NCBI RefSeq assembly: GCF_000027125.1 | Contig: NC_017626.1 | Direction: 5' to 3' (one strand) | Length of the DNA stretch: 64,000 nucleotides | Origin: Escherichia coli 042 | GTDB lineage: Bacteria > Pseudomonadota > Gammaproteobacteria > Enterobacterales > Enterobacteriaceae | Shown here: one piece after another, positions 1-64,000 of the stretch | How the letters are laid out: the number at the start of each line of letters is the position of its first letter | How positions within the stretch are numbered: position 1 is the stretch's first letter | The notes under the pieces: model-generated | Database searches by the model: none | What the model was told of the DNA's origin: nothing | The model's input: only the letters and a program-made list of their open reading frames with translations | Translations under genes and position numbers: made by a program

Positions 1-11229: not shown

Positions 11230-11780
11230 GCGTGCTCCTCCGTTTTTCTTTTCGCGCTGTCGTCTTTACGATTGCTCAGCACTTCACCCGCTCGCTCTTC
11301 ACGACCAACGTGGAAGGCCACAACCAGACCCGCGAGCAGCAGCATAGAAGCCAGTTCCACCGCCAGTACGTAAGGCCCGAACAGCGTAATACCCACTGCT
11401 TTAGCACTGATTGGCGTACCGTCGATACCCTGATCGTTAACACCGAGGATGGCGTAAACAATCACCACCAGCATGATGGCCGACAAAATTGCCGGACCAA
11501 TCCACACCTGCGGTTTCAGCCACTGGCGTTCCTGTTCAATTTCTGAACCGCCCAGGTTGAGCATCATCACCACGAACACGAACAGCACCATAATGGCACC
11601 CGCGTAGACGATAATTTCCAGCGCACCGGCGAAGTAAGCGCCCAGTGAGAAGAACACCCCAGAGATCGCCAGCAGCGAAATAATCAGGTACAGCAGTGCG
11701 TGTACCGGATTGGTATGGGTGATCACTCGCAAGGTCGCAAGTATGGCTATCAGGCCACAGATATAAAAAGCGAACTCCAT
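11226..11780 (-). CDS. nuoJ: NADH:quinone oxidoreductase subunit J
   Basis: 184-aa membrane protein; operon context. Confidence 0.95.
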
Positions 11781-11791
11781 TGCCCCTCTCC

Positions 11792-12334
11792 TTACGGTAA
11801 CAGGCTCTTGACGTCGATAGGCTTGGCTTCGTTCTCTGCTTCGCCCTTATCTTTGCCGTCGATTGCCATACCTGCCATCCGGTAGAAGTTATATTCCGGG
11901 TATTTGCCCGGACCGGAGATCAGCAGATCCTCTTTCTCGTAAACCAGATCCTGGCGCTTGTATTCCCCCATTTCGAAATCCGGGGTTAACTGAATCGCCG
12001 TGGTCGGACAGGCTTCTTCGCACAGACCACAGAAAATGCAGCGTGAGAAGTTGATGCGGAAAAATTCCGGATACCAGCGACCGTCTTTGGTTTCTGCTTT
12101 TTGCAGCGAGATACAGCCGACCGGGCAGGCTACCGCGCAGAGGTTACAGGCTACGCAACGCTCTTCGCCGTCCGGGTCGCGGGTCAGAACGATACGACCA
12201 CGATAACGGGGCGGCAGATAGACCGGCTCTTCCGGGTACATTCGCGTTTCGCGTTTGGCGAACGCGTGCAGGCCGATCATCCAGATACTACGAACCTGGG
12301 TGCCGAAACCTACTAACAATTCTTTTAAGGTCAT
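11792..12334 (-). CDS. nuoI: NADH:quinone oxidoreductase subunit I (2x[4Fe-4S] ferredoxin-like)
   Basis: Two CxxCxxCxxxCP motifs ([24 protein letters not shown]). Confidence 0.95.
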
Positions 12335-12348
12335 GGTCTTATTGCCCC

Positions 12349-13326
12349 TTATTGCGCCTGCCAGAGAATGACAGCCGCCGTTACCAGCAAGTTGATCAGC
12401 GTCAGCGGCAGGCAGATTTTCCAGCCGAAGGACATTACCTGGTCATAACGCGGACGCGGTAACGACGCACGAATCAAAATGAACATCATCATAAAGAACG
12501 CGGTTTTCAGCGCGAACCAGATGAATGGCGGTAACAACGGGCCTTGCCAGCCACCGAAGAACAGCGTCACCATCAGTGCAGAGATGGTCACAATCCCGAT
12601 GTACTCACCCACGAAGAACAGACCGAACTTCATGCCGGAATATTCAATGTGGTAACCATCCGCCAGTTCCTGCTCGGCTTCCGGCTGGTCAAACGGGTGA
12701 CGGTGACACACCGCCACGCCCGCGATGGCAAAGGTAATAAAACCAAAGAATTGCGGGATGACGTTCCACACATGCGCCTGGCTGTTGACGATGTCGGTCA
12801 TGTTGAATGAACCGGCCTGCGCCACCACGCCCATCAGGGAAAGCCCGAGGAACACTTCGTAGCTCAGGGTCTGCGCAGAAGCACGCATCGCACCCAGCAA
12901 CGAGTATTTGTTGTTACTTGACCAGCCCGCAAACAGCACCGCGTAGACCGCCAGACCGGCCATCATCAGGAAGAACAAAATCCCGATGTTCAGGTCGGCA
13001 ACCACCCAACCCGGACTGACTGGCACAATCGCAAAGGCCAGCAGCAGCGAGGTAAAGGCAATCATCGGTGCCAGGGTAAAGATGACGCGATCTGAGAATT
13101 TCGGGATCCAGTCTTCTTTAAAGAACATCTTGATCATGTCCGCGACCAGCTGGAGCGAACCGCCCCAGCCAACACGGTTAGGTCCGTAACGGTTCTGGAA
13201 CAGACCCAGCAGGCGACGTTCGCCAAAGCTCATGAATGCCCCACAGGTGACAACCACCAGCAGGATCACCACCGCTTTGAGGATGGTCAGCAGGATCTCA
13301 ATCAGTTCCGGTGATATCCAACTCAT
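12349..13326 (-). CDS. nuoH: NADH:quinone oxidoreductase subunit H
   Basis: 325-aa membrane subunit; start overlaps nuoG stop. Confidence 0.95.
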
Positions 13327-16049
13327 TGTTGTGCCTCCTTGAGATCCTCAAGATGCGCGCCAGCCAGCACCGGAGCAATGCCGGACATACCCATCGGCAA
13401 GCCAACCTGCCCTGCCGTCAGTCCTTCGGCGATTTCAACCGGCAGCGTGACCGTGTTGCCATCGTAACTAAAGGAGACGCGTGTACCCGCGTTCACACCC
13501 AACTTCGCGGCATCCGCTGGGTTGAGTTTGATGTACGGCTGCGGCATACGGCTCTGGAAGACCGGAGCACGCTGTGACAATTCATCGCTGCCAAACAGGT
13601 GGTAGTACGGCGCGATACGCCATTTCCCGTCCTGCGGCTGGAAGCGTGCCGGTACGCTGGTGAAGTAATCCAGACCATTTTCGCTGGTTTCAAACAGACG
13701 CACGCCCGGATCGCCAAAGCGCAGTTTACCGCCCACTTCGTCCTGGAATTTGTTCCACGCCTGCGGGGAGTTCCAGCCCGGTGCCCAGGCAAACGGCACT
13801 TGCGAACGGTGCGCGGTCGGCTGGTTGTTACCTTCCATCGAGAAGGTGAACATGGTGTCAATATCCTGCGGCTGACGCGGCTCATGAACGCTGATGTTGG
13901 CGCGCATGGCGGTACGACCGCTGTAACGGTGCGGTTCACGGGCCAGTTTCTGCCCGCGAATGCGGAATGTCGCATCCGGCGCGGCATCTTTGATACCCGC
14001 CAGCTCCGGGATTTTCGCCACAACGGCGTCAATCACATGGTCGAGCTGCGTCCAGTCAACTTCACGGCTCAGCAGAGTGCTGTGCAGCGAGTGTAACCAG
14101 CGCCAGCTTTCCAGCATGACAGTTTTGCTGTCGTAATAAGCCGGATCGTAAACCTGGAAGAAACGTTGGGCACGGCCTTCGTTGTTAATCACCGTACCGT
14201 CGCTTTCAGCAAAGCTGGCAGCAGAAAGTACCAGATGGGCGTTTTCCATAATCGCTGTGCGTTGATGGTCAACCACCATCACCAGCGGCGCTTTAGCCAG
14301 CGCAGCATTCACGCGGGTAGCGGAAGCGTGACGATGCAGATCGTTTTCCAGCACCACCACCGCGTCGGCGCGTCCGGTTTCCAGTTCAGTTAACGCTTCT
14401 TCAAGCGAACCGCCACCCATAATGCCCAGCCCCATGCTGTTTACAGAGCGGGCAATCATGGTGATACCGACGTCAGCGCCGCGACCTTTCAGGGCTTTTG
14501 CGACGTTAGCCGCCGCCTGAATAACTTCGGTGCTGCCGGCGTTCGTCCCGGAGATAATCAACGGTTTCTTCGCCCCCGCCAGAGCCTGCACGATGACGTC
14601 GATTTTGCTTTGCAGCTCAGGTTCGATACCGTCAACCGCTGGCGCGGAGTTATCCAGCGCATGGGCGATGGCAAAACCTAAACGCGCCTGATCTTCAACC
14701 GGTGCGCGGTAAGTCCACGCCGCGATATCATCCAGACGGGTGTCATCAACGTTGGTAACAAACAGCGGATGCTTCGCACGTTGACCGATGTTGAGGATTG
14801 CCGCAATCTGCCAGTCAGCCACTTTCTGTGCTGCCGCCATTTCGCGTGCTTTACCTTTCACCGCCTGACGAACTGCCAGCGCGACGCGCGCGCCGGTCTG
14901 GGTAACGTCTTCGCCCAGCACCAGTACCGCATCGTAAGATTCGATTTCGCGCAGTGCCGGCGTATAAATGCCGCCTTCACGCAGTACTTTCAGCGCCAGT
15001 TGCAGACGTTCCTGCTCACCGTGAGCGATACCGGTATAGAAGTTTTCTTCGCCCACCAGCTCACGCAGCGCAAAGTTGCTTTCCACGCTGGCACGCGGAG
15101 AACCAATGCCGATCACTTTCTTCGACTGACGCAGAATATCTGCTGCGCCCTGCATTGCCTGTTCGGCGTTGAGGGTAATGAAATCATCGCCACGACGCTG
15201 TACTGGCTGACGCGGACGATCTTTCAGGTTGACGTAACCGTAACCGAAACGACCACGGTCGCAGAGGAAGTAGTGGTTTACCGTACCGTTGTAACGGTTT
15301 TCGATACGACGCAGTTCGCCGTAACGCTCGCCGGGGCTGATGTTACAGCCGATGGAACATTGCTGGCAGATGCTCGGCGCAAACTGCATATCCCATTTAC
15401 GGTTGTAACGCTCGGAGTGCGTTTTGTCGGTGAATACGCCAGTCGGGCAAATCTCTACCAGGTTACCGGAAAATTCGCTTTCCAGCGTGCCGTCTTCCGG
15501 GCGACCGAAGTAGACGTTGTCGTGCGCACCGTAAACGCCCAGGTCCGTGCCGTCAGCGTAATCTTTGTAGTAACGCACGCAGCGGTAGCAGGCGATGCAG
15601 CGGTTCATTTCGTGAGAGATGAACGGCCCCAGGTCCTGATTGCGGTGGGTACGTTTGGTGAAACGGTAACGACGGAAGCTGTGTCCGGTCATCACAGTCA
15701 TATCCTGAAGATGGCAGTTACCGCCCTCTTCACATACCGGACAGTCGTGCGGGTGGTTGGTCATTAACCACTCGACCACACTTTCACGGAACTGTTTCGC
15801 TTCTTCGTCGTCAATGGAAATAAAGGTGCCATCGGAAGCCGGTGTCATACAGGACATCACCAGGCGACCACGCGTGTCTTCCGCGTTTTGGTATTGCTTC
15901 ACCGCACACTGGCGGCAAGCACCGACGCTTCCCAGCGCCGGATGCCAGCAAAAGTAAGGAATATCAAGGCCCAGAGACAGACAAGCTTCCAGCAGGTTGT
16001 CCGCTCCGTTGACCTCGTATTCTTTGCCGTCTACATGAATTGTAGCCAT
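13323..16049 (-). CDS. nuoG: NADH:quinone oxidoreductase subunit G (Fe-S, molybdopterin-oxidoreductase-like)
   Basis: ORF 13323..16055; likely start at third codon ([13 protein letters not shown]...), giving 908 aa; N-terminal Cys clusters. Confidence 0.95.
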
Positions 16050-16101
16050 TAGCATGCTTCCAGTTTTCTCAGTCAGAGACTGAGCGTTAATCGAAATTCG
16101 G

Positions 16102-17439
16102 TTACCAGCGCTCTTTCAGCAGGTTCGGCTGAATCCCATTAATCAAATGGGTATTGCTGAACGGCTGTTTGATTCCCGCCTCAAATTCTTCGCGGAAATA
16201 TTTGATGGCGCTCTGTAACGGCTCCACTGCACCAGGTGCGTGGGCACAGAAAGTTTTACCCGGGCCTAAGAATCGACACAGTTGCTCAAGTGTTTCGATA
16301 TCGCCCGGCTGACCTTCGCCACGCTCCAGCGCACGCAGAATTTTCACGCTCCACGGCAGACCGTCGCGGCACGGCGTACACCAGCCGCAGGACTCACGGG
16401 CGAAAAACTCTTCCAGGTTACGCACCAGCGACACCATGTTGATCTCATGGTCAACCGCCATCGCCAGCGCCGTACCCAGACGGCTTCCCGCTTTACCGAT
16501 ACTTTCGAATTCCATCGGCAGGTCAAGGTGTGCTTCGGTCAGGAAGTCAGTCCCCGCGCCGCCTGGCTGCCAGGCTTTGAATTTCAGACCGTCACGCATA
16601 CCACCGGCGTAATCTTCAAGGATTTCACGCGCAGTAGTACCGAACGGAAGTTCCCACAGGCCCGGATTTTTCACCCGACCGGAGAATCCCATCAGCTTGG
16701 TGCCAGCATCTTTACTTTTCGAGATGTTCTGATACCACTCCACACCGTTAGCAAGGATCGCCGGAACGTTACACAGGGTTTCGACGTTATTGACACAGGT
16801 CGGTTTGCCCCATGCACCGGAGGTTGCCGGGAATGGTGGCTTCGAGCGTGGGTTAGCGCGACGCCCTTCCAGGGAGTTGATTAACGCTGTTTCTTCACCG
16901 CAGATGTAGCGCCCTGCCCCGGTATGGACGAACAGTTCGAAATCGAAACCTGTTCCCATAATGTTTTTGCCGAGCAGGCCTGCTTCGGTGGCTTCGGCAA
17001 TGGCACGGCGCAAATTCACTGCCGCTTCGATATATTCGCCGCGCAGGAAGATGTAACCACGGTAAGCTTTCAGCGCAAATGCGGAGATGAGCATGCCTTC
17101 CACCAGCAGGTGCGGCAGTTGTTCCATCAGCAGGCGGTCTTTATAGGTGCCCGGCTCCATTTCATCGGCGTTACACAGCAGGTAACGGATGTTCATGGAT
17201 TCGTCTTTCGGCATCAGGCTCCATTTCAGGCCGGTAGAAAAGCCTGCACCGCCGCGCCCTTTCAGACCGGAGTCTTTTACCTGATTAACGATTTCGTCCG
17301 GAGACAGCCCGGTCAGCGCCTTACGCGCCCCTTCGTAGCCGTTTTTGCTGCGATATTCGTCCAGCCACACTGGCTGTTTGTCATCGCGCAGACGCCAGGT
17401 CAGCGGATGCGTTTCGGGAGTACGGATAATGTTTTTCAT
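16102..17439 (-). CDS. nuoF: NADH:quinone oxidoreductase subunit F (NADH/FMN binding, 4Fe-4S)
   Basis: 445-aa ORF with glycine-rich GRGGAGF motif and C-terminal Cys cluster. Confidence 0.95.
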
Positions 17440-17936
17440 TTATACCGCTCCAGCAGTTCAGGGATCGCTTCCGGGGTCAGATGTGCGTGAGTATCCTCAT
17501 CGATCATCATGTTTGGCCCTTTGTCGCAGTTCCCCAGGCAGCAAGTTGGCAGCAGCGTAAAGCGGCCATCAAATGTCGTTTGCCCTGGTTTGATGTTCAG
17601 CTTTTTCTCCAGCGCCGCCTGAATACCCTGGTAACCGTTGATGTGACAGACCACGCTGTCGCAATAACGGATCACATGGCGACCAACCGGCTGGCGGAAG
17701 ATCTGGCTGTAGAACGTTGCCACGCCTTCGACGTCGCTCGCCGGAATACCCAGCACATCGGCGATCGCGTGGATCGCGCCATCCGGCACCCAGCCACGCT
17801 GCTTCTGAACGATTTTCAGCGCTTCAATGGACGCCGCACGCGGGTCTTCGTAGTGGTGCATCTCGTGCTCAATCGCTTCACGCTCTGCCGCACTCAGCTC
17901 AAAAGCCTCGGTTTGTGGTTGTTGATTCTCGTGCAT
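17436..17936 (-). CDS. nuoE: NADH:quinone oxidoreductase subunit E (2Fe-2S)
   Basis: 166-aa ORF; thioredoxin-like 2Fe-2S Cys pattern. Confidence 0.95.
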
Positions 17937-17938
17937 AA

Positions 17939-19741
17939 TTAGCGGTCCACATCTGACATAACAAAATCGATACTGCCCAGATAAACAATCAGGTCAGACA
18001 CCAGGCTGCCGCGGATCGCCGCCGGAATTTGCTGCAAATGCGCATAACTCGGCGTACGGATACGGGTGCGATAACTCATGGTGCTACCGTCGCTGGTCAG
18101 GTAGTAACTGTTGATCCCCTTGGTCGCCTCAATCATCTGGAAAGATTCATTGGCTGGCATCACCGGACCCCACGACACTTGCAGGAAGTGGGTGATCAGG
18201 GTTTCGATATGTTGCAACGTGCGCTCTTTCGGCGGCGGCGTGGTCAGCGGGTGATCCGCTTTGAACGGGCCTTCCGGCATGTTGTTGAGGCACTGCTCAA
18301 GAATGCGCAGACTCTGGCGCAGCTCTTCCACTTTCAGCATTACGCGGGTGTAGCAGTCAGAAACACCACCACCCACCGGGATTTCAAAGTCGAAGTTTTC
18401 ATAGCCAGAATACGGACGCGCCTTACGCACGTCGAAGTCGATCCCGGTGGCGCGCAGGCCCGCGCCAGTGGTGCCCCACTCCAGCGCCTCTTTCGCGCCA
18501 TAGGCGGCAACGCCCTGGGAACGACCTTTCAGAATAGTGTTTTGCAGCGCCGCTTTCTCGTAAGACGCCAGACGTTTCGGCATCCAGTCGAGGAACTCAC
18601 GCAGCAGGCGATCCCAGCCACGCGGCAGGTCGTGCGCTACGCCGCCAATACGGAACCACGCCGGGTGCATACGGAAACCAGTGATTGCTTCCACCAGATC
18701 GTAAATTTTCTGACGATCGGTAAAGGCGAAGAACACTGGCGTCATCGCGCCGACGTCCTGAATAAAGGTGGAGATATACAGCAGGTGGCTGTTGATGCGG
18801 AACAGTTCGGAGAGCATTACGCGAATGACGTTAACGCGATCCGGCACGGTGATCCCGGCCAGTTTCTCTACCGCCAGCACGTAAGGCATTTCGTTAACGC
18901 AGCCGCCGAGGTATTCGATACGGTCGGTGTACGGAATGTAGCTATGCCAGGACTGGCGCTCGCCCATTTTCTCCGCACCACGGTGGTGGTAGCCGATGTC
19001 TGGTACGCAGTCGACAATCTCTTCGCCATCGAGCTGCAAAACGATACGGAAAGCACCGTGCGCCGACGGGTGGTTCGGACCGAGGTTGAGGAACATGAAG
19101 TCCTCGTTTTCGGTGCCGCGCTTCATCCCCCACTCTTCGGGTTTGAAGGTCAGGGCTTCCATTTCCAGATCCTGTTTGGCTTTGGTCAGCTCAAACGGCG
19201 AGAATTCGGTAGCGCGCGCCGGGTAATCTTTACGCAGCGGGTGGCCTTTCCAGGTTTGCGGCATCATGATGCGGCGCAGGTTCGGGTGACCGTCGAAAGT
19301 AATGCCAAACAGATCCCAGGTTTCACGCTCATACCAGTTGGCGTTCGGGAACAGTTTGGTGAAGGTCGGTACGTGCAGGTCGTTTTCTGCCAGCGCCACC
19401 TTCAGCATGATGTCGCGGTTACGATCGATAGAAATCAGATGGTAGAAAACGGAAAAATCCGCGGCAGGTAACCCTTCGCGGTGTGTGCGCAGACGTTCGT
19501 CCATGCCGTGTAAGTCAAACAGCATGACGTAAGGTTTCGGCAGTTTCTTTAAGAAATCGGCCACTTCCAGTAATTGTTCACGCTTGATCCACACAACGGG
19601 AACCCCGGTGCGAGTCGCCTGAACAGTAAAGGCATCCGGCCCAAAACGGTTGCGCAGTTCGCCAATCACCGGATCATCAAGATGATCGCGGGTCTGCCAG
19701 GCGGGTTCTTGCGCGGTTAAGTCGGTCATATTGTTCACCAT
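17939..19741 (-). CDS. nuoC: NADH:quinone oxidoreductase fused subunit C/D
   Basis: 600-aa ORF as in the fused E. coli NuoCD; start could alternatively be the internal MTDL Met 4 codons downstream. Confidence 0.93.
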
Positions 19742-19834
19742 TGCAAATGGTCCGTGGTGACTGTCGGCGCAGTAAGCTTCGCGAAATAGATTTAGGAATA
19801 AGCGAAGAAAAATCCCTTTGCCGACAGGCGCAAA

Positions 19835-20497
19835 TTAAATCTCGTCAGGTGTACGCAGGTTGGTTACGGCAATGCGTTCACCGCGCTTGCGTTCGCGCTC
19901 TGATTGCATATTGGCGCGATAAACGCCCTGATCGCCAACCACCCAGGAGAGCGGACGACGTTCTTTACCGATAGATTCCTGCAACAGCATCAGTGCCTGC
20001 ATGTACGCTTCAGGACGTGGCGGGCAGCCCGGGATATACACATCAACCGGGATGAATTTATCAACGCCCTGCACAACGGAATAAATATCGTACATACCGC
20101 CAGAGTTGGCACAGGCACCCATTGAGATAACCCATTTTGGTTCCAGCATCTGGTCATACAGACGCTGAATAACCGGTGCCATTTTGGTAAAGCAGGTTCC
20201 TGCCACCACCATCAGGTCAGCCTGACGCGGCGAAGCACGCAATACTTCTGCGCCAAAACGCGCCACGTCATGCACCGCGGTAAACGAAGTCACCATCTCA
20301 ACGTAACAGCAGGAAAGACCGAAGTTATACGGCCAAATTGAGTTTTTACGACCCCAGTTAACCATGTCATTGAGCTTGCCCATAAACACGTTTTTGTTAA
20401 CTTCTTGCTCCAGAGGGTCGGTTACGATCTCCTGCTTTTGCAGGGGGTAACGGTCGTTCTCACCGTTGGGATCTATGCGGGTGAGCGTATAATCCAT
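19835..20497 (-). CDS. nuoB: NADH:quinone oxidoreductase subunit B (N2 cluster)
   Basis: 220-aa ORF; conserved CC...GCPP motifs. Confidence 0.95.
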
Positions 20498-20512
20498 CTT
20501 AATGCCTCGCGG

Positions 20513-20956
20513 TTAGCGTTGACGATTAGCGATACTGTTCGTTTCCGGGTTCATACGCTCGCGGCGTGAACGCGCGGGCGTCCAGTCCAGCGCGCCAATA
20601 CGCACCAGATAAACCAGACCTGCCAGTAACACAAAAATAAAAATTGCAGCTTCCACAAAGCCTACCCAGCCGCTTTCGCGGATAGAGGTTGACCATGCGA
20701 ACAGATACAGCGCTTCAACGTCGAAGATAACGAAGAACATGGCCACCAGATAAAACTTGGCGGACAGGCGTAAGCGGGCGGAGCCGACCGAGTCGATACC
20801 GGATTCAAACGGCACGTTTTTCGACCTCGCGCGTGCGCGACCGCCTAAAAACCAACCGCCTACCAGCATCAGGCAACACAGGCCAATGGCAACGATAAGA
20901 AAGATAGCGAATGCCCAGTGATGAGCGATGACTTCAGTGGATGTTGACATACTCAT
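20513..20956 (-). CDS. nuoA: NADH:quinone oxidoreductase subunit A
   Basis: 147-aa membrane ORF; first gene of the operon. Confidence 0.95.
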
Positions 20957-21585
20957 TGCTTACTCATCAAAAGTAGCGCCAGATTCACTGCTCTTCACGG
21001 CAGATGGACGCCACATCGATTCATGGGGAGGAATAAAAAAAACCTTACAATCACTGTAGAAACTCTTTTATACAGCTAATTGATGTGGTCTTTTACTCCT
21101 TTCTATAACCTTTTGTCAACTTTAACAAAAGTTTCTTCACATTAGTTTACATAATATCAACACTATTAGCATTTAATGCCCTTTCACCCCAGATCCTTGA
21201 CGACTCCAGGATAATTAGATGTTGTTGAATCGTGTCCGTTGTGAAGCAATGGAAAAAATACGGGTCTATTTTGACAGGAATTTGTGTCGATTCCTCCCCC
21301 CAAAAGAGAGTATTTTCTTGATCTGTGACACGCTTTTGTCATTCCATAACAAAAACGCAGCAACAAATTTACGTATTTTTTAACATCATTGTAGCAGGTG
21401 ATTTTTTTCAGGCGATTATTTGTGCGTTCGGGACGTGAATCTCTGGTGATTGAAAAATGAACAGTTTTGTGCGTTCTGCACGATACGAGGAAGGCTTTTT
21501 ACTAAAAAAAAGCCGCTGGGGTTTAAAACACCCCCAGCGGCTCGTTTTTACACTATTGTCTCAGAAATTATCTATGGTCCGTCGA
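20957..21585 (-). promoter_or_regulatory. nuo operon promoter / 5-prime leader region (intergenic nuoA-lrhA)
   Basis: 629-bp AT-rich non-coding interval upstream of nuoA. Multiple transcription-factor inputs are described for this region in E. coli, but I did not map individual sites. Confidence 0.5.
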
Positions 21586-22527
<942 letters not shown>

Positions 22528-23443
22528 TTATCACTTACTGGCGGCTCATACTGAGCTGGTTAATGCTGTGCACACACAAACAAGCAATTCCATTTGTAAT
22601 GTGCCTCCCTGGCAGTTTCATCCGGAACCCGGACGAAAGTAAAAATGCATATGAGTTGCACTAAAAAAGTGACTCACATTGTTCCGTTATAATGCCTGAA
22701 GTAGATCACAGAATATATCTTCAGGAATCGCATATCTATTAAGTTACTCACTCTTTTGTATTTATGACATGCGCGTGTTTGTATAAATGTAAATGTGAGT
22801 CCTTGTTCCACTCTCGTGCAGCATCGCTGGTCATACGCGAACACGTACAAACAGCAATGGTGAGGCGGCATCAAGAGCAGGGATCCGTCATTTATGCGAG
22901 CATTTTACCCCAAAAACCTTTTATTTATAAGGGTCATTGCGAATTATCTGATGCAAAGTTATGTTATGTTAGGCAAAGTAATCTTCTATTATTAATAAGC
23001 ACAACAAAACCTTTTTGAATATTAAATAATAATTAATTAGCATCATCCTCATTCATTAATCCCGCTTAACAATAGTTTCACACCTTGCACCCATTACGAC
23101 ACCTCGGAAATCATCACGCTGTTAAACTCTCCGTAATGCGGAAATATCATCATCACGATTCATTAGTGAATTCTTAAACGAGGCATTTTCAAACAATTAT
23201 CTTACAGATAAAAAAACCACACTCACAATTAAGAATCAGAACAATTCACTACATAACATTAATTATTAAGCATATACACCTCATTATTTTGCCATTATTA
23301 AGTTATTAACAGCACAATCAAGCCTTCCCCTCTGGCAAAATCTTATTCTGCAGACCTTCAAAACGCCGTCCTGGGGGAGTACATTGTTCTAAGCTGACTT
23401 CCACGGCAGGGAGTGGCGATAACAGCAAAAAAGGTCAAGATTC

Positions 23444-24661
23444 ATGTCCCCCATTGAAAAATCCAGCAAATTAGAGAATGTCTGTTACGACATCCGTGGT
23501 CCGGTGCTGAAAGAAGCAAAACGCCTGGAAGAAGAAGGTAACAAGGTACTGAAACTGAACATCGGCAATCCTGCCCCGTTCGGTTTTGACGCGCCAGATG
23601 AAATCCTCGTTGACGTGATTCGCAACCTGCCTACCGCTCAAGGGTATTGCGATTCCAAAGGGCTTTACTCCGCGCGTAAAGCCATCATGCAGCACTACCA
23701 GGCTCGTGGCATGCGTGATGTTACCGTGGAAGATATTTACATCGGCAATGGTGTATCGGAGCTTATCGTTCAGGCAATGCAGGCATTGCTGAACAGCGGG
23801 GACGAAATGTTGGTTCCTGCACCTGATTACCCACTATGGACCGCGGCGGTTTCGCTCTCCAGCGGTAAAGCGGTGCATTATCTTTGCGATGAATCCTCTG
23901 ACTGGTTCCCGGACCTTGATGATATTCGCGCTAAAATTACGCCTCGTACGCGTGGGATCGTTATTATCAACCCAAATAACCCAACCGGCGCGGTATATTC
24001 CAAAGAGCTTTTAATGGAGATAGTGGAGATTGCACGTCAGCATAATCTCATTATCTTCGCCGATGAAATTTATGACAAAATTCTCTACGACGACGCTGAG
24101 CATCACTCAATTGCGCCGCTGGCACCTGATCTGCTGACCATTACCTTTAACGGACTGTCGAAAACGTACCGCGTTGCTGGCTTCCGTCAGGGGTGGATGG
24201 TGTTGAACGGGCCGAAAAAACACGCCAAAGGTTACATCGAAGGTCTGGAAATGCTGGCTTCAATGCGCCTGTGTGCTAACGTTCCTGCGCAACACGCCAT
24301 TCAGACCGCACTAGGCGGTTATCAGAGCATCAGTGAATTTATTACTCCCGGCGGGCGTCTTTATGAGCAGCGTAACCGCGCGTGGGAATTGATCAACGAT
24401 ATTCCGGGCGTTTCCTGCGTGAAACCGCGCGGTGCGCTGTACATGTTCCCGAAAATCGACGCCAGGCGCTTTAACATTCACGACGATCAGAAAATGGTGC
24501 TGGATTTCCTGTTGCAGGAAAAAGTTCTGTTGGTGCAAGGGACGGCATTCAACTGGCCGTGGCCGGATCACTTCCGCATTGTCACTCTGCCGCGAGTCGA
24601 TGATATCGAGCTGTCTTTGAGTAAGTTCGCGCGTTTCCTTTCTGGTTATCATCAGCTGTAA
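23444..24661 (+). CDS. alaA: Glutamate-pyruvate aminotransferase AlaA (PLP-dependent, class I)
   Basis: 405-aa ORF; SD aaaaaggtcaag; PLP-lysine motif context (NGLSKTYRVAGFRQGW). Confidence 0.93.
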   Translation: MSPIEKSSKLENVCYDIRGPVLKEAKRLEEEGNKVLKLNIGNPAPFGFDAPDEILVDVIRNLPTAQGYCDSKGLYSARKAIMQHYQARGMRDVTVEDIYIGNGVSELIVQAMQALLNSGDEMLVPAPDYPLWTAAVSLSSGKAVHYLCDESSDWFPDLDDIRAKITPRTRGIVIINPNNPTGAVYSKELLMEIVEIARQHNLIIFADEIYDKILYDDAEHHSIAPLAPDLLTITFNGLSKTYRVAGFRQGWMVLNGPKKHAKGYIEGLEMLASMRLCANVPAQHAIQTALGGYQSISEFITPGGRLYEQRNRAWELINDIPGVSCVKPRGALYMFPKIDARRFNIHDDQKMVLDFLLQEKVLLVQGTAFNWPWPDHFRIVTLPRVDDIELSLSKFARFLSGYHQL

Positions 24662-24670
24662 TCTTAATTT

Positions 24671-24704
24671 CACTGCCGGAGATTGCATCCGGCAGTGTTA
24701 TCCC
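24671..24704 (+). terminator. Putative alaA terminator hairpin
   Basis: cactgccgga / tccggcagtg 10-bp stem with 7-nt loop followed by ttatccc (weak U-tract). Confidence 0.5.
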
Positions 24705-24744
24705 GCCACAATGACCTGATGATGTCATCATACGTAAGGTCACT

Positions 24745-25344
24745 ATGAAACAGAGCCATTTTTTTGCCCATCTCTCCCGCCTGAAACTCATTAACCGCTG
24801 GCCGCTAATGCGCAATGTGCGGACGGAAAATGTGTCCGAACACAGTTTGCAGGTAGCGATGGTCGCCCATGCGCTGGCAGCTATCAAAAATCGTAAATTT
24901 GGCGGTAATGTCAACGCCGAACGTATCGCTTTACTGGCGATGTACCACGATGCCTCAGAAGTGCTTACCGGCGATCTCCCTACCCCGGTGAAATACTTCA
25001 ATTCGCAAATCGCTCAGGAATACAAGGCTATAGAAAAAATCGCTCAGCAAAAACTGGTCGATATGGTTCCGGAAGAGCTGCAGGATATTTTTGCGCCGTT
25101 AATTGACGAGCATGCATATAGCGATGAAGAAAAATCGTTGGTGAAACAGGCAGATGCACTATGTGCATATCTGAAATGTCTGGAAGAACTCGCGGCGGGA
25201 AATAATGAATTCTTGCTGGCAAAAACGCGACTGGAAGCGACGCTTGAAGCGCGCCGCAGCCAGGAGATGGACTACTTCATGGAAGTCTTTGTTCCCAGCT
25301 TCCATCTTTCGCTCGATGAGATTAGCCAGGATTCACCGCTGTAA
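24745..25344 (+). CDS. yfbR: HD-domain 5-prime-deoxynucleotidase YfbR
   Basis: 199-aa ORF; HD motif ([12 protein letters not shown] ... [13 protein letters not shown]). Confidence 0.9.
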
Positions 25345-25350
25345 GCAGCC

Positions 25351-25398
25351 GGAGTCTGCGTCGCATCAGGCAATAAGCGCCGGATGCGACATCAGGCT
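25351..25398. repeat. REP-like palindrome between convergent yfbR and yfbS
   Basis: gtcgcatc...gatgcgac inverted repeat with REP-type sequence (gcgtcgcatcaggc / cggatgcgacatcagg). Confidence 0.65.
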
Positions 25399-25402
25399 CT
25401 TG

Positions 25403-27235
25403 TCAAAACGGAAACAGCATCGGGATCATCACCACACAAACCGCCATCACGATAATGGTGAACGGTACCCCCAACTTCACAAAGTCACTGAAGCTGTAAT
25501 TTCCCGGACCTAAAACCAGTGTGTTAACAGGTGAAGAAACCGGTGTCATAAAGGCGGCGGATGCTGCCATCGCCACGACCATCGCAAATGGATAAGGCGA
25601 CACACCCATCGTTTTGGCAGCAGCCAGCGCAATCGGAGCCATCAACACCGCCGTTGCGGTATTAGAGATAAATAGCCCAATAACCGCCGACAAGACAAAC
25701 AAACAACCCAGCATCATATGTGGCCCGTAACCGCCGCCAATGTCCATCAGCCCTTTCACCGCCAGCGCGACACCTCCCGTTTTCTGTAATGCCACAGCAA
25801 ACGGCATCATCCCAACGATCAAAATAATGCTCGGCCAGTGAATGGATTTATAGGCGCTTTCAGCATCGATACAACGGAATTTCCCCATCAGCAGGCAGGC
25901 GATGATAGCGGCAACAGGATTAGGGATTTCATCGGTAAGCATTAACGCTACCATCAACACCAGGCAAAAAATGGCATGAGGTGCCTGACTGTGTGCTGGC
26001 GATGCTTCACTCACTTCTTCTGGTAAGTTCAGCGCCACAAAGTCACGCCCCTGTTTTGCCAGCATACCGATCAGTTTCCAGTTACCCACAACCAGGATGA
26101 TATCGCCCAGCAGCAGAGGCTCATCCGCCAGCGAACCTTCCATCGCCTCGCCATTGCGCTTTAGCCCCACCACATTCAGTCCGTAGCGGGTACGAAAACC
26201 AATTTCGCGCACCGATTTACCAATAAGTTCTGACTCAGGAATTAATGAAATCTCTGCCATGCCCACATCAAGTGCCTGGTCAGAAAAATACTCGCCGCGT
26301 AGTACCATCGGCTCCAGCAACTGCTCACTACAAAATTGCCGGAGATCGACATCAGCCGCAGACATATCAATAAGCAAAACGTCACGCGCGCGAAATTCAG
26401 AAACCCCGTTAACATTCACGATAACGCGACGAAAACGCCGCCAGCGTTCAACACCGATGACGTTAGCGCCATAACGCTCACGTAATTTGAGATCGTCCAG
26501 CCGTTGACCAATCATTGGCGAACCGGGGCGAATAGCCAGACGACGCGCACGCCCGGTCAGTCGATATTCACGGATAAGATCGCGAAAGGTTCGACGCGTC
26601 CAGCCTTCGCGCTGTGGGGTCTGGGTATCCCCTTTCAGCATGAAACGCATCACTAACATATACAAAATACCCAGCACCAGCACGACCAGGCCAATAGGTG
26701 TTACGCTAAAGAAACTAAAACCATGATAGCCTTCACGCAGCAATTCACTGTTGACTACCAGGTTCGGCGGCGTCGCCACCAGCGTCATCATGCCGCTTAT
26801 CAGCCCGGCAAAACTTAACGGCATCATCAGGCGCGACGGCGACGTTTGCATACGCATGGCAACGCTTAACACCACGGGAATAAAGATAGCGACAACGCCG
26901 GTTGAACTCATAAACGCGCCAAGCCCCGCGACGGTCAGCATCAACAAAACCAACATTTTGATTTCACTGTTGCCCGCCACTTTGACCAGCCATGTCCCCA
27001 TTACAGTGGCAACACCGGTACGGACCAAACCATCGCCAATAATGAACAAGGCGGCAATCAGGACAACGTTAGGATCGGAAAAGCCGGAAAATACTTCGGG
27101 GACAGTCAGCGTTCCGCTTAATGCAAACGCGACAATAACAAACAAAGCGACCGCATCCATACGCACTCTGCCCGTCGCAAACAAGACGATGGCAACGGCC
27201 AGTAATGAAAGAACCCAAATCAATTCACCGTTCAC
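25403..27235 (-). CDS. yfbS: Putative anion/ion transporter YfbS with two TrkA-C domains
   Basis: 610-aa ORF; polytopic hydrophobic N- and C-terminal halves separated by a cytoplasmic region. Confidence 0.88.
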
Positions 27236-27321
27236 AACTTATCCTTGTTAATTGAGGGGGATGACTTGATTCTGCCATAAAAAAGCCCCGACGAGACGGG
27301 GCTAAATCATGATCAGGTGTT

Positions 27322-27972
27322 TCACTGAATAATAACATCGCCATTTGGCTGTTTGGTCACAGTAATTTGCTCCAGACTGTGGAGGACTAAATCGACCTCA
27401 TTCAGGCGCGGGGTATCTGCCGGAGCGTTAACCGCAATGACATGACAACCCGCAGCCAGGCCAGAAAGCACGCCAGCGGGAGCATCTTCCACCACCACAC
27501 ACTCCTGCGGCGCAAGCCCCAGCAGCTGCGCGCCTAGCAGATACGCATCAGGTTCTGGTTTTCCGCGCTTCACTCGCTCAGCGGTCACAAACACCTCTGG
27601 CGCGGGAAGCCCAGCTATTTTATGGCGCGCTCGCGCTACCGGCATGGAGCCAGAAGTCACAATGGCCCACGGAATACCTGCTTTATTCAAATGATTGAGT
27701 AAGGCGATTGCCCCCGGAAGTGCGGTAATACCTTCGGTTTCCGTGGCCTCGATGTGCTCCAGACGCGTAAACTCGGCGGCAATGTCTGCCTCGGATTTGC
27801 CCGCCATAAAATGGCGCAAAGAGGTGATCGCCTGTTTACCGTGAATAAAAGCCAGCACCTCTTCCGGCGCTAACCCATGACGTCTGGCCCAGTTGCTCCA
27901 CGCCCGTTCTACCGCAGGCAGGGAATCCACCAGCGTTCCATCAAGATCAAACAGAAAACCTTTGCACCGCAC
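27322..27972 (-). CDS. yfbT: HAD-superfamily sugar-phosphate phosphatase YfbT (HxpA)
   Basis: 216-aa ORF; HAD motif I FDLDGTLVDS at N-terminus. Confidence 0.9.
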   Translation of the reverse strand: MRCKGFLFDLDGTLVDSLPAVERAWSNWARRHGLAPEEVLAFIHGKQAITSLRHFMAGKSEADIAAEFTRLEHIEATETEGITALPGAIALLNHLNKAGIPWAIVTSGSMPVARARHKIAGLPAPEVFVTAERVKRGKPEPDAYLLGAQLLGLAPQECVVVEDAPAGVLSGLAAGCHVIAVNAPADTPRLNEVDLVLHSLEQITVTKQPNGDVIIQ

Positions 27973-27982
27973 GCGGGCCTCC

Positions 27983-28558
<576 letters not shown>

Positions 28559-29014
28559 TTACAAATCATCAAGGAAAGTTTTATCCAGTTGTTTGAAGGC
28601 GCGCTTAAGCGTGTCAGCTAATGCCTGGTAATCAGGCTTGCCTTCAACGGGTGCCAACACCTGTCCAGACTCCTGCAATTTACCGCGAACTTCATAAAAC
28701 CAGTTAAGGATTGCAGGGGGTAATGGCGTTACAGAACGTTTGCCCAGCCACCACAATCCCTGCATGGGTAAACTTAAAGCGAACAGCGCAGTGGCAACTG
28801 CCGGCCCAAGCTGACCGCCCAGGGCAATCTGCCAGCAGAGAGTAAATACGGCGATCGGCGGCATAAAACGGATCGCATAACGCGTCATCTTGATAACGCG
28901 ATTTTCGACAAAGACCGGGGCAAGGCGTTTTTCCAGCGGCCACGTCTTTGAGTAATGCTGTCCCCGGCGAAACAAGCTAAAAAAATTAACAGAACGATTA
29001 TCCGGCGTTGACAT
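28559..29014 (-). CDS. yfbV: UPF0208 inner-membrane protein YfbV
   Basis: 151-aa ORF with two hydrophobic segments; divergent from ackA. Confidence 0.85.
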
Positions 29015-29351
29015 GCTTCACCTCAACTTCACATATAAAGATTCAAAAATTTGTGCAAATTCACAACTCAGCGGGACAACGTTCAAAACATTTTGTCTTC
29101 CATACCCACTATCAGGTATCCTTTAGCAGCCTGAGGGCCTAAGTAGTACATATTCATTGAGTCGTCAAATTCATATACATTATGCCATTGGCTGAAAATT
29201 ACGCAAAATGGCATAGACTCAAGATATTTCTTCCATCATGCAAAAAAAATTTGCAGTGCATGATGTTAATCATAAATGTCGGTGTCATCATGCGCTACGC
29301 TCTATGGCTCCCTGACGTTTTTTTAGCCACGTATCAATTATAGGTACTTCC

Positions 29352-30554
29352 ATGTCGAGTAAGTTAGTACTGGTTCTGAACTGCGGTAGTTCTTCACTGA
29401 AATTTGCAATCATCGATGCAGTAAATGGTGAAGAGTACCTTTCTGGTTTAGCCGAATGTTTCCACCTGCCCGAAGCACGTATCAAATGGAAAATGGACGG
29501 CAATAAACAGGAAGCGGCTTTAGGTGCAGGCGCCGCTCACAGCGAAGCGCTCAACTTTATCGTTAATACTATTCTGGCACAAAAACCAGAACTGTCTGCG
29601 CAGCTGACTGCTATCGGTCACCGTATCGTACACGGCGGCGAAAAGTATACCAGCTCCGTAGTGATCGATGAGTCTGTTATTCAGGGTATCAAAGATGCAG
29701 CTTCTTTTGCACCGCTGCACAACCCGGCTCACCTGATCGGTATCGAAGAAGCTCTGAAATCTTTCCCACAGCTGAAAGACAAAAACGTTGCTGTATTTGA
29801 CACCGCGTTCCACCAGACTATGCCGGAAGAGTCTTACCTCTACGCCCTGCCGTACAACCTGTACAAAGAGCACGGCATCCGTCGTTACGGCGCGCACGGC
29901 ACCAGCCACTTCTATGTAACCCAGGAAGCGGCAAAAATGCTGAACAAACCGGTAGAAGAACTGAACATCATCACCTGCCACCTGGGCAACGGTGGTTCCG
30001 TTTCTGCTATCCGCAACGGTAAATGCGTTGACACCTCTATGGGCCTGACCCCGCTGGAAGGTCTGGTCATGGGTACCCGTTCTGGTGATATCGATCCGGC
30101 GATCATCTTCCACCTGCACGACACCCTGGGCATGAGCGTTGACGCAATCAACAAACTGCTGACCAAAGAGTCTGGCCTGCTGGGTCTGACCGAAGTGACC
30201 AGCGACTGCCGCTATGTTGAAGACAACTACGCGACGAAAGAAGACGCGAAGCGCGCAATGGACGTTTACTGCCACCGCCTGGCGAAATACATCGGTGCCT
30301 ACACTGCGCTGATGGATGGTCGTCTGGACGCTGTTGTATTCACCGGTGGTATCGGTGAAAATGCCGCGATGGTTCGTGAACTGTCTCTGGGCAAACTGGG
30401 CGTGCTGGGCTTTGAAGTTGATCATGAACGCAACCTGGCTGCACGTTTCGGCAAATCTGGTTTCATCAACAAAGAAGGTACCCGTCCTGCGGTGGTTATC
30501 CCAACCAACGAAGAACTGGTTATCGCGCAAGACGCGAGCCGCCTGACTGCCTGA
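29352..30554 (+). CDS. ackA: Acetate kinase
   Basis: 400-aa ORF; N-terminal [13 protein letters not shown] motif. Confidence 0.97.
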
Positions 30555-30628
30555 TTTCACACCGCCAGCTAAGCTGGCGGTGCTGTTTTGTAACCCGCCA
30601 AATCGGCGGTAACGAAAGAGGATAAACC

Positions 30629-32773
30629 GTGTCCCGTATTATTATGCTGATCCCTACCGGAACCAGCGTCGGTCTGACCAGCGTCAGCCTTGGCGTGATC
30701 CGTGCAATGGAACGCAAAGGCGTTCGTCTGAGCGTTTTCAAACCTATCGCTCAGCCGCGTACCGGTGGCGATGCGCCCGATCAGACTACCACTATCGTGC
30801 GTGCGAACTCTTCCACCACGACGGCCGCTGAACCGCTGAAAATGAGCTACGTTGAAGGTCTGCTTTCCAGCAATCAGAAAGATGTGCTGATGGAAGAGAT
30901 CGTCGCAAACTACCACGCTAACACCAAAGACGCTGAAGTCGTTCTGGTTGAAGGTCTGGTCCCGACACGTAAGCACCAGTTTGCCCAGTCTCTGAACTAC
31001 GAAATCGCTAAAACGCTGAATGCGGAAATCGTCTTCGTTATGTCTCAGGGCACTGACACCCCGGAACAGCTGAAAGAGCGTATCGAACTGACCCGCAACA
31101 GCTTCGGCGGTGCCAAAAACACCAACATCACCGGCGTTATCGTTAACAAACTGAACGCACCGGTTGATGAACAGGGTCGTACTCGCCCGGATCTGTCCGA
31201 GATTTTCGACGACTCTTCCAAAGCTAAAGTAAACAATGTTGATCCGGCGAAGCTGCAAGAATCCAGCCCGCTGCCGGTTCTCGGCGCGGTGCCGTGGAGC
31301 TTTGACCTGATCGCGACTCGTGCGATCGATATGGCTCGCCACCTGAATGCGACCATCATCAACGAAGGCGACATCAATACTCGCCGCGTTAAATCCGTCA
31401 CTTTCTGCGCACGCAGCATTCCGCACATGCTGGAGCACTTCCGTGCCGGTTCTCTGCTGGTGACTTCCGCAGACCGTCCTGACGTGCTGGTTGCCGCTTG
31501 CCTGGCTGCCATGAACGGCGTAGAAATCGGTGCCCTGCTGCTGACTGGCGGCTACGAAATGGACGCGCGCATTTCTAAACTGTGCGAACGTGCTTTCGCT
31601 ACCGGCCTGCCGGTATTTATGGTGAACACCAACACCTGGCAGACTTCTCTGAGCCTGCAGAGCTTCAACCTGGAAGTTCCGGTTGACGATCACGAGCGTA
31701 TCGAGAAAGTTCAGGAATACGTTGCTAACTACATCAACGCTGACTGGATCGATTCTCTGACTGCCACTTCTGAGCGCAGCCGTCGTCTGTCTCCGCCAGC
31801 GTTCCGTTATCAGCTGACTGAACTTGCGCGCAAAGCGGGCAAACGTATCGTTCTGCCGGAAGGTGACGAACCGCGTACCGTTAAAGCAGCCGCTATCTGT
31901 GCTGAACGTGGTATCGCAACTTGCGTACTGCTGGGTAATCCGGCAGAGATCAACCGTGTTGCAGCGTCTCAGGGTGTAGAACTGGGTGCAGGCATTGAAA
32001 TCGTTGATCCAGAAGTGGTTCGCGAAAGCTATGTTGGTCGTCTGGTCGAACTGCGTAAGAACAAAGGCATGACCGAAACCGTTGCCCGCGAACAGCTGGA
32101 AGACAACGTGGTTCTCGGTACGCTGATGCTGGAACAGGATGAAGTTGATGGTCTGGTTTCCGGTGCTGTTCACACCACCGCAAACACCATCCGTCCGCCG
32201 CTGCAGCTGATCAAAACTGCACCGGGCAGCTCCCTGGTATCTTCCGTGTTCTTCATGCTGCTGCCGGAACAGGTTTACGTTTACGGTGACTGTGCGATCA
32301 ACCCGGATCCGACCGCAGAACAGCTGGCAGAAATCGCGATTCAGTCCGCTGATTCCGCTGCGGCCTTCGGTATCGAACCGCGCGTTGCTATGCTCTCCTA
32401 CTCCACCGGGACTTCTGGTGCTGGTAGCGACGTAGAAAAAGTTCGCGAAGCAACTCGTCTGGCGCAGGAAAAACGTCCTGACCTGATGATCGACGGTCCG
32501 CTGCAGTACGACGCTGCGGTAATGGCTGACGTTGCGAAATCCAAAGCGCCGAACTCTCCGGTTGCAGGTCGCGCTACCGTGTTCATCTTCCCGGATCTGA
32601 ACACCGGTAACACCACCTACAAAGCGGTACAGCGTTCTGCCGACCTGATCTCCATCGGGCCGATGCTGCAAGGTATGCGCAAACCGGTTAACGACCTGTC
32701 CCGTGGCGCACTGGTTGACGATATCGTCTACACCATCGCGCTGACTGCGATTCAGTCTGCACAGCAGCAGTAA
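30629..32773 (+). CDS. pta: Phosphate acetyltransferase (three-domain Pta)
   Basis: 714-aa ORF directly downstream of ackA; C-terminal PTA_PTB catalytic domain. Confidence 0.97.
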
Positions 32774-32813
32774 TCTCGTCATCATCCGCAGCTTTGCGCT
32801 GCGGATATCTGAA

Positions 32814-32843
32814 CCGGAAATAGTCACTATTTCCGGTTTTTTA
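32814..32843 (+). terminator. Rho-independent terminator of ackA-pta
   Basis: Stem ccggaaata/tatttccgg with loop gtcac followed by TTTTTTATT; preceded by a second hairpin atccgcagc/gctgcggat at 32784..32806. Confidence 0.85.
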
Positions 32844-32962
32844 TTCTCTTAATTTGCATTAATCCTTTCTGATTATCTTGCTTAACTGCGCTGCATCAAT
32901 GAATTGCGCCATCTCACTTTGCATACTTACCACTTTGTTTTGTGCAAGGGAATATTTGCGCT

Positions 32963-34483
32963 ATGTCCGCAATCACTGAATCCAAACCAACCAGAAGATG
33001 GGCAATGCCCGATACGTTGGTGATTATCTTTTTTGTTGCCATTTTAACCAGTCTTGCCACCTGGGTAGTTCCGGTGGGGATGTTTGACAGTCAGGAAGTG
33101 CAGTATCAGGTTGATGGTCAAACAAAAACTCGCAAAGTCGTAGATCCACACTCTTTTCGCATTCTGACTAACGAAGCAGGCGAACCTGAGTATCACCGCG
33201 TACAGCTGTTCACGACGGGCGATGAACGCCCGGGTCTGATGAACTTCCCGTTTGAAGGGTTAACCTCAGGATCGAAATACGGGACAGCCGTTGGCATCAT
33301 CATGTTTATGCTGGTGATTGGCGGCGCGTTTGGCATTGTGATGCGTACAGGAACCATTGATAACGGTATCCTGGCGCTTATTCGCCATACCCGCGGAAAT
33401 GAAATTCTCTTTATTCCTGCGCTCTTTATTCTGTTTTCACTTGGCGGCGCGGTATTTGGTATGGGAGAAGAGGCCGTCGCCTTTGCCATTATCATCGCAC
33501 CGCTAATGGTCCGGCTAGGCTATGACAGTATTACCACCGTCCTGGTGACCTATATCGCCACGCAAATCGGTTTTGCCAGTTCGTGGATGAACCCGTTTTG
33601 TGTGGTTGTTGCTCAGGGGATTGCCGGCGTTCCGGTGCTTTCTGGCTCCGGGTTGCGCATCGTGGTGTGGGTTATCGCCACTCTGATTGGCCTGATCTTT
33701 ACCATGGTGTACGCCTCACGAGTGAAAAAGAATCCTCTTCTGTCACGCGTGCATGAGTCCGACCGCTTCTTTCGTGAAAAGCAGGCGGATGTTGAACAAC
33801 GTCCGTTTACCTTTGGTGACTGGCTGGTATTGATTGTCCTGACCGCCGTAATGGTCTGGGTGATTTGGGGCGTGATCGTTAATGCCTGGTTTATTCCAGA
33901 AATTGCCAGCCAGTTCTTCACCATGGGTCTGGTGATTGGCATCATCGGCGTTGTTTTCCGCCTTAACGGCATGACGGTTAATACCATGGCTTCATCCTTT
34001 ACCGAAGGGGCGCGAATGATGATCGCCCCTGCCCTGCTGGTGGGTTTCGCCAAAGGGATTTTGCTGCTGGTCGGTAATGGTGAAGCGGGTGATGCCAGCG
34101 TGTTAAATACCATCCTCAACAGCATTGCCAATGCCATTAGCGGTCTGGACAATGCGGTCGCGGCCTGGTTTATGTTGCTCTTCCAGGCGGTATTTAATTT
34201 CTTCGTGACGTCCGGTTCTGGTCAGGCGGCGTTAACCATGCCGTTACTGGCACCGCTTGGCGATCTGGTCGGTGTTAACCGTCAGGTTACCGTGCTGGCG
34301 TTCCAGTTTGGTGATGGCTTCAGCCACATCATTTACCCGACCTCAGCTTCGTTAATGGCAACGCTAGGTGTTTGCCGGGTGGACTTCCGTAACTGGCTGA
34401 AGGTGGGCGCGACACTGCTTGGACTGCTGTTTATTATGTCCAGCGTCGTGGTGATCGGCGCTCAGTTGATGGGCTACCACTAA
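32963..34483 (+). CDS. yfcC: Putative membrane transporter YfcC (C4-dicarboxylate anaerobic carrier-like)
   Basis: ORF 32942..34483; probable start at MSAITESK (506 aa); many hydrophobic helices. Confidence 0.85.
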   Translation: MSAITESKPTRRWAMPDTLVIIFFVAILTSLATWVVPVGMFDSQEVQYQVDGQTKTRKVVDPHSFRILTNEAGEPEYHRVQLFTTGDERPGLMNFPFEGLTSGSKYGTAVGIIMFMLVIGGAFGIVMRTGTIDNGILALIRHTRGNEILFIPALFILFSLGGAVFGMGEEAVAFAIIIAPLMVRLGYDSITTVLVTYIATQIGFASSWMNPFCVVVAQGIAGVPVLSGSGLRIVVWVIATLIGLIFTMVYASRVKKNPLLSRVHESDRFFREKQADVEQRPFTFGDWLVLIVLTAVMVWVIWGVIVNAWFIPEIASQFFTMGLVIGIIGVVFRLNGMTVNTMASSFTEGARMMIAPALLVGFAKGILLLVGNGEAGDASVLNTILNSIANAISGLDNAVAAWFMLLFQAVFNFFVTSGSGQAALTMPLLAPLGDLVGVNRQVTVLAFQFGDGFSHIIYPTSASLMATLGVCRVDFRNWLKVGATLLGLLFIMSSVVVIGAQLMGYH

Positions 34484-34515
34484 AAATGTTAAGAGCCGCA
34501 ATTGCGGCTCTTTTT

Positions 34516-35058
34516 TCATTCTGCCGTTTCAGTCTCTACGGCTTCATTTTTGGCATTGCGCTTCATCCACAACGCCAGCGCTTTCAGCGAGTCTGGAGTG
34601 AACTCATCGCAGCGTGCGGTGATTTCTTCCGGTGTCAGCCAGCAAACTTCACTGACTTCATCTTCCTGTAGGGCGAAGGGACCGTGAGAGACGCAACTGA
34701 ACAACGCGCCCCAGACACGGCAATTTTTATCTTCGAAATAGAACTGCCCGTGCTCGGCAAAGGGGACACCGGCAATGCCCAACTCTTCTTCCGCTTCGCG
34801 ACGCGCGGATTCCAGCAGTTGCTCATCGGCCTGGACTACACCGCCTGCGGTCGCATCTAACATGCCGGGTAAAAAGTCTTTTGTCTCGGTACGACGCTGG
34901 ACCAGAATTTTGCCCATGCCATCATGCACGACGATGTAAGTTGCACGATGACGCAGACACTGTGCCCGCATTTGTTCCCGGCTGGCTTGTGCAATGACTT
35001 CGTTCTCTTCATTGACAATATCCACCCATTCAGTACTTGCCAAACGACGCTGTTCCAT
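34516..35058 (-). CDS. yfcD: Nudix hydrolase YfcD
   Basis: 180-aa ORF; Nudix box ([23 protein letters not shown]). Confidence 0.88.
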
Positions 35059-35115
35059 TATCAGGAAACCTTCTTTTTCTGGCGCTCTTACGGCGCATTT
35101 TGAGTTGTGGGTAAA

Positions 35116-35670
35116 TTACGGATTAATCGCGACCTGCGCAATGATACTTTGATCATTGAGTGCGATTACACTAAGTACGTCATTATCCAGCATGCCATAA
35201 CTCGCCGGATTACCGCCTTTAGGAATACTCACCGAGCCGGGGTTAAAGTGGAAAATCTCCCCCCGCTGTTCTGCCACTGGCAGATGGGTATGACCGTACA
35301 CCAGCACATCGTTCTGGTTTAAAGCAGGCAGATTTTCCGGCCCAAACAGATGACCATGCGTCAAAAACAGACGTTGTTTTTCCAGTAATACCTGTTGCCA
35401 CGGCGCGGTTATCGGGAAATGCAAAAGCATTTGATCCACTTCGCTGTCGCAGTTGCCGCGCACAGCGATAACCTTATGTGCCACTTCATTAAGCCGTTCA
35501 GCGACTTTGGCTGGCGCGTAACCCTCCGGTAAAGCATTACGCGGGCCGTGATTCAACACGTCGCCAAGGATCACCAGCCACTGGGCACCGCTTTGGGCAA
35601 ACAACTCCAGAACACGTTCCGTCGCCGGTAACGACCCATGAATGTCCGATGCAAACATCAGTTTCATCAC
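35116..35670 (-). CDS. yfcE: Metallophosphoesterase (phosphodiesterase) YfcE
   Basis: 184-aa ORF; calcineurin-like motifs (DIHG, GDVLNHG, GNCD, GHTH). Confidence 0.88.
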   Translation of the reverse strand: MMKLMFASDIHGSLPATERVLELFAQSGAQWLVILGDVLNHGPRNALPEGYAPAKVAERLNEVAHKVIAVRGNCDSEVDQMLLHFPITAPWQQVLLEKQRLFLTHGHLFGPENLPALNQNDVLVYGHTHLPVAEQRGEIFHFNPGSVSIPKGGNPASYGMLDNDVLSVIALNDQSIIAQVAINP

Positions 35671-35673
35671 TCA

Positions 35674-37150
<1,477 letters not shown>

Positions 37151-37206
37151 CAGAAACAGGTTCTCGTGTATTATTTCATTCTAAGTAAAACAACGGAGAA
37201 CCTGCA

Positions 37207-37569
37207 ATGGCACAACCTGCCGCTATTATTCGTATAAAGAACCTTCGTTTACGTACATTTATCGGAATTAAGGAAGAAGAAATTAACAACCGTCAGGATA
37301 TTGTTATCAATGTGACGATCCACTACCCCGCCGATAAAGCGCGCACTAGCGAAGATATCAACGATGCGCTGAATTATCGCACCGTAACGAAAAACATTAT
37401 TCAGCATGTAGAGAATAACCGTTTCTCTTTGCTGGAAAAATTAACTCAGGATGTGCTCGATATCGCACGTGAACATCACTGGGTGACGTATGCTGAAGTG
37501 GAGATCGATAAACTGCACGCGCTGCGCTACGCCGATTCGGTATCCATGACCTTAAGCTGGCAGCGTTAA
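37207..37569 (+). CDS. folX: Dihydroneopterin triphosphate 2-prime-epimerase
   Basis: 120-aa ORF; FolB/FolX fold; ggaga SD. Confidence 0.9.
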
Positions 37570-37589
37570 CCGCCATATCGGGAGGCTGC

Positions 37590-38483
37590 ATGAACATAGT
37601 GATCACCGGAGGGACGGGATTAATTGGTCGCCATTTGATTCCACGTTTGCTGGAGCTGGGCCATCAAATCACGGTAATGACGCGTAACCCGCAGAAAGCC
37701 AGTTCTGTTCTCGGCCCTCGGGTGACACTATGGCAAGGGCTTGCCGATCAAAGCAACCTCAACGGCGTTGATGCGGTAATCAACCTGGCCGGAGAACCGA
37801 TTGCTGATAAACGCTGGACTCACGAGCAAAAAGAGCGTCTCTGCCAAAGCCGCTGGAATATCACGCAAAAACTGGTCGATTTGATTAATGCCAGCGACAC
37901 GCCGCCGTCGGTACTCATTTCCGGCTCGGCAACGGGCTATTATGGCGACTTAGGTGAAGTGGTGGTTACCGAAGAGGAACCGCCGCATAACGAATTTACT
38001 CATAAACTCTGCGCCCACTGGGAAGAAATTGCCTGCCGGGCGCAAAGTGACAAAACGCGAGTGTGCCTGCTGCGTACCGGCGTAGTGCTGGCACCGGATG
38101 GCGGTATTCTCGGTAAAATGCTGCCGCCGTTTCGTCTTGGCCTGGGCGGGCCGATTGGTTCCGGTCGGCAGTATCTGGCCTGGATTCATATTGATGATAT
38201 GGTCAACGGCATTCTCTGGCTGCTCGATAACGAGCTGCGCGGGCCATTTAATATGGTTTCGCCCTACCCGGTACGCAATGAACAATTTGCCCATGCGCTC
38301 GGTCATGCGCTGCATCGCCCGGCCATTTTGCGCGTCCCCGCGACCGCTATTCGACTGTTAATGGGCGAATCTTCAGTACTGGTATTAGGCGGTCAACGCG
38401 CCTTGCCTAAACGGTTGGAAGAAGCGGGTTTTGCGTTTCGCTGGTACGATTTAGAAGAGGCGCTGGCGGATGTTGTTCGCTGA
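37590..38483 (+). CDS. yfcH: NAD-dependent epimerase/dehydratase family protein YfcH
   Basis: 297-aa ORF; N-terminal Rossmann GxxGxxG (ITGGTGLIG). Confidence 0.88.
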
Positions 38484-38530
38484 TGTGGTCTACTGCAAAC
38501 ATCCGCCAGTTAATTCCCGGTGTTACAGGA

Positions 38531-39421
38531 TTAGTGGTTTTGCGCGATAAGATCGTCTGGCGAAAGTCGGGTCAGCGTCAGGATGACTTCGTAGTCAAAT
38601 CCTTTTTCCAGCATCTCCTGAGCAATACGCAGGGCTTCTTCGTGTTTGCCCTGCATTGCGCCTTCTTCACGTAATCTGTCAGCAATGGTCATCAGTTTCT
38701 CCTTTTCTTGTGGTGCGCGTTCCGCTATCTCACCAATAAATGCACGGAAACGCTGGGCATCCCCCGTTTGTAATACGTAATTAAACAGGGCTTTTAGCTG
38801 TCTGTCATTAGTGTTCCCTGTAACTAGCAGCGAAACAATTTGGTCGACTAATCCCAACAGATCGCGCTGACGAATATGTTTCTGAATTAACTCCAACAGC
38901 GCCATTTTGCGATGTTGCATAATCTCGTCATCCGGCACCACGGTAATATCCACCAGCGGAAAAGCCGATGAATAAATTTTGCGGGCAATCGCAGGCTCGG
39001 CAAATTCATCAAGCCAGCAGAGTGAATATGGATAAGGGCTTCTGCAACCATGATAAAACAGCATCGGGATCACTAATGGAAGCTCTTTATAGCCCGCATC
39101 AAGATGGTTTTGCATCGCCGCAATGGAATAGCGCATCATGCGAAAAGCCATTAATTCCTCTGGCTTACTTTGGTGCTCTATCACCACATAAATATAACCC
39201 GCTCCCTCCTGCGTTTTCACAGACCACAAGAGGTCGGAATAATATTGCCGCAGGTCTTCATCAATAAAACTGTTTGGTTCCAGTTTAAGCGTTGTTAAAT
39301 CACACAGTTTGCGCAGCGGCGCGGGAAGATGAATATCAATAAAATCCCGCGCGGTGTCTGGATGGCGTAAAAAAGATTTAAATACCGCATCATGCGGCGT
39401 GGAAGTTGTCGATATTGTCAT
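38531..39421 (-). CDS. rpnB: Rpn-family recombination-promoting nuclease / transposase_31-like protein (RpnB, YfcI)
   Basis: 296-aa ORF; PD-(D/E)xK-type N-terminal region (YIYVVIEHQ); recognised as YfcI/RpnB. Confidence 0.85.
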
Positions 39422-39616
39422 GGCGTTCCGTCACCCCTCAAATTTAAGATGACGCGACAATAACCACGATTTACACCCAATGCAGCAGGCAGTTTTTATC
39501 TTTGGACAGCGAATTCAGAAGTATTTTTAGCGGACTGCAACTTTTACATTTCAGCGGAAGCGGACTCGCAAATTCCCCATGAAATACTCCGGCAGCGTTA
39601 GCCACCGGAGGGGGAA

Positions 39617-40390
39617 TTATTTCAGCGAACCTTTAAGGAACTGTTGCAGACGAGGACTTTGCGGGTTACCGAATAACTGTTCTGGCGCGCCCTCTTCTTC
39701 TATTTTCCCCTGATGGAGGAAAATGACGTGAGTAGAAACATGGCGAGCAAAGCCCATTTCGTGGGTCACCACCACCATGGTTTTCCCCTCTTCTGCCAGT
39801 TGCTGCATAATACGCAACACTTCGCCTACCAGTTCAGGATCGAGCGCCGAGGTAGGTTCATCAAACAGTAAAACTTCCGGTTCCATCGCCAGCGCCCGCG
39901 CGATAGAAACACGCTGTTGCTGACCACCGGACAGGTGCACCGGGTATTTCCCCTGCGCACGTTCGTCTATCCCGACTTTCGCCAGATACTTCACCGCCCG
40001 CTCGCGCGCTTCCTGCTTGCTCAGGCCCAACACCTGAATCGGCGCTTCCATGACGTTTTCCAGCACCGTCATATGGCTCCAGAGATTGAAGTGCTGGAAT
40101 ACCATCGTCAGGCGTGTGCGCAGTAAGCGCAGCTGATTTTTATCGGCGACTTTGAGTTGACCATCTTTGTCGCGCACCAGATTGATCGTCTGGCCATTGA
40201 CCACGATCGACCCTTCACTCGGTTTTTCGAGGAAGTTAATGCAGCGCAGAAAGGTACTTTTCCCCGATCCCGACGATCCGATGATGCTTATGACATCTCC
40301 GGCATTCGCTTGCAGTGAGACCCCTTTCAGCACTTCGTGTTCGCCGTAGCGTTTGTGCAAATCGATAACGTTTAATTTATTCTCGGACAT
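39617..40390 (-). CDS. hisP: Histidine/basic amino acid ABC transporter ATP-binding protein
   Basis: 257-aa ORF; Walker [13 protein letters not shown] signature LSGGQQQR, Walker [12 protein letters not shown]. Confidence 0.96.
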
Positions 40391-40630
40391 CGTATTCTCA
40401 GTGCGTTGAAGAAGGTTTCACATGCTGCAACCAGCGTTTTTCCGCTCTGCGAAAGAGGCTGATCAGGACATAAGAGACCCCTTTCAGCACTTCGTGTTCG
40501 CCGTAGCGTTTGTGCAAATCGATAACGTTTAATTTATTCTCGGACATCGTATTCTCAGTGCGTTGAAGAAGGTTTCACATGCTGCAACCAGCGTTTTTCC
40601 GCTCTGCGAAAGAGGCTGATCAGGACATAA
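40317..40630. repeat. Perfect 157-bp direct tandem duplication (2 copies: 40317..40473 and 40474..40630) spanning the hisM 3-prime end / hisP 5-prime end
   Basis: Character-by-character comparison shows both copies identical; the 4 nt after copy 2 (gaga) equal the first 4 nt of the unit (junction microhomology). Confidence 0.95.
40398..40547 (-). CDS. Chimeric micro-ORF created by the duplication: first 24 codons of hisP fused in frame to the last 24 codons of hisM (49 aa)
   Basis: Manual translation from the duplicated hisP start (40545..40547): [49 protein letters not shown]-stop; carries the duplicated native hisP ribosome-binding context. Expression unproven. Confidence 0.45.
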
Positions 40631-41271
40631 GAGATGATTAAATAGAGCACCGCGGCAATGCCGAAGGCGGTAAAAGGTTGATACGTGGCGGCGTTAATAT
40701 CGCGGGCTATTTTCAGCAGATCCGGCACCGTGGCCGTAAACGCCAGCGCAGTAGAGTGCAGCATCAGGATCACTTCGTTGCTGTATGCCGGTAACGCAAT
40801 ACGCAGCGCAGAAGGCAAAATAATGCAGCGATACATTTTAAAGGTCGAGAAGCCATAGGCTCTGGCGGCTTCGATTTCCCCATGCGGCACTGAACGGATC
40901 GCTCCGGCAAAAATCTCGGTAGTGTAAGCGCAGGTGTTGAGCGTCAGCGCCAGCACGGTACAGTTCAGGCCACTGCGAAAAAAGGCGTTAAGGAACTCGG
41001 TTCCCTTAACAATTTCCAGCGTGTACATGCCGGAATAGAACACCAGCAACTGAACATACAGCGGCGTACCGCGAAAAATATACGTAAATAACCAGATTGG
41101 AAACTGGATGTATTTATTACTTGAGACGCGACCAATCGCCAGAAACAGCGCCATGACTCCGCCTATCACTACCGACAAAATCAGCAGCCACAGGGTGATC
41201 GCCACGCCAGTAAAGCGATAACCGTCGGTCCACAGCAGTGGTTTCCAGTATTCATGTAAGATTTCGATCAC
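40555..41271 (-). CDS. hisM: Histidine ABC transporter permease
   Basis: 238-aa ORF; polytopic permease; start overlaps hisQ stop. Confidence 0.96.
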   Translation of the reverse strand: MIEILHEYWKPLLWTDGYRFTGVAITLWLLILSVVIGGVMALFLAIGRVSSNKYIQFPIWLFTYIFRGTPLYVQLLVFYSGMYTLEIVKGTEFLNAFFRSGLNCTVLALTLNTCAYTTEIFAGAIRSVPHGEIEAARAYGFSTFKMYRCIILPSALRIALPAYSNEVILMLHSTALAFTATVPDLLKIARDINAATYQPFTAFGIAAVLYLIISYVLISLFRRAEKRWLQHVKPSSTH

Positions 41272-41954
41272 AGGTCAGCCCTCTTCACACCCACGGAGTA
41301 GCGGCGCTCAAGGAACAGCAGCACACCATTGGAAACGGTGGTGAAAACCAGGTAAATCACGCCACAAACGATGGCGAAATAGAACGGTTCCCAGGTACTT
41401 TTGCCTGCCAGTTGGGTGGCTTTGACCACATCTTCCAGGCCAAGTAACGAAACCAGAGCGGTAGATTTGAGGATCACCTGCCAGTTGTTGCCAATGCCTG
41501 GCAGGGCGTAACGCATCATCGCCGGAAACATGATCCGCCGAAACACTTGCCCACGAGTAAAACCGAACGCCGTCGCCGCCTCTATATGCCCTTTCGGCAC
41601 AGCCATAAACGCGCCACGGAACGTTTCGGTAAAGTAAGCACCGTAGATAAAACCGAGAGTAATAATACCTGCGACCATCGGATCAATATCAATCTGCCCG
41701 ACGCCCATCGCCTCCGTCACCGTGTTTAGTGCAATCTGCAAACCGTAGAAAATCAGCAGCATCAACACCAAGTCCGGCACGCCACGAATCAGCGTGGTGT
41801 AGCCTTCGAAAATCAGCCCCGAAAGCCGATTTTGCGAGAGCTTACCGCCAGCGCCAATTAAACCGATGATTACAGCGAGCACTACAGAGCTGATAGCCAG
41901 CTCCAGCGTGACGAGCGCACCCTGTAAAATAACACCTGAAAACCCATACAACAT
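41268..41954 (-). CDS. hisQ: Histidine ABC transporter permease
   Basis: 228-aa ORF; ABC permease. Confidence 0.96.
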   Translation of the reverse strand: MLYGFSGVILQGALVTLELAISSVVLAVIIGLIGAGGKLSQNRLSGLIFEGYTTLIRGVPDLVLMLLIFYGLQIALNTVTEAMGVGQIDIDPMVAGIITLGFIYGAYFTETFRGAFMAVPKGHIEAATAFGFTRGQVFRRIMFPAMMRYALPGIGNNWQVILKSTALVSLLGLEDVVKATQLAGKSTWEPFYFAIVCGVIYLVFTTVSNGVLLFLERRYSVGVKRADL

Positions 41955-41995
41955 GCAGCCTGTCCTGTCGTGTGTGGTGAATTACCGCCTCTTGT

Positions 41996-42019
41996 CTCCC
42001 TCCGGTTACCTGAAGGGAG
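41996..42019 (-). other. Intercistronic stem-loop between hisJ and hisQ (ctccct-N12-agggag)
   Basis: Inverted repeat read from sequence in the 89-bp hisJ-hisQ gap; analogous intercistronic hairpins in the his transport operon are described as mRNA-stabilising elements. Confidence 0.5.
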
Positions 42020-42043
42020 CGGGCTTTCTTTCACCGATGGCGA

Positions 42044-42826
42044 TTAACCACCATAAACATCAAAATCGAAGTACTTTTTCGCTAATTTCTCGTAAGTACC
42101 GTCAGCGCGCATTTCGGCAAAGGCTTTGTTCAGTGCCTCGCGCAGTTCGTTATCTTCTTTACGCAGGCCCATGCCGGTCCCTACGCCAAACAGTTTTTCA
42201 TCTTTAACAGACGGGCCACCGAATTTGTAATCTTTACCGACTGGCTGCTTGAGGAAACCTTCGCTGGCAGCGACCTCATCCTGGAACGCGGCATCAATAC
42301 GTCCGGCAGTCAGGTCAGAATAAATGTTGTCCTGCCCCTGATACGAGACGATTTCAATGCCTTTTGGTGCCCAGTGTTCGTTACCGAACGTCTCCTGGGT
42401 GGTGCCCTGCAATACGCCTACCCGCTTGCCTTTCAGCGACTCGACTGTCGGCTGAATGTCGGAATTTTTCGCCACCACCAGACGAGAATCGGCAGCGTAC
42501 AGTTTGTCGGTGAAGGCAATTTCTTGCTGACGTTTTTCCGTAATGGAAAGCGATGACATGATGGCGTCAATCTTCTTCGCTTTTAAGGACGGGATTAACG
42601 CATCCAGTGGGTTTTCGACAAACGTACATTGCGTATTGATGCGTTTGCACAACTCCTTCGCCAGATCGATATCGAAGCCAACCAGTTCGCCTTGTGAATT
42701 TTTTGATTCAAATGGCGCATAGGTCGGATCGGTACCGATGCGGATGTTTTGCGGAATCGCAGCAAACGCCGCAGTTGCGCTGGAGAAGGCCAGAACCAGA
42801 GAGAGTGATAGCACCAGTTTTTTCAT
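42044..42826 (-). CDS. hisJ: Histidine-binding periplasmic protein
   Basis: 260-aa ORF with signal peptide ([22 protein letters not shown]); about 70 percent identical to adjacent argT. Confidence 0.96.
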
Positions 42827-43046
42827 AATGTCCTCAACTGACAGTCTTTTTATAGGGAATATTTACAGGTTTGTTACACTTATCGTGCCATAAAATTGAC
42901 CATCAAGGCAAAATATCCCGCCCCGTTAGACGTATTATTTTTCATTAAAAATGCTTAAGTATGCATTTCAATGCACCACGATAGTGCAACAAACCTGGCG
43001 TGCACCATGATGATCATTCCATCAGGTACAGTTTCCCTGCGACGTA

Positions 43047-43829
43047 TCAGTCACCGTAGACATTAAAGTCGAAATACTTTTTCGCCATCTTGTCGTAGGT
43101 ACCGTCCTGACGCAGCTCGCCAAGCGCCTTATTAAACGCCGCCGTCAGTTCAGCATCATCTTTACGTAGCCCTACACCGGTACCGTCACCGAAGTATTTT
43201 TTGTCTTTCACTGATGAGCCAGCAAAGGCGAACTCTTTACCAGCAGGTTGCTTGAGGAATCCTTCGCTGGCCGCCACTTCATCCTGCAGTGCGGCATCCA
43301 GACGTCCTGCAGCCAGATCGGAATAGACCAAATCCTGGTTGGCATAGGCCACCACATCCACGCCTTTGCTACGCCAGGTCTCGTTAGCGTAAGCTTCCTG
43401 GGTTGATCCCTGCAGCACACCCACATGTTTACCTTTCAGTGAATCCAGCGTTGGCTGAATCGGCGAACCTTTGGCGGCAATCAAACGAGAATCTGCGGCG
43501 TACAGCTTGTCGGAGAAGGCAATCTCCTGCTGACGTTTATCGGTAATGGAAAGCGACGAAATAATGGCGTCGATTTTTTTCGCTTTCAGTGAGGGGATCA
43601 GCGCGTCAAAGTCACTGGCAACCCAGGTACATTTCACCTGCATCCGTTTGCACATCTCGTTACCCAGATCGATATCAAAGCCAACAAAGTCACCTTTGGC
43701 ATCTTTCGATGAGAACGGCGCATAGGTGGTATCGGTTCCGATACGTACCGTCTCCGGTAGCGCCGCATAGCTGGAAGCCGCTGCGGAGAGACCGACTAAC
43801 AAAGACAGAGCGAGAATCGACTTCTTCAT
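43047..43829 (-). CDS. argT: Lysine/arginine/ornithine-binding periplasmic protein
   Basis: 260-aa ORF with signal peptide; tandem paralogue of hisJ. Confidence 0.96.
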
Positions 43830-44059
43830 ACATAACCCTCAAGTGAAAATGGCTTTTTTATGTTGTGTATTGTGTTGTGTGTTTGCAGGCTCTTTCATGC
43901 AGGTCTTATGCCATCTTGCCGACAGCAGTAACATTCAACGTTAAATATGTTAATAAGACGTTGTATTATTGTCCTGAAATTGAAGATAGCAGGTATGGCG
44001 GTTGAATCGCAGCGTTTCGATTCATAGAAAGGAACAAAATGTCGAGGATTTGATCGCGG

Positions 44060-44090
44060 TTGCAAAATTGCCCTGAAACAGGGCAACAGC
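44060..44090 (-). terminator. Rho-independent terminator downstream of ubiX
   Basis: Perfect 8-bp stem ttgccctg/cagggcaa with aaa loop (44068..44086); on the minus strand it is followed by TTTTGCAA. Confidence 0.7.
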
Positions 44091-44094
44091 GGAG

Positions 44095-44664
44095 TTATGC
44101 GCCCTGCCAGCGGGCAAAGAGATCTTCAGGAAGGGTTATCGTAAACTGGTCAAGAACACGATTAACCGTCTGATTTATCACATCATCAAGCGACTGCGGG
44201 CGATGATAAAACGCCGGAACGGGAGGCATAATCACTGCACCGATTTCTGCCGCCTGGGTCATTAAACGCAGATGGCCTAAGTGCAATGGTGTTTCACGCA
44301 CGCAGAGCACCAGCGGGCGACGCTCTTTCAGCACAACATCTGCCGCACGGGTCAGTAAACCATCAGTATAGCTATGGACAATGCCGGACAGGGTTTTGAT
44401 TGAACAGGGTAAAATCACCATCCCCAGCGTCTGGAAAGAACCAGAAGAGATGCTGGCAGCAATATCGCGCGCATCATGCGTGACATCGGCTAATGCCTGC
44501 ACTTCGCGCAGGGAAAAATCCGTTTCAAGAGATAAGGTCTGGCGCGCTGCCTGGCTCATCACCAGATGCGTTTCAACATCTGCGACATCGCGCAGAACCT
44601 GTAATAAGCGCACGCCATAAATCGCGCCGCTGGCACCGCTGATGCCTACAATAAGTCGTTTCAT
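44095..44664 (-). CDS. ubiX: Flavin prenyltransferase UbiX
   Basis: 189-aa ORF; flavoprotein fold (LIVGISGASGAIYG). Confidence 0.95.
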   Translation of the reverse strand: MKRLIVGISGASGAIYGVRLLQVLRDVADVETHLVMSQAARQTLSLETDFSLREVQALADVTHDARDIAASISSGSFQTLGMVILPCSIKTLSGIVHSYTDGLLTRAADVVLKERRPLVLCVRETPLHLGHLRLMTQAAEIGAVIMPPVPAFYHRPQSLDDVINQTVNRVLDQFTITLPEDLFARWQGA

Positions 44665-44758
44665 AAATAGTTGCCCTGTCAGACTTGCTGGCAGACTTTG
44701 CAGGATTTCGGCAGGAGTTGCAAGTCAGGGTGCCAGACCGGCACCCTGAGCGAAGGCA

Positions 44759-46276
44759 TCATCCTTCGTTATGCATTTCGAGATTTTCCACTTCGTTCTG
44801 ACGTTGCACTGCTTTGGCGTCGTCATTACGTAAAGTATCGAGGAAATCGAGGTAGCCCTGATCAACATCTTTGGTGACGTAGACGCCGTTGAACACCGAG
44901 CATTCAAACTGCTGGATATCCGGGTTTTCAGCGCGAACGGCTTCGATCAGATCGTTCAGATCCTGGAAAATCAACCCGTCAGCACCGATGATCTGGCGAA
45001 TTTCATCTACTTCGCGACCGTGAGCAATCAGTTCCGTGGCGCTCGGCATATCAATACCATAAACGTTCGGGAAGCGAATTTCCGGTGCCGCCGAGGCGAG
45101 GTACACTTTCTTCGCTCCGGCTTCGCGTGCCATCTCGATAATCTGCTCAGAAGTGGTGCCACGGACGATGGAGTCGTCGACCAGCAGAACGTTTTTATCG
45201 CGGAACTCGGCGCGGTTGGCGTTCAGTTTACGGCGCACGGACTTACGACGCAGCTGCTGACCCGGCATGATGAAGGTGCGGCCAACATAGCGGTTTTTAA
45301 CGAAGCCCTGACGGTACGGTTTGCCCAGAATACGCGCGATTTCCAGCGCGATATCACAAGAGGTTTCCGGGATCGGAATCACCACGTCGATATCCAGATC
45401 TTCCCATTCGCGGGCAATTTTCTCGCCCAGTTTGGTGCCCATATTCACGCGGGCGCTGTAAACGGAAATTTTGTCGATGAACGAGTCCGGGCGAGCAAAG
45501 TATACATACTCAAACAGGCACGGATTGCTGACCGGATTGTCAGCACATTGACGGGTAAACAACTGCCCTTCTTCAGTGATGTAAATCGCTTCGCCCGGCG
45601 CGACGTCACGCAGGAAATCAAAGCCCAGCGTATCGAGCGCTACGCTTTCGGAAGCGACCATATATTCTGTGCGGTTCTCGTCAATATCACGTTTTCCCAG
45701 TACCAGCGGACGAATCCCGTTTGGATCGCGGAAAGCAACCATACCGTGGCCGATAATCATCGCCACACAGGCATACGCGCCGCGGATTAAGCGGTTTGTA
45801 GCAGCGATGGCGGCGAAAATGTTGTCGGCTTCCAGCGGGTAGTGGCGGAAGTTGTCCAGCTCGCTGGCGAAGATATTAAGCAGAATTTCCGAGTCGGAAG
45901 TGGTGTTGATGTGGCGGCGTTTTTCTTCAAACAGTTTTTTACGCAACTCGTGAGCGTTGGTCAGATTGCCGTTGTGGGCAAGCGTAATGCCATACGGAGA
46001 GTTAACGTAAAACGGCTGCGCTTCAGAGGCGCTGGAGCTACCAGCCGTAGGGTAACGCACATGACCAATGCCCATATTGCCCTGCAAACGCTGCATATGG
46101 CGAGCTTCGAAGACATCGCTCACCAGCCCGTTCGCTTTACGCAAACGGAAGCAGTTATTGGCATCAATGGTGATGATGCCGGCGGCATCCTGACCGCGAT
46201 GCTGAAGCACCGTTAAGGCATCATAAATCGACTGGTTAACCGGCATAACACCGGCGATACCGACAATACCGCACAT
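44759..46276 (-). CDS. purF: Amidophosphoribosyltransferase
   Basis: 505-aa ORF starting MCGIVGI (N-terminal nucleophile Cys); PRPP-binding motif. Confidence 0.97.
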
Positions 46277-46312
46277 ACGTCTTTTTCCTCGTTAAGCCAC
46301 ATCTCAGAGCAC

Positions 46313-46801
46313 TTACGCTCTGGGCAAGAAACTTGACGAGCTTTGCAGATAATCAAAAAACCATCTGATGATAAAACTGAACTGCGGGATCAGCTGTGAT
46401 TTGCTCCAGTCTTCGCTTTTCGACACCCCGGTAAAGGAGTCGAGAAAGAAGAGAATGGCGGCAACAATCAACACACCGCGCAACGCACCGAAACAGACGC
46501 CCAGCACCCGATCGGTGCCTGACAACCCCGTTTTCTCCACCAGCTGGCCTATCACGAAGTTCACGATAGCACCAACGATCAGGGTAGCGATAAACAGTAC
46601 CGCGATGGCAATCCCATTTCGAACCAGTTCGTCTTCAAAGCCCGTAAACCAGACTGACAGGTAAGTGTAGTAATGACTGGCAACAAAGAAAGCACAACCC
46701 CATGTCACCAGCGATAACGCTTCACGAACAAAGCCGCGGATCAGGCTAACCAGAGAGGAAAAAGCAATCACCGCGATTATGGCGTAATCAATCCAGACCA
46801 T
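46313..46801 (-). CDS. cvpA: Colicin V production membrane protein CvpA
   Basis: 162-aa hydrophobic ORF upstream of purF. Confidence 0.93.
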   Translation of the reverse strand: MVWIDYAIIAVIAFSSLVSLIRGFVREALSLVTWGCAFFVASHYYTYLSVWFTGFEDELVRNGIAIAVLFIATLIVGAIVNFVIGQLVEKTGLSGTDRVLGVCFGALRGVLIVAAILFFLDSFTGVSKSEDWSKSQLIPQFSFIIRWFFDYLQSSSSFLPRA

Positions 46802-46857
46802 ATGTGTCCCACGATTTTACGCCCTGTCATCCTGTTCGGGGCGCATTCTAACAGAAA

Positions 46858-46875
46858 AAGAAAACGTTTGCGTAG
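46858..46875 (-). promoter_or_regulatory. PurR operator (PUR box) upstream of cvpA-purF
   Basis: Minus-strand sequence ACGCAAACGTTTTCTT matches the 16-bp palindromic PurR box consensus; lies 57-74 bp upstream of the cvpA start. Confidence 0.8.
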
Positions 46876-46965
46876 GGATTTCCTTCCCACGCATCAATAA
46901 AAATGGCGCTGAAAAAATATTCAACGCCATCGACTTTTTATGCCTTTGCGGCATCGTGCAATGCG

Positions 46966-47416
<451 letters not shown>

Positions 47417-47423
47417 GACCGTA

Positions 47424-48086
47424 TTAATTCGGCGTATAGCCCATTACCACGCCACTTAAGCCAGAAAGCTGCTTGAGCTCACTCAGCGATCCTTTCAGTT
47501 TCTCTTTGGAAGCATCAGGCCCAACCAGAATACGGGTAATTTTACCCTGCACTGGCGTGGATGGCGACGTATAAACCCGATAACCGGCACCGCGCAGCTT
47601 ACCGACAATCTCATTCACTTTATCGGCATTTTTCAGCGCGCCCAGTTGCACAACATAGGCTTTACCCGTTGGCGCTGCTTTTTCTTCCATGACCGGCTTC
47701 GGTTCTGGCTTCGGCGCAGGTGGTACTTCAACCTTCGGTTTAGGCGGCTCCACCGGTTTCGGCTTCGGTGGGGCGACCGGTGCAGGTTCCGGTTCAAACT
47801 CGGTGTTATTGGCTGCAATAGTGGCCGGATCGAGCGACGGTGCTGCGGCATCACCAGCCCGCACCTCTTCCGCTGCGCCTTCCGGCGGCTGCGTCGGCAG
47901 CGCCTGGGTGGCGGCTGGCATCATATCAGGCTCATCGCGATCGCCCGCTTTTGGCACCAGCGGGATAGCCGCGAACTCATCCTGATAATGTTTTTTCTGC
48001 CCGTCCAGCAGCCCTGGAAGTACAATCACCCCCAGCGCCACCAGCACGATCGTGCCCACTAACCGATTCTGAAACTTACTTGCCAC
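47424..48086 (-). CDS. dedD: Cell-division protein DedD (SPOR domain)
   Basis: Six-frame ORF extends to 48104; recognised N-terminus (M)ASKFQNRLVG corresponds to a GTG start at 48086; Pro-rich linker and C-terminal SPOR domain. Confidence 0.85.
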   Translation of the reverse strand: MASKFQNRLVGTIVLVALGVIVLPGLLDGQKKHYQDEFAAIPLVPKAGDRDEPDMMPAATQALPTQPPEGAAEEVRAGDAAAPSLDPATIAANNTEFEPEPAPVAPPKPKPVEPPKPKVEVPPAPKPEPKPVMEEKAAPTGKAYVVQLGALKNADKVNEIVGKLRGAGYRVYTSPSTPVQGKITRILVGPDASKEKLKGSLSELKQLSGLSGVVMGYTPN

Positions 48087-49344
48087 CGCTTCTCCTCGCG
48101 TCAATCACTTCCATGACATGTGCGACCGTGTGGAACGAACCACACACCAGCACGGTATCTTCCGCTTTAGCGTCCGCCATTGCGGCATCCCATGCCTGCG
48201 CAACGCTATCAAATGATTTGCCGTTTCCCAAATGCTCAAGCAGTTGTTCTGCCGTGGCACCGCGCGGCCCTTCCAGTGGCGCACAATACCAGTCATCAAC
48301 CACGCTTTTCAACCAGGCCAGAGTTCCGGCAATATCTTTATCATGTAGCATACCGATAACCGCCAGCACGCGCCCGTTTTTCGGTAGCGCTTTCATACGC
48401 CCGGTGAGATATTCCGCCGCATGTGGATTATGCGCGACATCAAAAATAACGCGTGGCGACTCGCTCACAATCTGGAAACGTCCCGGCAAAATTGCGCTGG
48501 CAATCCCGTCGCGAATGGCATTTTCACTGACCTCCAGCCCGCTGGCACGCAGTGCCGCCAGCGCTGTTGCGGCATTCGGTTGCGGGACAAGCGGCAACGG
48601 CAGATTTTCCAGCGTGCCGTGAGCATCGCTAAACGTCCAGTCATGATCGGTGACGGAATAGTTCCACTCAACGCCCCGACGTTGTAACAGTGCACCTTTC
48701 TCCTGCGCCACATCAGCAATGGTAGAAGGCATTTCCGGCTCACCGACAATTGCCGGTTTTTCGCTGCGGAAGATGCCTGCTTTCTCGCGACCAATACTTT
48801 CGCGATCTGGCCCCAGCCAGTCGGTATGATCCAGCGCAATGCTGGTTACTATCGCGACATCAGCATCGACAATATTGGTTGCGTCCAGACGACCGCCCAG
48901 CCCTACTTCCAGAATCACCACGTCAAGTTGTGCCTGTTTGAACAGCCACAACGCCGACAGCGTACCGTACTCGAAATAGGTCAGGGAAATATCACCGCGT
49001 GCCGATTCAATCTCCGCAAAAGAGGCGGTGTGGGCCGATTCCGGCAATTCCTGGCCCTGCACACGTACGCGCTCGGTATAACGCACCAGATGCGGCGAGC
49101 TGTAGACGCCCACTTTGTACCCTGCCGCCATCAGAATCGACTCCAGCGTACGGCAGGTGGTGCCTTTGCCATTCGTACCCGCAACGGTAAACACAAATGG
49201 CGCTGGTTTCAGAACGCCAAGACGCGCCGCGACCTGGCTCACGCGCTCAAGGCCGAGATCGATAGTTTTACTGTGCAGGTTTTCCAGATAAGAAAGCCAC
49301 GAAGCCAGAGGCGACGCGGCTTGAGGAGTGCGTTTGATAATCAT
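48076..49344 (-). CDS. folC: Dihydrofolate synthase / folylpolyglutamate synthase
   Basis: 422-aa ORF; Mur-ligase-like P-loop (VAGTNGKGTT). Confidence 0.95.
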   Translation of the reverse strand: MIIKRTPQAASPLASWLSYLENLHSKTIDLGLERVSQVAARLGVLKPAPFVFTVAGTNGKGTTCRTLESILMAAGYKVGVYSSPHLVRYTERVRVQGQELPESAHTASFAEIESARGDISLTYFEYGTLSALWLFKQAQLDVVILEVGLGGRLDATNIVDADVAIVTSIALDHTDWLGPDRESIGREKAGIFRSEKPAIVGEPEMPSTIADVAQEKGALLQRRGVEWNYSVTDHDWTFSDAHGTLENLPLPLVPQPNAATALAALRASGLEVSENAIRDGIASAILPGRFQIVSESPRVIFDVAHNPHAAEYLTGRMKALPKNGRVLAVIGMLHDKDIAGTLAWLKSVVDDWYCAPLEGPRGATAEQLLEHLGNGKSFDSVAQAWDAAMADAKAEDTVLVCGSFHTVAHVMEVIDARRSGGK

Positions 49345-49413
49345 GGTATCCGCTGATTCGTTACGGTGAGAATAGCAAAAGGGCAGAGCCAGTGGCCCTG
49401 CCCTTATCAGTTA

Positions 49414-50328
49414 TCAGGCCTCAGGTTCCTGATCAGGTACCGGGGGTACCACTACGCCTTCACGCGGCGCTTCAGGATTCGGCGCTGGCAGATTCATCAA
49501 CTTCGCCAGAATGCTCGCCAGTTTCAGGCGCATTTCCGGACGACGGACGATCATGTCGATGGCGCCTTTCTCGATCAGGAATTCACTGCGCTGGAATCCT
49601 GGCGGCAGTTTTTCGCGAACGGTCTGTTCGATAACACGCGGACCGGCAAAGCCGATTAACGCTTTCGGTTCAGCGATGTTGAGATCGCCCAGCATGGCGA
49701 AACTTGCAGAAACACCGCCCATGGTCGGGTCGGTCAGCACGGAGATGTACGGCAAGCCGCGCTCCTGCATTTTTGCCAGCGCCGCAGAGGTTTTCGCCAT
49801 CTGCATCAGCGACATCAGTGCTTCCTGCATACGTGCGCCACCAGAGGCGGAGAAGCAGATCAGTGGGCAGTTATCTTCCAGCGCCTGCTCAACGGCACGC
49901 ACGAAACGTGCACCTACCACAGACCCCATGGAACCGCCCATAAAGGCGAACTCGAATGCCGCAGCGACAACTGGCATTCCATACAGGGTGCCTTTCATCA
50001 CCACCAGCGCATCTTTTTCGCCGGTTTCTTTCTGCGCAGATGCCAGACGGTCTTTATACTTCTTGGAGTCACGAAACTTCAGCACATCTTTCGGCTCAAG
50101 CTCGCTACCCAGCTCCACAAGGCTTCCTTCATCTAACAGGCTATGCAGGCGATTACGCGCTGTCATACGCATGTGATGGTCACACTTCGGACAGACCTCA
50201 AGATTACGTTCCAGCTCAGCGCGGTATAAAACCTGACCGCAGCTATCACACTTAGTCCACACCCCTTCAGGAATGCTCGCCTTGCGGGTGGGAGTAATGT
50301 TGCTTTTAATTCGTTCAATCCAGCTCAT
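49414..50328 (-). CDS. accD: Acetyl-CoA carboxylase carboxyltransferase beta subunit
   Basis: Six-frame ORF extends to 50412; recognised start [11 protein letters not shown] (304 aa); N-terminal C4 zinc finger (CDSCGQ...CPKCDHH). Confidence 0.93.
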
Positions 50329-50483
50329 TAGGGACCTTTCTGTCTGAACCTGGTTCGATGCCAGTTTTATCTTTGGGGACGCATAATGCCATTTTTGCCC
50401 CCAACAGACCATGAATGTTGCACATTAAAACATAACAGCCCGAAACTTTGGATAAAAAAGTGGTCGAACCGCGGAGTTACTTT

Positions 50484-64000: not shown

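Follow-up and report, generated by a model that had tools for sequence, protein, structure and literature searches.

Gene neighborhood of rpnB

In the 64,000-nucleotide stretch of Escherichia coli 042 DNA analyzed here (the window), rpnB lies between yfcH, with which it is convergent, and hisP, in a gene order (yfcH, rpnB (b2305), hisP, hisM, hisQ, hisJ) that is the same as in K-12 and also matches that of strain GN06156. The hisQ and hisJ genes are located further upstream, past hisM, on the same strand as rpnB, and all annotated neighbors of rpnB are housekeeping genes. The features of the locus are as follows.

38463..38509: 12-bp perfect inverted repeat spanning the stop of yfcH where this gene and rpnB converge (inverted-repeat search)
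38483: end of yfcH, convergent with rpnB (ORF list)
38531..39421, minus strand: rpnB coding sequence, full-length RpnB_L of 296 aa with an ATG start (ORF list, Pfam, TIGR01784, K-12 identity, RefSeq name)
38531..38692, minus strand: internal ORF of RpnB_S, M244 to H296, 53 aa (translation)
38699..38704, minus strand: Shine-Dalgarno sequence AAGGAG, 6 nt before the internal ATG at 38692-38690 (read from the sequence)
38795..39400, minus strand: Transposase_31/PD-(D/E)xK nuclease domain, aa 8-209 (Pfam envelope)
39422..39616, minus strand: hisP-rpnB spacer, 195 bp
39617..40390, minus strand: intact hisP, 257 aa (ORF list, ortholog annotation)
40317..40634: perfect 157-bp tandem duplication over the hisM/hisP junction (Tandem Repeats Finder)
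40398..40547, minus strand: in-frame chimeric ORF of 49 aa, HisP(1-25) joined to HisM(215-238) (translation)
40555..41271, minus strand: intact hisM, 238 aa (ORF list, ortholog annotation)

The inverted repeat between yfcH and rpnB likely functions as a bidirectional terminator, and a further terminator-like hairpin (39610-39587), recovered in a terminator scan, directly follows the hisP stop. The promoter of rpnB is presumably situated in the hisP-rpnB spacer, in which a consensus scan detected no promoter-like site. An earlier preliminary description of this DNA had placed rpnB immediately downstream of hisP, which is accurate, as only this spacer separates the two genes. Elsewhere, the window contains a tandem array of five 91-nt units (46966-47416, 96% matches), four of which match the Rfam family naRNA4 (RF02564, 77-83 bits) and which represents a REP-type repeat cluster, and a match to the Rfam nuoG RNA motif (RF01748) at 16057-16099 on the minus strand, with 50 bits against a gathering score of 33.

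Domain architecture of RpnB and its embedded antitoxin

The rpnB product matches the Pfam profile Transposase_31 (PF04754) over residues 8-209 (E=2.1e-91), spanning profile positions 1-202 of 203 with a score of 305 bits against a cut-off of 21, and it likewise exceeds the threshold of the NCBIfam Rpn family model TIGR01784 (190 bits versus 52). These matches bear out the assignment of this ORF, in the preliminary description, to the Transposase_31 or PD-(D/E)xK-type Rpn proteins. NCBIfam contains no equivalog model specific to RpnB, and the RpnA equivalog NF007361 scores 469, under its cut-off of 583, as expected since RpnB is a paralog of RpnA. In an alignment with the RpnA and RpnB proteins of K-12, the residues D11, D63, E82, Q84, and R94 and the PDDE motif (163-166, including D165) are invariant. 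The ortholog in K-12 and in thousands of other genomes carries the RefSeq label “recombination-promoting nuclease RpnB,” and the protein of the window differs from that of GN06156 by a single amino acid. The domain scores above the thresholds, the catalytic residues, and the internal start place the protein within the Rpn family, and its high identity to K-12 RpnB, along with its position between yfcH and hisP, marks it as the RpnB ortholog. By every feature that can be tested in the sequence, it is thus the ordinary, already characterized rpnB of E. coli, orthologous to that of K-12.

All rpn genes of E. coli specify, in addition, a small protein corresponding to the C terminus (RpnS), which is translated from an internal start mapped in RpnA at M244 (Zhong et al., PMC10400941). 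In the window, the conserved K240-E241 codons themselves encode the AAGGAG of the Shine-Dalgarno sequence, and K240, E241, and M244 are all invariant between RpnB and RpnA. The numbering used for K-12 RpnB_S, in which “D29” (PMC10400941) corresponds to residue 272 only if the count begins at M244, points to the same start. Hence, the internal start of the RpnB_S antitoxin is intact. A consensus scan found no promoter-like site just upstream of this start; an internal promoter is reported in the literature. Other rpnB alleles of E. coli are 12 nt longer (903 nt), which fits the 4-aa repeat variation described for RpnS. A potential homology of the RpnB_S helix to PPR proteins was also considered; the only hits to PDB sequences were designer PPR repeat proteins, and these matches were rejected on account of per-domain i-Evalues above 30 and a total inflated by repetition.

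Rpn proteins are now described as toxin-antitoxin or antiphage genes with a nuclease that is restrained by RpnS, the product of internal translation (PMC10400941). RpnL is blocked by RpnS, which generally exceeds it in abundance, and RpnB_S specifically blocks both the growth inhibition and the SOS induction that depend on RpnB_L (PMC10400941). The plasmid-borne RpnP2 protects against T-even phages, and it is for this protein only, and not for RpnB, that an antiphage function has been shown (PMC10400941). Mg-dependent DNA endonuclease activity and toxicity and SOS induction blocked by the cognate RpnS are known only for RpnA and RpnB of K-12. PADLOC v2.0.0 returned no match in the window, with a library dated 2023, the year of the Rpn defense paper, such that the family may not be included in it. 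Judged by its conserved residues and architecture, RpnB_L of the window would be a PD-(D/E)xK DNA endonuclease with RpnB_S as its cognate antitoxin, the activity of this particular allele being a prediction.

Across complete E. coli genomes, rpnB is present in 4,755 of 5,426 (88%), always on the chromosome and in a single copy. An RpnB protein identical to that of the window occurs widely. The yfcH-rpnB-hisP segment aligns as one colinear stretch, with at least 80% coverage, in 4,748 of 5,425 genomes. The gene is missing from about 12% of the complete genomes; in one such strain, EH01-18-04-A (L017), a 25-nt relic matching positions 38953-38977 of the window persists between yfcH and hisP. As this relic derives from the interior of the gene, the absence of rpnB in that strain reflects a secondary deletion rather than an empty insertion site. 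In the complete genome of strain YZ22PE68 (NZ_CP171869.1), rpnB is interrupted by an IS1A insertion.

This distribution bears on the possibility that rpnB is itself an active transposase or insertion sequence whose mobility rearranged its neighborhood. The Pfam and NCBIfam names (“Transposase_31”) suggest as much, the gene shows presence/absence polymorphism, being absent from about 12% of genomes, and the GC content of rpnB (46.4%) is lower than that of the window (52.1%). However, no terminal inverted repeats, direct repeats, or target-site duplication flank the gene; it is found once per genome, at a fixed site on the chromosome, and a tblastn search recovered it as the sole Rpn paralog within the window. 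The one rpnB-negative state with a relic represents a deletion, and the published analysis of the family judged Rpn proteins not to be transposases (PMC10400941). rpnB accordingly lacks the features of an insertion sequence or an autonomous transposase, and we consider this explanation extremely improbable.

Tandem duplications at the hisM/hisP junction

Upstream of rpnB, Tandem Repeats Finder reports an array with a period of 157, 2.0 copies, and 100% matches, the only array in this neighborhood. The two copies (40317-40473 and 40474-40630) are identical and are followed by the microhomology GAGA (40631-40634), so that, as read from the sequence, a 4-bp GAGA direct repeat bounds the duplication; its junction sequence is GATCAGGACATAAGAGACCCCTTTCAGC. 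Alignment with K-12 and GN06156 shows the array as a clean insertion of 157 bp, and over 25 kb these 157 bp constitute the sole structural difference from the best-matching genomes. The preliminary description had noted a 157-bp tandem duplication with microhomology about 0.9 kb from rpnB, and both the structure and the distance are as it stated: 896 bp separate the rpnB start codon (39421) from the first base of the repeat (40317).

The duplication creates the short chimeric ORF, which opens at the duplicated hisP start codon (40547-40545) and closes at the second copy of the hisM stop, 7 nt ahead of the true hisP ATG. As the chimera stops at this distance from the hisP start, hisM, hisP, and the stop-to-start coupling geometry are all preserved. 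NCBI annotates the 49-aa chimera as a hypothetical protein, WP_404854071.1.

An assembly artefact, which the preliminary description had allowed for, would render the proximity to rpnB biologically meaningless, and the same would hold for a sequencing artefact. The 100% identity of the copies could be read in this manner, as could a draft contig (L020) that ends inside the second copy. Moreover, all 5,426 complete E. coli genomes lacked the junction, both by megablast with a 44-mer whose halves are each too short for the 28-nt word size and by blastn with a 52-mer; it was also absent from GTDB species representatives and JGI metagenomes, with the positive control finding 14 contigs. Taken alone, these empty junction searches suggested a private event or an artefact, a view that was overturned by an exact look-up of the chimera in NCBI and ENA: the 49-aa protein is present on 13 public contigs, the longest of which reaches 5.24 Mb. 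Its occurrence in several independent assemblies rules out a one-off assembly artefact. The junction or the chimeric ORF is recovered in multiple independent assemblies of both archives, on contigs of up to 5.2 Mb, in two backgrounds that are 2.4% apart and have their own SNPs in both copies, and additionally in a metagenome scaffold (L023). We therefore regard the artefact explanation as having a vanishingly small probability.

The carriers differ in their relationship to the window. One of them (L021) is 100% identical to it over 12,150 nt, indicating that it belongs to the same clone. In contrast, a contig of a B2-type lineage (L022) carries the same duplication at 5914-6231 of that contig and differs from the window at 288 of 12,150 positions (2.4%), which are evenly spread. 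Here, the copies do not differ from one another, and two lineage-specific SNPs appear in each of them; the nearest lineage SNP is 25-31 nt from the junction, making import by recombination implausible. The 4.1-kb flanks of this contig are 100% identical to complete genomes (Z0117EC0036 and A0 34/86) and 99.9% identical to LF82, all of which are without the 157 bp. An independent origin in the B2-type lineage is the economical reading of these sequences; the 157-bp duplication arose independently at least twice. Another assembly, LR134238.1 (L019; a 5.28-Mb NCBI assembly with an identical RpnB protein), does not have the 157-bp duplication; at 1310-2757 of that contig, small indels, which are probably sequencing errors, split hisM and hisP into several short gene calls.

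When the chimera was used for a profile search, a further protein, P0001, was recovered on two ENA contigs; in this protein, HisP(1-52) is joined to HisM(214-238). It originates from a perfect 241-bp tandem duplication with a 2-bp microhomology in another B2-type lineage (L024:5915-6398), the hisM-side end of which is displaced by no more than 1 nt from that of the 157-bp events. At least three independent tandem duplications, two of 157 bp and one of 241 bp, thus share a hisM-side breakpoint at codons 213-215. This count comes from a protein-based search that sees only chimeras called as genes, and the profile search yielded only proteins 26-83 aa in length, full-length HisP not being among them, such that chimeras of greater length may have escaped it. 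No out-of-frame chimera with a tail from hisM was present among 106 HisP N-terminal fragments, the remainder of which are frameshifted hisP calls. Many database “proteins” are HisP N-terminal fragments of this type and leave the hisP frame at residues 21-28, next to a G4 run that abuts the hisP-side breakpoint (~40314-40325, hisP codons 22-26, AAAGGGGTC), and they look like products of homopolymer sequencing errors or pseudogenes.

Recurrence of this kind might be ascribed to positive selection, for instance, for an altered dosage of HisP or for the 49-aa peptide, rather than to a mutational hotspot, with rpnB being irrelevant in either case. Each of the three detected events is in frame, their chimeras end in an identical stretch of 25 residues, the geometry of a stop 7 nt before the ATG is preserved, and the clone of the window is represented by more than 10 contigs. 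Yet the variant is very rare, with no instance in the 5,426 complete genomes, and selection for a peptide would not be expected to fix a breakpoint to within 1 nt. The in-frame bias is itself subject to the scope of the protein-based search, which may have missed out-of-frame or long chimeras. We judge selection to be a quite unlikely cause of the recurrence.

Relationship between rpnB and the duplication

The preliminary description raised the possibility of a causal link between the nuclease and the adjacent rearrangement, and its premise is sound: overexpression of RpnB increases RecA-independent recombination by 19-fold and induces SOS (PMC5350276). Mutation of the residues D11, D63, E82, Q84, and R94 and of the PDDE motif in RpnA abolishes or alters the stimulation of recombination, toxicity, and SOS induction, and the authors of that work speculate on substrates for microhomology-mediated assembly (PMC5350276). 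One may envisage that RpnB, acting preferentially near its own gene, breaks hisM, and that microhomology-mediated repair on the sister chromosome, by template switching or break-induced replication, generates the duplication. A site-specific break would be expected to fix the hisM end and leave the other free to vary, as is seen here, and rpnB lies close by in every carrier. Were this the case, Rpn, as a domesticated nuclease, would favor a particular target on the chromosome and promote microhomology-mediated rearrangement in its vicinity.

Several lines of evidence run counter to this scenario. Neither action in cis nor action at specific sites is known for any Rpn protein, and RpnA cuts DNA without detectable sequence specificity (PMC5350276). 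A quadruple deletion of rpnA, rpnB, rpnC, and rpnD leaves basal RecA-independent recombination unchanged (PMC5350276), and RpnB_L is in any event restrained by RpnB_S (PMC10400941). The breakpoint motif does not recur near rpnB; a search of the window, including the borders of the gene, found only the site itself. The genomic record points the same way: none of the 4,755 rpnB-positive complete genomes has the junction, and the yfcH-rpnB-hisP segment is colinear in 4,748 of 5,425 genomes. All three independent duplication events did occur in rpnB-positive genomes, but with rpnB at a prevalence of 88%, this co-occurrence carries almost no weight. The proximity itself is real, and it counts in favor of a link: as a rough guide from coordinate arithmetic, a random point in the window has a chance of only about 4% of lying this close to rpnB. 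The association was, however, noticed after the fact.

Further observations come from contigs that differ in the duplication. The suggestion that strains with the duplication might differ in their rpnB sequence is not borne out. The nucleotide sequence of rpnB in three carriers (L020, L021, and L023) is identical to that of the window, and a contig without the duplication (L018) matches the window with 0 mismatches across ~7 kb that include rpnB, its hisM-hisP junction being normal. Conversely, the B2-type carrier L022 has the duplication together with a different RpnB allele (4 aa changes). The duplication therefore does not track the sequence of rpnB, and the three events are too few to relate it to the presence of the gene; the proposed causal link finds no support in the comparative evidence and is disfavored by the literature. 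Both an RpnB-induced break repaired through microhomology and the narrower proposition that the breakpoint at hisM codons 213-215 is a site-specific lesion made by an RpnB that prefers to act in cis near its own gene are, in our estimation, very improbable.

We instead hold it to be highly probable that rpnB is an ordinary gene-within-gene, that its 0.9-kb proximity reflects the ancestral gene order, and that the duplication is real and recurrent and bears no causal relation to it; we infer that RpnB made no contribution to the rearrangement. Thus, rpnB occupies its normal place, already carries a name, and has been studied experimentally; the data offer no grounds for tying the duplication to it. 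With rpnB already known, the recurrent hisM breakpoint is the only new element of the locus, and no publication on a tandem duplication of hisM/hisP emerged from the literature search. The locus is suited to asking whether chromosomal Rpn nucleases contribute to spontaneous rearrangement, and the published deletion data suggest that they do not.

The hisM breakpoint and a proposed mechanism

Within 300 nt on either side of the junction, there are 306 microhomology pairs of at least 4 bp, including 24 of 6 bp or longer. Four in-frame alternatives with microhomologies of 8, 8, 7, and 6 bp are not on record. As longer microhomologies in the vicinity went unused, the shared hisM end is not predicted by microhomology length. 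On the other side, the nearest GAGA upstream of the hisM end is exactly 157 bp away and the next is at 392 bp; once the hisM end is fixed, the reuse of the same hisP end is unsurprising. The GC skew of the plus strand is -0.043 and consistent across the window, a lagging-strand composition implying that the replication fork passes hisM, then hisP, and then rpnB.

In E. coli and Salmonella, RecA-independent tandem duplications between short homologies form when replication slips or switches template. In the present case, template switching or slippage during replication would most likely start at the fixed hisM site (codons 213-215), which could be a point of stalling or dissociation of the nascent lagging strand. 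The strand would then re-pair at the nearest upstream GAGA, giving a 157-bp head-to-tail copy, which would be tolerated because hisM, hisP, and the geometry of translational coupling stay intact. The duplication is a recent and recurrent microhomology-mediated event, for which slippage is the mechanism that we favor. The hisM breakpoint may represent a local hotspot, and some site-specific initiating lesion is possible. Secondary structure was also considered: folding of the single-copy unit as single-stranded DNA, in search of a structure that would unite the two GAGA sites, gave only a weak 6-bp long-range pairing (CTTATG/CATAAG) and a weak hairpin 12 nt from the breakpoint, neither of which is convincing. 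Regardless of how it is initiated, the breakpoint shared by the two 157-bp events and the 241-bp event offers a small natural system for the initiation of short-homology duplications in wild E. coli.

Comparison with known systems

The closest counterpart of the gene is K-12 RpnB (YfcI, b2305), which has 96% amino acid identity and an equal length of 296 aa. The catalytic residues, the internal start at M244, and the AAGGAG Shine-Dalgarno sequence are common to both proteins, as are the neighbors yfcH, hisP, hisM, hisQ, and hisJ. The two proteins differ by 12 substitutions, of which 10 fall within residues 272-295 (38534-38608), inside RpnB_S, in agreement with the hypervariability reported for that region. 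K-12 also differs in being without the 157-bp duplication that the window carries 0.9 kb from rpnB.

K-12 RpnA (YhgA) is more distant, with 66% identity over the full length, but has the two-product architecture in common with the RpnB of the window, and D11, D63, E82, Q84, R94, the PDDE motif, and M244 are all found in both. It is encoded at a different locus (feoC/bioH), and RpnB has 4 extra residues relative to it (GAMQ, 254-257) at the site where 4-aa repeats vary. The antitoxins of K-12 RpnA and RpnB do not cross-protect (PMC10400941). Of the two, RpnA alone has been subjected to nuclease biochemistry.

The duplication, on the other hand, has its counterpart in the short-homology slippage duplications. 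Simple slippage does not predict that one breakpoint should be used in three events despite the availability of 24 longer microhomology pairs (at least 6 bp), whereas the structure of the 157-bp event itself, a perfect head-to-tail copy bounded by a 4-bp direct repeat, fits this class of rearrangements.

Follow-up and report, generated by a model that had tools for sequence, protein, structure and literature searches.

In assemblies of Escherichia coli, approximately 13,000 strain-variable tandem-duplication loci have been recorded (Wei et al., 2026, preprint, 10.64898/2026.02.28.708716). Across species, approximately 50% of such loci bear microhomology of >3 bp as opposed to 1.6% expected at random, and microhomology-mediated tandem duplication (MTD) accounts for most of the strain-variable tandem duplications (10.64898/2026.02.28.708716). 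MTDs are flanked by short direct repeats, comprise two copies joined without filler, and are absent from near-identical relatives (PMC8639346; 10.64898/2026.02.28.708716). They are also reversible, and revert at a much higher frequency than they form (Dan et al., 2021, PMC8639346). The hisJQMP operon has been found amplified in laboratory evolution, and is a known target of selection under histidine limitation (PMC6415869).

We analyzed a 64-kb stretch of DNA (hereafter termed the window), in which two perfect tandem copies of a 157-bp unit straddle the boundary between hisM and hisP. This structure is quite likely a genuine and recent MTD at a GAGA/TCTC pair, which has formed recurrently, creates an in-frame open reading frame termed the relay ORF, and is probably tolerated. 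The hisM-hisP duplication illustrates a known class of mutation in a clean natural form, and the allele itself is new to the literature found, in which no paper mentions a duplication at hisM-hisP. The features of the locus are as follows (coordinates are those of the window).

39617 to 40390, minus strand: hisP, intact, 257 aa; the protein is unchanged at every single-copy locus compared.
40317 to 40473: copy 1 (hisP-proximal), which reads on the minus strand as the 3'-terminal 76 nt of a hisM sequence, a spacer of 7 nt, and nucleotides 1-74 of the true hisP.
40391 to 40397, minus strand: spacer 2, 7 nt, from the relay-ORF stop to the true hisP ATG.
40398 to 40547, minus strand: 49-codon relay ORF, encoding HisP residues 1-25 joined in frame to the C-terminal 24 residues of HisM.
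40452 to 40495: 44-nt probe stretch over the novel junction between 40473 and 40474, missing from single-copy genomes.
40474 to 40630: copy 2 (hisM-proximal), identical to copy 1, containing the real hisM 3' end, a 7-nt spacer, and 74 nt of the duplicated hisP, beginning with its start codon.
40548 to 40554, minus strand: spacer 1, 7 nt, from the hisM stop to the relay-ORF ATG.
40555 to 41271, minus strand: hisM, intact, 238 aa, with a GTG start overlapping the hisQ stop.
40631 to 40634: GAGA microhomology of 4 bp (TCTC on the minus strand), which also opens both copies (40317-40320 and 40474-40477).
41268 to 42826, minus strand: hisJ (42826-42044) and hisQ (41954-41268), which precede hisM in the operon and are unaltered.

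According to the ORF list, the operon lies on the minus strand in the order of hisJ, hisQ, hisM, and hisP, followed by rpnB, with hisQ and hisM overlapping by 4 nt. The original prediction of a perfect 157-bp duplication at the hisM/hisP junction was borne out by both direct sequence comparison, in which the two copies (40317-40473 and 40474-40630) were identical as strings, and Tandem Repeats Finder (40317-40634, period 157, 2.0 copies, 100% matches, 0 indels, score 636). A perfect match over 157 bp excludes chance. The unit make-up proposed therein (76 nt of hisM, a 7-nt spacer, and 74 nt of hisP) agreed with the ORF coordinates: in copy 1, nucleotides 1-74 of hisP correspond to 40390-40317, the spacer to 40391-40397, and the 76-nt end of hisM, stop codon included, to 40398-40473. 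The same holds for the claimed widening of the gap, as the hisM stop and the hisP ATG are separated by 164 nt in the window (40391-40554) but by 7 nt in annotated single-copy genomes. Both genes are intact as anticipated; they encode full-length proteins, the sequences of which were found unaltered in single-copy genomes. Besides the hisM-hisP repeat, the tandem arrays in the 64-kb window comprised only a REP-like array at 46966-47416. The latter consists of five tandem 91-bp units (96% matches) of REP/BIME-like palindromic sequence, and, judging from the EcPNK004 annotation, lies between cvpA and dedD.

The gaga sequences at the copy ends support the proposal, also made originally, of a microhomology-flanked duplication of the slippage or illegitimate-recombination type. 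In single-copy genomes (seen at the single-copy locus L012), two GAGA sites reside 157 nt apart. Misalignment between the two GAGA/TCTC tetranucleotides during replication or repair, one in the last transmembrane-helix codons of hisM and the other in codons 24-25 of hisP, would recopy the intervening segment. The locus shares the attributes of MTDs. The copies are exact and arranged head to tail, the segment is single-copy in close relatives including those in the window's own lineage (0 mismatches), the unit ends have a 4-bp identity in the single-copy state, and the join is exact without filler. Furthermore, formation at the same microhomology pair was recurrent, being found in the window lineage and the lineage of a second locus, L004 (see below for the details). 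The 157-bp unit is within the range reported for MTDs, and the hisM-hisP repeat is likewise expected to revert. GC skew places the replication fork and his transcription in the same direction. Given the large number of strain-variable duplication loci in E. coli, one more locus, even a recurrent one, is unsurprising. However, two aspects set the hisM-hisP duplication apart. Unlike MTDs within genes, its unit spans a gene boundary, disrupts neither gene, and makes an in-frame mini-ORF, and three independent events have one endpoint in common despite longer microhomology pairs nearby.

The other classes of repeat match the locus less well. As in contingency (phase-variable) repeats, a copy-number change that is expected to be reversible takes place at an environment-facing locus for nutrient uptake. 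Nevertheless, the hisM-hisP repeat occurs only in one or two copies with a unit as long as 157 bp, provides no frame on/off switch, and gives no sign of high-frequency switching; the carriers examined possessed exactly two copies with the flanking genes in frame. Amplifications of transport operons that depend on RecA or are flanked by IS/REP (PMC6415869) involve the same operon and the same route, duplication, but raise the dosage of whole genes or operons, whereas the event at hisM-hisP covers 157 bp and adds no gene copy. An inserted mobile element or REP/BIME also disagrees with the locus, where the extra 157 bp are an exact local copy with no notable inverted repeats.

The junction created by the duplication is scarce among public genomes. 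The 44-nt probe over the junction, each half of which is too short to pass the E-value limit alone, matched none of the 5,426 complete E. coli genomes, while a control probe of equal length over the normal repeat-to-hisM boundary matched 5,425 of them. Queries of 1.2 kb and 24 kb matched essentially all of the complete genomes, always as two pieces, and the genome match of the 1.2-kb query was shorter than the query by exactly 157 bases. The exact junction 26-mer, TCAGGACATAAGAGACCCCTTTCAGC, was detected neither in 100,044 species-representative genomes nor in JGI metagenome contigs. The duplication is a rare and derived allele rather than a conserved feature of E. coli; had the structure been fixed across E. 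coli, as the original prediction considered, the probe would not have scored 0 of 5,426.

Zero divergence between the copies might also be produced in silico, if contig ends overlapping by 157 bp were joined unmerged or if reads were mis-joined. Several short-read contigs (L008, L014, and L007) indeed break inside the repeat, and a clear case of such an artefact is known elsewhere (L018). We nevertheless regard this explanation as extremely unlikely. The exact look-up of the 49-aa ORF retrieved 13 contigs, and its carriers include GCA_036600035.1, GCA_052648375.1, and the ENA metagenome assemblies ERZ28623246 and ERZ28580464. GCA_027979275.1 also has the junction, and in GCA_036600595.1 a partial ORF of 30 aa was found at a contig end. 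Altogether, the identical junction occurs in at least seven other public assemblies, which comprise both isolate genomes and metagenomes, stem from differing projects and assemblers, and include contigs up to megabase size (carriers from different projects are L002, L003, L004, L005, L008, and L014/L017). In all of the carrier loci examined, the junction was the same and there were exactly two, identical copies. One of the carriers (L004) represents a different genomic background and bears its own SNPs in both copies. Microhomology of 4 bp is expected in only ~1.6% of random joins (10.64898/2026.02.28.708716), and the 64 kb contain no other such duplication. As to the contig breaks, they are the expected outcome of a 157-bp repeat exceeding the assembly k-mer. 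Thus, we regard the duplication as genuine on the basis of the agreement between assemblies and dismiss the artefact that had been listed among the original alternatives. A tandem duplication with zero divergence in an assembly can be real.

The contig L018 (GCA_029782595.1, JARCCX010185099.1) carries, in positions 1-2059, three successive pseudo-tandem hisP duplications of 252, 217, and 190 bp. These are imperfect, with 94-98% identity to E. coli, in contrast to the perfect 157-bp repeat. An apparent HisP-HisP fusion on the same contig (P0108) was considered as a third junction type but dropped, as the contig looks mis-assembled.

Among the 5,426 complete E. coli genomes, the nearest were approximately 98.9-99.1% identical to the window (24-kb segments 1-24000 and 28000-52000). 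With the nearest complete genomes only ~99% identical, the lineage of the window is missing from the complete-genome set. In a larger assembly collection, the RpnB and YfcH alleles of the window were found in ~194-202 blocks. Single-copy contigs (L012/L015) and a single-copy NCTC genome (L013/L016) showed 0 mismatches to the window over ~9 kb, and the duplication is thus recent. From these comparisons, we regard the duplication as a young minority allele in its own lineage. The original prediction offered three sources for the zero divergence between the copies: a very recent event, active maintenance, or an artefact. The first is favored by the identity of the single-copy relatives over ~9 kb, the second is not needed, and the third was rejected above.

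The lineage of the window is otherwise free of SNPs but polymorphic for a 1-nt deletion that truncates yfcG (ATTGCCTGC to ATTGCTGC, at ~36997 of the window). The yfcG deletion was found with the duplication in L003 and without it in L012, and the intact yfcG was found with the duplication in the window, L002, and L014, and without it in L013. This four-gamete pattern suggests repeated gain or reversion, although chimeric sequences are possible in L003 and L012, both from metagenome assemblies. The duplication may have been gained or lost repeatedly inside the window's lineage. In the NCTC genome (LR134238.1; L013/L016), hisM, hisP, yfcF, and yfcE appeared fragmented, with 5-8 single-base gaps but no substitutions per alignment against the window. 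The fragmented genes in LR134238.1 are probably assembly indel errors and not real pseudogenes.

The second background is represented by L004, a 1.27-Mb contig of GCA_052648375.1, which shares the junction but shows 260 evenly spread differences from the window over 10,150 positions; the two lineages are 97.4% identical (2.6% divergent). Both copies in L004 share two differences from the unit of the window, at unit positions 127 and 133. When collapsed to one copy, L004 showed 0 mismatches over 9,993 positions to a complete single-copy genome, Z0117EC0036. The local SNPs in both copies, together with the identical single-copy genome, point to an independent origin. If the junction alone had been imported, a crossover within 24 nt would be required, as both L004 copies carry the local alleles at positions 127 and 133. 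These patterns indicate that an independent origin is far more parsimonious than recombination for the junction in L004. The identical junction has been shown to arise independently in at least two lineages of E. coli.

A third background carries a sister event. The homology search with the chimeric peptide encoded by the relay ORF found one other chimera (P0003), in which HisP residues 1-52 are followed by the same HisM tail. P0003 stems from a duplication of 241 bp with identical copies, present in L006 and L007 (possibly one sample). The microhomology of this duplication is 2 bp, and its hisM-side end is located 1 nt from that of the 157-bp event. The collapsed L006 and a complete single-copy genome of ST80 had 0 mismatches over 9,993 positions. 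A longer synthetic chimera used as the query yielded no further genuine chimeras among the best 120 of 2,371 hits, which were mostly partial HisP/HisM fragments. The assumption of a strain-specific, one-off event in the original prediction does not stand against the recurrence in the L004 lineage and the 241-bp event sharing the hisM-side breakpoint. The recurrence of one junction should not be taken as shared ancestry.

A mosaic sequence was observed in L005 (ENA ERZ28580464, scaffold_7511; 39601-40315 equivalent), which matches the window without differences in rpnB, the repeat, and hisM but has 13 SNPs confined to hisP, in a tract ending 2 nt from the start of the repeat. This tract is either recombinant or a metagenome chimera. 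L005 was not counted as a fourth independent background, since it is a 2.4-kb metagenome scaffold, possibly chimeric, with a mosaic unmatched in complete genomes (best 99.0%).

The two copies are identical in each genome, yet differ at two positions between the lineages. This is a classic signature of concerted evolution, and would be consistent with an old duplication held identical by gene conversion or a single allele moved between lineages by recombination. However, each of the backgrounds includes single-copy genomes with 0 mismatches in the flanks, so that the duplications are younger than any flanking SNP, and the SNPs that separate L004 from the window are distributed uniformly, without any imported tract. 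We thus find an ancient or transferred duplication barely credible and retain recent, separate formation in each background.

The duplication creates a new ORF at the boundary. The relay ORF runs from the duplicated hisP ATG to the duplicated hisM TGA, which lies 7 nt ahead of the true hisP ATG. As 74 and 76 nt sum up to 150 nt, the frame is maintained throughout. Its product is recorded at NCBI as a hypothetical protein, WP_404854071.1, the longest contig being 5.24 Mb. Among the genes of the operon, hisP has the weakest Shine-Dalgarno pairing (-2.7 kcal/mol, compared with -4.9 to -6.3 kcal/mol for hisJ, hisQ, and hisM), and its Shine-Dalgarno sequence overlaps the hisM stop. The 83 nt preceding the true hisP are the native ones, with a stop codon at the wild-type distance of 7 nt from the ATG, and the predicted accessibility of the start site was equal in the duplicated and collapsed alleles. 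We propose that ribosomes would initiate at the duplicated hisP start much as they do at the normal one, translate the relay ORF, and terminate just ahead of the true hisP in its native context, leaving no long untranslated gap.

In terms of known translationally coupled ABC-importer operons, the true hisP with the stop 7 nt upstream and the wild-type 83-nt upstream sequence is arranged in the same way, whereas the terminating ribosome would come from the extra 49-codon ORF instead of hisM, with one more step of termination and re-initiation. The geometry of coupling would be relayed rather than lost. The original wording that the coupling is rewired was too vague, as the in-frame relay ORF keeps a stop 7 nt before hisP. 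Under this model, we expect the output of HisP to be unchanged or modestly lowered via the single added re-initiation step. The duplication is probably tolerated and nearly neutral, and the basic 5.8-kDa chimeric peptide, which holds only half a transmembrane helix, is probably a by-product. When the reading frame happens to be maintained, a duplication spanning the border of two cistrons can be tolerated.

The choice of the breakpoint is less readily explained. In the 414-nt region around the boundary, there are 204 pairs of direct repeats of at least 4 nt with a spacing of 50-400 nt, among them that of an 8-mer, TGCTGAAA, of which the copies are 229 nt apart. In-frame chimeras of up to 85 aa could be generated by 491 possible events with at least 2 nt, 43 with at least 4 nt, and 4 with at least 6 nt of microhomology. 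Nevertheless, the three events found (two junction types) start within 1 nt of one another on the hisM side. With many alternative pairs available, microhomology alone does not predict one endpoint common to three events. The common hisM-side site may reflect a local hotspot or filtering by selection, beyond plain neutral MTD.

A mutational hotspot at the hisM-side breakpoint (minus strand, between ...TTTAATCA and TCTC...) might be a replication pause site, a site of nicks or breaks, or an AT-rich melting patch. Duplications beginning at such a hotspot would be much commoner than expected from the length of their microhomology. It is suggested by three independent events of two junction types with starts no more than 1 nt apart, regardless of longer microhomology pairs, and the breakpoint coincides with the end of a T-rich tract that follows a small stem. 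Folding of single-stranded DNA around the three breakpoints was, however, no more stable than that of shuffled sequences (z of -0.07 to -0.88), no notable inverted repeats were present, and the number of events is three, from a protein-based search that detects only in-frame chimeras of limited length. We consider a hotspot possible but on the unlikely side; it is compatible with, and would refine, the explanation by MTD. As one specific form of this idea, a hairpin or pause site was rejected, as 80-nt single-stranded windows on both strands folded no better than shuffles and the inverted-repeat scan of the locus gave nothing notable; the one weak stem next to the breakpoint is unconvincing as a DNA structure. 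An internal promoter in the duplicated hisM 3' end was also rejected, with no sigma-70-like site in 39400-41400.

The reading frame is the second regularity of the events found. Among the 107 short proteins with the HisP N-terminus, the chimeras were all in-frame fusions to the HisM tail and the remainder were truncated or frameshifted hisP. No out-of-frame hisP'-hisM' chimera was found among these proteins, the search covering short ORFs with small numbers. The in-frame-only outcomes fit the removal of out-of-frame events.

Alternatively, the allele could be positively selected, if the relay ORF or the chimeric peptide shifts the ratio of HisP to HisQ/HisM or the activity of the transporter. 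This reading is in accordance with the same junction being independent in at least two backgrounds, the 241-bp variant with the same HisM tail, the in-frame nature of all events found with no out-of-frame chimera in the set above, and hisP appearing to depend on coupling (the weakest Shine-Dalgarno). The operon is, in addition, a target of selection under histidine limitation (PMC6415869), and the carrier clone was sampled by several studies. On the other hand, the allele is in none of the complete genomes and is a minority in its own lineage (13 contigs versus the ~194-202 blocks with the RpnB/YfcH alleles of the lineage), the context and accessibility of the start site are unaltered, and the in-frame pattern is equally explained by purging of harmful out-of-frame events. 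Positive selection of the allele is thus unlikely in our assessment. Were it at work, which is just as improbable, the duplication would act as a reversible switch tuning the uptake of histidine and basic amino acids, and the in-frame recurrence would be explained.

A combination of the two ideas, in which the hisM-hisP boundary is a preferred site of reversible duplication that is kept because the relay ORF tunes HisP versus HisQ/HisM or because the peptide interferes with the transporter, is quite doubtful. If it were true, the locus would be a natural and reversible expression switch for a histidine/basic-amino-acid ABC importer via translational coupling, and the common hisM-side breakpoint would mark a site-specific hotspot or a narrow functional window. 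For the remaining puzzle, namely the common hisM-side breakpoint and the exclusively in-frame outcomes, there is a small chance that a genuine hotspot or a selected tuning allele is responsible. If the hotspot is true or the relay ORF alters the dosage of HisP, the locus would offer a simple system for the determinants of duplication rates in bacteria and for subunit ratios set by coupling in ABC importers. We still prefer a tolerated MTD for the allele as a whole.

Many of the short ORFs among the hits of the chimeric peptide (P0004-P0107), which belong to E. coli, Klebsiella, and Salmonella, have a HisP N-terminus that leads into out-of-frame sequence. It is thus common for hisP to be truncated or frameshifted in public assemblies, or to contain sequencing errors there.

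Follow-up and report, generated by a model that had tools for sequence, protein, structure and literature searches.

The 64,000-nt stretch of DNA analysed here (the window) carries the argT-hisJQMP region of Escherichia coli on its minus strand, as read from the list of open reading frames (ORFs), and the gene names agree with the RefSeq annotation of orthologous loci. In the direction of transcription, argT (43047-43829) and hisJ (42044-42826) are followed by the permease genes hisQ (41268..41954; ORF list and RefSeq annotation of the orthologous locus) and hisM (40555..41271), the ABC ATPase gene hisP (39617..40390) and rpnB (38531-39421), all on the minus strand. The hisQ stop codon and the GTG start codon of hisM overlap by 4 nt (GTGA). 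Both hisM, which encodes 238 aa and retains its native C-terminus, and hisP, which encodes 257 aa, are full length. The native hisM-hisP spacing, taken from the RefSeq annotation of Ecol_316, is +7 nt.

Two RNA-related features lie elsewhere in the window. An array at 46966-47416 consists of five REP/BIME-type units of 91 nt with 96% identity, four of which match the Rfam family naRNA4 (CssrE, RF02564) on the minus strand; the element in this array is the source of the ∼20 places per genome hit in a 22-kb BLAST search. The second is a match to the Rfam nuoG RNA motif (RF01748) at 16057-16099 on the minus strand, scoring 50.3 bits where the gathering score is 33.

The duplication at the hisM-hisP boundary

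A perfect tandem duplication at 40317-40630, consisting of 2 × 157 nt, spans the hisM stop codon and the hisP start codon. Tandem Repeats Finder (TRF) and a repeat finder agreed on a single array with a period of 157, 2.0 copies, 100% matches and 0 indels, and this is the only tandem repeat in the 64-kb window that is not of the REP type. On the minus strand, the copy that is transcribed first occupies 40474..40630 and the second copy, of the same sequence, occupies 40317..40473. Each 157-nt unit is made up of the 3′ 76 nt of hisM, a 7-nt spacer and the 5′ 74 nt of hisP. The terminal 76 nt of hisM are thus part of the upstream copy, while the second copy supplies both the 5′ end of the real hisP gene and a hisM-derived tail to the chimeric reading frame described below.

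The novel junction falls at a TCTC microhomology (40474..40477, minus strand; sequence and TRF), with the parental TCTC sites at 40631-40634 in hisM and 40317-40320 in hisP. Because both parental breakpoints carry TCTC, the array reported by TRF extends to 40634, 4 nt further than 2 × 157. With random endpoints, a junction homology of 4 nt or more would arise by chance with a probability of ∼0.016, and the microhomology fits an origin by replication slippage. The most likely route would be RecA-independent template slippage between the TCTC in hisM codons 213-214 and that in hisP codons 24-25. No single-stranded DNA hairpin was detected at the breakpoints or in the unit, where folding was no better than that of shuffled sequences (z −0.93 to +0.65), and the junction created no promoter-like or terminator-like site.

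In its structure the duplication resembles the microhomology-mediated, RecA-independent tandem duplications of enterobacteria, being arranged head to tail with no spacer, having a few nucleotides of microhomology and perfect identity between the copies, and being rare. As for slipped-strand duplications in general, instability through collapse of the direct repeat is to be expected.

Since each breakpoint falls inside one of two adjacent genes, slippage of this kind would leave a complete hisM, a complete hisP and one chimeric frame between them. That a duplication with its ends in two genes generates a chimeric gene at the junction is a general property, familiar from the Roth/Andersson duplication literature. 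The present chimera is a micro-ORF of 49 codons with an ATG start at 40398..40547 on the minus strand, and the ORF list returned exactly the peptide given in the original prediction. Its product joins HisP residues 1-25 to HisM residues 215-238, with a serine common to both parents at the join (Ser25 of HisP, Ser214 of HisM). Like other junction chimeras of tandem duplications, it combines the N-terminus of the downstream gene with the C-terminus of the upstream gene while both parents remain intact. Unlike typical examples it has only 49 codons, and its parents are adjacent cistrons, so that the chimera between them inherits both a start and a stop context.

The sequence gives the native stop-start geometry twice, as had been proposed for this ORF. 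The hisM TGA (40557-40555), which is overlapped by a Shine-Dalgarno (SD)-like GAG, is separated by the 7-nt spacer GAATACG (40548..40554, minus strand) from the ATG of the micro-ORF (40547-40545). The TGA of the micro-ORF (40400-40398) is separated by an identical 7-nt GAATACG spacer (40391..40397, minus strand) from the ATG of hisP (40390-40388). This arrangement depends on the length of the unit: 157 mod 3 is 1 and hisP lies in the +1 frame relative to hisM, so the chimera has at its start a complete duplicate of the hisP initiation region and at its end one of the hisM termination region. The frame arithmetic therefore bears out an in-frame HisP-HisM fusion with a duplicated hisP initiation context. 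With the hisM breakpoint kept, a hypothetical duplication of 156 nt would place the chimera stop codon 72 nt before the hisP ATG, and one of 155 nt would place it 19 nt beyond the hisP ATG.

Occurrence of the junction in public assemblies

Independent isolate and metagenome assemblies at NCBI and ENA yielded the exact 49-aa peptide on at least 13 contigs. It is on record as WP_404854071.1/EPP8202749.1, ‘hypothetical protein [Escherichia coli]’, with 5.24 Mb as the length of the longest contig under that record. The carriers include the NCBI assemblies GCA_036600035.1 and GCA_052648375.1 and the ENA metagenome assemblies ERZ28623246 and ERZ28580464; GCA_036600035.1 matches the window without a single difference across 10,150 nt. 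In the six duplicated loci that we compared, hisM and hisP are intact wherever they are present, the contigs of two loci (L004 and L006) ending before hisM. One duplication-bearing metagenome scaffold has a scaffold gap of 100 N in the 3′ part of argT (L002, positions 2417-2516), which has no bearing on the duplication.

The junction is rare. A junction-only 48-mer had no megablast match in any of 5,426 complete RefSeq E. coli genomes, and a 121-nt probe for the native junction was found as a single copy in all 5,425 of the complete genomes that carry the locus, a second copy being found in none. Exact-match scans for the junction found no match in the GTDB representative genomes and none in the JGI metagenome contigs. 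A literature search returned no paper mentioning hisP, hisM and tandem duplication together. Set against its single-copy relatives, the duplication is, on this genomic comparison, a rare and derived state.

The original prediction had allowed that the duplication could be an assembly artefact. Contig ends that overlap and were left untrimmed, or a repeat resolved wrongly, would produce copies that are 100% identical, as these are, and would be in keeping with a junction that is missing from the complete RefSeq E. coli genomes, the GTDB representatives and the JGI metagenomes. This possibility is refuted by the spread of the junction: at least 13 contigs carry it, produced by different projects with different assemblers, drawn from isolates as well as metagenomes and lying on different SNP backgrounds. 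Moreover, native repeats here are at most 4 nt long, the longest in the native sequence that could mislead an assembler and too short to deceive one of the de Bruijn type, and false joins do not favour microhomology. An artefact is almost certainly the wrong explanation. Because it is found across different projects, assemblers and sample types and there is no native repeat longer than 4 nt, the duplication is, as judged from the assemblies, real.

The two copies are 100% identical to each other in every carrier genome, and as a result persistence driven by selection and simple youth would look the same.

Recurrence on separate backgrounds

The lineage of the window is scarce among complete genomes. 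Over window positions 30000-52000, the region compared for lineage, the best match, strain GN25 from a night heron, reached 98.8% identity across 22 kb and 99.0% across 10 kb. By comparison, many strains match the 601 nt surrounding the duplication at 100%.

The locus in GCA_052648375.1 (L003) has the same junction as the window, yet 258 of 9,993 positions differ once the duplication is collapsed. Two SNPs lie inside the duplicated unit; the L003 alleles occur in both L003 copies, and the window alleles occur in both window copies. With one copy taken out, L003 agrees with the unduplicated strain Z0117EC0036 at all 9,993 positions (0 mismatches).

A homologue search retrieved a second chimera (P0003), of 77 aa, in which HisP residues 1-52, Walker A included, are followed by the same HisM tail. 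Its two loci both contain a perfect tandem duplication of 241 nt with a 2-nt CT microhomology: L005 on scaffold_8 of ENA ERZ28598016, at 4915-5157 plus the second copy, and L006 on NODE_5 of ERZ1742348, a contig that begins exactly at the repeat boundary. As with 157 nt, 241 mod 3 is 1, and the hisM breakpoint of the 241-nt event lies within the CATCTCTT site, as it does for the 157-nt event. Removal of one copy from L005 leaves 9,993 nt that match the unduplicated strain Es_ST80_L1_NDM_10_2017 at every position, and the L005 background differs from that of L003 by 79 SNPs. We rejected a scenario in which the 241-nt allele lost 84 nt to give the 157-nt allele, since the two backgrounds differ by these 79 SNPs and each equals a different unduplicated genome.

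The most economical reading of the compared sequences would be three independent events with a common hisM breakpoint. Had the duplication arisen once, then spread by homologous recombination and had its copies evened out by gene conversion, the identical junction of the window lineage and L003 would be explained; E. coli recombines often, and one recombination-like tract (below) directly adjoins the duplication. The unit SNPs argue against import by recombination: donor alleles would then be expected in one copy at least, yet both copies of each genome carry that genome's own alleles at the sites where L003 and the window differ. The flanks of L003 equal an unduplicated genome over 9,993 nt, and the 241-nt event is necessarily a separate one. 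We regard a single origin as very unlikely.

The recombination-like tract is found in ENA ERZ28580464 (L004). This locus has 13 differences from the window, all of them within 40315-39601, an interval that comprises the body of hisP and the first bases past its stop codon and lies directly downstream of the duplication. It is identical to the window in the end of hisM, in both copies and in rpnB. The differences look like a recombination tract that was acquired after the duplication and replaced hisP. If the tract does postdate the duplication, then the allele would have persisted for some time in the lineage of the window.

By its kind the mutation at this locus is an ordinary one, yet by the comparison above it has arisen more than once at one breakpoint. 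Usual slipped-strand duplications differ in this respect, since here one pair of breakpoints has been used on unrelated backgrounds, and one of its two breakpoints again in a third event. Such recurrence is unusual for 2-4 nt of microhomology, and local DNA structure gives no explanation for it. The 4-nt microhomology alone does not explain a single hisM breakpoint in three independent events; the recurrence suggests that template switching depends on some local factor invisible in the sequence.

Two further features are leads for the hotspot, neither being evidence of mechanism: a TGATCA palindrome with a Dam GATC site (40613-40620), ∼12 nt downstream of the common hisM breakpoint, and rpnB, which encodes a recombination-promoting nuclease, ∼200 nt downstream of hisP.

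Proposed translation of the micro-ORF and persistence of the allele

The original prediction proposed a relay, in which ribosomes that have completed hisM could start again on the micro-ORF and, after it, on hisP. Its structural statements hold, as described above, and the relay itself is plausible. As far as its arrangement can be read, the operon is laid out for coupling, with the GTGA overlap between hisQ and hisM, the 7-nt gap between hisM and hisP and a weak hisP SD sequence. The SD duplex of hisP has a free energy of −2.7 kcal/mol, the weakest in the operon, compared with −4.9 to −6.3 kcal/mol for hisQ, hisM, hisJ and argT, and it consists only of the GAG overlapping the hisM stop codon. 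Alongside this weak SD sequence, the hisP start region is ∼49% unpaired in the predicted ensemble. Klebsiella, Raoultella, Salmonella arizonae and assembly ERZ1332421 all retain a short distance (6-13 nt) between hisM and hisP. The TGAGA motif at short spacing is common to Klebsiella, Raoultella and ERZ1332421, and the spacing in Salmonella arizonae is 10-13 nt.

In E. coli reporters, reinitiation was reduced by 80-100% at a distance of +38 nt (PMC10666635). The optimum for coupling is from −4 to about +3 nt and long overlaps abolish it (PMC12548453); reinitiation declines past about 30-40 nt, and the dependence on coupling differs among gene pairs (PMC10666635, PMC12548453). Our literature search found no direct measurement of hisM-hisP coupling. 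An untranslated micro-ORF would leave 164 nt between the hisM stop codon and hisP; over such a distance reinitiation should fail and Rho should gain access to the mRNA (inference from PMC12548453). Because the hisP SD sequence is weak, the short spacing is kept, the distance dependence is published and the 241-nt duplication is also in frame, successive reinitiation on the micro-ORF and then on hisP appears plausible and would be the best mechanistic reading.

With the micro-ORF translated, ribosomes would terminate 7 nt before hisP, as they do in the wild type. Expression of hisP and its protection from Rho-dependent polarity would then be mostly retained, so that the allele would be close to neutral and could persist. 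The explanation that we favour, and consider probable, is that the locus carries a young, genuine 157-bp head-to-tail duplication, born by slippage, with a micro-ORF that serves as a relay and with nearly neutral effect. The allele is probably a rare, near-neutral and unstable polymorphism.

The duplication could instead be a neutral passenger without any relay, if hisP were initiated de novo at its own ribosome-binding site and any frame were tolerated. The local initiation context of hisP is untouched: each of the duplicated starts shares 83 nt of upstream and 74 nt of downstream identical context, and predicted start accessibility is unchanged (0.49 and 0.48 for the two duplicated starts, 0.49 for the collapsed or native form). 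Published dependence on coupling varies between gene pairs, and the in-frame chimeras may have a simple cause, in that the breakpoints fix the frame, two of the three events are of the same type and a peptide search favours in-frame products. Against this stand the SD sequence of hisP, weaker than any other in the operon, and a conserved, short distance from stop to start; in addition, an untranslated gap of 164 nt should leave the mRNA open to Rho and end reinitiation (PMC12548453, by inference), and the 106 retrieved HisP-N-terminal products included no +2-frame chimera, although such chimeras would have been detectable. We consider a passenger of this sort rather unlikely.

All three duplication events are in frame. 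Among 106 retrieved products with a HisP N-terminus there were no +2-frame hisP::hisM chimeras, although such products would be long and detectable, and the remaining HisP-N-terminal products are frameshifted hisP fragments. This pattern is a weak hint of a filter favouring in-frame alleles. The hint is weak because two of the three events are the same type of event, because the positions of the breakpoints fix the frame, and because +1-frame products are often too short for gene calling; the location of the breakpoints and a search based on peptides may suffice to produce the pattern. A stronger form of the idea, which we consider quite unlikely, is that the hisM-hisP boundary is a hotspot where only in-frame, relay-competent duplications survive, keeping HisP made. 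If true, this would amount to a population-genetic demonstration that translational coupling limits which structural variants of an operon are tolerated, and would provide a concrete birth route for a translated micro-protein between two cistrons.

Positive selection could instead have acted on the allele, either because two reinitiation steps yield less HisP and so retune the HisP:HisQM ratio or because the basic peptide acts on the transporter. Three independent origins with one architecture on three backgrounds would suit an adaptive allele, as would its survival in the window lineage until a putative recombination tract replaced the body of hisP (L004). Strong positive selection is argued against by the absence of a second junction copy from all 5,425 complete genomes and by two of the three origins having left no diverged descendants. 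The peptide has a single exact sequence on record, leaving no signal of purifying selection, and contains neither a functional motif of HisP nor a transmembrane (TM)-competent part of HisM. An adaptive role is highly improbable.

Nothing about the peptide, as far as its sequence can tell, gives reason to assign it a function. It has a computed mass of 5.8 kDa and a pI of 9.9, no 19-residue window exceeds a hydrophobicity of 0.41, and there is no TM-competent segment. The Walker A motif (GSSGSGKST) begins at HisP residue 39 and the HisP part of the peptide stops at residue 25, in line with the expectation that it would have no Walker A; the Q-loop, the signature motif and Walker B are missing too, which excludes membership of the ABC ATPases. 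Its cluster comprises the single exact 49-aa sequence and one 30-aa partial sequence, and the sole chimera besides it is the 77-aa product of the separate 241-nt duplication. Being confined to a few clones, with no sign of purifying selection, it does not have the marks of a functional small protein. The peptide is most likely an unstructured by-product that is quickly degraded.

The hisM-hisP boundary shares with known termination-reinitiation pairs (Huber et al. 2019, 2023; reviewed by Brown and Wade 2025) a spacing of +7 nt, a GAG over the stop codon and the fact that the two genes encode subunits of one heteromeric complex. It departs from them in that the putative coupling would take place here in two consecutive hops by way of an accidental ORF. 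The micro-ORF also resembles short upstream or leader ORFs in being small, putatively translated and followed, after a few nucleotides, by the start of a gene with a weak SD sequence. Unlike leader ORFs, it does not represent evolved regulation: it has no sensing feature, is a polymorphism of a few lineages and is a copy of adjoining coding DNA. Overall, the locus is a microhomology-mediated tandem duplication with a junction chimera, both of them well known, at a boundary between probably coupled cistrons.

If the relay operates, these alleles are natural constructs for testing termination-reinitiation coupling among ABC-transporter subunits, with the wild type, the 157-nt duplication and the 241-nt duplication as the test set. 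The ‘hypothetical protein’ that annotation pipelines record as WP_404854071.1 is better recognised as a by-product of the duplication.

Public assemblies also contain ∼100 distinct short products (P0004-P0107, loci L008-L011) in which the HisP N-terminus is followed by an out-of-frame continuation. Some of these come from long-read complete genomes of the NCTC type (LR134162, LS483466, LR134230) in which both hisM and hisP are broken into fragments. They are most likely indel sequencing errors and not real pseudogenes.

Follow-up and report, generated by a model that had tools for sequence, protein, structure and literature searches.

Tandem hisJ and argT genes of Escherichia coli 042 are very probably ancient duplicates that evolve independently of each other

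The periplasmic binding protein genes hisJ and argT lie in tandem within a 64,000-nucleotide stretch of the Escherichia coli 042 genome (contig NC_017626.1), which was analysed as a whole and is hereafter called the window. They are very probably ancient tandem duplicates that have evolved independently under purifying selection, with no gene conversion maintaining their similarity. An initial annotation of the window had described the similarity of the pair as 'extensive', with long stretches of near-identical DNA, and had proposed that such direct repeats allow unequal crossing-over or gene conversion, in keeping with a rearrangement-prone locus.

Both genes appeared in the ORF list and in the sequence as minus-strand ORFs of 783 bp that encode 260 aa each. 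The gene at positions 42044..42826 is hisJ, which encodes the histidine periplasmic binding protein, and the gene at 43047..43829 is argT, which encodes the lysine/arginine/ornithine (LAO) periplasmic binding protein, whose 260 aa include a 22-aa signal peptide. The hisJ product scored 599.4 bits over residues 1–260 against the HisJ equivalog NF011965 (NCBIfam, cut-off 459 bits), against which the argT product scored 423.8 bits, under the cut-off. Conversely, the argT product scored 582.8 bits over its full length against the ArgT equivalog NF011586 (NCBIfam, cut-off 440 bits), and the hisJ product scored 434.7 bits, again under the cut-off. Both products matched Pfam SBP_bac_3 (PF00497, family-3 solute-binding proteins) with 143.6 and 140.9 bits, where the gathering score is 26.4. 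Residues 23–260 of the hisJ product were aligned end to end with the HisJ PDB chains 1HSL/1HPB and 2M8C (E-values of 1e-155 to 1e-158), and the same residues of the argT product with the LAO PDB chains 1LAF/2LAO/1LST (E-values of approximately 1e-147). In RefSeq, the upstream gene at the collinear K-12 locus is likewise annotated as argT. The identification of the pair as tandem paralogues, and the names given to them, were thus backed by the NCBIfam equivalogs, solved structures, and RefSeq.

The start-to-start spacing of argT and hisJ was 1003 bp, and the gap between them was exactly 220 bp (42827..43046); both this separation and the coordinates of the genes, as given by the initial annotation, could be read exactly from the sequence. 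The gene order was ubiX-argT-hisJ-hisQ-hisM-hisP, with purF and cvpA also located upstream, on the argT side. The ORFs of hisQ (41268..41954), hisM (40555..41271), and hisP (39617..40390), which were named through the collinear K-12 RefSeq locus and together span 39617..41954 on the minus strand, encode the membrane translocator and the ATPase and follow hisJ. With argT and hisJ immediately preceding hisQ, hisM, and hisP on one strand, the locus has the architecture of the argT-hisJQMP operon.

The HisJ and ArgT proteins were aligned without gaps and shared 174 of 260 residues (67%), or 164 of 238 (69%) in their mature parts, in agreement with the approximately 70% identity initially suggested. 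At the DNA level, 539 of 780 nucleotides (69.1%) were identical, and the identities at codon positions 1, 2, and 3 were 76, 85, and 46%, respectively. The longest exact run between the two genes was 14 nt (TCGCTTTCCATTAC, encoding SLSIT); eight runs reached at least 10 nt, and none reached 20 nt. The best windows of 50, 90, and 150 nt were 90, 87, and 79% identical, respectively. The peptide block that had been quoted as an example of near-identical DNA corresponds to aa 92–105 in each protein (hisJ 42512..42553 and argT 43515..43556), with 38 of 42 nucleotides identical. With a longest exact run of 14 nt, a DNA identity of 69%, and an identity of 46% at third positions, the description of 'extensive' similarity and long near-identical DNA did not hold. 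As true homologues, hisJ and argT are far more similar than unrelated DNA would be by chance, but their similarity does not exceed the level given by protein conservation combined with codon usage. Synonymous sites were essentially saturated (dS of 1.45–1.70 by three methods), while dN was 0.22–0.23.

The most similar 90-nt block of the pair lies on the minus strand at 42482..42571 in hisJ (gene nt 256–345, aa 86–115) and at 43485..43574 in argT. It contained 12 mismatches and included the 14-nt exact run, located at 42540..42553 and 43543..43556, respectively. In the HisJ and LAO structures, Ser70, Ser72, and Arg77 are, as we take it, the residues that bind the α-amino and carboxylate groups of the ligand, and the similarity of the block was attributed to protein constraint because it encodes these three presumed ligand-binding residues. 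They fall among mature residues 64–93, which the block encodes (numbering checked on Tyr14/Pro16, PMC5708682).

The DNA of the two genes was then compared with a null model in which both proteins were kept fixed and all synonymous codons were redrawn from the local codon usage 5000 times. Under this model, the longest run was expected to be 15.3 nt (95th percentile, 22 nt), compared with the 14 nt observed (P=0.74). The overall DNA identity of 69.1% was in slight excess of the 65.7–66.3% obtained under codon resampling (P of 0.001–0.007), and the best 90-nt block had 12 mismatches, compared with 18–19 under resampling (P of 0.006–0.015). Among the residues conserved between the proteins, 90 of 172 had identical codons, where approximately 75 were expected (z of approximately 2.4), and no clustering of these identical codons along the conserved residues was detected (maximum run of 7 versus 7.2 by permutation, P=0.60). 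We interpret this small excess of identity as ancestral signal that is not yet fully saturated, or as codon constraint at particular sites. A dS of approximately 1.6 leaves approximately 15–20% of synonymous sites unchanged by descent, which is enough to account for 90 rather than 75 identical codons, and conversion was not invoked because paralogues compared across genomes were equally similar in the same blocks. The DNA alignment that the initial annotation had proposed as a search for conversion tracts therefore yielded no tract above the expectation from protein constraint. Since this is the outcome that the annotation itself had named as contradicting it, its gene-conversion reading is refuted.

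A scan of species-representative genomes retrieved 80 enterobacterial loci, 76 of which carried a complete tandem of argT followed by hisJ. Both genes encoded 260 aa in 75 of these 76 complete loci, and the gaps ranged from 163 to 327 bp. No hybrids were found among the 80 loci; of the four incomplete ones, one, in a Leclercia, had a frameshift in argT, and the remainder were cut off at an edge. For whole genes, the nearest neighbour was the same paralogue without exception in 152 sequences, and separate hisJ and argT clades were recovered everywhere. In 150-nt windows, the nearest neighbour was likewise the same paralogue, with one tie in 1368. In a GENECONV-style run test covering 76 genome pairs and 502 polymorphic sites, the longest concordant run of the window pair was 7 sites (P=0.93). 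This type of site-permutation test ignores uneven conservation along the gene and is thus anticonservative.

The hisJ and argT genes of the window differed at 241 positions, and either copy differed from the other gene of 75 foreign genomes at 242–247 positions on average. Exact runs of up to 29 nt were found between the window hisJ and some foreign argT genes, compared with 14 nt between hisJ and its own argT. When all 76 genomes were considered, the number of matches was higher by 4.7 in within-genome pairs than in cross-genome pairs (z=6.6 in a naive permutation). Genome-specific codon usage alone yielded an excess of 3.3 ± 1.0 matches, and the GC3 values of hisJ and argT were correlated (r=0.84). 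For orthologues diverged by 2–15%, the within-minus-cross difference was approximately 0 ± 0.7. The family-wide excess was consequently rejected as a sign of conversion, being mostly due to codon usage and disappearing between close relatives, although a small residue beyond codon usage may remain. Overall, the two signatures sought for concerted evolution were absent from these comparisons: similarity was equal within and across genomes, and no identity tract was longer than expected.

Two further candidates for exchange were considered and rejected. The 'KGSP' of hisJ in the Cedecea, Klebsiella, and Buttiauxella groups (nt 361–372), which resembles argT, was read as a shared ancestral state and not as conversion. 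Single-nucleotide polymorphisms directed towards the paralogue among Escherichia alleles appeared as scattered polymorphisms, with at least one W-private argT site matching hisJ among those listed.

Nucleotide-level selection acting alike on both genes, through position-specific codon choice, mRNA structure, or translation kinetics near the ligand-binding motif, could also leave identical codons, and we regard it as an unlikely source of the slight excess of shared synonymous codons in the conserved blocks. It agrees with the location of the excess in the same blocks within and across genomes, and both genes encode periplasmic proteins under similar expression control. However, the synonymous sites expected to remain unchanged by descent already suffice for the identical codons observed, and no structured RNA was detected.

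A second alternative, which we consider improbable, is that rare micro-conversions of at most 50 nt occurred in the blocks at nt ~226–345 and 540–586 in some enterobacterial lineages and added a little to the within-genome excess of long identical runs, with none detectable in 042. Runs of at least 30 nt were found in 9.2% of within-genome pairs and 2.2% of cross-genome pairs. The longest run averaged 21.3 nt within genomes and 19.3 nt across genomes (permutation P<0.0002). The match excess was highest at nt 271–375. The only nominal outlier was a 47–49-nt identical hisJ/argT tract at nt 540–586 in Enterobacter asburiae, with a global P of approximately 0.003 in the anticonservative test. Nevertheless, runs of up to 50 nt also linked hisJ and argT of different genera, where conversion is impossible, and did so in the same two blocks (nt ~240–330 and 540–590), which points to block-specific conservation rather than exchange. 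The Enterobacter asburiae tract was discounted as conversion for the same reason; it is weak evidence at most, and concerns another lineage. In addition, the within-genome excess vanished against closely related genomes, and most of it was reproduced by genome-specific codon usage. If such exchange did take place, highly diverged paralogues could still recombine wherever protein constraint maintains patches of identity that reach or exceed the minimal recombination length. The specific form of this idea, in which tracts of approximately 30–50 nt were occasionally swapped between the conserved blocks of hisJ and argT in some Enterobacteriaceae despite approximately 30% divergence, appears to us more doubtful still.

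Independent evolution of the two copies was also consistent with a survey of strains. Positions 41900..44100 of the window (2.2 kb) were searched by megablast against 5426 complete E. coli genomes, and at least 80% of the query was found in one place in 5425 of them. Forty survey records spread evenly along the ranking were each aligned in one piece. An allele from which unequal crossing-over had deleted 1003 bp would show a coverage of approximately 54%; no such allele and no hybrid was seen in the 5425 genomes, with two extra places and one unmatched genome lying outside this reading of the survey. The search for hisJ/argT hybrids among strains that had been suggested at the outset was thus carried out on complete genomes, and came back empty.

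This stability is in line with what is known of recombination in E. coli. Homologous recombination requires an unbroken identical stretch of 23–90 bp, known as the minimal efficient processing segment (PMC3758752), and mismatch repair renders recombination between diverged sequences negligible (reviewed in PMC3758752 and PMC9650840). With a longest run of 14 nt and a divergence of 31%, the minimal efficient processing segment is not reached by hisJ and argT. Given 69% identity and no run longer than 14 nt, the pair is too diverged to serve as an efficient substrate for RecA-dependent unequal crossing-over. The proposal that near-identical tracts are kept by gene conversion or unequal crossing-over in a rearrangement-prone locus, which would draw on direct repeats 1003 bp apart with approximately 70% identity, on the small synonymous excess of the window pair over the random-codon model, and on other small structural variants nearby in the 042 genome, is scarcely credible against exact runs no longer than expected and under the recombination requirement, a run test without signal, saturated dS, equal similarity within and across genomes, reciprocally monophyletic paralogues in 150-nt windows, the lack of hybrids and deletion alleles among 5425 E. 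coli genomes and 76 loci from different species, and an origin of the nearby variants in microhomology and a REP-type array. Run lengths, species, and strains therefore all spoke against the pair as a recombination substrate.

Structural variants were nonetheless present elsewhere in the window, which was collinear with K-12 at approximately 97–98% identity apart from two local differences. One is a perfect 157-bp tandem duplication (40317..40473 and 40474..40630) that covers the hisM stop and the start of hisP. The duplication originated at a 4-bp microhomology (TCTC), and its junction sequence was absent from all 5426 complete E. coli genomes, indicating that it is private to the 042 genome. 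Both hisM and hisP were left intact, and an in-frame 50-codon chimeric ORF, HisP(1–25)::HisM(C-terminal 25), was found between them. The other is a 91-bp REP/BIME-type array between cvpA and dedD, with five copies (46966..47416), more than in K-12. As to the 'REARRANGEMENT-prone locus' of the initial annotation, the wider locus does carry small variants, but neither of them uses hisJ/argT homology.

The 220-bp gap on the minus strand (42827..43046) is the likely promoter region of hisJQMP. It differed from K-12 at 2 of 220 positions, compared with 2.3–3.3% in the flanking genes. Three candidate elements, all on the minus strand, were recognized in the gap and upstream of argT by motif match only. 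A sigma-54-type −24/−12-like element (TGGCACGATAAGTGTA) is located at 42875..42890, 48 nt upstream of the hisJ ATG; a palindrome resembling an NtrC-binding site (TGCACTATCGTGGTGCA), matching 12 of 13 positions of TGCACC-N4-TGGTGCA, at 42972..42988; and a sigma-54-like promoter element (TGGCATAAGACCTGCA), matching 9 of 11 positions of TGGCAC-N5-TTGCA, at 43898..43913, 68 nt before the argT ATG. In an alignment of the gap from 13 genera, TGGCA of the TGGCAC was invariant, one Buttiauxella having TGGCAT, and GGTGCA half-sites recurred in most of the 13 genera. The full TGGCAC-N5-CTGCA is present in Citrobacter, whereas E. coli has GT for GC at −12. From the conserved TGGCAC −24-type element and the NtrC-like site, the gap looks regulatory, as had been supposed, and nitrogen control of both promoters through NtrC and sigma-54 may be expected from the literature.

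The 5' leader of argT contained a C/A-rich tract read from the sequence (CAAACACACAACACAATACACAACA, 43861..43885, minus strand), which presumably resembles the C/A-rich target sites of the GcvB sRNA in Salmonella argT. The spacer between hisJ and hisQ (41955..42043, minus strand) was predicted to form a stable hairpin (RNA fold of −28.6 kcal/mol, z=−2.4 versus shuffles). An Rfam scan of 41800..44200 with E-values up to 1 gave no match, and a sigma-70 consensus scan of the locus gave no sites. The terminator scan of the locus was at chance level, and the RNA fold following argT did not make a convincing terminator (z=−0.45).

Under the preferred reading of independent evolution after an old duplication, the event that produced hisJ and argT would be older than the radiation of the Enterobacteriaceae, and each copy would have evolved separately under purifying selection ever since (dN of 0.23 and dS of approximately 1.5–1.7). 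Judging from the literature, HisJ probably takes histidine and ArgT (LAO) lysine, arginine, and ornithine, and both are likely to pass their ligands to one shared ABC translocator, HisQMP2, which is encoded directly downstream. The remaining DNA similarity would then be the footprint of amino acids conserved in the ligand-binding blocks and possibly in blocks that dock to the translocator, together with common codon usage and a few synonymous sites still retained from the ancestor.

The hisJ/argT pair as such has been known since 1981, and the finding is an ordinary one; Higgins and Ames reportedly described the homology of the genes in that year from complete nucleotide sequences. Our literature search on the hisJ/argT gene duplication found nothing specific. 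The pair is among the oldest sequenced examples of bacterial gene duplication, and the present result matters little beyond bookkeeping. Had gene conversion been true, the pair would have offered a case of mild interest, in which binding proteins with different functions evolve in concert. The outcome was instead a clean negative: the two genes evolve independently, their structure is stable in 5425 E. coli genomes and in 76 species of enterobacteria, and they should not be marked as a recombination hotspot.

The locus has the same gene order as argT-hisJQMP of Salmonella Typhimurium and E. coli K-12, and K-12 has the same 220-bp gap. At the DNA level, the 042 allele and K-12 were 96.7% identical in argT and 97.7% in hisJ, and only one of the 5425 E. 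coli genomes was at least 99% identical to 042 over the 2.2 kb. The 157-bp hisM/hisP duplication downstream, private to 042, distinguishes it from the known argT-hisJQMP loci.

Gene pairs homogenized by conversion, such as tufA/tufB and the rRNA operons, keep approximately 99% identity inside a genome but diverge from one species to another. Although these are likewise duplicated genes within one genome, hisJ and argT are unlike tufA/tufB in that their within-genome identity (69%) equals the identity of the paralogues across genomes, and their synonymous sites are saturated. According to published work, HisJ and LAO share 70% identity and a common HisQMP2 permease (PMC5708682); the approximately 70% paralogue identity was matched here, and nothing differs in kind from the known system. 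A comparable design is found in the artPIQM-artJ arginine transporter, in which the paralogous binding proteins artJ and artI are served by one ABC translocator (PMC6640053). Both cases combine duplicated family-3 binding proteins of different specificities with one membrane complex. HisJ and ArgT matched the ArtJ/ArtI models with E-values of 1e-52 to 1e-56, under the cut-offs of those models, and the art system belongs to another locus and orthologous group, with proteins of 243 aa that are only distantly related to HisJ and ArgT.

The hisM/hisP junction, whose genes lie on the minus strand, carries a tandem duplication of 157 bp at 40317..40630, with two units (40317..40473 and 40474..40630) that are 100% identical. 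Each unit joins the 3' end of hisM to the initial 74 nt of hisP across a 7-bp spacer, and the distance between the two genes is therefore 164 bp in the window, compared with 7 bp in K-12. Both hisM and hisP remain intact, and an in-frame chimeric ORF of 50 codons, composed of HisP residues 1-25 and the last 25 residues of HisM, lies between them. A TCTC microhomology was observed at the duplication junction. A search of 5426 complete E. coli genomes with the 80-bp junction sequence gave no match; thus, the duplication is either private to the E. coli 042 genome or an assembly artefact. According to the K-12 annotation, hisP is directly followed downstream by rpnB (yfcI), which encodes a recombination-promoting nuclease (16788..17678 in the K-12 locus, corresponding to about 38500..39400 in the window).

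The source of the window is an uncommon E. coli lineage. Its identity to K-12 was approximately 97-98% across 42 kb, and the argT-hisJ region (41900..44100) was at least 99% identical in only one of 5425 genomes, that of strain GN25 from a night heron. For the neighbouring 20 kb (20000..40000), the top match among E. coli genomes reached just 99.1%. The argT-hisJ region had no match in one of the 5426 complete E. coli genomes, and the number of matching places exceeded that of records by two, which would mean that up to two genomes contain the region twice.

Across the orthologues from 80 enterobacterial argT-hisJ loci, HisJ was markedly more conserved than ArgT: between the window and Citrobacter or Salmonella, identity was 97-98% for HisJ (dN 0.008-0.012) versus 90-94% for ArgT (dN 0.027-0.041). 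The argT gene of Leclercia adecarboxylata NCTC13032 (about 2976..3760 of its locus) aligned as two pieces in differing frames; either the gene is a frameshifted pseudogene or its sequence contains an error. The neighbouring locus, also from Leclercia, was intact. Upstream of hisJ, the aligned gaps of loci L005-L075 contained a conserved, putative sigma-54-type element (42875..42890 in the window, minus strand). In this alignment, Citrobacter (TGGCACGATAACTGCA) and Salmonella carry the canonical GC at its -12 position and the Escherichia sequences carry GT (TGGCACGATAAGTGTA), which suggests that the putative hisJ promoter may be weakened or altered in Escherichia.

Repeats were also found in the cvpA-dedD intergenic region, where a 91-bp unit is present five times (96% matches) in a tandem array at 46966..47416 that includes REP/BIME-like sequence (…GGATGCGGCGTAAACGCCTTATCC…). 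When the window was aligned with K-12, a single K-12 segment matched this array several times over, so that, judging from the alignment, the array is expanded in the window relative to K-12.
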